The position numbers and the translations under genes are program-made. DNA of 64,000 bases from Cenococcum geophilum (taxonomy: Eukaryota): NCBI GenBank assembly GCA_050273025.1, contig CP158635.1, positions 19,902,001 through 19,966,000 of the forward strand, in the 5' to 3' direction. Of the stretch, positions 1 to 64,000 are shown piece by piece; within the stretch, counting starts at the first letter, position 1, and every line of letters starts with the position of its first letter. Under the pieces are notes generated by a model. It had not been told where the DNA came from, made no database searches, and saw only the letters and a program-made list of their open reading frames with translations.

Positions 1-1465
1 TGCCTCTTAGGACTCGCCTATAAGGCGCCTACGAGGCGCCTATAAGGCGCCTGCGAGTTATCTATAGTGCTCCTACTACCTTACTTTTTGACCTCCTTGG
101 GAACCACTACTGCCGTAACTAGCCTACGGACGCGCTAGTATTATATACTTTACTCTGCTACTATAGAGTCATTAGGAGGCACCCGTTGCTCGCCCCCCCA
201 CCCTCTATTATTATTTCCTTTATAACCCAGAACTGGTTTAGTACATTTTAGCTAATAAGCCACTAGGTAACCGCCTTAAGGCCTTTTTATATTAAGAGCA
301 GTATCTTATAGTTCTCTATACCAGCTACTAAGAGTATTACTTCTTAGTTAGTGCATAAGGGGCATAATAGTATTACGTGTTTTAGTGTCTGTCTTAACCA
401 GCCATATTTATATCTTAGGCTACCTACTAGGATACCTACCTAGTAGAGCCAGTCTTTTAGTCCTATTATTCCTGTTCTTAAAAGCGTTACTATTATATTT
501 TCTGCCTTTATTAGGCCTTTTTAGAGCCCTAAGGTGTCTACCCCCTATAGCATTAACTATGCTACGGCTTAGGTTCCTCTTACCTTAGTTAGCCTCTATA
601 CCTTTAACTCCCATATACCTCTCTAGCGTTAGTCCAGCCAGTATTATATTGCGGTAGATAGTTTCCCGGCGTTCTTTTATACTCTACTTTAACTCCTTTC
701 TCTCTCTTGCTGTTATCCTTACTGGCCTCTTATATATCTCCCTTTCTCCTCTATATAGGCCTAGGCCCTAAAGTAGCACTATTCTTCTTTTGCTTTCTTT
801 ACCTGTTTCTCTAATATATCTTCCTTACTTTAGAGTTATTAGTTTATTCTCCTATAAGGCGCCCTAGGGTCCCTCTATAGTTTATTTAGATGTATCTTAA
901 TATACTTTATAATATTAGAGTTACGTTCCTTTTACGCCCTTTATATTATAGCGGCTTTAATATATAGTTATAGGGGGGGAATATTAGCTTCCTTCTTAAG
1001 TAGAGCTGTGGCCGTTCGCTTATATCCGCCTATTATACTCTAAAGGCAGGCTATTTAGACCTTTTAGAGTGGTTTAAGGAGTAATTTAGGGGGGCCTTTC
1101 TTAGATTCTCTAATGGCCTAGATACTAGACCTATACGTTATAGTTGGCTAGATAACTGCTATATATAGTAGGCGTAACCTCTAGAAGTATAGACCCTATA
1201 TAAAATTAACAATCCTAAATAATATAATATACTATACTTAGCCCTTATAGGCCGCTTATGCCGTATATACGCTCCACTAGAGCTTACTATCTACCCATAC
1301 TCCTAATACTCTTAGGCCCTAAACTGGTTAACCCCTAAAGCCTTAAATGCGAATTATATGCTAGAGATCTATAGATTGGTTACGTTTTCTTATAAAATAG
1401 ATTAGCTGGTATTTCTCTAGTAAGAATTGGACTCTATATTGTCTTGCCCATTCTATATAGGTATT

Positions 1466-1700
1466 TGTAAGCTTTGCAGTGTAGGAGAATTAAGTGAACG
1501 ACTTAATTGTAAATCTATGGAAATTAGGTGAAATATATACACAAAAGTAGAGCCCTGACAGTAGGGTCTATGACTTGATCTTTGACTTATTTGAGCTATA
1601 ATACGAGGTATGCGAGATATATGAAGGTAGTGCCAATACTGTCTTGGAGCCTTCTAGGCTACAGCCTTATATCTTGGCACAGTACCAGTAGTTAGTTACA
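1466..1700 (-). repeat. copia 3' LTR (235 bp)
   Basis: Direct repeat of 6270-6504 with TG...CA ends. Differences seen are C/T or G/A transitions. Confidence 0.95.
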
Positions 1701-4700
1701 CACCCCCCCAGATTTAACGGTGTAGTTAAAGCTATAGAAAATAAAAATGAAGGTAGGGGCTATACCAAAATAGGAAATTTAGATACAATTTGGGAGTAGC
1801 AAAAGAATGGGGTAACCGTGACTGATATTGCGAATATCGCGGATATTGCGGATATTGCAAATATTGCAATAATACTAGTTGCTAGATGATGCAGTAGTAA
1901 TCTGATATCGAATATCTACCAAATTCAACTGCTTTATCCATGCTTCGTGCTTTTGACGAGGTAAGATTTTTATAAGGCCGTCGGCAGGCATTTTGTCTAT
2001 AGGAACCCATTATACGTTAATCTTTTTGTCTTAGACTTTCTGTCTAAGCTAATGCTAATAGACGTTGATATATCAAAGCTTGGTGTTGAGTTTTAGTATA
2101 TTCTATTTAAGAAGGTGTACAATCTACATATTGTTGTATAGTAGGGTAAATTCGCGTTCTAAATTAAAGCCGATTGCCTTAAAGAATCGTTGCCACTAGA
2201 TAATCTCAACGGCAGCAGTAGATAGGGAGAGAAGCTCTACTTTAGTAGTTAAACGAGTAACAGATCGCTATAGGGTTGCTTTCCAATCAATTAGGCCTCC
2301 GAATAGGATAAAAAGATATCCTTAAGAGCTCCGTCTAGTCTCTTTATAGTCCGCAAATACTGCGTTAAATGCTCCGTAAAAGGTAACGTCTTCTCCTTTA
2401 GGGTTTCTAAAGTAGACGTGTGCTCCAAAAGCTTCCCCTGAGTATTTAATAGCTATAGATTTTGTTCTAAGGCAGTAGGCTATAGCTTAGTTTGCTGCGT
2501 CGAGGTGTCCCTAATTTAGATTGGTAAGGAATTTAGCTAGCTTAGAATACGTCTTTACAATATTAGGTCTTCTAAATACGGTAAGGTATATAAGAGACCC
2601 TACTCGTTACTAGTAGGCTAGGGTCCTTTAAGGGTTCGTCTATTAATCGGACGGAATCAGTTCTTTGGCAGGAAGTAGTAACTTAGGAAATCTACCTGGT
2701 TAAATATTAAATCTATTAGCTATCTTTTTAATATAGGAGTCTTGGCAGAGCTAGAGCTTTCTACTTACTCAATCTCGTTTGATTTAAATTCCTAGGAACT
2801 ACTATAGGTCTCCTAGTACACGGATCTCGTATCGTTTTAGTAATTTAGCTTCGAATTCTTTAAGTCTTTAAAGGTTCTTTTTAGCAAATAGAACGGCAAT
2901 ATCGTTTACGTAGAAGAAGACAATAAGTCGTCTATTAGTAAATAGGCAGTTAGTACCTAGGATAGGTTTCAATCCAAATTTAGCTAGGGTATTAGTAAGC
3001 TCTTTATACCACAGTAGCGGTAATATTTTTAGTCCGTATAGCGCTATAAGTAGCTCTAGGATATGTCCATTTTGATCAAATCCTTCTAGGCAGTAGCAGT
3101 ATACTGGTTTACTAAGCTTGGCATTTGTGAATGCGTTTACGGCGTTATACTGTTAAATTTCCAAATTGAATGCGGCTGCTATAGCCATGAGGGCACGGAA
3201 TATTCGAGCAGCTAGGGTTGCTGCATAGGTCTCTTCTTCGGTGATCTGCAGGTCTCTACGGACGCATAGTTAAGCTTTAAGCTTTTGTAGGTAGCCGTCG
3301 CTATTAAGCTTATATTTAAAGACCTATTTTAGTAGAAGGATCTACTCGTTATATGCTTCTGCCTTTAGTACAGTCTTAAATATCCCTTAGCGTTTTAGGT
3401 CGTTGTATTCTTTTTCTATAGCCTTTTAAAAGCCAGTAGTCAAAGGATACTTTCTTAGTTCTTTAAGGTTCTTTAATTTAGGAGGAAGATTGTCCCGATA
3501 TAGAGATAAGGATAAGGATCTAGTTCGGCTAATGTCCTTTACTAGTCCTATAGCAAATCTAGCGTAGTAACTAAATAGGGTAGATAGATTGGCTAGTGCT
3601 GTCGCATATACTTGACGTTAAATTCGTTTGGATCCTTCTGGTAGGATAAGGTCGGTAGAAGGTTTAGCTAAGACTTCATTAGCTTATAGAGCTATATTAA
3701 TTGCTCTATTGGATAGTTCTAGGGAGCTTAACTAGGTAGGGGTTGCTTTAATTGTATCCAAGATATCGTCTTAAAGTCCTCCTAGTGTAGTGTTTATTTC
3801 TGGTAGATCTGGAGATACCGTTCTACTAAGAGTTAGTAACTGCTTAGTATCCTTTGTACGAGGCTCTGCCGAATCGTTTAATTTAGGTGTAGTCGTTTGA
3901 TCTGCATTTGAGGTAGGTCTATATAGGATAGATTTATCCTTAGATTTATCCTCGTGAAGAGGTTCTAGTAGACTGATTGTTTAGAGGGTGTCTCCTATCT
4001 ATCTAAAAGCTCGTTCGTCATCGCTCCAGAAGAAGACAACGTCTTAGTGGAAACGTATTTTGATTAAACGGTGGGTCTTTTAGATGGTAGGTAGGATAGT
4101 AGCTTTATCCTTATTCTTAGAGGTAAATATAAAGTTAAATTTAGAATATGTGTAATAGAAATGCATAATATATCTATCGCCGTTATATCCAGGTACTCTA
4201 AGGTTAATAATATTAAACGCGAGCCGTTTAAATGGTTAAGTAGCTGGATATTTATATTCTTGTCTTTAAGAGATCTGCTATATATACTTTGCTAATAAGC
4301 AAACTTTATATTCAACTTTAAGCGGTGCTTATTCGTTAATTAGCTCTTTAAGCTCTGCGCTATTAACGTGCTTAGGAAGCTGCTTAATAGCGTTAGGTCC
4401 TGCATGGCCAAGTATTTTATGCCATTTTATAGCTGTGGCTCCGACTAGTTTACGGGCCATTCTACTTAGTTAATGTCTTCTTATTAAGAAGGTCGATTAA
4501 GTTATTAAATCTAGGGTAGGCTGTCTATGCATTAGTGCCTAGTGGCCCCCTAGTCGTCTTATATAGTATACTGTTTTGCTAGTTACTAAACGGTATAGTA
4601 AGTTTCGTCCTAAGTTAAAATAGATATCGTTATTAGTAGCTCTTAAGAGTGCTACAATATTTATAAAAAAGGTAGGTGCTAGTGCTACGTAGGATAGCTT

Positions 4701-6269
4701 TATTTTTAACTTCCTAGTAGGTGTATTAATAGTAATGGTTACTATTCCGTAAGCTTAAATCTTTTTAAAATTTCCGCCAGCAATTAGGTAGTCGTCTTCT
4801 GCTACTAGGTACGAGAAGGTAAAGTCTTCTTTACTATTATAGATGTAGATATCTATACTAGGGTTGAGTATCTAGGTGTTCTGGAGTTTAAATGGAATTT
4901 AACCAGTACTAAATACGGCAGTATAGCTGGTCGGTGTTATAGAAGGTGGGGTTTTAGAGTTAAAATTAATTATAAATTTTACGTCCTTTTTTGCTTCCTA
5001 TCCTCCTTTTTGGATATAATTAACTATGTATTTAATCTAAGGCGTAAATAAGATCTTTTCTTCTACTTCCTTCTGGACGTCTAGGTTTGGTTTCCATCCT
5101 TATAGGCGCTTCTTCTTAGCAATATAGTAGCAGTTATTAAATTAATGTATAAGGCCGTATATACATTTCTTGTTCTATCTTAAATTAAAATTAAAATTGC
5201 CGTTGGAATTAGAATTGCTGTTAGAATCTAAATTGGAATTTAAATTATTTTAAAGGGTTACAAATGCAGAGCTATTAGTAGTGGTAGCAGAGGATGCCAC
5301 TTGCTATATACGGTAGTGCTCCTTAAATTCCTTAATTAGTTTAATAATAGATAGTGTATCTTCGCCCTTCTATTCCTTATAAATAAGGTCTACTTTTAGA
5401 GCTCCTGTAAAGCTAGAAGAGATTAGCTTAATTACTTAAACGAAATTATAGTATACCCTAAATCCCTAAACGTCTAAAAGCTCTAATTGCTCCATAAGCT
5501 TATAGACGTTCCGCTAGTTATTTAACTATTTTTTAATACTCTGCTTTTTATTGTAGGATTTTAAAGCTGTGTATTAATTAAGGACCTTATATTTTTAACC
5601 TAAGGAGGTAGGGGCAAGTGCAGTCTTTAATGCTTAAAGCCGTTCGTGTACCGTGTTGAGGCCGTCAATAAATAGAAGGTAGGCTACTAATGTAGTACGA
5701 ACGATGTAGTTGCTAATATCGTTTATAGCCTATTTTTGCTTCTCATATACGCGTAAATCATCCTTATATTCGGCGTAGAGCTAGTTATAGGCAGTGAGCT
5801 TAATTTAGTCCAGTTAAGCTATTAATATAGTATTAGGAAGTACGTCTGCTAGTATGGGTCAATGCAGTGGTTCTAGCTTTAGAAGCTCGTCTTTTGTAGA
5901 TAGGTCGATGTACTTCTATACCTTATTAGTTATGGCTGTGTCTTAGATAATAAAGAACTATTAGATTTAATTAGATGGCTAGTTAAAAATAAGGTTAACT
6001 TTTAATTTATTGGTGGTTATTATTTTTAGGATTTATAGGGTCAGGTAGGGTCCAATTGGTGGCTTGGTAAAAACCTTATTTTAACGTTCCGAACTCTTAA
6101 TTTGATTCATCAGTTCGTTTGTTAGTCGGGTACGTTAGTTAGGGTTAACCGTTCGTTTGTTTAATAGGTAAAGAAGCTTAAGACACTTATAAAGGTAATA
6201 GAAGTAGTGACTTCTTAAATGAGGTAATAGATTAATTGCTTAGTAGGTAGTGCGACCCAGGCTTATAAC

Positions 6270-6504
6270 TGTAAGCTTTGCAATGTAGGAGAATTAAGTA
6301 AACGACTTAATTATAAATCTATGGAAATTAGGTGAAATATATACACAAAAGTAGAGCCCTAACAGTAGGGTCTATGACTTGATCTTTGACTCATTTGAGC
6401 TATAATACGAGGTATGCGAGATATATAAAGGTAGTGCCAATGCTGTCTTGGAGCCTTCCAGGCTATAGCCTTATATCTCGGCACAGTACCGGTAGTCGGT
6501 TACA
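6270..6504 (-). repeat. copia 5' LTR (235 bp)
   Basis: Direct repeat of 1466-1700, followed by TSD GTATT. Confidence 0.95.
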
Positions 6505-9500
6505 GTATTATATACTTTCTCTAGTATTTTGCAATTCTCTGCGGCTGTTAGCCCGTATATAATTAGGTTTATATTATTAATAAAGCCTATCCCCTAGGTT
6601 ACCCCTTCCTTAAAGGAGTTAAGTAGGTTGCTTATAAAGAAAAGGAAGAGTATAGGTAAGAGGGGTAATCCTTATAGTATTCCTATTGCAACTACAATAG
6701 GGGGGCTTTGGTATCCACTGAAGACTAATAATATTTCTTTTTAACCTATAAACCCTTAAATAAATTATATAATCTATTCTAAGAAGCCTTTTACCCTAAG
6801 GATATATAGGAGACGCTTGTGGGGTATATTATTATAGGCGCCACTAATATCTAGGCTAAGCATTAATACTATAAAGTCCCTTTGCATCGCCTATGTAGAT
6901 TTAATAGTAATAGCGAGTAGCGTAAGTGCTAATAGTGTTAAGCGGTTCTTTCTTGCCCCTATTTAGCTTTATGGTAGTAGGGTATATTCCTTAGCCATAT
7001 CTGCTATATGGTCCGCTATTACCCTTTCTAAGATCTTGCTAAGGGTATTCTCTAAGGCAATAGGGCGGTAGTTTCCTAGGAGTAAGTAGTCTGCTTTACC
7101 TTCTTTACGTAGGATAAACGTTATTATAGCTCTTCTAAGTCTCGGGTAGTAGCCTATTATAAAGTATACTCTAGCTACATCCGCAAGCCAAAGTGCTATT
7201 AGTGGTCCGCAGGTCTTTAGGGCTTTATTTAAAATCCCATCTAGTCCTAGTACTATATTATTTAAAAGGTGGCTAATAGTTCTAGCCATTTCTTCGGTTG
7301 TTATATCACTATTAACCCTTAGGCGAGTCACCGGTGCTTCGCCCGTAATATCGCTGAGGTCTACTAAAGCTAGTTAAGGGAAAAATCTTTCTATAAGGAT
7401 CTTTGCCTTCTTATTATTGTCGCTTATAGCTAGTAATTTACCTAGTCTTTGCAGGGGCGGAAGGTATAAGTCTTCTACTAGACGTCCCGCCTTTTTTTTT
7501 ACCTATTTTGCTATCCTCCAAAGACCTTTATTATAGGGGAGGCTCGGGTTAGTAGTATGCTCATTTATAAACCGTCTCCAGCTATTCCTTACTTCTTTTT
7601 TTAGGGTATTCTTTAGCTAGTTTCTTATGTCTTTATATTATCTCTTGTCTTTAGGATTATAGCTACTTATATATTTTCTTCTTACTCGTTATTGGCTAGT
7701 AATAATAATTGCGTATTATGCGGACCATACATATTACGCGTAGGGGCCCGGTTTTAAGACCGGGCAGTACTCTTCTAGCCCATTTTTAATTGCTGCCTAG
7801 ATCCTTTCTAGTCTTCGGTCGATTTCCTTAGGGGTAGCCAATAAGCCTTACTCGTTTAGTATTGGGTGGATTTCTTCTAGGTCTTAAAGTTGTTATTTAA
7901 CTGTATTAAGGAAGCTGTCTATCTTAAGCTTTCTTATTGCGTATCTTTTGCTATTTAGTTACGCCTTAATATCTAGATCTAGCTATATCTAGATAGGGAT
8001 ATAGTCTAAGGCGAGTGCCTATTCTTCTTTAGGTTTATACCTTTTAAGTCTTTAATATAGGCCTTCGTCTATAAATATAAGGTTAATTATGCTTCTAGCA
8101 GTACCTTATTGCCATATAATTACTCCTAGGGGGGTGGCCAGCTTAAGGCCCCCGGTATCTATAGCTCTTAGTAGGCACTCTACCTATCATTTAGCAGCAA
8201 TATAGATACCCCCCCACCGTAGGTAGTAGAGGTTTATATCTCCTAATAGAATAGACTCTATGCCTTTAGTTTTTAGTAAGCTTATTACTAATATAATATT
8301 CTCTGTTTATGGGACCCCTTTAACCCTAGGGTTATATACATTAATAATCTATACTGGTCCCCTATATGTCTGGATTGTTATTATTATAATATCTAGGTTA
8401 ACTGCCTACTATAACTATAAGGACAGGCTAATAGCCTTACTAATTATAAAGCATACGCGTATAGCTACTTTTGGTTCGTATAGGAGCTAGAATCCTTAGG
8501 GGTAGTATATTAATTATATATAGGCATTGTAATACGGCTCTTATATAGTAAGGATATAGTATTTTTCTAGGTCTAGGCTGTCTAGTAAGGGCCTTGCAAG
8601 ACAGTGGTTTATATTACCGCAGTTGTACTATATAATGGATAGGTAGCGGACCCCTAGTAAGGGTCCTTCGCCTCTTCTTTGTTCCTCGCTTCTTCTATTT
8701 CTACTTTCTCTAGAATATTTAGAACTTCTATCTCTTATATCTATACCCTAGTTACTACTTATTTTATATAGAGCTTTCTATTCCCATATCTTATGTTCCT
8801 ACTAGCGCTTCTATATCTAAATCTATTATTATCTCCGGTTCTTCCCCTATTTTTACTAGTTAGCTATATACCCTTTAAGAGTTGGCTATAAATGTTATAT
8901 TTGCCGCGTTAAGTCTAATTCTTAATTATCCTGGTCTTAAGCTTACTATAGCTATCTATAAGGGTCTTCCTACAGGGCGTCCTCTCCCTTATGTTCCCTG
9001 TAACCCTTATATCCCTATACGGTCTAGTAATATCACGCGGCGTCGCTTCTAGCCCGTTAAGGCTTAGGATAGCTAGCCTAGCCCCCTAGTATTAAAGGAA
9101 GGAAACGCTAGAAAGGTACCTACGCCCCCCTAGCTTATCGCCTATTATTTCCATTTATATAACCTAGCGTGCAGTTATTCCCGTAGCTATTAAGCCCTTA
9201 CCTTCCGTCTCCTATATTTAATACAGTCTTCTCTCTCCTACGCCTTATATATGCTTTAGTAGCAGTTTACGTATTTTATTTAGTCTTAATTTAAGCAATA
9301 TCTTATATTATAGGGGCCTGCACAGTGGCCGTAGCACACCTATACTGCGCATGTGGATTAGGTATATCCCCATTATACGCAGTAATAGTATTATTTTAGG
9401 CGGAGTCTATAGTTATAGAGCCTTATATTATATATAAGGCCATTTATAATAATACCTTTTTAGATAAGGAGTTTTTGCATTCCTAGTATATGTGTGCTAA

Positions 9501-12305
9501 TAATAAAGGAGCTATACGTTTAACCGGCGCCTCCCTAGCGAGTCTCTAGCAACCCTTATATTCTTTTATTATTCTTATTATATACTTAGTTTATATTTTC
9601 CTATTATAGCTATTAGATTTAGGTAATCTTAAGTCCTAGTATAAGGCGTTCCGTTTATTTTACTATCTTATATATAGTTACTATATTATCCGCCTAGCGT
9701 CCCTTTTTTACCCTAAGGCTTAGGGGAACCGCTAAGACTTTAACTAGGTAATCTTCGCGGAGTACTTTTATGCCAATACGTTCTTCTAGCCTATCCCCTA
9801 CCCTTATAGCTTATTCCTTTGCCTGTTAGTCCCTTAAGGTAACTCTAATATCTCCGCTCCTAAGGTATTAGACTACGACAGCGTTATAGACCTCTTTGCG
9901 AATCTTTGTAAGGACTTCTGTTTCTAATTATCCCCTAAGCCCCTTTACTTTTTCTATATTTGGTTATATTATAATTATATACCCGGATGTTATCTTTAGG
10001 GGGGTAGGTTCCCTATATTATAGAAGCGCAGCTATAGCGGCCTAGGTACAGTTCGCCGGTAAGGAAGAATTTTATTTATTTTTAATTTTACTTAGCCGTT
10101 AGAGGATTTAATTAAGGGTTTGCTAGAGGGGCGCCTAAGGTTTACTAGACTGGCGGAGCTATTTTACTAGCTGTATTAGTTCGTTATAGCTAATAGTTGC
10201 TCCCCTATAACTGCGGATACTAGACGCGTCCAATAGGCTTTATATTTTATTAGATGCCTTCTTAATAGAGGTCTTTCCGCTTTATAGTGTGGTATTCGCC
10301 CATTCTTATTATGGAGGGCCATTGCTGAGCGTGGTTCTGGTGGACGCGCGCGAGTGCGAACTACCGTCGTTCGACGTATGCCTCCCCTACGATGCGTGCA
10401 TCTCAGGGGGATTCTCTGGGTGTTTTTTCAGGGTTCTTTTAGTTGGTTTTGGTCTTTTTTAGGCCGGGTGCAGCAAGAGCTCCCTTAGACAATAATTATT
10501 AACTAGAGCAAAAATAAATAGATTAAGATATTATTAATATACGCGGTAATAAATATATTAAGGAATTCGCAAAGCGTATTGTTAACGTATTGCTAAAACG
10601 TACTAGGACCGTTCTTTATACTAAACGGCATTACTAGGTATTTAAAAAGTCCCTATTGTATACGGAAAGCTATATACTTTTTATCTCTTTCGCGAACACG
10701 GATTTAATTAAAGGTAGTAACTATATCGAGCTTTATAAAGTATCGTGCTTTTACTAAGCGGTTAAGTATTTCTTAAAGTAAAGGAATTAGATATTGGTTT
10801 TAAATCGTAATTATATTTAAGGCTTAATAATTAATATAGAACCTTAAGCCTCCTTTAGGTTTCTTAATAAATAGTATAAGCAAGGCAAATAGTAATTAAC
10901 TAGGGTAAATAAATCCTTTCTTTAGGTACTCTTTAAGGTATTATCGCATTACTAGTAGCTCTTCTTATGATATACCGTATAACGGGCCGAACTTTGGCGT
11001 TATACTAGGTTTAAGTTCTATCTTAAAATCGTACTCGTCTTAATACGGGGGTAGTTGGTTTATAAATTATTTCTTAAACGTATTAATTAGATTATAATAT
11101 TTTTTAGGTATAAGAGATTAGGGGTTAGTATATTACTTTAGTTCTAACGCCTTCTTAATGTCTTTTAGTGTTATAGTAAAGATCTTATAGTATTATTTTC
11201 TTGCTAATAAATAAAAGGGTACGGCTTGTATTATATAAATTTTAAGGGGTTTTAATATATTATCTTCGCATTCTTTACCGCGATTAGTAGTTATAACTTT
11301 ATTATATTAGTTCGGGGTTTATAGCAAGGGTAATTCGTATTGTGTTAAATTTAAATAGTTATGTATATATTTGTAAGGTAAGTAGTGTTTTAAATAATAA
11401 CTTTAGCAGTAGGTTGTACGGAATTTTAGTATTTCTTTAACCTAGCTAATTAAAAGGTTATATTGTTTTAGCTATTTATATCTAAGTATTACCTTATAAT
11501 GCTTTAAGGGTGTTATAAATAGGGAAATATATTTAAGGTATTCGCCTATCCGCATCTTTATAAGAGCGTAGTGTGTTAGTTTACTATATATTAAAAGCTT
11601 ACTATTAAAGCCTTATAGGCCTTAGGGCTTATTAAGTTTCTTTAAATTTAAGCGTTAAGTTTTTACGTAGTTCGTATTAATAAAGCCTATACTAGTAGCT
11701 CCACTATCTATAAGGATTTATACTTTCTTCTATTTTTTAAGTATTTAAATTTTGCCAAGTATATCGAGGGAGTTATATTATATATCAGTGCTAGAAGAGC
11801 CTAGATACTTATACTCTTCTACTTCTTATCCTAAGGTACAACTTAGCCCTAGGATAACTCGTTTTCCGAGTTAACTAAGGGTAAGATACTTTATAGCGAC
11901 TAAGTATAATTTATGGAATAAGTATAATTTATAGAATAAGTGTAACTTAAGAACTAAGAGGAGCTACAGCGGACCTTTTTAAAAGGGTAAGTTCGGCAAT
12001 CCCTTTAAATATATCCCTTTTTTCTATATCTAAAACATTCTCTATTTACGGCTTGTGTTCTTTGTTTATTAGTTCCTAAGGGTATATAGAATTAAGTAGC
12101 GTTAAGGTCCATAGGTCGTATATAGGGCTTTTAGGTCTTAGAGACGGATCGCGCTTTAAGGTATATATTAGTTTTGTAGAGTTTTAAATATAAGGTATAG
12201 TTGGCTTTAGAAAATAAGTCTATTTATTATATTAAAGGTCCTTATTAATTTGTTAATATATTATAGCAAATTCGGGTAAGTTCTTTAGCAGTTCTTTACC
12301 TACTA

Positions 12306-13873
12306 TTCTCGCTTGCAAAAGTGTCCGGAAAAATCGGGGGCTTGGCACCCACCAAAAAAAAAGTCAAATATCGTCAATTTGACAACTACCTTAAATAGAT
12401 TAACCACGAAGCCTTTAGTAAGCCTAAATATTGTCTATAATAGAAATATATACTAATTATAGGAAGTTACAAGTCCATTTTTGCCCTTCTTTACCGCTTT
12501 TACTATGCCACCGCGGGCTCCTGCCCATATTGTTGCTAGTATTAAAGCCGACTACTTTGGTCTTATAGCAGCCAAATATATCATAATTAGGCACCCAGAG
12601 GTCTCGAAAACTACTATTTACTTACTTTTAAAGAACCTAAAAGAGCATAGAGCTGCTTATCCAAATCTACATGTAGAGCCTCAGCCATTCGGCAGACCTC
12701 GATTAATTACACCTGCTATAGAGAATAACGTCGTTAAATTGCTTATGCGTTCGCCTACTAAGTACCTTAATGAAGTACGGCACTGGATACTTATAAACCA
12801 TAATATATGGGTATCAGAATTAACTGTCTGTCGTACAATTAAGCGCAAGGAGTTTACCCGAAAGGTTACTCAACGAGTTACAAGCCAGCGCAACGAAGGA
12901 AGGCGCTTGCAGTACTATCTTAATTTAGCAGCTTTTACTAAGGACCAGCTGGTATATGTAGACGAGAGCGCCGCAAACAAAAGGACCTTATTAAGGAAGT
13001 ACGGCTTTGCACCAAGAGGCCTACCAGCAATCGACATACAGCTACTCAGGCGTAGCACCCACTAGAGCATACTACCAGCGCTTACTATCACGGGCTACCT
13101 TAATGGGACGCTTATTATTCAAGGCTCAGTTACCGGTGACATCTTCCTACGGTGGCTTAGGGAGGTAATTCTTCCTCAGTGCACACCTTTTCCAGGGCCC
13201 CGATCAGTTATAGTAATGGATAACTGCCGTACGCATCACGTCGCGGTAAGCATAGATTTAGTCTCTATAGAGCTTTACCTAATTATACTTAGGGCATCCT
13301 TAAAGCTTATAATGAGTTTAAGGTCCTTCTTCTATACCTCCCCCCCTACTCACCCGACTATAACCCAATTAAGCCATCTTTCCACTTATTAAAGCAGTGG
13401 CAACGCCGCCATGCCTCTATATCACCTATATATGGAGAGGATCAATATACAGAGAAGTTTAAAGCCTTCTTATTTGCATCAGTAAGGGAGTTCGGCCATG
13501 GAGTTGATTGGCGGGCACTCTTTCGGCGGGCAGGTATTCGTGTAGATGAGAATTAGGTGCGCAGTAGAGCTTTTATAATATGGGTTATATTAGGAAGCTA
13601 TTTAGTAGTAATATAGGGTATAATATTAGGTGGGCTACTGGGGAGGACCTAATCGGCCAAAGGCTTTACTACCTTCTGTACTGACGCTTTACCCTTGTTT
13701 TAATGCTTAAATATTTAAGCTTTAGGCTTATTTAAGGCCTATAATACTTTACTAGAGCGTAATATACGCATAGTAGCTTATTCTAGGTGGTAAGCTTTAA
13801 ATTTGTCGCATTTGACTTTTTTTTTGGGGGGCGCCAAGCCCCCGATTTTTCCGGACACTTCTGCAAGCGAGAA
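12306..13873 (+). mobile_element. Tc1/mariner-superfamily DNA transposon (1568 bp), DD34E type
   Basis: Imperfect terminal inverted repeats of ~75 bp (TTCTCGCTTGCA.AAGTGTCCGGAAAAATCGGGGGCTTGGC...), flanked by TA on both sides (12304-05, 13874-75). Removing the element and one TA restores the host gag frame (DKIKA*LVGKELLK). Confidence 0.95.
12505..13556 (+). pseudogene. Tc1-like DD34E transposase, 2 exons (12505-13245, 13293-13556), RIP-inactivated
   Basis: ATG at 12505, HTH region with GRPR, YVDES, VIVMDNCRTHH and LPPYSPDYNPI(K<E). Premature TAG at 13063-65 (probably TGG). GT..AG intron at 13246-13292. Confidence 0.85.
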
Positions 13874-16412
13874 TAACTATGCTTTAATTTTATCTAAAAT
13901 AGCTTAACGGAGAGCAGTAACTTTAGCGGCTTTATTCTAATCCAGTTTACTAATAAGGCCTAAAAATTCTAAAAAGAAGCTAGTAAAGTCTCGGTTCCGT
14001 TATTATAGGTTTTTAAGTTTAGTAATAGCTGTATATTTACGGCTAGCGTTATTATACGTTTATTCTAGCAGAGAGATAAAGATTTTAAAATTAATAAAGG
14101 TGCTATTGCGGAAGAATGGGTCTATAGTTTATATAGCGTCTTTACTTAAATAAGACATTCCATAGCTAATCTTGCTAGCTTTAGTAGGGTATTAGTTATA
14201 GTTTATTAAAAGTTTAAGACGGAGCTTAGTTATAAAGGGACGTAGGTTATTTTAATTTCTATTAAATATTAGAGGGTTAGGGAGCTTTTTAAATTTTATA
14301 GTAGGTACTGGGTTTATTATAGGTATGGGTTAAGCTGCTATTACTAATTTAGGGTTTATATTTAACGGGTTAGGTTTATATACAGTTATTTTAATTTTAT
14401 TTATAGGTATTGCTATTAGGGTCTCTAATATAAGTACTTTAAGGTTACAGAGTTCTTTGCGGATTGCTCCTATTAATTGCTAGTACTAAGCTTCTAATAT
14501 CGCTCGCTATTGGGCTAAAGCATCCATAAAGGACTGTTGTATTATAGTTAACTATTCCCTAACTAGGGCTATAATGCTTATAGTTAACGCGGAGGGTTTA
14601 AGTTTGTTTGCTATTTTAATTGTAGTTATTTTAACGTAACGTAATATAAGGGCGCGAAGAGACTTTAGGGAAGATTTAAAGGAATAATATAAATTCTATC
14701 TAAATCTAAGGGTATATAGCTCTCGCTAAGAATAAGACGTTATATAAAGAAGAGAAGGGAATAATAAGAGAATTATATAATTAAATAGTTAGGGGCTTAG
14801 TGGTTAATGCGTGCGTATATATATACGCGGTTTTTAACGGACTTTAGTAGAATTTAATTAATCTAGCAGAATTTGGCAGATGTCAATTAAGCTAGTAGAA
14901 TTTGGTAGAATTTGGTTAAAGCGTCGGAATTTATCTGTTAAGTGTTTCACTAAGACATTCCTACTATAACTGGGCTAGTCCTGTTACACTCCTATACTTC
15001 CAGCTTATACTACCCTACTTATTATCCCCTATTACCGCTATAAAACCTAATATAATATTTACGCTTACTTACTAAAATTTAAGATTAGTAGAGTTAGCAC
15101 GTTATATTTCCCGTTATTTTATTATATAGGAAACTGTATTAGGAAATAGAGGCTTCCTTTATAGGTAAGGCGCCCTTACTTATTAACCCCGGTTAAGCTA
15201 AGACTACCCCTTAACCTTAACTATAAAAGGCCATTTCTCTTACTACTTTTCCTCTTATCCTCTATCTTTCCTTTCTTCTAACGCTGTACCTCCTCCTTTT
15301 CTTACTACTAATCCCTAGTATAGTTGTATTAAGGCATTTCTGCCGTCCCCTTAGCGCTAATACGTATATAAGTCCAGCCCGCTTATTGCTTTATTCCCCT
15401 ATATTTTAGACTAATAATTAATATAGTTAACTACGGCCTTTCTAATGGGCGAGTTTCTATTCTATAGTGATATATAGATGGTCTTAGCCTCTTCTCCTAA
15501 TTCCCGCCTCTAGAGCCAATAGCTTTAATTTTTATTAAGCTCTTTTAGCGCCGCCACTGTTTACTAAGCGCGTCTATATCCTTATAATTCTATTCTCTCT
15601 CTTATATATACCCTTTCTCCTTTCGCCTTTTAGATAATACTGGTCCGCAACCATCCCATAAAAAGGGGGTTAGGGGAATTCCGTAGTTACCAGCCGCGTT
15701 AGCACTATTATTTTATTTAACTCTGCCACATATCTCCTTCTAAGGTAGGGAGGGATAGGCGTATCGTATTGCCCCCCTTAAGGGCTTAAGCGAGCTTACG
15801 TTATACTTATTTTAGCTAACCTACGCGCTATTTTCTTACCTAGGATATACTGTTAGTTAGATGGCCTGCTTTAGCGTTTGCCAATAGCTAAAGCTACCTA
15901 TATTATAACTGGTATGCCTACTAGGCTACCCAGTAGGAAAGTAGCTAGACGTTGCTAATTTAAGCGACTACCCTATACGGGGCTATATTAGGCATTATTT
16001 AAACGGATATTATATAGAGCGTCGCCTAGGTAGCTATATATGCCTACTTAGTAGTATAGTTATATTACTACAGATGTTTTAGAGACGCTATTTAATCTAC
16101 TAGTTTAGGGCTAAGGGGCTATTAGCTCTGCCTAACTACTTAACGGTAAAGCGGTAAAGAATTGACGATCTGGCCTTCTAAGCCATAGGGCTATAGTAGG
16201 AACCACCTAGATTAAAATTAGAAGGTTATAGCTTTTGGGCGTATAATAGATTAGCGGCACTATAGCACGACTATAAAGGAATCTCTAATACCAGCTAGCC
16301 ATATTAGGAGGGCGAGCATTATATAGTACCTTATATAGCACCCTATGCAGTCCTTTACCCAGCGCATTTATGTATCTATATATAATTACCGTGCGAGCGG
16401 CAGGCGTATCTA

Positions 16413-16790
16413 TGTTACGGAGTAAGTATAAGCGACGATAATATATAACGAGTAGATATTATTAAGCTATGTATATAAACTATATAATAAAGTTAAGACG
16501 TTACGTAAGGAAAGAAGGTAGGAAAACGGGAAGAAAGGGTATATATTGTGGACTTAGTTACTTAGTTAATACATATATAAAGCAGAATAGGATTTAGGTG
16601 GTAGTCTTAGCGGAACTTAATAGGATTTAGTAAAACTTAGTAGAACTTAATAGAACTTAGTAGAATATAGCAGAATACGGCAGATTGCTGTTAGATTACG
16701 GCAAGTTGCGGTTTTATAGTCGGTCTCTAGTTACTAAGTTAGTAAAAATAGGTAGACGTATATAAAGTGTTATAGGGAAGTCCCGTAACA
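16413..16790 (-). repeat. gypsy 3' LTR (378 bp)
   Basis: Direct repeat of 29989-30366. Confidence 0.93.
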
Positions 16791-19700
16791 GTACCCCCCC
16801 TTTAAACTTAAGCTTCTACGAGATGGGGCTATGGTAGTTCTAGGTGGAGTTTATAAAAGTCTTCTACGGCTTATATAAGTTCTATAGAGTTAACAGGTTC
16901 CTATAAGGGTTTAGTAAAGCCTCTCTATTTTATAAGGTATATATATTAGCGTTTCCTTTTATTATACTTAATGTTATTAATTCTTTTAATAAAGTACTCG
17001 TTCTTACTATCTACTTTAACTAGTAGAGGGGGGTCCTAAATCTGTCCGGGCAGGGCGTCTAATACGGGGGCAGCAGGGCGAAGGACTGATGTATAAAATA
17101 TAGGGTAGATTTTAACCGTATTAGGAAGCTTTAATTAGTATGCATAAAAGGAGACAACCTTCTTAACCTTATAAGGGCCAGCGTTCTTCTAATTAAGTTT
17201 TTTAGCAGGTTGTTTCGCGTTTAGATTTCTTATATCTAGCTAGATAAAGTTACTAGTCTGGTAGGTCGGTGCTAGGGTTCTGTTTTTATTTACTACGGCT
17301 TTCTAGACAGATTGGGCCCATATTATCTCATTAGTAAGAAACTATTATAGTTCCTCTATCTTTTCTATAAATTCGTTTACTTCTATAACTTATAAGGCGT
17401 AATAAGTGGAGTAAGGAACATTACTAAAGGGTTTAAAACCTATTTATAGATGCTAACTATAGTTGGCTAGGAACGGGAAGACCTTTATAGTTTCTGAGAC
17501 GGAATTATTTATAGTAAATTTAGTAAATATAAGCTAGTCAATCTAGTTATCCTGTAAGTATAACGTGTATATTTAAATATACTATTCCATTATAGCATTT
17601 ACACGTTCCGTTTAGCCGTCCGTTTCCGGGTAGTATACAGTAGATAGTAGTGCTTTAATGTAGAGTTAGGTAGTTAGTTTTTTCTAAAATACAGAGACAA
17701 ACTAGCTGCCTCTATTAGAGATAATTGTTTTGGGAAGTCCGTAAAGTTTTTATACGTGGTCTAGGAATAATTAGGCGACGGCAGGTGTTAACATATTAAG
17801 GTAGGCGATTAAGTGTCTTATCTTAGATAGTCGGTTTATAACTACTATAATATTTATATAGCCTTTACTTACAGGGAGGTCAACGATAAAGTTAATTAAG
17901 ATATCCTTCTATCTTTAGTCCGGAATAGGCAGTAGCTTAAGAAGGCCGTTATATATCTTATACGAAGCTTTAGCTCGTCGGCAGATATAGCAGCTAGATA
18001 TATATCTTTATATTATATTATATATATTTAGCTAGTAGTACTCCCGTTAGAGTAGATCTAAGGTCTTCCCTTAGCCTAGGTGGCCGGCTACTAGTAAATT
18101 GTATACATGTTTAAGGAGCTTAAGCTTAAGTTCATTATAGTTGGGTATAACTAGGCGGTTCTAGTAGTATAAGCGGTTTCTATAAGCTTCGTATTTACTT
18201 AGAGAAATCTTTTTAGAGCGTCTAATGCCGTCTTATATTAGCTTAAGCGTCTCTTAGATAAACTCGTTATTTAAATATTTATTAATTATAATCTGTTTAA
18301 TTGGTCAATCGGTTATTTTAAGGACGTGCACTGTAAGGTCTTTAGTAGGAGGGTTAAATAGTTTGCGATAAAGCAGGGTTTAATTTCGGTAAGAGCGCGC
18401 TTCTTTTAATGCCGGCGCGTCTTATAAGCGTTAGGTTAGGGTATTAGGCTTCTAGCCTTAAATGCCTAGGCGGTATATAATTAAGAATTAAAAATAGGAT
18501 AGGTATTCTAACCAGCGGGCCTAATAGTAGCTTAGCTATTTTATAGTTATAAAGTACTATAGGTTTTTATAGTTGCTAAGGATCTTAATTAGAAATCTAG
18601 CGCCTTCTAGTTTAGGTTGCTATTGTTTAAAATATCTAATAATAGCTAGTAATTCTTTATTGTAGATCTTATAGTTATATTTAGCTAGGCTTAGTTATTT
18701 CGAGAAGTATACTATAGGGTGTAATACTCTATCCTCGTTATATTAAGACAGGATGCCTCTAGTAACGTAGTTGGATAAGTCGGCTTCTATAACACTTATT
18801 TAGTTTAGGTTAAAGTATTAGAGCACTAGCGCAGTAGTAAATATAACCTTTAGATAGGTAAAGGCCTTCTTATATTCCTTGTTAAAGATAAAGGCTTTAT
18901 CCTTTTAGGTTAAGACTATAAGGGGTAAAATTAGGGCGGAGAAGTTAATAATAAACTGTTAGTAGAAATTAGCAAATCCTATAAAGGCTCTTACGTCCTT
19001 AACGTTCTTAGGTTCTTGCTAGTTTATAATTACTTTAACTTTCTTTAAGTCCATTTGTATGTCGTTTATAGAGATAAAAAGTCCAAGGTATAGGACTTCT
19101 ATTTTATAGAACTTGTATTTATCTACGTTTAGTTATAGACTAGCTCCATGCAAGGCTTATAGGATAAAGTTAACGTATTTTTAGTATTTGTTTAGGTTGT
19201 TACTATATATTAAGATATTGTTAATATAAGCGGTATAGAAGATGTCTAGGTAGAGACGTAGGGTATTATTTATATAATGTTGGAACGAGCTTGGGGTATT
19301 TACGAGGCTAAATGGCGTTACTAAGTATTTAAATCATCTATACCGAGTACGAAATGCAGTAAGCTATTTATCTCCTTTTGCTATACGGAGACGGTTAAAT
19401 ATAGAGATAATATTAAGCTTTATATAGTAGCGAGCCTTACTTAGTCGGTTTAGCGTCTCTTATATTAACGGGACTGGATATTAGTTCTTAATGGTAATGG
19501 CATTAAGAGCTTAGTAGTCTATATAAAAGCGAAGACCACCGCCGGGTTTCTTAATAAAGATCACTGGTGCGGCTATAGGCGATAAGCTTGCTCTAATAAA
19601 TCCTTTACTTAGGTTCTCTTCTAAATACTTTTATAGTACTTAGAGTTTATTTTAGGATATCCCGTATAGGGGTCTAAATCTAGGCTGCTTTCCTTCTTTA

Positions 19701-20753
19701 AGTATAATCTTATAGTCGTATAGTTGGTATTCTAGTAGCTTATTGGCTTCCTTTCGTAAGAATGCATCTAGGCGGTAATGATACTCTACTAGTACCTTCG
19801 TGGCAGGGTTAGTATACTTCTTTAGTGCTAAGGCCTTCTCGATATCGGCTATTGTAACAGCGAAGATTGTATACTCGGGTTTCTTGGCAAGTTGTACTAG
19901 TGGGGTAGCTCCAATTATATAGATATTTAGGGTGTTAAGCTTATTTAAATTGTCTATAGTTTCTTACGTGGCTTCCTGTTTAGCTTTAGGTTTAGTATTA
20001 GGTGCAAAGCTAGTATCAGATTTAGGTTTAGGTTTTTTAAGAATTCTTTTTATAGTAGAATACTAGTCCTTTTAGTATTTTCGTATATTAAGCTTAAGCT
20101 TCTACTTAGCTCGGGGCAGTGCAGTAGTTAAAATTGGTTTGTAGGGTTTGGTGGAATTTTTAGATTCTTAATAGATATCGGTGGAAGTCTTATATTAGTA
20201 GAATTTGGTGAAATTCCTAGGCTAGTAGAATTAGGTGGACTTCTTAGGTATAGGGTAGATTTTAGTAGATTTTTTAAATTTTAGTTCTAGGTCTAAGTAG
20301 TAAGTTATAAGGCACTTCTACTTATAGCGGGAGGTAGTAAATAGAAGCTTAAGGTTATCCTAATTGATAGTTACCTTATAAAGCTTTATTTAGGATTATC
20401 TAAAAATTACTAAGTAACCTAAGGTGGTAATAAAAAGCCTAATCAGTTCTTTATAGTTTAGGTATTAGAGTCTTAGGTATACTATATAGGTAATTTAGCC
20501 TAAGACTGTGCGTTTGCTATTAAATCCAAATACGTTAATATACTAGTTAAGGGGGGTTAGGGTAAAACTATTATCTTACGCAAAGATCTTATTAATAAAT
20601 CCTATACTACTAGCTCCTATATTAATTAGGACTTAAGTACTAGCCTATTAACTATTCTGCTAAAGACGGTAGTTAATAGTAATGCTACGGTCCTAAGAGT
20701 TAGAGTTTATAATATTTAAAGCATTTAACAAGATCCTAAGGCAGAGCTGTTCT

Positions 20754-21179
20754 TGTTACGGACGCTTTAAATATAATATTACGACTATTAGGAGAAGAGT
20801 CAGAAGAAGCTAGTTGGTTAATTTAGGCACGGTCTAGTATGGAGCTGGTAGAGCTATGTGACGAGGAATAGTAACCGAGGTCACGTGGAGTGATCTGTAT
20901 AATCTATAGGATCTATATAATCCGCGATAGAGTAAATAGAGTATACGTATATTACGTACAAGGAGGATTTTATAGGAGTATGGTTGTGTATTTAAGGACC
21001 CTTAGTCCCTACCTAGATAGTTCCTTCTTTATAGTAATTCTTAGAATATAATTAGAGTTAATCTGTTGGGCAACCACTCTACCAGTTGTTATTACTTGTC
21101 GACTATTATTACTTGCATTTCCTATACACCTAGCCCAATAACGAGCCCACCGTAGTTCTTGCTATAAGGTTCCGTTATA
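20754..21179 (+). repeat. gypsy 5' LTR (426 bp)
   Basis: Direct repeat of 28287-28712; terminal CA mutated to TA. Confidence 0.93.
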
Positions 21180-24100
21180 TAATTACTACCTAGTTACGGT
21201 ATTAATAATAGTAAGTCGGACAATATGCCACCAAAAGCAGCCACTATAACGCCATTGACGGCGGTAACTATATTAAGGTTAGGTAACGACACCAGTATAG
21301 CAGATACTAACTTATAGCAACCTATAACGGTCGGATAACTATAAGAGATAGTTAACCAGTTAACAGAAAATAATGTAACGTTGGAAAATAGGATTAACGG
21401 GATAGGCGTAGTAAAGGTTAAGTTACTATTAATTAAAAGATACTTAGGAGAGAGATCAAAGCTTAAAGAATTCCTTATATAAATGCACTTTAAGGTTACG
21501 TAAGAGGGAGCTAAGCTAGCAACACCTATAGATTAAATAGCATACGCAGGATTGTTCTTAATAGGAAGAGTACTTAAGTAGTTTAAGCCTTATTTAATAG
21601 AAATCTAGGTAAATAGAATAATAATAACGAACTAGGAGGTACGGTTTATGTTCTTAAGCTGGAATGGATTTGTTAAGCGACTTATATAAATGTTTGGAGA
21701 CCCGGAGGCAGTAACTACGGTAAAGAGAAAACTCTAAGACATTACGTAATAAACCTCAGCAATTAAGTATATAACGTAATTCTAGACGTTAGTAACGCAA
21801 GTAAAGTGGAATAATAGGGCGCTTATGGCACAGTATAAACAAGGACTTAAGGCTAAAGTCTAGGACGCGATTATCCTAATAGAAGATGCGGATACCCTAA
21901 GGGAACTAATAGATTAAGCGATAAAGATTAATAATAGGATTTACTAAAGGGAATAGGCCAAGAGAGGCTAAGATAGAGTTCTATAGTTATATAAGGTGTA
22001 AAGTACGCAATGATAAAAGCTAAGTTAAAAACTATGGTATGGCGCAGAGCTAATAGACCTAAGTAGTACTAAAGAAGCCTATAAGAGATAGAGTAAGAAC
22101 CTATAGAAACCTAGGGGATAAGGATTAAGTAATTAAAGGTTTAAGGAGTAGAGGCCGAATTAGGGATCTTAGTAGCAGAAGACATTTAGGCGGACTCTAT
22201 AGCAAGAAAAATAGTTTAAAGAAGGAGCTTGCATGAATTATAGAAAACAGGGTCATTACGTTAAAGACTGTAGAAGTGGGTAGAGTTACTATATAGTAAA
22301 AGGCACGAGACTAGCAGACGACATATACGTATAGAGGGACGACAATATGCTGTAAGGAACAAAAGAATATTTAATTAGGAGTTTTGCGTTTTGTTATAAT
22401 AACGCATGCCAAATTTATAAGGACGCTAAATATGGCGTAAGCTATTAGCTATAGGAGCCAGCACCTATAGGATATAGAGGAACTAATAAACCAGCTCGCA
22501 GATCGGATATTAAGGATGATAATTTTAATATAGGTAAAGCATTTTATAACAATAAGGCGACGAAAGTAGCTTATTAGGAGCGCGTAGACCTTAGAGATGT
22601 TATACTAGAGGTAGAGGATAATTCTATTATAGAATAGGGAACATTAGTAGGGATCGAAACCCTACTAGACACGATGTCTATCGCTTTGTAAGACGTAAGA
22701 GAAGTAGAACAGCGAACTACTTTAGCACTCGATAAAGGTAAAAGGCTAAAGGCTTAAGATTCTTATAGTGAGATAAAAGACAACTAAGACTCTTAAGACG
22801 AGATGAGGTAAGCTTAAGGACCTATAATGGACGATAACCGATAAAGTAGAGCAATGGCTTAGTTCAGCGATATACGAATAAGCTTAGGACGAAGTTTCCT
22901 TAAGGTATAAGACTCTTAAGATGAGATAAGTAAGATTTAAGACTCTTAAGACGAGACGAGAACACTAAGTAAGCCTAGTTAGACTAAGGTAGGGGCTAAG
23001 CTTAAGTTAGAAGTAAGCTTAGGATTAACGAATCTAAAGGGATAAGAATTCGGAGTACGAATTAGGACACCTATAGGTAAGAGGTAAGGAGCTTCTTTAT
23101 AGATTAGAGAATCTGCAGCATAAATAGTAATTAGACTGGGAGACAAATATATAGACTTAGAGGACTTACTAGTAGAATATAGTATTCGGATTAAAGATCG
23201 AAAAGTTAATACTAAGATTAAGAAGTATAAAGACTTTAAGGATCTAAGCATAAGGCGCAAACTAAAAGAAACTATAGAAGAATTTAGGTAAAGAATTATT
23301 GTATGGCAAGAATAGAAACTAGATAAAAGATCTAGTATATTAGGACGTATAAGGGACAGAGCGCTAGTACAAAGAATCACTAATAGGCCTAGGGTAGGCA
23401 CACTAAGAGCTAAGTGGCTTATTGAACTAGAAGATAAGGAGGATCTAGGGATTCTAACTAGGTTCGAAGAATAATACATAAAAGGCTGTTATAACGCAGT
23501 AATAAGAAGATACTTCCTTACGGACAAGCCGTATATACTCTAGCAGCTATACTAAAAGTGGTATAGGCAAAGGCATAACGATAAGTAAAAAGATTTCTAT
23601 ATATAGTTAGATGAGAGAGTTATTTAGGACCACCTAATTATAGAGAAGGCTATAAATTATATTAAAGGAGCCTTAATTATAATGTTAAAGGATCTAGAGG
23701 AGCGTTTAGAGGACTAGAGAAGCAAAAGGCGTATCTTAGTGCCTATAAATAAAGTTATAATGTTTAGATTAGTATAATAAAGGTTTAAACTTAGGAATAA
23801 AGACGAGCTAAGAGTTAACCTAAAGCACCTAGTACACCACACGTTATTATAGATTGCGTATATAGACGATATGTGCGAAATGTATAAGAATCCAAAAGAA
23901 AAGAATCGGAAATACCCTATAAGGATATACTGGATAACGGATAAGCGGTAGTATAGGAATGCTAAATATATATATAGATGGTATCTAGCAGAAGTCTAAA
24001 AGAAAGGAAGCTTAGTACTTTAACTAGAAAGATTCCTTACGGAAAAATGCTTAAACGAATAATAGTGGTGGGAATGCCTAAAGAATACGTATCTATAGTA

Positions 24101-27100
24101 TATTAAAGATAAAAAGTGAACTAGGTATTAGCTGAAAAGCGAGCTAAGTGTATAAGGATTAAGCAGCTAATAGTTAGGAAAAGTAGAGGCCTACGGGACT
24201 AGAGGGAGCCAGTAGTAGAGCCTTAGACCTTTAAAGGAATTTAAGGTTAACACCTAAATTTATAAGTTAAGTAGTAAAATTAACAGTTTAAGGCATTAAT
24301 AGATAGTGGAGAGATAAGGAACTATATCTTACTAGCAGCAGTTAAGAGAATAGGATTACCTTATAGATAAAAGGAGGAATCTTACCTATTAGTAACAATT
24401 TTAGGAGATCTAATAGCCTACAGAGGAGGGATTATTAATCTTAAAACAGGACCTATTTAGATAACTATTAAAGGAAGACGAATTGAGATGTCTTTTAATA
24501 TCCTACTATTGGGAAGGGACGAGGCAGTATTAGGGATACTTTAGTTATAGGAATATAATCTAAAGATCGATTAGATTATAGGACAGGTTAATATTAGGGA
24601 TACTCGATACCGCAAGATGTAATAATAAGCTAAGATGGTATAGTACTAAGTTGGAGCAATATATAAAGAGACTAAGTAAGGCTTAAGTTATATACTAAAA
24701 AGATACTATAAGTATGGCAAGAAACTATAGTTACCAGAAAGTAAAAAGCTGTTAGAGTATATAGCGTGGAACTATAAAATAGAGTTAGAACCAGAAATAA
24801 GTCTAAAGTTCTTTCTAATCTATAAGCTTACTGAAGAAGAGGGTAGAGTATTAAAAGAGTTTATCTAGAAAAACTTACGAAAGGGATATATTAGACCATC
24901 GCAGTTATTAGCGGGATATCCAGTACTATTTATACTAAAGAAGAATGGCAAACTAAGGCTGTATATCGACTATAGACAGTTAAATAGTATTACTAGAAAG
25001 GATAAGTATCCTTTACCCTTAATTAGCGAAATCTAAGATAGGATAGGCAATGCGTAAATCTTTATAAAGATAGATCTAAGATGGGCATACCATTAAATTA
25101 GAATTAAGGAAGGTAACGAATAAAAAGCAGCCTTTAGGTTAAAGGAAGGACTGTATAAACTATTAGTTATACAATTCGGGCTTATAAACGCACTAGTAAC
25201 GTTCTAGAAGCGTATTAACAATATATTAAGAGAATACTTAAATAAATTTATTATGGTATATCTTAACGATATTATTATCTACTTAATAACTAAGGAAGAA
25301 CACGGGGAATACGTTAAATGGGTTTTAAAGAGACTATAAGAAGAACAGATACTAGTAGTAATTAAAAAATGCGAGTTCTTTACCAGGAAGACCGATTTTA
25401 TTAGATTTATTATTAAACTAGGCCAACTTAGTATAGATCTAAAGAAGATCAAGGCTATAGTAAATTGGTAAGAACTAGAGAACGTTATATAGTTAAGATT
25501 ATTTTTAGGGTTTTATAATTACTGCAGAAGGTTTATAGCGTAATAGTTAAAGGATATTAAGCCATTTATATAACTAATAAAGAAAGAAGAACTATAGGTA
25601 TAGGGAGAGGAACAAAGAGAGCTTTTTAAGAAAATTAAAGAGTTATTTACCTAGGAGCTAGTTTTTAAGATCTATTAACTAGAACTAGAGATAGTTATAG
25701 AAATAGATGTATTAAACTATATACTAGGGGCGTGCTTTATATAAAAATATTAAAATAGATAGCACCTAGTAGCATACTATAGTCGGAAGATAACACTACT
25801 AGAGTTAAACTATAACATCTATAATAAGGAGTTATTAGGTATAGTTATAGTATTAAAGAAATAGAGAGTATTCTTATAAGGTATAAATAAACTATTTATG
25901 GTTAAGACGGATTATAAAAACCTAATAGGATTCCTAATAATAAAGGAACTTAACTAAAGATAGGTTAGATAGGCAGAGATACTTATAGAATACTATTTTA
26001 AGATTTAGTATACTAAGGGTATAGATAATACGCAGGCAGATGCTCTAAGCTATAAAGCTAAACTATAAAATAATAAAAAGCTATTAGGGGCTTTACTGCG
26101 AAAAGACACAGACGGATTGATTAGGTATAATTATCTAAAAATTATAGTAACTTAAGAGAGTAATAAACTAGAGAAAGTCTACGAGATACTAGAAAGCTTT
26201 TAGGCATAAAGAATTCTAAAAGCATAACTAGAAGATCTATAGATGGATATATATAAGAATTAAGAAGTATAGTAGAGCAATTTATAGAAGAATTCTATAG
26301 GGGATTAACTTAAGGACACAATAGAGCCATAGGCTTAGTGTTAAGACTCTAAGAGGAGTATATTATTAATGGAATCTAGAGAATAGCTAGGAGGGTTATA
26401 AAAGAATACCTAGATTGCTAAAGAAATAAACTAATAAGGTATAGGCTATATGGAGGACTATAACCTGTTAAAACACTAGAGAGACTATAGGAGGTTATAT
26501 TATAGGACTTTATTATTAAGTTACTAAAGTTAAAAAATCCTATTACTGGATAAGATTATGACGCGATTTTAGTAATAGTAGATAAGCTTATAAAGTAGGG
26601 ATACTTTATAGTATGCACAGAAGAAATCTTAGCGGAAGATATTGCTAGAATTTATATTAAAGAAGTATTTATAAGACATGGAGTATTAAGCAAGATTATA
26701 TTAGATAGGGATTTAAGATTTATAGCAGCATTCTAGGAGGTATTCTTAGCGGAGTAAGGAGTTTAAGTAGCAACTTCTACTGTATATTATCCGCAGACAG
26801 ATAGTTAAACGGAAAGATTAAATTAGACACTAAAGCAGTATCTAAAGCATTATATTAATTACGCATAGAATAATTAGGTATTGCTATTACTAGTTATACA
26901 GTTTATATATAATATAACACCTTAAGAAGGAATAGGCATATTACTATTTAAGGCAAATTATGGATATAAGCTAAGAATATCGTTGTTACTATAATAAGTA
27001 AAGAAAACGAGTAGTATAGCTAAAGAAAGAATAAAGACGTTAATAAATCTTTATATAGACCTTAAGGAATTAGTAAAGAAAGTATAAAAGAGAATAAAAA

Positions 27101-27559
27101 AGTACTATAATACTAAGAGATCTAAGGGACCAGATCTTAAGGAGGGAGATAAAGTATAGCTACTATACAAAAATTTCAAGAGTTGACAACTAAGTAAGAA
27201 GTTAGACTATATTAGACTAGGACCTTTTAAAATCACGTAAAGAATTTTACTAGTTACGTTTAAGTTAAACCTACTAGCCAAAATAAAGATCTACCCTATA
27301 TAGTACATCGCAATGCTAGAGCTAGCACACGGGAATGTTAAGCCACCGGTTTACAAAGTAGACATATATAGAGAATAAGAAGAAGACAAATAGTAAGTTT
27401 TAAAGATCGTTAGTTATAAGGACGTTAATAATAAAATATAATACAAGGTTAAGTAGATAGGCTACACTAAAACTACCTAAAAACTACTAGAAAATTTAAA
27501 GAATGCTATAGGAAAGGTACAGGAGTATTAAAAGAAATTAGGTTAGGTAGCATTAAAAA

Positions 27560-28178
27560 AAAAGGATTACTAAAGAATAAGTTACTTAAGGGGGACCTAA
27601 GAAGAGCAGTTGCCGAACTACTTAAATCTATTTCCTTCTTTATTAGAAGAGAATCCGTTTTTTTATTACTAAATTCCTATAAACCTTATTCTATAAGTTT
27701 CCACTCTTTAAAACAAACCTTCTTACGAACCTTCTTAAGATGGATTAGTTAAGCGGACGCCGCCAGACAAGACTTAAGGGCCCGTTGCTAAGTATTAGCA
27801 GCCTCCTGTTTAGTGTCCTAAAAATAGCGCAATTTAGCAAGAGTAATAGACAGTTTATTATCTAGCTGCGTAGCAATAGATTAAATATAAGACCCTAAGA
27901 TAAATTAATTAGGGAACTAGATAACTATTAAGAGTAATAGGTTGTGTATATTTAGCATTAAAGATAGAGCAAACGTTATAGGACGAACGAATATTCGCTT
28001 TAGTACACTTTAAGTAAGAGGACGGTTATTATAAAGATGGGTTCGCCAACGTAATATAAACCAGCCCCTCTTTTAAATAGTGAGAATATAGAGATAGCAT
28101 AATCTTACCAAGAGATAGTATCGCAGCGACAGTGCGAGCACGACGAGCAGTCGAGGAAGAAGAAATTGCTTTAGGTAT
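27560..28178 (-). pseudogene. Antisense accessory gene of the gypsy element: putative Zn2Cys6-like cluster plus coiled coil, one putative intron; RIP-inactivated (end approximate)
   Basis: Frame (M)PKAISSSSTARRARTVAAILSLG.IM... is conserved with 36819-37430 (+). Six regularly spaced TGY/TAY codons follow. Confidence 0.6.
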
Positions 28179-28286
28179 AATAAGCAATAATATTAACCAA
28201 ATTAATTAGACGGATATTATACCTCTAGTGAACGACTTAGAGATATTTTAAATCTTCAAGGATAAAGATAGAGAGGAGGGAGATGG

Positions 28287-28712
28287 TGTTACGGACGCTT
28301 TAAGTACAATGTTATAACTACTAGGAGAAGAGTCGGAAGAAGCTAGTTAGTTAATTTAGGCACGGTCTAGTATAGAGCCGGTAGAGCTATATAACGAGAA
28401 ATGGTAACCGAGGTCATGTAGGGTAATCTATATAATCTATAGGATCTGTGTAATCTGCGATAAAGTAGATAGAGTATACGTATATTACGTATAAGGAGGA
28501 TTTCATAGGAGTACGGTTGTGTATTTAAGGACCCTTAGTTCCTACCTAGATAGTTCCTTCTTTATAGTGATTCTTAGAATACAATTGGAGTTAATCTATT
28601 AGGCAACCACTCCACTAGTTATTATTACTTGTCGACTATTGTTACTTGCATTTCCTACACACCTAGCCTAATAACAAGCCCACCGTAGTTCTTGCTATAA
28701 GGTTCCGTTACA
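28287..28712 (+). repeat. gypsy 3' LTR (426 bp)
   Basis: Direct repeat of 20754-21179, with TG...CA ends. Confidence 0.93.
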
Positions 28713-29988
28713 GTTTTAGAGAGCGACTTAGCTCTAGGACCTTCCTTTTAGAGGTAATTAGGGCGGAGTTCTTATAGCGTGTTAATTGTAGCTTTGTCCT
28801 TATAAGTAGTACTTACTAAATACCAAACCAGAATTAGATAATAATTGGGGTCGGCAGGTAGGGCTTAACGGAAGCGATTGGTTACTTATACTAGTTGTTC
28901 TTTTATATAATTAGGATAGCGGTATACCGCCTGTACTAGTTATTTAAATATTTATTTTAGGCAGGGGGGTAGAGTAGTAGCTTAAAATATAAGCGTCGCT
29001 TCCGCATTTAAAATAAAGGCTATATTTAATACGTTGTTTACATTTAGCAGATCCTTTTAGGGCGTAGGAGAGGGTTCTAGTGTTAATGTCTATAGCGTCT
29101 GGGTCCTTACGGGTCTTAGGCGGTTAAGGAGCGGAGTATTAAGGTATATATTTTGGGGTAAGGCGTAGTATATCGTTATATAGGCCGTTAATAATATTAG
29201 CGTAAGTAGTAAGGGTATTTAGCAGCTTAACTCCTATAAGGGAAGCCTTTAGTTTAGAGTTTAAGGATTCCACTAGGCGATTAATTAAGGTGGGTTTATT
29301 CTATCTAGTCTTTTTAGTATAGTAGTAGAACTTAGTAAAGTATAATAGGAAGCTCTTAGAGCTATATATTATCTTATTTAGTTTCCTTTATACTATTATA
29401 ATTTGGTTAGGGTCGCTATAAGATGCTTCTAGTATAGTAACTAGTTCTTCTATAGTGCTTAGCTAGAACGGGTATATAGTTTCCATAGCGTCTCCTATTA
29501 GACGGCTTATGGTATAACGTAGTTAACTATTAGGGGTAGGGTAGCGATCAATATTACCGTTTAGCTTATTCTTAAGTTAATTAAGAAAGGAGCGTAGTTT
29601 ACTTCTTTTACCTAAATAGGTGGGAGGATTAGGGAGACGTTTAGTTAGCTTCTTTACGGGGGCGCTAATTAGCAAATTTGGGGTTAAGAAGCTAGTCTTA
29701 GACACGTCTCCTCTATCTAGTACTTATAGGTTAATACTAGTAGGAACAAGTAGGGGCGACGGTATAGCAGATAGTGGGTTATAGCGGATCTCTTTAATTT
29801 CTTTTTTTAGGGATCCAATTGTCTCTTAGTATTAAGCCTTTTATTAAGTAAGGGCATTTATAAAGGCCTATTGTAGGCCCTTTATTTATTTAGTAAATAT
29901 ATTACGTAAGTTAGTTACAGATATAGGGGCTTCTAAGTTATTCTGCATATTAGGCGGGGCAAGGTAGTATAAATTTAACGCAATATAA

Positions 29989-30366
29989 TGTTACAGAGTA
30001 AGTATAAGTGACGATAATATATATCGAGTAGATATTATTAAGCTACGTATATAAACTATGTAATAAAGTTAAAACGTTACGTAAGGAAAAAAGGTAGGAA
30101 AACGGGAAGAAAGGGTATATATTATAGACTTAGTTGCTTAGTTAATACATGCACAGAGCAGAATAGGATTTAGGTAGTAGTCCTGGCGGAACTTAGCAGG
30201 ATTTGGTGGAACTTAGTAAAACTTAGTAGAACTTAATAGAATATAGCAGAATGCGGTAGATTGCCGTTAGATTGCGGCAAGTTACGGTCTCGTAGTCGGT
30301 CTCTAGTTGCTAAGTCGGTAAAAACAGGTAGACGTGTATAAAGTGTTATAGGAAAGTCCCGTAACA
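29989..30366 (-). repeat. gypsy 5' LTR (378 bp)
   Basis: Direct repeat of 16413-16790. Confidence 0.93.
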
Positions 30367-31105
30367 ATTTGTTACTAGGCTGTTAGTATTAAAGAGCTCT
30401 ACCTACCACTAATAAGAATACTGCCTCCTTCTATTATAGATAGCTTATAACGCGTATATATAAGCGGGGCTTTATATTCTGTTAATATAAGCGGCGTAAA
30501 AGATTAGCTGGATTGGCATTATTAGGAAGTGAATAGATATATTAGTACTGCCCTTTACTAAGAAATGAGGGTAAAGAATTTAAGCTACCAACCTCCTAAT
30601 AAGGGGCTAGATACGACGGCTATGTTAGAGCTAAACATACTAGCTTAAATAGGCGAATATGGTTTAATCGCAATTTGCTAAGGGTATTAATTAGGTGCTA
30701 GGAATTTAAGCCTTTATAAACCTTTATACCCTATAAACGGCAATTGACCTTAGTCTATGCCGGAGGCATATATATTAAATGCTTTAATTTAATAAGAAAC
30801 CTAGGCAAGGGGCAAGGGGCAAGGGGCAATAGGCAAGTGCTAGTAGCAATAGGAGGACTAATATGCACTTAAAAAGACCTTTAATTCCCCCTTAAAGCTT
30901 TTAAAAGCTATAAAGTAATAGCAACTTTAATAATAATAACGTTAATACTACCTTAGTCTTCATTTTATATCCCTTTTAAAATTTTACTTAATAATAATTC
31001 ATTGCTTAACGTCCGATTTGGATCCCTATTAGGCCCACGCAAACTACTCCTTATATATATATAGGGAGAAAACTCTATTTAAGAAAACCCTATAATCCAT
31101 CTCCC

Positions 31106-33705
31106 CGCCTTTTAGGACTCGCCTATAGAGCGCCTATAAGGCGCCTGTAAGTCACCTATGGTGCTCCTACTACCTTACTTTTTAACCTTCTTAGGAACCA
31201 CTGCTGCCGTAACAAGCCTATAGACGCGCTAGTATTATAAACTTTACTCTACTGCTATAAAGTCATTAGGGGGCACCTATTACTCGCCCCCCTACCTTCT
31301 ATTACCATTTCCTTTACAACCCAGAACTAGTTTAGTATATTTTAGCTAATAAGCCACTAGGTAACCGCCTTAAGGCCTTTTTATATTAAGAGCAGTGTCT
31401 TATAGTTCTCTATGCCAGCTACTAAGAGTATTACTTCTTAGTTAGTACGTAAGGGGCATAGTAGTATTATGTGCTTTAGTGTCTGTCTTAGCCAGCCATA
31501 TTTATATCTTAGGCTACCTACTAGGACACCCACCTAGTAGAGCCAGTCTTTTAGTCCTATTACTCCTGTTCTTAAAAGTGTTACTATTATATTTTCTGCC
31601 TTTATTAGGCCTTCTTAGAGCCCTAGAGTATTTACCCCCTATAGCGTTAACCATACTACGGCTTAGGTTCTTCTTGCCTTAGTTAACCTCTATACCTTTA
31701 ACTCCCATACACCTCTCCAGCGTTGGTCCAGCTAGTATTATATTACGGTAGTTAGTTTCCTAGCATTCTTTTATACTTTACTTTAGCTCTTTTCTCTCTC
31801 TTACTATTATCCTTACTGGCCTCTTATACGTCTCCCTTCCTCCTCTATATAGGCCTGGGCCCTAAAGCAGCACCATTCTTCTTCTGCTTTCTTTACCTAT
31901 TTCTCTAATATATCTTCCCTACTTTAGGGTTATTAGTTTATTCTCCTATAAGGCGCCCTAAGGTCCCTCCATAGTTTATTTAGGCGTATCTTAATATACT
32001 TTATAACATTAGAGTTATATTCCTTTTACGCCCTTTATATTGCAGCAGCTTTAATATATAGTTATAGGGGGGGAATATTAGCTTCCTTCTTAAGCAGTGC
32101 TATAGCCGTTCGCTTATATCCGCCTATTATACTCTAAAGGCAGGCTGTTTAGACCTTTTAGAGTAGTTTAAGGAGCAATTTAGGGGGGCCTTTCTTAGAT
32201 TCTCTAATGGCCCAAATACTAAACCTATACGTTATAGTTAGCCAGAAAACTGCTGTGTATAGTAGGCGTGACCTCTAGAAGCATAGGCCCCATATAGAAT
32301 TAACGATCCTAGATAATGCGATATACTATACTTAGCCCTTATGGGCCGCTTAGGCCGCATATACGCTTTACCGGAGCTTACTATCTACCCATACTCCTAA
32401 TACTCTTAGGCCCTAAACTAGCTAACCCCTAAAGCCTTAGATATAAATTATATACTAGAGATCTACAGATTAGTTACGTTTTCTTATAAAATGGATTAGC
32501 TAATACTTCTCTAGTAAGAATTGGACTCTATGTCGTCTTGCCTATTCTATATAGGTATTATAAGCTTTCTCTAGCGTTTTGCAATTCTCTGCGGCTATTG
32601 GCCCGTATATAATTAGGTTTATATCATTAATAAAGCCTATCTCCTAGGTCGCCCCTTCCTTAAAGGAGTTAAGTAGGTTGCTTATAAAGAAAAGGAAAAG
32701 TATAGGCGAGAGGGGTAATCCTTATAGTATTCCTGTTACAACTGCAATAGGGGGGCTTTAGTATCCGCTAAAGACCAGCAATGTTTCTTTTTAGCCTATA
32801 AACCCTTAAACAAATTATATAATCCATTCTAGGAAGCCTTTTACTCTAAAAATGTATAGGAGACACTTATAGGGTATATTATCGTAAGCGCCACTAATAT
32901 CTAGGCTAAGCATTAATACTACGAAGTCCCTTTACATCGCCTATACTGATTTAATAGTAGCAGCGAGTAGCGTAAGTACTAATAGTGTTAAGCGGTTCTT
33001 TCTTGCCCCTATTTAGCTTTATAGTAGTAGGGCGTATTCCTCTACCGTGTCTGCTATATAGTCCGCTATTACCCTTTCTAAGATCTTACTAAGGGTATTC
33101 TCTAAGGCAATAGGGCGGTAGCTCCCTAGAAATAAGTAGTTTGCTTTACCTTCTTTACATAGGATAAACGTTATCATAGCTCTTCCGAGTCTTAGGTAGT
33201 AGCCTATTACAAAGTATACTCTAGCTATATCCGCAAGCCAAGGTGCTATTAGTAGTCCGCAGGTCTTTAGGGCTTCATTTAGGATCCCATCTAGTCCTAG
33301 TGCTATATTATTTAAAAGGCGGCTAATAGTTCTAGCCATTTCTTCAGTTGTTATATCACTATTAACCCTTAGGCGAGTCACCGGTGCTTCGCCTATAATA
33401 TCGCTAAGGTCTACTAAAGCTAGTTAGGGGAAAAATCTTTCTATAAGGATTTTTACCTTCTTATTATTGTTGCTTGTAGCTAGTGATTCACCTAGTCTTC
33501 ACAGGGGCGGAAGGTATGGGTCTTCTACTAGACGTCCTGCCTTTCTCTTTGCCTATTTCGCCATCTTCCAAAGACCTTTATTATAGGGGAGGCTCGGGTT
33601 AGTAGTATACTCATTTATAAACCGTCTCCAGCTATTCCTTACTTCTTTTTTCAGGGTATTCTTTAGCTAGTTTCTTATGTCTTTGTAATATCTCTTATCT
33701 TTAGG
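31106..33705 (-). mobile_element. Second copy of the Tad1-like LINE, 5'-truncated (RT plus C-terminal region), RIP-inactivated; 3' end probably extends slightly left of 31106
   Basis: Colinear with 1-1465 plus 6510-~7655. Lacks the copia insertion (single GTATT at ~32555-32559). Similarity stops at ...CTTTAGG 33705. Confidence 0.92.
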
Positions 33706-34349
33706 CAGGTAGTTATATATTAGCTATAATATAGTAGAGTTCAACATGCCTACTTATCCAGGCCTCTACCCCAGTTTTCAGTGGCTTATTCCCACCCTTA
33801 GGCGTCACCACCTCTACGGTCAAGGCTGGGCCAAAACCTCTCCCGCCTAAGTAACTCCTATTTACTCCTTAAGTATATCTCACCAGCATACCGCCCTAGA
33901 GGCGAACAAACGGTTCCGTCTGTTAATATACCAACACACGCATCCGTTCTCTTAAGCCACGTAGCAGTCTCTCCAGCTAGGACGTAATCCTGCCTACCTA
34001 CCAGGTGCACTAAGGGTCAGAGCCCAGCTAAGGGGTAAGGTCCTTAGAGCCAGCAGTAGCTACTACGTACTACGCCCCGCAGGAGGCTAGTAGTAATATA
34101 GGGGCGCAACACCCTATACTACTGCTAGTTCCCGTTTCGCATTACCTATAAGAGTCTCCTTATAACAGGCCAACTGTGTCTTGCAGGAGGGGGCTATAGA
34201 GACGCCAGGTCCCGTGCCAGGTAACCTACTCCCCCCTCTCCTACTAACCAAGCTTATGTCCCCCCCTTTTATAAGCTGGCCTATATCTCTAACTATCGAG
34301 ACCTTATCCGACTAGCCTATGTTTCCCCTACAGCCTCCCCCATATATAT

Positions 34350-34630
34350 ATTAGGTTGCGTGCACCACGCCTATTAAAACCCTCCTATAAGTCGCCTTAT
34401 ACATACATCAGGTTGCGTATACTACGCCTATTAAGACCCTCCTGTAAGTCACCTAGTTAAACGCCATAGGGCCGTTAAAGCTGGCCTATGTTTCCGCTGC
34501 CTAGAGCTTTGCCCGTGTTTCCACTTCGTTAAGCCGTCTGGTCGCCATCGCGTCGCTGTCGTGTCGCTGTCACGTCTGTCGTCTAGGTCGCGCGCACCAC
34601 GCCTATTAAGACCCTCTTCTAAGTCGCCTA
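34350..34630. repeat. Three imperfect ~45-57-bp direct repeats (AGGTTGCGTGCACCACGCCTATTAAGACCCTCCTGTAAGTCGCCT-like)
   Basis: Copies start near 34353, 34410 and 34585. Confidence 0.7.
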
Positions 34631-35598
34631 GGTGTCGGATACCAGATAGGCCCTTGTAGAGGGGCCTTAACGAGTTCTCTAGGCAGGGCCTTAACAAGTT
34701 CTTCGCGGTGGCCTTAGGGCCTTAACAAGTTTCGTATAAGGTATCTGCGACGCGTTAACCTTAACAAGTTCTTATAAAAAGAGGTTCCCTACGCCCTCGC
34801 CGCGTCCCTTTGCGATCTCAGAGCTAGTGCAAGCCCAAGGGTGTCCTGTTGTACGACTAGGACGCGTCCACGTCAACTAATAAGATGATAAGGCTAGTTT
34901 CGGGCCTGGCTACGAGCCAGGTAGTCGTACATCGGGTGGTTTTCGTATCCCAGTTTCCCTTGATAGGCCTCCCTAGGTGGTAGAGCAGGAGCCTCATGCG
35001 GAGGCAGTAAGGCTCCTGGTGTTGTTAAGGGCGATACTTTATACGGTGGTACGCGTCGCGGGCTTAACACCACAGAACCGCGCTGCATGCGCTGCGACGG
35101 CTCCCTACCATCGCCTCTGCACTTAGCCATCAAAAGGAAACGATTTCCTGATGATGTTTCCACCCGCGGCGACGTGGACGCGTACAGTAGGGCTTCGCGG
35201 GCTAAAATTTTACTTAATAAGAACAATTTCTATACTAGTCTCCCCAGAAAATTAATAGCTTTATCTTAACACTATACAATTACAGCCCCTAAGAAAAGTG
35301 TAAGTAGTAAGCCTAAAAGGAGGAGTAGGGGAGTACCTCTTTTCCCCTTAAAAAGTTAAGAAGTATTATAAGCTTAGGTACTTAACGGCATATTATTCTA
35401 CCTAGGGCCTTAATTTAGAGATTCCGTCTAGTAAAGCGCCTATAGACCCTATATATAATTATAAGAAAGCTTATAATAAATATTATAAGAATAATAAGGA
35501 TAATAAGGATAACGAGGAAGATTTCTATAGGGATAGAAATGACAGTCAAGTCTCTAGGAGAAGTAGTTAAGGTAATTATCCCAATAATTACCCCACCA

Positions 35599-35864
35599 CT
35601 CTCCCCTTACCCTACTACTCTCCCCTTACCCTACTACTCTCCCCTTACCCTACTACTCTCCCCTTACCCTACTACTCTCCCCTTACCCTACTACTCTCCC
35701 CTTACCCTACTACTCTCCCCTTACCCTACTACTCTCCCCTTACCCTACTACTCTCCCCTTACCCTACTACTCTCCCCTTACCCTACTACTCTCCCCTTAC
35801 CCTACTACTCTCCCCTTACCCTACTACTCTCCCCTTACCCTACTACTCTCCCCTTACCCTACTA
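35599..35864. repeat. Perfect 19-bp minisatellite (CTCTCCCCTTACCCTACTA) x14
   Basis: 266 bp = 14 identical units, read directly from the sequence. Confidence 0.95.
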
Positions 35865-36290
35865 CTTTCTCTTTTTCCCTAGTAGTTCTAAATATATAGT
35901 TTTAACAACTAGTAGTAAATCTAATAGTTATTAAAGACAATATAGCTAATCTAGACTTAGAAGCTAAGGGTAATAAAGCTAGTAATACTGACGACGAAGC
36001 TAATAAAGCCGATAATTAACTAACACCTTATAGATTAGGTATACGCTTCCCCTTTTAATTTATAATAGCCTTATTTAATAATTAGTAAATAACGGGAATA
36101 ACGGCAGTAGTAAGGATAATAAAGATAATAAAGAGCTACCTTTATTAGAAGCGCTAGAAGAGGAGGTACGCGCACCTACGTATAATTATACTACACCCTT
36201 AACGCTAGACGGCAATTAAACAGATAATTTAGCTAAGGGGCATTATATTAGAACTGCTCCGCAGTTTAGGCAAAAGCTTAAAATATTAAT

Positions 36291-36710
36291 TATAACGGAA
36301 CCTTGTAGTAGATACTACGGTAGGCTCGTTAATAGGCTAGGTATATAGGTATTAAAGAAAGTCAACAACGTAATAACAACTGGTGGAGTGGTTGCCTAAC
36401 AGATTAACTCCAATTGTATTCTAAGAATTACTATAAGGAAGGAACTATCTAGGTAGGGACTAAGGGTCCTTAAATACACGACTATACTCCTATAAAAGTT
36501 ATTACTCTATCTACTCTGTCTACTCTATTTGCTTTATTATAAATCTCGCAGATTACACAGATTATATAGATCACATCACGTGACCTTGCTTACTATTCCT
36601 TATTATATAGTTCCACAGGTTCTATCCTAGACCGTACCTATATTAACCAACTAGCTTCCTCTAACTCTTCTCTAAGTAGTTATAATATTATACTTAAAGC
36701 GTCCGTAACA
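36291..36710 (-). repeat. gypsy 3' LTR (420 bp)
   Basis: Direct repeat of 43895-44314; purine tract adjacent on the minus strand (36711-36728). Confidence 0.93.
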
Positions 36711-36818
36711 CCATCTTCCTCCTCTCTATTTTTGTCCTTAAAGATACCTAGTATCTCCAAGTTATTTACTAGAGGTGTAATATCCGTTTAATCAATTTGG
36801 TTAATATTGTTACTTATT

Positions 36819-37430
36819 ATACCTAAAGCTTCTTCTTCTTCTTTAACTCTTTATTATGCGCGTACAGTCTCGTCTATACTATCGCTTAGTAAGATAATGC
36901 CGTCTCTATATTCTTATTATGCAAAAGAGGGGTTAGTTTATATTACGCTAGCAAGTCCTTTATCTTAGCAACTGTCCTCTTATTTAGAGTGTACTAAAGC
37001 AAATATTTAATCGCTTTGCGATATTTATTCTATTTCTAACGCTAAATATACGCGTCCTATTACTCTTAATAGTCTTTAAGTTCCCTAAGTAATTTATTAT
37101 AGGGTCTTATATTTAATCTGCTGCTGCAAAGCTTAATAATAAACTATCCGTTACTCTAGCGGAACTTCATTATTCTTATAACGCTAAAAAGGAGGCTGCT
37201 AATACTTAATAACGTGCCCTTAATTCTCATCTTACTGCGTCCACTCAGTTAATCCGTCTTAAGAAGGTGCGTAAGAAGGTTTATTCTAAAGAGTGGAAAC
37301 TTATAAAATAAGGTTTACAGGAACTTGGTAATAAAAGAACGGATTCTCTTCTAATAGAGAAGGAAACAACTCCAAGTAGTTCGGCAATTAATCCTCTTAG
37401 GTCCCCCTTAGGTAACTTATTCTTTAGCGA
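36819..37430 (+). pseudogene. Antisense accessory gene of the gypsy element (second copy): putative Zn2Cys6-like cluster plus coiled coil; putative intron 37048-37102 (end approximate)
   Basis: Reads (M)PKASSSSLTL..ARTVSSILSL..IMPSL-Y-SY-Y-AKEGLV-Y-ITLASP.S*Q.SS-Y-.E-C-TKANI*SL-C-DI. After the putative intron a helical segment follows (...AAKL...LSVTLAELR...LIRLKKVRKK...KEWKL...GLQEL). Confidence 0.6.
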
Positions 37431-40400
37431 TTCTTCTTTATTATTGCTTCCTGACCTATTTTCTTCTAATACTCCTATACCTTTCCTATAGCGTTCTTTA
37501 GGTTTTTCAGTGGCTCCCAGGTAGTCTTATCGTAGCCTATCCACTTTACTTTATACTATATTTTATTGTTAACGTCCTTATAGCTAACGATCTTTAAAAC
37601 TTACTATTTGTCCTCTTCCTATTCTCTATACGTGTCTGCTTTATAAACTAGTGGCTTAATATTTCCGTATGCTAGCTTTAGCATTACGATATACTATATA
37701 GAGTAGATCTTTATCTTAGCTAGTAGGTTTAACTTAAATATAACCAGTGAAATTCTTTATATAATTTCAAAAGGTCCTAGTCTAACGTAGTCTAACTTCT
37801 TACTTAGTCGTCGACTCTTAAAATTTTTGTATAGTAGCCATACTTTATCTCCCTCCTTAAGATCTGGTCCCTTAGATCTCTTAGCATCATAGTACCTTTT
37901 TATTCTTTACTGTACCACCTTAGCTGTTTCCATAAGGTCTGCATAAAGATTTATTAAATTCTCCATTCTTTACTTAGCTATGCTACTTATCTTCTTTACT
38001 TAATATAGCGATAATAAGGTTCTTAGCTCATATCCGTAATTCGTCTTAAATAGTGACGTACCCATTTCTTCTTATAGTGTTGCATTATATATAAACTATA
38101 TAACTAGCAATAGTAATACCTAATTATTCTATATATGATTAATATAATACCTTAAATACTGTTCTAGTGTCTAGTTTAATCTTTCCGTTTAACCGTCTGT
38201 CTATAGATAATATGCGGTAAAAGTTACTACTTAAACCCCTTACTCTGCTAAGAATACTTCCTAGAATGCTGCTATAAATCTTAAATCTCTATCTAATATA
38301 ATTTTGCTTAGTGCTCTATATCTTATAAATACTTCTTTAATATAGATTCTAGTAACATCTCCCGCTAATATTTCTTCTGTGCATGCTATAAAGTATCCCT
38401 ACTTTATAAGCTTATCTACTATTACTAAAATCGCATCGTGATCTTATCCGGTAATAGGATCTCTTAATTTTAGCAACTTAATAATAAAGTCCCATAATAT
38501 AACCTCCTATAGTCTCTCTAGTATTTTAATAGGTTATAGCCCTCTATATAGCTTATGCCTTATTAGTTTATTCCTTTAGCAATCTAGATATTCCTTTATA
38601 ACTTGTCTTGCTAGTCCCCAAATTCCATTAATAATATATTCTTCTTAAAGTCTTAACACTAAGCCTATAGCTCTATTATGTCCTTAAGTTAGTCCTTCGT
38701 AAAATAACTTAACAAACTCCTTCGCGATAGATCTCGGCACGTACGTTACTTCTCGATTTTCGTACTGCTCTAAGTCTAGATCCTCCACCTATACTTCTTA
38801 GATCTTTTACGTCCATTCACTCTTTAGTAATTTATAGATCTTTTCTTCTCGTGTTGCTATAATCTTCGGATAATTATATTTAATTAACTTATCTGTGTCT
38901 CTCTGTAACAAAGCCCCTAATAGCTTCTTATCATTTTATAATTTAGCCTTTCTGCTTAAAGCATCTGCTCATGCATTATCTGTACCCTTAGTATACTAAA
39001 TCTTAAAATAGTATTCTATAAGCATCTCTACCCATCTAACCTATCTTCGGTTGAGTTCCTTCGTCGTTAGGAATCCTATTAGGTTCTTATAATCCGTCTT
39101 AACCATAAATAGCTTTTCTATGCCTTGTAAGAATGCTCTTCATTCCTAAAGTGCTGCAACTATATCTAACAACTCCTTATTATAGATGTTATAGTTTAGT
39201 TCTAGTAGTGTTATCTTTCAACTATAGTATGCCACTAGGTGCCATCCGTCTTTATATTTCTATAGGAAGTACGCCCCTAGTACAAAGTCTAATACATCCA
39301 TCTCAACCACTGTCTTTAACTTTAGTTAGTAGATCTTAAGGATTAGTTCCTAAGTAAACAACTCCTTAACCTCTTTAAATAACTTTTTTTACTCTTTTCC
39401 CTATATCTAAGGTTCCTCTTTCTTTATTAACCTTATAAATAGCTCGATGTTCTTTAACTATTAAGCTATAAACCTTCTACAGTAATTGCAAACCCCTAGG
39501 AATGACCTCAACTATATTACATTCTCTGGTTCTTGCCAATTCACTATAGCCTCGATCTTCTTTAGATCTATACTAAGTTGGCCTAATTTAATAATAAATC
39601 TAACAAAATCTGTCTTCCTTATAAAGAACTTGCATTTCTCAATTACTACTAGCATCTATTCTTTATATAGTCTCTTTAAGACCCATTTAACGTATTCCCT
39701 ATACTTTTCCTCACTTATTAAGTAGATAATAATATCGTTAAGGTATACTATAACAAATTCATCCAAGTATTTTCTTAATACATTGTTAATACGCTTCTAA
39801 AACGTTGCTAGTGCGTTTATAAGCCTAAATTGCATAACTAATGGCTTATATAGTCCTTCCTTTAACCTAAAGGCTGCCTTCTATTTATCGCCTTCCTTAA
39901 TCCTAATCTAATAGTACGCCTATCTTAGATCTATCTTCGTAAAGATTTGCGCATTACCTATCCTATCTTAAATTTCGCTAATTAAGGGTAAAGGATACCT
40001 ATCCTTTCTAGTGATGCTGTTTAACTGTCTATAGTTAATATATAGCCTAAGTTTTCTATTCTTCTTTGGTACGAACAGTACTGGATATCCTGCTAATAAT
40101 TATAATAGTCTAATATATCCCTTTCATAAGTTCTTCTAGATAAACTCTTTAAGCGCTCTACCTTCTTCTTTAGTAAGCTTATAGATTGGAAAGAACCTTA
40201 GACTTATTCCTAGTTCTAACTCTATCTTATAGTCCTATGCTATATACTCTAATAGCTTTTCACTTTCTAGTAACTATAACTTTTTGCCATATTTATGGTA
40301 TCTCTTTAGTATATAGGACAACCCTTTCTTAGTTTCTTTATATATCGCTCCAACCTAATACCATACTATCTTAGTTTATTATCGCATCTTACGTCGTTAT

Positions 40401-43400
40401 ATATCCCTAATATCGACCTAACCTATAACCCAATCGATCTTTAGATTATATTCCTGTAACCAAGGTATTCCTAACACTGCCTTATCATTTCCCAATAGTA
40501 ATATATCGAAAGACATCTTAATTTGTCTTCCTTTAATAGTTAACTAAATAGGTCCTGTTTTAAGATTAATAATACCTCCTCCGTAGGCTATTAGATCTCC
40601 TAAAATTATTACTAACAGGTAAAGGTGCTCCTTTTATCTATATAGTAGCCCTATCTTTTTAACTGCTGCTAGTAATATATGGTTCCTTATTACTTTACTA
40701 TCTACTAATACTTTAAACTGTTAATCTTGCTAATTAACTTATAAATTTAGGTATTGTCCTTAAATTCCTTTAAAGGTCTAAGGCTCTACCACTAGCTCCC
40801 TCTAGTCCTATAGGCCTCTACTTTTCCTAACTATTGGCTACTTAATCCTATCTATACTTAGTCCAACTTAGGCCAATACTTAGTTTGCTTCTTTTCTTTA
40901 ATATACCATAAATAGGTGTTTTCTAGACATTCCTACCATTATTATCCATCTAGGCATTCTTCCGTAAGGAATCTTCCTAGTTAAAGTATTAAGTCCCCTT
41001 ATTCTTAAACTTCTACTAGGTGCTAACCATATATATACTTAACATTTCGATATTTCGCCTCGTCCGTCATCCAATACATCCTTATTAAATACTTCCGATT
41101 TTTGTCCTTAGGTGTCTTATACATATTACACGCATTATCCACATATGCTATCCACAATAGTATATAATGCGCCTAGTGTCTTAGGTTAACTCTTGGCTCA
41201 TCTTTATCCTTAAGTTTAAACCTTTCACATGTTAATCTAAGCGTTATAACTTCATTTACAGGTACTAAGATTCGTTTTTTACTTCTCTAGCCCTCTAATT
41301 ACTTCTCTAGATCCTTTAACGTTATAATTAAGGCTCCCTTAATATAAGTTATAGCCTTTTCTATAATCGGGTGGTCTTAGACAACTTTTTCGTCCAGCTA
41401 TATATAGAAATCTTCCCACTCGTTATTATGTCTTTGCCTATACCACTTTTAGTACAGCTCCTTAAGTGTATACGGTCTATCCGTAAGAAAGTATTTTCTT
41501 ATTACTGCGTTATAACATCCTTTTATATGTCATTCCTTAAATCTAGTTAAAATCCCTAGATCCTCTTCTTATTCCAGTTTAATAAGCCACTTAGCTCTTA
41601 GTATGCCTACTCTTAGCCTATTAGTGACCTTTTATATAAATACTCTATCCCTTATACGTCCCAATATGCTAAATCTTATATCTAGTTTCTGTTCTTACCA
41701 TATAGTAATTCTTGCTTTAAATTCTGCTATAGTTTCTTTCTATTTACGTCTCGCGAGTAGATCCTTAAAGTTATCTTACTTCTTAATCTCGGTATCAACT
41801 TTTTAATCTTCAGGCTAAACACTGTGTTCCCCTAGTAAGTCCTCTAGGTCTATATATTTGTCTCCCAATCTAGTTACTATTTATATCACAGATTCTCTAA
41901 TCCATAGCGAAGTTTCTTACTTTATGCCTATGGGTGTCCTTATTTATACTCCAAATTTTTAGTTCCCTAGGATCCTTAATCCTAAGCTGGCTTCTAACTT
42001 AAGCTTTGCTCCTACCTTAGTCCAACTAGGCTTAGGTATTCTCATCTCGTCTTAAGAGTCTTAAATCTTACTCATCTCATCTTAAGAGTCTTGTGCCGTT
42101 AGGAACACTTATCCTGAGCTCATTCATATGTTCTTAAACTAAGCTACTGCCCTACTCCATCAGTTTTCGTCTATTATAGGTCCTTAGGTATACCTTATCT
42201 CATCTTAAGAATCTTAGTCGTCTTTTATCTCGTCTTAAGAATCTTAAGCCTTTAGCCTTTTGCCTTTATCAAGTAGTAAGCTAGCACTAGTAGTCGTCTA
42301 CTTGCTTAATCGTCTTTAGATATTACTCCTTCCGTCTTATAAAGCGATGGATACCATATCCAACGGTATTATAATGCCTATTACTAAACCTTACTCTATA
42401 GCGGTCTCAGTCTCTACTTCTATTGCGTTATTAAGGTTCGGATACCCCCAGTTAGTTCCTTTACTATCCTCATCACTATTAATTAATAAGTACTCTAACT
42501 CCATTATTATTATAGCTAATCTTTATCCGCACATTGCTGTAATATCTTAATCCAGCTTATAAAGTTGATCTTATTCTTTATCTAACTCTTTAATTCCTTT
42601 AAGTCCTCTTAACTCTAGCTCTTATAGCCAATAGCTTGCACCATACTTAGCGTCTTTATAAATTCAGTATATGTTGTTATAACAAAACGCAAAACTTCTA
42701 ATTAAATACTCTTTTGTTCCCCACAGTACACTATTATCCCTCTATACGTGTGTGTCACATACTATTAGTCTAATTCCCTTTACCGCATAGTAATTCTAAC
42801 CACTTCTACAGTCTCTAGCAAAATAACCCTATTTTCTACAATTTATATAAGCTCCGTCTTTAAACCATTGCTTTTACTATAGAGTCCGCTTAAACGTCTT
42901 CTACTACTAAGATCCTTAGTTTAGCCTATGCTCCTTAGTCCTATAATTACTTAATCCTTAACCTCTAGGTTTCTATAGTTTCTTACTCTATCTCTTATAG
43001 GCTTCTTTAGTACCACTTAGGTCCATTAGCTCTGCGCCATACCATAGTTTCTAACTTAGCTTTTATTACTGCGTACTCTGCGTCTTATACAACTATAGAA
43101 CTCTATCCTAACCTCTCTTAGTCTGTTCCCTTTAGAAGATCCTATTATTAATCTTAATCGCTTAATCAATTAATTCCCTTAGGGTGTCCGTATCTTCTAT
43201 CAAAATAATTACGTCCTAGACTTTAGCCTTAAGTCCCTGTTTATACTATGCCATAAGCGCCCTGTTATTCCACTTAACTTATATCGCTAACGTTTGGAAC
43301 TACGTTATATATTTAATTGCTAAGGTTCGCTGCGTAATGTCTTAGAGTTTTCTTTTTACTATAGTCGTCGCCTCCAGGTCTCTAAATATCTACGTAAGTC

Positions 43401-43894
43401 GTTCTACAAATCCATTCTAGCTTAAGAACATAAGCTATACTTCCTAGTTTATTGTCGTCATTCCGTTTACTTGTATCTCTATAAGGTAAAGCTTAAACCA
43501 TTTAAGTGCTCTTCCTAATAAGAACAATCCTATATACGCTATTTGATCTATAGGTATTGCCAGCTTTACTCCCTCTTACGCAACCTTCAAGTGCATTTAC
43601 ATAAGGAATCCTTTAAGCTTTAATCTCTCTCCTAAGAATCTTTTAATTAATGGTAACTTAACCTTTACTACTTCTATCCCGTTAATCCTTTGTTTAAGTG
43701 CCGTATTATTTTCCATTAATTAGTTAACTATTTCCTATAATTACCCTACTATTACAGGCTGTTGCGAGTTAGTGTCTGCTATACTAGTGTCGTTACCTAA
43801 TCTTAAAGTAGTTGCCGCCGTCAATAACGTTGTAGTGGCTGCTTTTAGTGGCATATTATTCGACTTCTTAAAACCGTAACTATAGTAGTAATTG

Positions 43895-44314
43895 TGTAAC
43901 AAAACCTTGTAGTAGATACTACGGTAGGCTCGTTAATAGGCTAGGTATATAGGTATTAAAGAAAGTCAACAACGTAATAATAACTGGTGGAGTAGTTGCC
44001 CAATAGATTAACTCTAATTATATTCTAAGAATTACTACAAGGAAGGAACTATCTAGGTAGGGATTAAGGGTCCTTAAATACACAACTATACTCCTATAAA
44101 AGTCGTTACTCTATCTACTCTATCTACTCTATTCGCTCTATTATAGATCTCGCAGATTACATAGATTACACAGATCACATCATGTGACCTTGCTTACCAT
44201 TCCTCGTCATATGGTTCCACGGGTTCCATCCTAAACCGTGCCTGTATTAACTAACTAGCTTCCTCCAACTCTTCTCCAAGTAGTCGTAATATTGTACTTA
44301 AAGCGTCCATAACA
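43895..44314 (-). repeat. gypsy 5' LTR (420 bp)
   Basis: Direct repeat of 36291-36710. Confidence 0.93.
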
Positions 44315-46623
44315 TTAATAGCTACTGGTTAAAAGTCTTTAGGAGCTAAGAAGTTAAAAAAGCGGAGGTCCGATTAGCTTAATTAACTAGGCACTATTAA
44401 TTATATCTCTAATACTTCTATTAGTAAGAGCGGCGAGAGTGTACGACCTAGGAAGTAATAAAGGTTACCTACTTCCCGGAGGACTACGCCTTTTAGCTCT
44501 TTTACCTTTAGCCTTAACGATAGTAACGGTATTAAGGATCGAGTGGTCTCTACTGCGCGGCCTACTAGCCCCTCCCCCCGGCACTATATATCTCCTTACA
44601 ATACTAAACTACTAAAATATAGGGCTAATAATAGTTGTAATTATATCCTAGACGATCTTATAAACGGCTTAGCTAAAGAAAGCAATAATAAGAATGGCGA
44701 GAACGTTATAAATAAAGGTAAGGCCGAGAACTATAGCGATGGAAGTGATAATAGTAATAATACGGATAATAACGACTCTGGGGACGGTAATAGCAGCAAT
44801 AGCAATAAGGGTAATAAGGCCTATAGGTGTATAGGGCGACGAGGATTCCTAACCCTTATTACTAGTTAATTAAAGGCAAAGCATGCTGCGAAGCATTATC
44901 CCTAGCGGTCTTACTATTCCCCTTTAATTTTATCCACGTATACGTCTAACTAAAGCACTACGCTTACTAGTAATTATTGTAAGCGGGTTATATACCCTAT
45001 ATATAATTACCTCTATACCCAAAAACCGCTATTAAGCCCTATCTCTAGCTCTAACTCTAATAAAGTAATACTAGGAGCCGCCTTAAATGCTAATTTAGAA
45101 GAAATTTTAATCTAAGCAGCTTTTAGGCGCTAGAAAGACGGGTTATATATACTAGATATCCTTCCTTAACAATTCCCTTTACCTTTTAATCTAATTAAGT
45201 AGCCCTAGGAGCTAAAGCCCTAAGGGCTAAAGTTTAGAATAAATTTTACTAAAGAGGAAGACGCGCTACCTATTAAATTAAAGGAGGGATATAATCTTTT
45301 ATGGGAATAGATTAAAGACCGCTTTTTAAAGAGAAGTTTTAGATTACTATAGGCGCATTATTATTTAAAATTAAAGGCCTAGCCTACTGTGCAGAAAAAA
45401 AGGGCCGGCCTATTAGGCGGAAGAGATAGTAATAATAGTAGTGCCCTTCTTTTAGCTTAGAGGTCTATTTTTTATTATATATTCTATTTCTAGCTTAATC
45501 TGTTTATAGCGCACTTCTTTTAGCTTAAAGGTCTATTTCCTATTATATATTCCATTTCTAGCTTAATCTATTTATAGCGCATTTCCTATTATATAAGGGC
45601 TGTATAAAAAGATCCGTAAGAGCATTACTTTTTTAAGGGCGGTAAGTAAGAGCCACTTATTACTACTTATAACGCTATAGACAATAGAGAATGCAAGGCT
45701 AAAACTATATTTACGGCTTGGCCAGCCAATTCAAATTACGTAACACAGCTAAAACTAAGCGATAGTCCGAATAATATAAAGTCGGGCGTTAATAATTGAT
45801 TAACTTATATATATAACGTAAAGGCGCATAAACTGGCTATAGTTAATTTACCTTATAAATAAGAACGAGCTATAAGAATCCAATCCTTAAAGATATTTTA
45901 GTTAGTAAAGGGGCTATATATATCTGGTAACTCTAATCTCCTAGACTACGGCTAATATATAGCTAAAATGCGCATTATAGCGGACGCCTTACCTATTATT
46001 TGGCTGGTGGCCTTATTATATACGTAATGTTCTACGCTAGAAAGCTTTAATAGTGGGGTAAGGTAAATCCGGCCGCAGCTTAGCCCAGAAGGTAGCCACT
46101 TAGTAATTATTTTATATAAGCATACGCTATTAAAATGCATAACATCACGGACGCCTTACCTGTTTTACTGCCTAATAGACTAATATATTTACGTGACATT
46201 TACTGTATTAAAAAAAGCTAAATAGGGTAATGGATTTTTTCAGCGGCGTAAAATAGGCGGCTATTTACCTAAATAATTCTCGCTAATAAATGTCCTGTTA
46301 GGCACTAACGTCTAAGCAGTTATACGCTTTATTATCTTAACGATATATTTCTATTTCCGCAAGTCCTTTCTTCTACCTTACTAAGCGCCTATAGTATAGT
46401 TTTATTAAGGTCGCAGTGCGCTTAAACTTACGGTCCTCTATACTCCTGCCTGCTCTATTTACTATAACCTATAAGTTATAGGTAAATATTAACCAAGCTA
46501 CCCCATCCTTAGCTATAAGTAGGCTAATAGGTCTTTACGCGAATTATAGCCTTCCTAGCTGTCTTAGTACGTTATCCGCTAAAAGTACGCCTAATTTTAA
46601 CGCCTATTACCCTTCTTCCCTTA

Positions 46624-46774
46624 TCCCTTAACCCGCCGAGTTACGTCCATCTGTTATCGATAAGGGTTTAGCCAATCAGATCAATAGGATCAAGGCTCCG
46701 TGACCATACGCGTAGTTTTGATTCTGGTGTTCCGCACGGACCATCTACTAGATGGACGCCGGCGGGTTAAGGGA
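46624..46774. mobile_element. MITE (151 bp) with terminal inverted repeats, TA-flanked
   Basis: TATCCCTTAACCCGCCG (46622-46638) is the exact reverse complement of CGGCGGGTTAAGGGATA (46760-46776). An inner arm CGTCCATCT/AGATGGACG extends the stem. Confidence 0.8.
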
Positions 46775-47849
46775 TACCGCGCGTCTTTAGCCATACGTTA
46801 GGTAACCTTTTTTAGCTTTATACGGATATAAGGCACTCTAGGGTTATAAAAATTAAACACGTTATAGCCAAAGTAAGTACTAAAATGGGCCATTTTATTT
46901 ACTGTATATCGTTTTTAGCTACTAATATTATATTGGAAATAGTAGCTCTTGCTTTATAAAAGCGCATACTTAAATTAAGTCGTCTAACTAAAATACCATC
47001 GCTATTCATCGAGCCCTCTCTTTATAAACTAAGTTATAGCCAAGTTATAGAGGACCTAGAAAGGATATATATTTAGGCTAGAGGAATTTTCTTAACATTA
47101 GGTAGATCTGCGCCGGACGCCTAATATACTATTAGAAGTCCTTAACTATATCTAGAGAGGTATAGATATTTAAACTCTTTTAATACCTATTTAAAGCCAA
47201 CCTATAATTATACTTAGAGTGGAGCTAAAGCGCTTAAAGGAGAGGCCGAATATATAAACGGGAAGATATTTAGAGAGGTAGATTATAATAAAAAGATAAT
47301 TGGGAAGGGTAAATTAATTTAGGTCTATAATCCAAAAGCAGATATAAGCTCCGCGCTATACTAGAAATATAAAAACCCCTCTGAAGACGCTATAAGTAAT
47401 ATTCCTGCTAGTTATAAGGTTCGTGTTATAGGAGCCACTATTAAGTTTACCTAGATACTAGCTAGAATTTCTTAATTAGTTACATTCCCTTCTTATAACC
47501 AACTAGCAAGGTTATAAAAATATCTTAACTTAGGTTTTTAGGGGCTAATATAAGTAGGCAGTTTGTTATCAACTTAATACTAAGGTCGCGTTCCTATTTC
47601 TATTATTAGCTACTTTAGATAGCGTTAGAAATAAGGTCGCCTAAGAGTGGGGATTAGGTCAATTAGTGCTTCTACGTATCTATATTTAATTTTTATAGTA
47701 AATATTATTAACCGGGTTATATAAACGAGCGTTCCTTTTTACTTATACCTACTTACCGCTATTATACCTCTATCTTAGCTATAAGCTTTAATTTTTAGCT
47801 AATTAGTTTTAGTACATAACTGTATAAATGACGCTTAACGTACCCTATA

Positions 47850-48503
47850 ATGACTTTTCGGCTTACTAGCTCTTATTACATTTATACTTTCTATATTATT
47901 CTAAAATATAAATAATCTAGGGGCCTAAAGAGATTAGCTTTATCTACCTATAGAATTAGATTACGTAATGTCTAGATATAGTATCTTATAATCCTTAGTA
48001 AGAGCCTTAAGAGTTAAGGAACTAAAGGAATCTTTACTCTCCTTAATATAATTAAGGAGGCTAACTCTATCCTCTTTAGTTATGCTAGCTATTCTTTATT
48101 TTCCTAAACTAGTAGCATATAGTATAACTAATCTAGGGCTGTAATAGCGTAGAACGTTATATAAGAACTCCTAATAGACCTTAAACGCGCGATCTATTTA
48201 CAGTTTGGTCAGAATCTTAACAGTAATATTAATATGCTTAGAAGCTTAGTTATTTAGGCAATCCCTAATCTTTAGCTTCTTAGCCATCTTATGGAGTTTT
48301 TTATAGTATCCGTTATTCCTATTAAAATAACCTAAAGGTAGTTATAGCTGTCGCTTCCCAATCTCGGCTTCTAATAACGCTATTATATTACGACTTTGCT
48401 AAAGAAGAGTCTCTAACTCCATATTCGTTACTCCTATATATCCTTTTCGCTAAAGGAAGCTATCCCTCTGTTTTATATAAATAGTAATATAGGGAATCTC
48501 CAT
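47850..48503 (-). pseudogene. RIP-eroded hypothetical protein gene (end approximate)
   Basis: Protein-like frame from ATG 48503 (or ~48422), broken only by TAA/TAG: MELETLL*QSRNIIALLEAEIGKRQL...Y*EFLYNVLRYYSPRLVILYATSLGK*RIASITKEDRVSLLNYIKE. Confidence 0.5.
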
Positions 48504-49099
48504 TTTGTAGGTAGCTTAAATTTTCTTTAGAGATACCAGTTAGTAGTTATAAAGATTAGGTAGTAGCCAGAAAAAAGGTATAAATTTTAAATTTGGGGCT
48601 ATAGAAGCGAGAAATATTTTTTAAAATTTTAAAATTTTGTAAAAAAGTATAGAATTTAATAAAGTGCTGTAAATATTCTAAGATATTAGTTATATAGCTA
48701 ATAAAACACCCTACTTATATATAAAGCGGGGGAATTAGGCCCTAACTATTTCGCTAATACGTTACGGCCTTACTAGAGGAGGGTAGTTAGCTTAGCATTT
48801 ACTTCGCTATATCCTTCGCTGCAGCAAATTACAATCCCCTTCCTTTACGTAAAGCGTAATATAGGGAAACTCTATTAAGCAAAGTAAGTAGGTAGCAGAT
48901 AAGTTGCAAGAGTTGGTGCGAAAATAGTAGCTAAAAATAACTGTTAATTCTTAAGAAGTTTCGCCCTAAGTTTAAAAAATTTTAGAAATTTTAGAAATTT
49001 AAGAAATTTTTAGGAACTTTTATAAATTTTGGCTAAGTTTTAAGAAGTTAGTCTAAGTTTTAGCTAAGAACCCCAGCGCTAACGCAAATAGGGTTTACC

Positions 49100-50200
49100 G
49101 CTCTAGCGCTTATACCTAGTGTATATACTCTTTACTTTGATTAAAACATCTACCTAGCACCTATATATTAATTAGAGTAGTCGTATCTCTTTTTACCTTA
49201 GTCTAGTAATTAGAGTTAAGATCCTATATATAAGCTAGCGACGTCTCTATAGCCTAGGTAGAAATGTCCCTAACAGCTTTCCCTAAATTAAGCTCTCCAC
49301 TATATTAGAACGATATTAATATATATAATCTAATATATTCTAGCGTTAATAAGGGAAGGCATTACATAGCTGGAAGAGGGGTGTAGTAAAGATTTATCTA
49401 TAGAATTTATGCAGCCTAGATAGGTGATAAGGTCCTAATTATATTCCTTCCCGTATTGTTTCTAGTTTAAACAACATTAGATAGCTATAAGCCTCTACTA
49501 TATATGCAACTGCGTGTCTACTATATCTCCTTTTATATCGCTCTAGTGCCGGAACTAAAATACCAAATACGAGCTATAGCTCTATTTCTGTAGTTATGGC
49601 GAGACTATATACCTTTACCCAGTTAAGTTCTGTGCCACGTTAGAAGTAATATTAGTATAGCGTCTCCTAGGGTGAATAGGGGGAAGTATTTGCATAGCAT
49701 AAAGCGGGTTTTAGTAAATATTCGCGGTATAGTAGTAGCTTAGGTCCTATTAAAGGGTATAAAAGAAGGCGGGTCTTTTAAAGAAATGATACCATTTATA
49801 CTTAGCTCCTTACTCTAACTTTGTACTTTAAATTAGTATTACGTTACTAAGCTTTACAGAGTAATAATGCTAGTTATATCTAAGCCTGTTACGCCAGCGC
49901 CTTTACTGCCTTATAATAGTATAAACACCCCCCCTAGTAGCCTAAGCTAAACGCATCTATATTATAAGCAGTTAGTGCAGTATATAATTGAAATGCTTGC
50001 AGTTGTATTAAAGATAGTTTAAGCGACTTAACCTTCTCTACCTCCTTTACCTTCTCTACCTCCCTTATCTCCCCCTATAAGTTTAGGGGTTAAAGAGATA
50101 CCCGAAGTAAGAGGTTCTAAGGTTAAAGTTAAGGTGTTAAATAAGATGTATACTCGCGAAATCTCTAAAACATACTTGGAAATACGCTAATATAGCGTTT
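49100..50200 (-). pseudogene. RIP-eroded hypothetical protein gene (limits approximate)
   Basis: Long minus frame interrupted only by TAA/TAG: ...GIISLKDPPSFIPFNRT*ATTIPRIFTKTRFMLCKYFPYSP*ETLY...LVFGILVPALERYKRRYSRHAVAYIVVEAYSYLMLFKLETIREG.... Confidence 0.4.
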
Positions 50201-50579
50201 ACTATAGCTAGAATAAATAAAGCTGCTAATATAAGACTATAGAGATTTCGCCGGATACGTTTAGTGAGCGTAATATATATAATTAGTATATTTATATCCT
50301 TTAGAAGAAATTTAGTCTGTTTTTTAGGTGACTTTAAATATATTAACTTAGATACTAACTTTTAAGCTAGACAAGGACAAGAAAGACTATAGTACGTACC
50401 TACATCAGGATTTTTTTTGGGGCACGTTGTTGCAGATTGCGGCAATTTGCTGCGAAATGTGCGAAACGTGCGATTTAAGCGGTCTATTGCGCGTTGTACG
50501 TTTTGCAGCACTTTGCGCGGAGCCTAAACGTAGCCTATACGTTTTGCAGCACCCTGCGCAGAGCCTATACGTTTTCCCC

Positions 50580-50665
50580 TTTTTACAGGTTTTATAGGTT
50601 TTATAGGTTTTATAGGTTTTGTAGGTTTTGTAGGGTTTATAGGTTTTGTAGGTTTCGTAAGTTTT
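50580..50665. repeat. 9-bp tandem repeat (TTT[A/G]TAGGT), ~9 units
   Basis: Directly visible periodicity. Confidence 0.85.
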
Positions 50666-50935
50666 AGTCTATATAAATTATAACTAAATTATTATATATT
50701 TTCACAGATTGCTATAATATACTTTTAAATATATTTATATTATAACTATATAAAATGCAGAGCCATCTAATTAGGTGTAAAGGGGAGAAGCCTTTCACAG
50801 AGGCTCTAAATCGTCAATTGGCCTAGTGCCTGCCTGCCTGCCTACCTGTCTGTGCCTACCTGTCTATGCCACCTTGATTTAATCGATCGATTGAATCGTT
50901 TATAGTGTTCGCTGGCTGGTCGTTTGAACGGTTGT

Positions 50936-51403
50936 TGTCTGGTTCTAGCAGCGGTCGTGTAGCTCTGACGACGGTCGTCTAGCTCTGGCGATGGTCATCT
51001 GGCGACGGCGACGGCCGTCTAGCTCTGGCGACGGTCATCTGGCTCTGGCGACGGTCGTCTGGCGACGGCGACAGTCGTCTGGCCCTGACGACGGTCATCT
51101 GGCCCTGACGACGGTCATCTGGCTCTGGCGACGGTCGTCTAGCTCTGGCGACGGTCGTCTAGCTCTGGCGACGGTCGTCTAGCTCTGGCGACGGTCGTCT
51201 GGCGACGGCGACGGTCGTCTGGCGACGGCGACGGCCGTCTAGCTCTGGCGACAGTCGTCTGGCTCTGACGACAGTCGCCTGTCCCTGACGACAGTCGTCT
51301 GGCCCTGACGACAGTCATCTGGCTCCGGCGACGGTCGTCTGGCTCTGGCGACGGTCGTCTAGCTCTGGCGACGGTCGTCTGGTTCTGGCGACGGTCGTCT
51401 ACT
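50936..51403. repeat. 20-bp GC-rich minisatellite (CTRGCTCTGGCGACGGTCGT), ~23 imperfect units
   Basis: 20-bp periodicity is obvious at 51121-51200, with variant units CTGGCGACGGCGACGGTCGT interspersed. Confidence 0.92.
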
Positions 51404-51545
51404 GGCTGTCGTTCTGGTGTCTCCCTAGATAGGGAGGATGTAAGGAAGGAAGGGTAAAAAATAAGGTGGCTACCTAGGTGTATATAGGGGGTATACTTGG
51501 CAGAGGCACGTGTAGAGGCTATCGGGAATATAGCGGGGACCCGAT

Positions 51546-51788
51546 GCAGAGCTTCGTGTAGAGACTCCGTACGCAGAGCTTCGCGTAGAGCCTCGTGCAG
51601 AGCCTCTGTACGTAGAGCTTTGTGTAGAGCTTCGTGTAGAGCTTCGTGTAGAGCTTCGTGCAGAGCCTCGTGTAGAGCCTCTATACGTAGAGCTTCGTGT
51701 AGAGCCTTGTGTAGAGCCTTATGCAAAGCTTCGTATAGAGCTTCGTGTAAAGCTTCGTGCAGAGCTTTGTGTAGAGCTTTATGCAGCT
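51546..51788. repeat. 12-bp minisatellite (AGAGCTTCGTGT), ~19 imperfect units
   Basis: Directly visible; explains the HEAL/RASC repeat ORFs in the ORF track. Confidence 0.9.
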
Positions 51789-53547
51789 TTATAGTATTTT
51801 TATTGCAATTTTATAGTATTTTTATTATAGCTAAAATTAGGGTCTGCTTAAGTCGCAATTTTAGTAATTTGCAGTAATTTGCATAAGTAGCTTAGCAAAT
51901 CGCCAAAATCGCCGCAAATCGCCAAAATCGCGACTTACGCCGGTTTTGCAGACCCTGATTTTCGCTTGCGATAACGTGCCCAAAAAAAAGTTTTCCTAAT
52001 GTAGGTATAAATTTAGGAGAAGTAAGAGATGGCTTATAGGTGGTGCTAAACGGCATATAAGCTATCTCCCTTTAGGAAGATAAGCCTATAGTATGCGTGG
52101 TAGTCATACGATTTGTATGGTGAGATCACCTAAATTCGATGCTGTGCGGGCGGGGCTCGCTTAATTCAATTTTCGCAAATACTTTCGAAAACGGTAGTAA
52201 GCGAGCCTCCCGCCCGCATACGCTCGCTCGACAAAACACTTCTACAGTAACTAAAACCAGGTCTTATTTAATAAAAGCAAGTATATAAAAGTATAGAATA
52301 GATACTACTCTATAAATTTAAAGCGTGGTAGGCCATTATATAACGTAGTAGAGCTTTAGGCTAGGTAAACTGTTTAAAGTCGTATATAAAAATAAGTCTT
52401 ATTTTATAAAGCTAGTAAATAGAACTATAAAATAGACATGGCCTTATAATTTTAAACATATAGCAGCTTAGTAGATAATATAGTAGTATAGCCTTTTGGG
52501 GTAGTTAGTATTTAGATGCTAGAAAGCGTTATATCTTAGCAGTCTTAGCAACAAAAACCACGTTATTTACTAAGCCGCCACGTATTTAAAATAGTCCTAT
52601 CTACTAGTTTTATAAAACAAGACTTATTTTTGGCAAGGTAGTAACCGAGTTCTAGGGGTCCGAGCTTACTCAACTATTTTCTGTCATTCCAAGATTAACT
52701 CTGTATGTTGTGTATTATCACTTACAAGTCTCTGTCCTACCCTAGCGGCGGGTTTCGGGGAATGACCGACAATATGATATTGGGCTTGCGAGAAAGACCG
52801 GCTACTTGGAGTCTATGGATCATGTCAAAAGTTATCATTTGACCCTTAACAGAATGCGCGAGGCTAAGGAAATTCCCACTGCTTAGCTGCACACAACAAG
52901 CATCGCCAAGAACAGATGAAAGGATAGGGTAGTATGCGTTCCTAGAAAAGAATTAAATTTGTCAGACGCTTCTGCGACATTGCTTGCAATCTTGCTCCCG
53001 CTCATGACTGAGGTTCGTCCAATCAGTGTTCGCGATCTCCCCTTAAAAGGCCTCGAAGATAATTTTAGTTTCAACCTCTATATCATAACACACTTGACCG
53101 AACATGATAGTCGCGTTCTGGGGGGGCCCGAGCCTAGAATACTTCTTTCAAGTTACTTTTATACTAGTCCAATGGATAGCTGTCCTTTGCCGCTAACATC
53201 AGGCTCAAGGCAACACTCTCCAAGCCAAGTTTTAACGTCCACGCCTCAACCCTGGCAGCGCTTCCAAGTTGTCCACTGATAACAATGCGTAGATTGAGCT
53301 GAAAAATAATGGCGGAGGGTGCAATTTCCTCCGTCTTATTATTCGCAGCGACTTCGTGATAATGTGTCTCAGCTCCTCCCGCCACAGGGTTCTCCGTTTT
53401 GCAAGGACAGGATCCGAGGAAAATATATTTGAGTGACAGAGATCTATTAGGGAATGAAGCTCTCAAAGCGAAATCGTCTTCATCACTTACTTCAAAGCAT
53501 CGTTTAGACTTGAACGAATAGACACTACAATATATTATATATATATC

Positions 53548-54241
53548 ATGGAGACTCTCAATATCTCAGATCTGCCTCCGACTGCAACTTCTCCCACGGT
53601 CCCTGCTCCGATGTAAGCCACACCTCATATTCCAAGCTTTACTAAATAGATTTAGGACCTACGAACCGCCAGAGGAGAAAGTCCTCAACAATTCAAACGA
53701 CCTCCTCGCCCTTCTCGACAAGTACGAGGGATGCGTCGACGTTGCCAAACGCTAAACCGTCTACGTTACCACATATCCAGTCTCAGATGCTGACGTACAG
53801 AATATATCTTGGCTGTTCTGCGTCGGCAAGATGGACCTGTGGACCGACAAGATCATCTCGTTCTACACAGTCAACACGTCGACACGCGAGTACTCTCCAA
53901 GCCCCATTATTGAGCGTGTCGATACCCCTATTCTGCGCCTCAGCGCTGCCTTGCGCCCGCATAAGGAGGAAGGGAAGCTGAAGTATGTTGTTGCGATTCA
54001 GTGTAGGAGCACGCCTGTTTCGTATAAACTGGTTGTAAGTAATTCAAAGAAAGCGGCGGGTATGGACATGTTCTATGAGGTTCTCAATGGGAACTCCATA
54101 TCTTTCGTTGGAGCTGTCCTGAAGGATGTACCGATCCCTGTAGAGCATCCGCATAAATTCCCACAGACTAAATTTAAGCGGGTAGAATCAGTGGAGGAGG
54201 CTGAGGAGGTTGGAGAGGGCGTCGTTGGCATTATATGCTGA
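53548..54241 (+). CDS. Hypothetical protein, probably 3 exons; second intron phase unresolved (possible pseudogene)
   Basis: ATG at 53548 follows a TA-rich box. Intron GTAAGC(53613)...CTAA...TTTAG(53655). A second branch/acceptor GCTGAC..TACAG(53800) precedes the protein-like open frame to TGA 54241. The best donor (GTACGA 53722) gives the wrong phase. Confidence 0.45.
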
Positions 54242-54649
54242 TCAGTGAGATCTCGGCTTTTCCTGTATCTATTGGATATTCTTTCAATGCAATGTTGATT
54301 CGGTACTTCTTTCCATGACAGAAAAAATCTTGTTTGGTCTTTGCCAAGTTTCTTCGCATTTGTAAAGATTGTGAGTACAGCCTCCATTATCACCGCAGCT
54401 AAGCTCAGCCCTACAGAATGCATTGTATTCCCTGCCAATCACTTCCCATCTATAATAAATATCAGATCTCACTACGAAGAGTCATTGAACCTTCTTTTGC
54501 CTTTAACGTCCAGCTGCCAATGCCTTGGCGTGGCCACATTGTCTGGGCATGAATCATCCCACTTTCTGGCTATTCAGCCGCACTCTTTAGGAATGTTATA
54601 TGTGGTATCCTCGGGTTTTTATTCATCTCTATCGTACATTCATGAAAAA

Positions 54650-57159
54650 ATGCCAACGATTAGCGGGGTTCATAGTGGCTTCTGGATTAACTGGGGTGAG
54701 TTCATTCCGAGTTATTTCGTTGCTGAAATTATTATTGTAAGAGCGGGGGGGACAGGGTTGGCGCAGAGAGATACTCAGCCGATGAAATCCGATGTGCTAT
54801 CACTGTCCCCAATTTGGGAGTGAGATATTCTTAAAGGTTGTTAAGCATATCCGTTGGCAGTTCATCTTTGGACGCTGAATGTCGCTTTCTACCCGTTTCG
54901 TTGAACCAGCTTCATATCCTAATTACAAGCCGCTAATCTCCTATTTTGTCTTGGTTCTGCGTATCCTTACCCTCCTTCAGCTCTTTAGCTGACACGTTAA
55001 TAGCCAGCGGCAAAACTCTAGGTGCAACGCTCACACTGCCAGCCGACGAGGCTTTGATCCTGGTTGCTTTCCTCGCCCTATTCGTTCAGACATCCGGTAG
55101 TTTCTTTTGGAGAATACTCTGTTTCTCATTACACCAAATCCGCTCGACATCTGCGAACCAGGACGGCCTATACCACCAACAACAAGCACTACTACGGAAC
55201 GCCGTCAACGGTCCCAACGCACTCTGGGAATTGACGAAAGTGGGCTGGGCGTGGCGCAGCAACTCACGCCCCGTGCTATGGCGCTCACTCCCCTTAATCA
55301 TCATCACAACCATCCATGTCGTTTGTTTTGCCATCGCGGGTCTTTTCTCCTCCCGCGTCATCACTACCAGCGATGAGGTGCTCGTGCTAAGCAAGAACTG
55401 CGGCTTCCTGCTTGGGCTTCCGGACGCCATAACTGCCAGACCCGAAACTGTCAACTCGACTCAGCTAGACATCTTAAATTCGGACGCCGTACTCGGCCGC
55501 TGGAGCTATGGAAGAGCCGCTGCCTACTCGCATGCGTGCTATGGCGAGGAGCCGGGCCTTTACAACTCCATGTGCCGCTTCTATGTCCGTCAGCAGCTCG
55601 ACTCCGCTATTGATCGGTTTGCCCCTTGCCCTTTTGCTTCAGGACTCTGCGAGACGTCTGCGGCCAGGTTTGATTCGGGGTTCGTACACTCGAGCCGGGA
55701 TTTGGGCATTAACGCGCCAGAACATGACGCGATGTTGTTCAGACGTGTGACGACCTGCGTGCCTCTTCTCGCTGAAGAGAAATATGGGTCTGCTTGGGAA
55801 CCAGCCGAGAATTTTCAAGGTCAGTGGCCGGTTCCAGGGGACAATTTGAGGCTGTATACTATGGGGAAGTCGCTCTTGGAGTTTGGCAATGTTACGTTCG
55901 TGCGAAGCAACTTTACCAAGTTACTGGCAGGTCCGTATGACATGCAGTGAGCGTAGAATCCAATTCCTTATAAACCCCTTACTTCGGAGAAGCTCGACTT
56001 GTATTCCCCCTTATTCTGCTGAATATGTGGAAACCAAGTTAGAGATATCTCGAAGAACTACTCTGGGAGAATGAAAGCTGATGAAATGGGGCTTACTAGG
56101 TGGACCAGCGCCTATCTTCAGAACCCAAACGCCAGTTCCTACACTCCCATTCCTGCCCTCAACACGACCGACTCCGACGTCACACTCATCGGAATCTCCA
56201 GCAACGTGAAATACATTGGCAACACCACCGACCCCTGGTTCAAAGCGCTAAACCGGAGCCTCATCCTCGACCTCGTCTGGACCGCCTCGCGGGACCTCTC
56301 CGTGCTCGGCTGCACCGAGCAGTATCAATTCTGCAGCCCTCTCAAGCGCTGCACGCCCCTCACAGGGCTATACGCCACGCTCCCGGCCGCCACCTCTCTT
56401 GGCCTCAGCGCGCACCAGCTAGCGATGTTCCAAATACTATGGAAGGCTGCGTGGGTCACGGCGCTGCAGTTCCAGATGGCGCTGCTGGGCAGCAACGTGC
56501 TGCTGGCCAAGAACGCGCTGTGGGGCGACACCGGTTGGTCGTCGCGGCTGCCGGACCGCCAGTGGGAGCTCGAGGCCTTCAACATGCACAACATCTCGCT
56601 CGCCTTCATACAGCGCGCTATCGTCGAGTATGCCTCGCCGACGGACATTGAGATCAGGCCCGGGCTGCGGTCGGTGCAGCAGATTGTCCGCCCGACGGAT
56701 CCAGAGGCTCTGCGCGTGTGTGGAATAGTGAAGATTCGGAGTGTTGACCATACGTCGTTTAGCGTGCTGGGACTCGTGCTTATACTTGTGCTCGGCTCGG
56801 GGTTCATTGTGCTGGATTTTGTTCTTGCGAGAGCGGTCGGCTGGACCCAGACGAAGACTGGATGGCGGCTGTATAAGCGGGCGGAGTGGGTTGACCAGAG
56901 CACTTTGCAGCTGCAGAGGCAAGCGCTGGAAGGGCGCGGGATCGGGCCTTGGACTGGTACGGACGATGATGTTCCTGTCTTGGCCGGATATCGGCGGACC
57001 TTTTCATCAACGACGGATGGGGGTGCAGCGCGGGCTTGGTCTTCAGCAGTGCTAAGGGGAACGGAACTAGGTGTGCTTTGGGGGCGAGGCTCTGCTCAGA
57101 GTGTTACGCCAACGCGGAGTAGTGAATTTCTGCTTCTAGATCGGAGGAATGAGGAGTAG
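54650..57159 (+). CDS. Conserved fungal hypothetical multi-pass membrane protein; exons 54650-54695, 55004-55946, 56100-57159
   Basis: Canonical GTGAG donors, GCTGA(C/T) branch sites and TAG acceptors join three frames in phase. Motifs GFWINW, GATLTL, AFLALFV, DGLYHQQQALLRN, CPF...C, LGCTEQYQFC and SFSVLGL..IL, plus hydrophobic segments, recall a widespread uncharacterised ascomycete family. Confidence 0.85.
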
Positions 57160-57504
57160 TTCCATTTATATGTATCGGAGAATTGGTGTTTAGGGCAGAG
57201 TTTTGAACATCTCCTCGACGGGTAAAGAATAGGAACGGCCTGGGGGTTGGGCGTTTGGGGTGTCCTACCGTAATATTGCTTGCCTGCGGTAAAGTCTCTG
57301 AAGGAACCCTCGGTAACTTGGCTGGAAGAGCTGGATGGAGGTTTAATTAACGACTGAACGACTTGTGTCTGACGTGCAATAGTAGTCTTAGGAATGAAAG
57401 GAACCACGCTCCAACACTCAATCTAATTTCTTTTCGAGCCCAACACCAGGCCTTGAAGGCTACGTTCGCTTCAAAACGCTTATAATACATCGGTTTTCTG
57501 ACCT

Positions 57505-60500
57505 TTAATTCCGCACATTCACATCCCAAATCTTGATCGACTCGCCCTTCCACCCCCTCTTCTTACCGACGCGCGGTTTGTCGCCAGTCTGACTCATCGC
57601 AATCATAGTCTTACTGCTCGTCGCAAATGCCCTTACAAGCTCCTCCATCCTGCCCGTTTTGACAAACGCATCTGCTAGTTCGGCATTAGTATCGCTAGCA
57701 ACAACGGTGGCGAGGTCCATCGATTTAGTCATGATGTCGCGGGAAACGAAGAAAGCACAGGCCTGGACGGCGGAATGGTACGCGAGCACGATTTCGGGGA
57801 GGTAGGCGGTTCGGATCTTGGTCAGCTGGGCGAGCTCGCCGTCTGCGAGGGCGCGGCGTTTAGTATCAAGAGAGGTTAGATGGGCGGGGGTCGTGCGGTT
57901 ACCGTCAGAGCCGTGAGTTAAAAAGTCGTTGAGCAGTGGCTCCATGGCCGTGTTGATCTGCTCGAAGAGGTCTTTGATGTTCTTCGTAGCTGCTTTACTG
58001 CCGGAGTCGCGGGCTCTGGGAGGAGAGGTTAGAGGGCATTGCTTGTTGCGGGATGGAGGGTGGGGAGGTCTGAGGGGCAGGGATGGACGGACTTTATGAG
58101 AGCGTCTTCTTCGCTGCGCCATTGGCTTAGCAGCTTGATAGCTTGCACGAGCTGTTGGAGTTCGTTGTAAGTTCGGCACTGCTCTTTGTATTTGAGTAAT
58201 TTTGCTCTCCGCTTCTCAAGCGACTGCTTCGATAGAGGTGCAGAGCCTCGCCTCGAGTTTGAGCGAATGGATCGGCGCAGTTCTGGATTCACTAGTTCCT
58301 CCATGCCGTCCCATTCCATGACGTTGAAAATTTGGTCATCGAAATAGAATGGTGTTTTGGCCCTTGAAACAATTTCTATGGACATAACAGTGCACAGCTC
58401 AAGCGCTGCACCGATACGTCCATTGACTAGGTGTTTATGCGTCAGTTTACGCACTCAGAGAATGGTAAATTAATGGTAGAAAAACTCACGAAGAAAGACT
58501 TTCATGGCATCCGTCATGGCGACAAACGTTGTGCTCATATGGTCTTCTAGATGTAAGTACCACTCAACACTCTGAATAATGGCCGCTTCATCTGGAGTGA
58601 TATCTAGATCGATAAAATCGTCCTTGATCCGTTGGCCAGGCCATAATTCGCCGTCAGTAGGTTCCAATATCTCGTATTTCTTGATAGATTTCTTTTCATC
58701 ACCAAGAGAGCTTTTCCCAAGGACAACTTCGTAATACTCGCCGAGCGCATCCACAACTTCAATATCATATTCTTGCATGAGTTTCAGGAATTGTTTCTGC
58801 TCAGCGGGATTCCTGATGTCCGGCAAGATTCGGCCAAGGGTGTTCGCTCTTCGCAGCGGCGAGAGTTGCGCCGCGTATAATGGAATGAGATCCATCTTCC
58901 GGGCCATTCGCAAAAAGTCAATGTACCCGACAGTGACATTCTCGAAAATGTGGCCACGTGTGCCATGTGCGTTTTCAAGTCCAAGGACTTCAAAGATGAG
59001 CAGCATGTGGACCACAATGCGAAGAGCGTGTGGGTCCTCTCCAATACGCTTATAGTACTCTTCTGTGACCTCATCTACCGGTAATATCAGGGTTGAGGTG
59101 AACTCTTCCGAGAATGCCATTTGCGAGAGAGCGATGCCTAGGTTGTAGACAAGATCTTCAAATGTCCTGCTTATCAGGCTTCCCTGAATCAGCTTCATGG
59201 GTGACTTCGACTGTGCGAATATGCTTTTCGTCTCCTTCAACAAATCAATGACCCGACGGTTGGTATTTTCCCAATCTCCATGAAACTCCACAGAGTTGAA
59301 AAGAGCGAACTTTCGGGTCAAGGTAGATGGAAGCCTTTGTGGATAGTTTTCTTGAAGGTACGCGTCGAATCGAGAGAGTAGTAGTGAGTTGTAGCGAGCA
59401 TATAAATGATCATCCCATGTTCGACAGACTGCTTCAACAGACGCCAAGTCTCCGCTAAGCAGTCCGTAAACGGCACTTTCGTATCGGTAAGTACTGCCTC
59501 TAGCAAGAGCGAAACACATGCGACGCCATAAGCCCCCAACATTAGGCCCGGACAGACAGGTGAGTGCATCGCCTTGGTGCTCGTAGGCAGCCCCCATGCT
59601 GAGGCCGCGCCAACCTTCATTTCGTTCTTTACACCATTCGCAAATCTCTTTCCAAGGAATTCCGCGCCGCAGCATTTCGTAGCATGCCATCCAAATGGCC
59701 CGTTCATAGTAGTCGTCTGATTTTTCTAAAGTCCTTCGTTGCCTAAATGGAGCATCTGGATCAAGCTGGGTTGCCAAAAGCTGAGTCTTGTCGCTGTTCT
59801 TAATTGGAGGCATATCCACTCCTAACGGGTAATCCAATTGTCGCAAGCGCTTCTCTTGCTTAATCTTCGCCCGTGTATCCAGCCAACCGCTAGACCATGT
59901 GCTCGTGCCTTTCCCTGATTCCGATTCTAATTGCTCTGTTATCGACTGGATATCGCTCTCATTGCTGTCCGCAGCTTTCTCCAGCCATTTCAGGATCATC
60001 TGCTTTTCTTTGGCTTTATCATCTTCTAGAATGAAGCGCTCCCAAATTTCGATTTCTGGAGTATAGCGGTAGATGTTCTTATTTTCAGCCGAACCTTTCT
60101 TCCTTGCTGCTTCAAGGGTCACTCCAGGTGCAGGGTAGTACAGCTCAATGATTATGCGGAGGAGGTCCCAGGTTGCCGCTTCCGATTGCCAGTGTCGCAA
60201 GTCTTGCACCGTTAACGAGATTGACTCCGGGATCACTGTCGAATCTAGATCGGATTCTTCATCCTCATCCTCCACACTACGATGGGGAGTACCAGCTAAG
60301 CTCTGTATTCTCCTTTGCACATCTTTCGCAAGTTCTCCACGATTTTCTACGGCGTTTTGTTTTTTCAATGCCTCAACTGTTGCGTCCGCGTGATCCTTGA
60401 ACTTTGATACCAATCGTAATGTAGTGTGATATTTGGCGGTTGCAGTTTCATTTCCATGTGTATACCAATGATCCACTCTCTCCGCAAACTTCTCCACTTC

Positions 60501-60943
60501 CTTCCCGACGCGGTCAGCCATTGTCCGTAGTGGTTGCAGAGCGTCGTCGTGCGCATATGATGTGAGGCGGAGAGGGGATTCTGGATCTGAGAAGAGTCAG
60601 CGGGACTGCGCGTGCAATGAAAATTATCACCGGCGTTTTTTGAGAGGATTCTGCTCACCGTTGGAGGATCTGTCGAAGCTCTGGTGTCTTTGGGGCTAAA
60701 TAAGGGAACGCAGATTAGCTACGGCACTGGAAGGTAAATTGCAGTAGAAGAGGAAGTAGTTCCAGCTCTTCTTTCACGAGCATGAGGCAGAAATGAGTAA
60801 GATACCACCACAATGCCGGCCCACATCTCCAAGTGAATTAAGAGTAGTGTTGGAAGTTCGACTGCCCCCAGGAATGCTTGAGCAAAGTAAAATTAGGATA
60901 CCTTGAGTCCCGAGGATTGCGATCGCCTTGAGATAGGAGCCAT
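57505..60943 (-). CDS. NUP84: Nuclear pore Y-complex protein Nup84/Nup107; exons 60943-60902, 60695-60659, 60586-58490, 58426-58093, 58015-57505
   Basis: Family motifs ADRVGKEVEKFAE, LKWLE, QLDPDAPFRQ, YEMLRRG, YESAVYGLLSGD, VCRTWDDHLYA and YLPEIVLAYHS. All four introns have GT/AG, branch sites and consistent phases. Confidence 0.92.
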
Positions 60944-61372
60944 TGCCAGCGAAGAGAGAGGGAGATAATCAAATGGGCGAAATGCAGCTACGCAGAACAA
61001 GCTGCGTGAAAGGCGAAAGCGGGCCTTGACGCTTCTTCAGAGGAAGCTGTCGACGGGCCAAACAACGAGATAATCATGCGGCTCTGCGCTAGCGCGTTCT
61101 CGCTTGTGGGCCTAGAAAACCAACGCTGATTCTTTTTGCTTTCCTCTTCTTTTTCTTCTTCTTCAATGTCTTTATAGGCAATCATTAGAGTCTCGGTTCA
61201 AACTTATCTCCATGTTTGTACAGGCCCTTGCGGCCTCTTGCGTGCTCACGATCGTCTTAGACTAATATACTACCTGTTCCCTCACTCGACTTCTTCGGAG
61301 CCAGCATGAGAGTGTAGATTGGAAAGTTGGTATTACATTCTACGGCTTTTTGTTACACTTCTGTCCCACAGA

Positions 61373-61826
61373 TTAAAGTCCTTGACTTATCTGCTTCATC
61401 TTCAGCCTGTGGTCTTAGTCAGATGGGCCCTCATTAGAACAAGAACGAAGGCTTTCCATTACCTCAAGAGGGATACCTTTGGGCAACTAACTGTACTCGC
61501 TTCATCACCATTCTCTTTGTAGAAAGCGTTGCAGCATTCATAGAGAGCATCAACCTTATAATATGTATCAGGCTATGGCTCGCCTGAATATACCGGCCTG
61601 GAAATGCGCTTACCTCTTTCCTGCACTTCTCTTCGTTGTAATTGGATCTTTGCAAACAATCTATGCACCAGCGATTAGTCCTGGTCAGCAATGAGATATT
61701 TACCTTACCCACCCTGAATCGCACATGCCCTAGGATGGCAGGGAGGGTCGGTCTTCAGGTCTTTTACTCCCTAGGACGGCTATCAGCTCTCATGTTCCAT
61801 GTTTATCCAGTGACATCAACTACCAT
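61373..61826 (-). CDS. CMC4: Mitochondrial twin CX9C protein Cmc4 (p8 MTCP1 family), ~77 aa; exons 61826-61824 (uncertain), 61770-61713, 61660-61614, 61554-61463, 61406-61373
   Basis: Spliced product MGVKDLKTDPPCHPRACAIQDCLQRSNYNEEKCRKEVDALYECCNAFYKENGDEASTVSCPKVSLLRLKMKQISQGL has the Cmc4 cysteine pattern. Confidence 0.88.
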
Positions 61827-62384
61827 CTCGCTTAGAGCACCACTTTAGCGCGGATACCGGATACAAACTTCACGAGAGAGGCAGGAGAAATTCAATGCAC
61901 CTCTAAGTAGACGTGTGAAGTGCTCGAAACCCTAGCGAATGCAGATGAAAGGGTGGTAATGTAGTAATGACACAAGCCGTTACCGTGAAACCTGTCTTCC
62001 ATTCCCGACCTCGCTTCTCCCTCCGGGCCACTTCGAAGTCCAAGACCCCACCAAGCTAGGACTTTCTTCCACATCTCGAGCCGACAGTACTTCAGCTCTT
62101 ATTTCCTTCTTCCACCTTTACTTTTTTCGCCACCACTCTTTCACCGTCGCAATCACACTCACAGGTCGCGCTGTGATTTCAAAGACTCCAAATTATCCCG
62201 CCTATTCTCCGGTGATATCGTAAACTCCGCTAAACATCACTTTTGCGCCTTGCACGCCCAGGTTCGTCTCACGCCACACCTCTACCATTTAAGAAGGCTC
62301 ACCCGCTCACAGGCAACAGCTTCACTTTCCTCATCATAAGCAGACCTGAGACCCAGCATTCGACACCCCGAAACCACCTCCAAT

Positions 62385-62890
62385 ATGTCGGACAACGGTT
62401 CTCCAAACAACATGCACAAGCCCGAGGATACTGCTCAGCAGTCGGAGCATCTCAATATCAAAGTCACGGATAATAACAACGAGGTGTTCTTCAAGATCAA
62501 ACGTACTACCCAGCTGAAGAAGTTGATGGATGCGTTTTGCGATAGGCAGGGCAAATCCCCACAGAGTGTGCGCTTTCTCTTCGACGGACAGCGTGTGCAG
62601 CCTACAGATAATCCAGATTCGGTGAGTCAATCATCCCGCTGTTTCAGGTTCACGGTTCGGCATTTCTATTCTATGGCCGAGGGCTAGCACCGTGTCATGC
62701 CTACTGGTGAGGGGCAGTATTCAGCAAATACTTGCTATATAGCTGGCTTCCAAAGACTTCGTAGCCTTGCCTGTTGCCTGCTCGTGATTATTTTATGCCA
62801 GTCTGTAATTTACTAATACATTTTATACAGCTTGACATGCAGGATGGCGACACGCTTGAAGTCCACCAAGAGCAAATTGGCGGGTGTTGA
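62385..62890 (+). CDS. SMT3: SUMO (small ubiquitin-like modifier), 98 aa; exons 62385-62621, 62831-62890
   Basis: EHLNIKV...EVFFKIKRTTQLKKLMDAFCDRQGK...VRFLFDG, spliced (GTGAGT...CTAAT...ACAG) to LDMQDGDTLEVHQEQIGG-C-stop, which has the di-glycine processing site. Confidence 0.97.
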
Positions 62891-63834
62891 TCCGAAACTC
62901 CTTTCCGACACGACATGATTGAAAAGAAAAGCTGGCTCCTGCTGAATGCTAGAAAGGTCAACTAGCAAGACGTGCACACGATAGATACGATGATAAATGA
63001 GCACTTGCTGCTAGGCTGGCTCGTCAGGTGAAGGACTGAAGATCTAACCAGTGAGACGAGGAATGAGGGTGGGACTCTTTTCTTTCTCGGATACGGTGGT
63101 TCTTCAGGCATGTTTGGGGCGTCTTTGGTGTCACCGGGGTTGCGTTTCGTGGCTTCCCCGCAGCGTGTATCTTTTATGTTATTTACTTTTAGAATCACTC
63201 CATCTCGCCGCCTAGAAAAGTATTTTTCACGTGATAACCCCTTTAACGGCTTGATTGATTCTATCTAGGGGCTCGTTAAAAATCTGTAATGCCAAGAATA
63301 CACTATGTACAATTTGGAAGTCACATGAAAAGGAACCACAGGCTTGGTGTCGTTCCGAAACGGTAAACCTCAAATTGCGGTGAGCTTTTATCCGTTATCA
63401 ACCAAGCACTCCCAGCTACCTTCAATCGCTTCACTATAGCCGGATAAAAAGCCTTGCTGGATCTGTAACTTAATATACTTTACTATTTTTTTAGCGGCTT
63501 GCAGGCCTAGTTACAGAATTTACCTCATGCATTAAGATTAAATGAATATCTCCTGCAATGCTCCTTCAACTATCATCTACTGGTGCAAAACCTCATATAA
63601 GTTAAATGAATATAATGGTTGATAAGTTGAGCCCGTTTGACTTGTAGTACTGAACCAACGGACAAAAGCAAATGAATGCCATGATATATAAGTTTTCGAA
63701 ACAATGAGTCGAACAAAGACGCCCCCCGATCTCAAGCCCGAGACCCACAATCCATACAGCGCAAGCAATACACGCGATCCACGCGTGACCCGCCCCAATA
63801 CTCCTACAAGCCCAAAAACCCCCCTCGCACCCTC

Positions 63835-64000
63835 CTAATCCTCCCAAACTGCCTTCTTCCGCCTCTCCGCCTCCTCCGCCTCCCTCCTCTCGCGCTCCCT
63901 CCGCTCCTCCCGCGCCCTCTTCTCCCTCTCCCGCGTCACGCGATCGAACTCCCTCTCCTCCTCGCTCCGCTTCGGCGCCCGCACCCCCAGCGCCCCCGCG
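63835..64000 (-). CDS. 3' end of a conserved fungal hypothetical charged/coiled-coil protein (partial)
   Basis: Minus frame AGALGVRAPKRSEEEREFDRVTREREKRAREERRERERREAEEAERRKKAVWED* with strong GC3 bias; runs off the window. Confidence 0.7.
   Translation of the reverse strand, partial: AGALGVRAPKRSEEEREFDRVTREREKRAREERRERERREAEEAERRKKAVWED

Follow-up and report, generated by a model that had tools for sequence, protein, structure and literature searches.

The two chromodomain Ty3/gypsy elements in the window, the whole 64,000-nucleotide stretch of the Cenococcum geophilum genome analysed here, each carry beside the 3' LTR the remnant of a two-exon gene running antisense to pol, which is very probably a real protein-coding accessory gene of the element. 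Comparison of intact relatives indicates that in living elements this gene is under purifying selection, and that it is entirely contained in a long C-terminal extension of pol, which is kept open but is not conserved as protein. The account as a whole, which we consider likely, is that of an accessory-gene remnant killed by RIP, whose functional counterparts would be expressed from an antisense mRNA and would encode a zinc-binding, self-associating nuclear regulator.

The elements and their parts, in the coordinates of the window, are as follows.

20754-28712, + strand: element A, a chromodomain Ty3/gypsy LTR retrotransposon (self-BLAST, LTR ends)
20754-21179 (5') and 28287-28712 (3'), + strand: LTRs of element A
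~28258-28286, + strand: polypurine tract of element A, directly before the 3' LTR start at 28287
36291-44314, - strand: element B, a chromodomain Ty3/gypsy LTR retrotransposon (self-BLAST, LTR ends)
43895-44314 (5') and 36291-36710 (3'), - strand: LTRs of element B, with the antisense gene pointing away from the 3' LTR
36711-36818, + strand: complement of the polypurine tract and leader of the antisense gene in element B
36596-40876, - strand: sense pol remnant of element B, defined by homology to residues 1-1419 of the intact L003 pol

The two elements lie in opposite orientations, are each about 8 kb long and share 82-83% identity by self-BLAST. The LTRs of each element, about 420 bp long and about 91% identical to each other, present TG..CA termini; element B is flanked by a perfect 5-bp target duplication (TTAAT) and element A by GTTCT/GTTTT, which are one C>T change apart. 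A six-frame Pfam scan of element A matched gag, RVT_1 (1e-20), RNase H and SH3_Tf2-1 in + frames only, with the gag and SH3_Tf2-1 matches below the Pfam cut-off, and returned no domain in the three - frames. TBLASTN searches with the gag and pol proteins of L003, an intact copy from a metagenome, covered both elements end to end at 51-62% identity, and the intact copies L003, L010 and L002 presented the full set in Pfam scans, with gag, protease, RT, RNase H and integrase in that order and a C-terminal chromodomain (Chromo 2.7e-8). On the basis of their LTRs, target-site duplications, polypurine tract and a domain set with a C-terminal chromodomain, elements A and B classify as Ty3/gypsy chromoviruses. 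They are also RIP-mutated repeats: TpA/ApT is 1.54-1.61 in the elements versus 0.75 in the genic part of the window, (CpA+TpG)/(ApC+GpT) is 0.47-0.57 versus 1.26, and GC content is 0.33 versus 0.50.

Since the domains of element A occur in + frames only, the frame descending from 28178 is antisense to the element and adjoins its 3' LTR. With the LTRs mapped and the Pfam domains on the opposite strand, the antisense frame beside the 3' LTR that the initial annotation had described in both relatives is confirmed. A candidate interpretation of this frame as the gag of an element read in the opposite direction was ruled out, all gag and pol domains being on the other strand. The antisense gene has the following structure in the two elements.

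36819-37047, + strand: exon 1 in element B, 76 codons plus 1 base, with 2 stops
37048-37102, + strand: intron in element B, 55 nt, ATACGC..TAG
37103-37491, + strand: exon 2 in element B, with 4 internal stops and the stop codon TAG at 37489-37491
27950-28178, - strand: exon 1 in element A, with the Cys positions reading Y Y Y Y C Y
27895-27949, - strand: intron in element A, 55 nt, ATACAC..TAG
27506-27894, - strand: exon 2 in element A, with the stop codon TAG at 27508-27506

In both copies the frame starts as ATA-CCT-AAA-GC, in which ATA derives from ATG, 109 bp inside the edge of the 3' LTR (36710 in element B), in agreement with the approximately 110 bp first estimated. Of the extent originally assigned, 36819 to 37430, the start stands and the end moves, the stop codon at 37489-37491 lying 61 nt further on. 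Exon 1 codes for an N-terminal helix and a six-Cys region, and exon 2 for the junction codon T|GG (Trp), a long helix and the C-terminal motif ..LPD..SS.TP.PF. The six Cys positions are occupied by TAT, TAC, TGT or TGC codons at the spacing x2-x6-x13-x2-x8, exactly as had been described, and now read Y Y Y Y C(TGT) C(TGC) in element B and Y Y Y Y C(TGT) Y(TAT) in element A. In both elements the frame breaks after 229 nt and picks up in the +1 frame 55 nt on.

The two copies align over approximately 915 bp with 0 internal indels. Across the two exons, 94 of the 128 differences are transitions and are spread over all antisense codon positions. RIP makes transitions and no transversions. The 34 transversions fall 9, 2 and 23 times at antisense codon positions 1, 2 and 3 (5/0/11 in exon 1 and 4/2/12 in exon 2), bearing out the third-position bias that had been noted between the copies. 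Both copies in the window are dead: in each, the start codon has become ATA and the donor AT, and 6 or 8 internal stops interrupt the frame.

To define the gene in a wider set of copies, metagenome contigs were scanned with an alignment of 10 closer rows, which yielded 80 loci, 73 of them from one data set. BLASTN matches to positions 150-960 of L003 were counted as copies if they covered more than 550 of the 811 reference bases, giving 99 copies including elements A and B; given the dominance of that one data set, these copies are largely one genome's family. The intron is 55 nt long in 97 of the 99 copies and 64 nt in one, the remaining copy being truncated, and this, together with the junction-spanning proteins described below, substantiates the intron of about 55 bp first placed at 37048-37102. 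The donor is GT in 30 copies, AT in 67, AC in 1 and absent in the truncated copy, in keeping with the expectation of a GT donor in less-mutated copies, and the acceptor is AG in 94, AA in 4 and absent in 1 (the truncated copy). The start codon is ATG in 15 copies, ATA in 83 and CCT in 1. Exon 1 has a length of 1 modulo 3 in all 99 copies, and exon 2 a length of 2 modulo 3 in 89. In 98 copies none of the six Cys codons departs from TGY or TAY, and the 99th has gaps at these positions; this supports the earlier proposal that Tyr at all six positions is the RIP product of Cys. Just past the 3' end of the gene, the opposite strand codes for the integrase/SH3/chromodomain part of pol in 97 of the 99 copies, so that the antisense gene sits at gypsy 3' ends as had been anticipated; the other two gave no such match despite room on the contig. 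The leader corresponding to 36711-36818 is the most conserved stretch of the region, with a transversion diversity of 0.013 among the 99 copies.

Two of the metagenome copies, L003 and L002, preserve the gene with an ATG start, a 55-nt GT..AG intron and no stops.

L003: antisense-gene exons at 258-498 and 554-903, intron GTGCGC...TAG
L002: antisense-gene exons at 4034-4274 and 4330-4718, intron GTACGC...TAG

The ancestral donor, judged from these un-mutated relatives, is GTGCGC or GTACGC; the GTACGC originally proposed is thus found in L002, and L003 leaves GTGCGC as an equal candidate. The initial annotation had counted against itself a family in which Tyr or stops persist, in which less-mutated copies lack a GT donor, or in which dN/dS is near 1. 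Since L003 and L002 are intact, with six Cys and a GT donor, nothing of the kind was observed, and the dN/dS of the spliced frame is well below 1 (see below).

Evidence for the gene at the protein level was obtained with a phmmer search of 1.8 billion representative sequences, using the window's exon 2 with stops written as X. At E<=1e-3 the search returned 40 proteins, of which 37 are short (49-151 aa); the other three are long and match over several short stretches, and we take them for coil-like noise. Two un-mutated relatives, P0046 and P0047, present Cys at all six positions. P0046 reads M-P-P-K-V...C-S-R-C-A-K-E-G-L-V-C...C-A-E-C-T-R-A-N-M-R-S-F-C-D, and P0047, at 239 aa, reaches the common C-terminus ..TPVPFP. 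The predicted exon junction is spanned by six proteins (P0046, P0047, P0005, P0009, P0053 and P0055) with the sequence ..S-D-A/S-E-W-S-R/Q-V.., the split codon T|GG giving Trp. Five others (P0049-P0052 and P0054) continue past the donor unspliced as ..AE/AK/TK-C/Y.., and four (P0012, P0044, P0019 and P0033) begin within the intron. This mixture of spanning, read-through and intron-start proteins is the output expected of an ORF caller on cDNA versus genomic DNA. From the short contigs involved (921-1423 bp), we infer that the six junction-spanning proteins come from spliced RNA or cDNA.

The initial annotation had placed the antisense frame in approximately 700 bp between pol and the 3' LTR. 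This stretch is not a non-coding spacer, because in intact relatives the pol frame runs through it. The L003 pol ORF comprises 1420 codons, with the chromodomain at 1091-1139 followed by 281 more open codons, and its tail passes the entire antisense gene, the intron and the polypurine tract, ending about 125 nt inside the 3' LTR. The pol frames of L002 and L010 show the same read-through, and by homology to L003 the pol remnant of element B likewise crosses the antisense gene and the polypurine tract and enters the 3' LTR.

An overlap of this kind could make the antisense frame a mere shadow of pol, and we therefore tested which strand is under selection. In exon 2, antisense codon position 3 faces sense position 2, so that the two readings predict different variable sites. 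Between L003 and L002, exon 2 presents 14, 15 and 39 differences at antisense positions 1, 2 and 3, and other pairs behave alike; among the 99 copies, transversion diversity in exon 2 is 0.070, 0.069 and 0.136 at these positions, a position-3 excess reached in 0 of 10,000 permutations. Nei-Gojobori dN/dS values, given for the pairs L003-L002, L003-L001 and L002-L001 in that order, are as follows.

Spliced antisense frame: 0.15, 0.27, 0.24
Antisense exon 1: 0.06, 0.16, 0.16
Antisense exon 2: 0.22, 0.36, 0.30
Sense frame over exon 2: 1.27, 0.82, 0.71
Sense frame just past the gene (904-955): ~0, 0.11, 0.07

These values indicate that the selected product over exon 2 is the antisense protein. The openness of the two frames was then examined by permutation. 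When antisense codons were permuted among synonymous sites, the sense frame was stop-free in only 13 of 5000 trials for L003 (0.26%) and 4 of 5000 for L002 (0.08%); in the converse permutation, the antisense frame was open in 67 and 46 of 5000 trials, respectively (P 0.013 and 0.009). Since L002 and L003 are related, these results do not amount to two independent cases. We read them as a putative true sense/antisense overlap, in which the pol tail is kept open while its residues appear unconstrained.

Two alternatives to a protein-coding antisense gene have to be weighed against these data. Were there no antisense gene at all, the open antisense frame would be a by-product of selection on the sense pol tail, as could be suggested by the open pol of L003 and L002, with its 281-residue tail past the chromodomain, and by the rarity of stop-free sense frames among the permutations. 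This explanation, which we regard as extremely improbable, is already contradicted by the data: sense position 2 is the most variable in exon 2, sense dN/dS is 0.71-1.27 there against 0.22-0.36 for the antisense frame, and the antisense frame is itself open above chance. Moreover, a fixed-length GT..AG intron with a frame shift at that point is meaningless for the sense frame, and proteins spanning the junction exist. Antisense RNAs are known to regulate other LTR elements, and it is conceivable that the functional product here is an antisense RNA, acting in copy-number control or feeding silencing, with coding capacity secondary. The high conservation of the stretch from the LTR edge to the ATG would fit such a role, but the same leader contains the polypurine tract and the end of the LTR, both required in any case, and a functional RNA leaves unexplained the dN/dS of 0.15-0.27 over the spliced frame, indels that are in frame only and six invariant Cys. 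We consider it improbable, and retain the protein-coding gene as the preferred reading.

The family protein is about 200 residues long, with six invariant Cys in the arrangement C-x2-C-x6-C-x13-C-x2-C-x8-C. An AlphaFold2 model of P0047, built with 49 aligned rows, predicts an N-terminal helix at 33-48, a single helix at 98-199, with pLDDT 94-98 over residues 101-190, and a disordered tail thereafter. The helical region that had been predicted after the Cys cluster is thus recovered in the model. The Cys region is modelled with block-mean pLDDT of 74-77 to residue 60, 71 for residues 61-70 and below 50 for residues 71-90; the Cys domain reaches about 75 within the whole protein and 51.6, a low confidence, when folded alone. 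The heptad pattern of the long helix is moderate and its core Ala-rich, and the tail ends in the family-wide motif ..LPD..SS.TP.PF. A Foldseek search of the whole model against the PDB returned 7 matches at E<=10, none of them at E<=0.001 and none a zinc cluster, and a profile search of all PDB sequences gave no Zn2Cys6 structure, its one match (E 1.8) being an uncharacterised, unrelated protein. Pfam scans of the window's own broken translations matched 0 families in 4 of 4 translations. In the ESM Atlas, the neighbours of the whole protein are Ascomycota clusters of about 200 aa.

The Zn2Cys6 pattern is C-x2-C-x6-C-x(5-12)-C-x2-C-x(6-8)-C, and Gal4-type clusters carry a basic stretch between Cys 2 and Cys 3. 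Of the Zn2Cys6 resemblance originally noted, the Cys pattern stands, and is fairly described as Zn2Cys6-like, and membership of Zn_clus (PF00172) is not supported: the best score, on L003 exon 1, is 14.9 bits (E 0.0063) against a gathering cut-off of 21, and P0046 scores 13.6 bits. That the protein belongs to the Gal4-type family, as a dimer that binds specific DNA sequences and arose by capture of a host transcription factor, nevertheless has several points in its favour. The six invariant Cys include Gal4-like C-x2-C-x6-C and C-x2-C spacings, a long helix follows them, Zn_clus is the Pfam family touched by most members (7 of the 10 proteins scanned at E<=10), and one near Atlas cluster is auto-named 'Zn(2)-C6 fungal-type domain-containing protein' (score 0.91, to be taken as a lead). 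However, all 10 proteins fall below the cut-off, and the alignments of P0046 and L003 exon 1 cover only the second half of the model, positions 18-36 or 18-37 of 39, on the first Cys triad. The residues between Cys 2 and Cys 3 are SKEGLV or AKEGLV, which is not basic, the linker of 13 exceeds by one residue the 5-12 of the pattern, the PDB profile search did not recover a Zn2Cys6 structure and DUF3716 (PF12511) scores higher over its full model length. Gal4-type membership hence seems unlikely. DUF3716 appears, from these profile comparisons, to be the named family nearer to the N-terminal domain: L003 exon 1 matches model positions 3-59 of 59 at 20.1 bits (E 6e-4), and DUF3716 is the first Pfam-bearing Atlas cluster for the N-terminal part of the protein (28% of members, score 0.76). 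On the other side, the score lies under the curated cut-off of 22, only 3 of the 10 proteins match at E<=10 and the Atlas score of 0.76 is within reach of chance. According to excerpts of PMC8232023, DUF3716 is encoded by REP9-1 and REP9-2 of REP9, a class II transposon of Zymoseptoria tritici, and it is a tenable if tentative proposition that the N-terminal domain is a divergent DUF3716 and the gene one instance of a wider class of transposon-borne DUF3716 accessory proteins.

Information on transcription comes mainly from P0047: its first residues match what the polypurine tract and the innermost 30 nt or so of the LTR in L010 and L003 give when translated in the antisense direction. Were P0047 derived from cDNA, the antisense mRNA would begin inside the 3' LTR, and we take this as a hint of such a start. 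Over positions 36200-38200, one raw RNA-seq run and three contig sets presented no joint at 37047/37103, in data too thin and dissimilar to weigh: about 12% of the run was read, and 63 of the 64 reads placed on 36200-38200 were less than 95% alike. A few contigs from RNA libraries cross the intron unspliced, again in data too thin to weigh on splicing.

The mechanism that we propose starts from a separate antisense mRNA, which the element would make from a start in or at the 3' LTR. The intron would outlast retrotransposition since, in the genomic RNA, it is present in antisense orientation and so escapes splicing. The protein may bind zinc through its six Cys and may self-associate via the long helix. 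It would act in the nucleus as an element-encoded regulator or adaptor, with the N-terminus serving for nucleic-acid binding and the C-terminal motif for partner binding; the regulatory, targeting and anti-silencing roles first suggested are all conjectural. In HTLV-1 and HIV-1, the 3' LTR drives antisense transcription of a protein gene, HBZ and ASP, respectively. The HBZ transcript is spliced, and its product, a bZIP protein with a helix for DNA binding or dimerisation, lacks a Cys cluster. By analogy, the role of the fungal protein could resemble that of the spliced antisense HBZ, a likeness of layout only and not of homology, HBZ and ASP coming from vertebrate retroviruses. The open pol tail might serve to spare the genomic RNA a long untranslated 3' end. 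The most specific combination of these elements, a pol frame open for some 280 codons past the chromodomain into U3 together with a backward, intron-bearing gene for a DUF3716-like, zinc-binding, HBZ-like regulator, is rather doubtful as a whole.

Genes of this kind are already known. Excerpts of the literature on brtn describe it as an additional antisense gene, published in 2011, of the Boty-like gypsy elements of Botrytis cinerea, in which gag-pol includes a chromodomain (BcGypsy1), and record it in Sclerotinia too (PMC8365987, PMC4227169, PMC7264820, PMC5987419). They also mention a Monilinia transcript that matches both a truncated chromodomain Pol and BRTN, which would fit an overlap in brtn elements as well (PMC8365987, PMC4227169, PMC7264820, PMC5987419). 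As far as these excerpts go, the likeness is one of layout: the gene described here is likewise an extra antisense gene at the pol/3' LTR end of a fungal chromodomain gag-pol element, a position found in 97 of the 99 copies. The name BRTN was absent among the 6, 16 and 37 database matches, the last set stemming from the best 8000 candidates scored, and none of these matches is an NCBI or UniRef entry. A review, in the portion consulted, lists brtn alongside additional antisense ORFs that lie between pol and the 3' LTR of the plant Ty3/gypsy elements Grande1, RIRE2, Retand and PvRetro13 (PMC7264820). On that portion of the review, these ORFs resemble the present gene in layout, that is, in position, orientation and presence in most copies of a family (PMC7264820). 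Unlike those ORFs, which belong to plant non-chromovirus lineages, the gene of the present family contains a spliceosomal intron and is overlapped by the pol frame along its whole length.

At the protein level, the closest parallels are partial. With the Gal4-type Zn2Cys6 domain (PF00172) the gene product shares two C-x2-C-xn-C triads followed by a long helix, and it departs from it in the sub-threshold score, the half-aligned model, the first triad without basic residues and the linker of 13. With the DUF3716 of REP9-1 and REP9-2 it shares, as far as the excerpts of that source describe them, a fungal Cys-rich domain of about 60 residues on a mobile-element accessory protein; REP9 differs in being a class II element, the genes of which are not antisense to a pol (PMC8232023). 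Judged by titles and the starts of abstracts, no fungal element emerged when the literature was searched for retrotransposons with a zinc-cluster gene in antisense. The gene is thus a well-supported further example of a layout known from brtn. What is new is the firm evidence for the intron, the six Cys and purifying selection, a protein that resembles DUF3716 more closely than Gal4, and a pol tail that stays open across the gene.

For annotation, these results account for many of the short "hypothetical proteins" that stand as orphans in data sets from fungi and soil, and they call for caution, as RIP makes runs of Tyr out of Cys clusters. LTR retrotransposons seldom carry accessory genes, and the literature searched contains little follow-up work on brtn. 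The present family provides a clean, testable case of such a gene, with intact copies, a fixed 55-nt intron, six invariant Cys, a long helix, a conserved C-terminal motif and clear purifying selection, in which the apparent 'spacer' behind pol turns out to be a two-strand overlap.

In the metagenome loci L003, L002 and L010, which carry relatives of the two gypsy elements of the window, the pol frame continues for ~280 codons after the chromodomain, crossing the polypurine tract and ending ~125 nt within the 3' LTR. When the antisense codons were shuffled among synonymous sites and the sense frame was scored for stops, the open state of this tail was beyond chance in L003 and L002 (P 0.003 and 0.0008, respectively). 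Across the exon 2 portion, the pol-frame dN/dS is ~1, despite the frame staying open.

L003:29-4291, L002:3784-7512 and L010:2-3709, minus strand: pol reading frame with extended tail
Window 36596-37500 and 27500-28404: pol tail region, by homology
L010:1-7546: contig with the end of exon 2 of the antisense gene at its start and exon 1 at its end
Window 36711-36818 and L003:160-257: ~100-nt interval from LTR edge to antisense start

Gag and pol are intact in L010 and lie between the two pieces of the antisense gene, an arrangement that looks like that of an element whose assembly ran through its LTR, as a circle or as a tandem. Among the database homologs of the antisense product, one protein (P0048) reads SDAE-CTFHV-RSAAARL, versus SDAE-WSRVQ-SAAAKL in the others, a difference that could stem from alternative splicing or from a minor rearrangement at the intron.

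Elsewhere in the window lie other repeats, tandem arrays and a genic flank.

10530-11111 and 17072-19747, minus strand: partial sequences from another gypsy family, sharing 28-34% identity with L003 pol
26-1700, 6270-7655 and 31120-33705: additional repeat family, pieces 90-94% identical
35588-35866: nearly perfect tandem array, 19-bp unit, 14.7 copies, 99% matches
50937-51400 and 51548-51779: two tandem arrays, 20-bp unit with 23 copies and 12/75-bp unit
57505-60521, minus strand: nuclear pore Nup84/Nup107 gene in two pieces, each an ORF with a Pfam match (1e-123 and 2e-22)

The additional repeat family is unrelated to gypsy elements A and B. The 19-bp array lies within a GC-richer island immediately outside element B, and the other two arrays are located at the boundary of the AT-rich repeat block with genic DNA. 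The Nup84/Nup107 gene, presumably divided into its two pieces by an intron, marks the un-mutated genic flank.

Within the region, conservation is highest in the ~100 nt separating the antisense start from the LTR edge, where transversion diversity is 0.013, versus exon values of 0.03-0.14, depending on codon position. The polypurine tract sits within this interval, which perhaps also contains an antisense leader or promoter.
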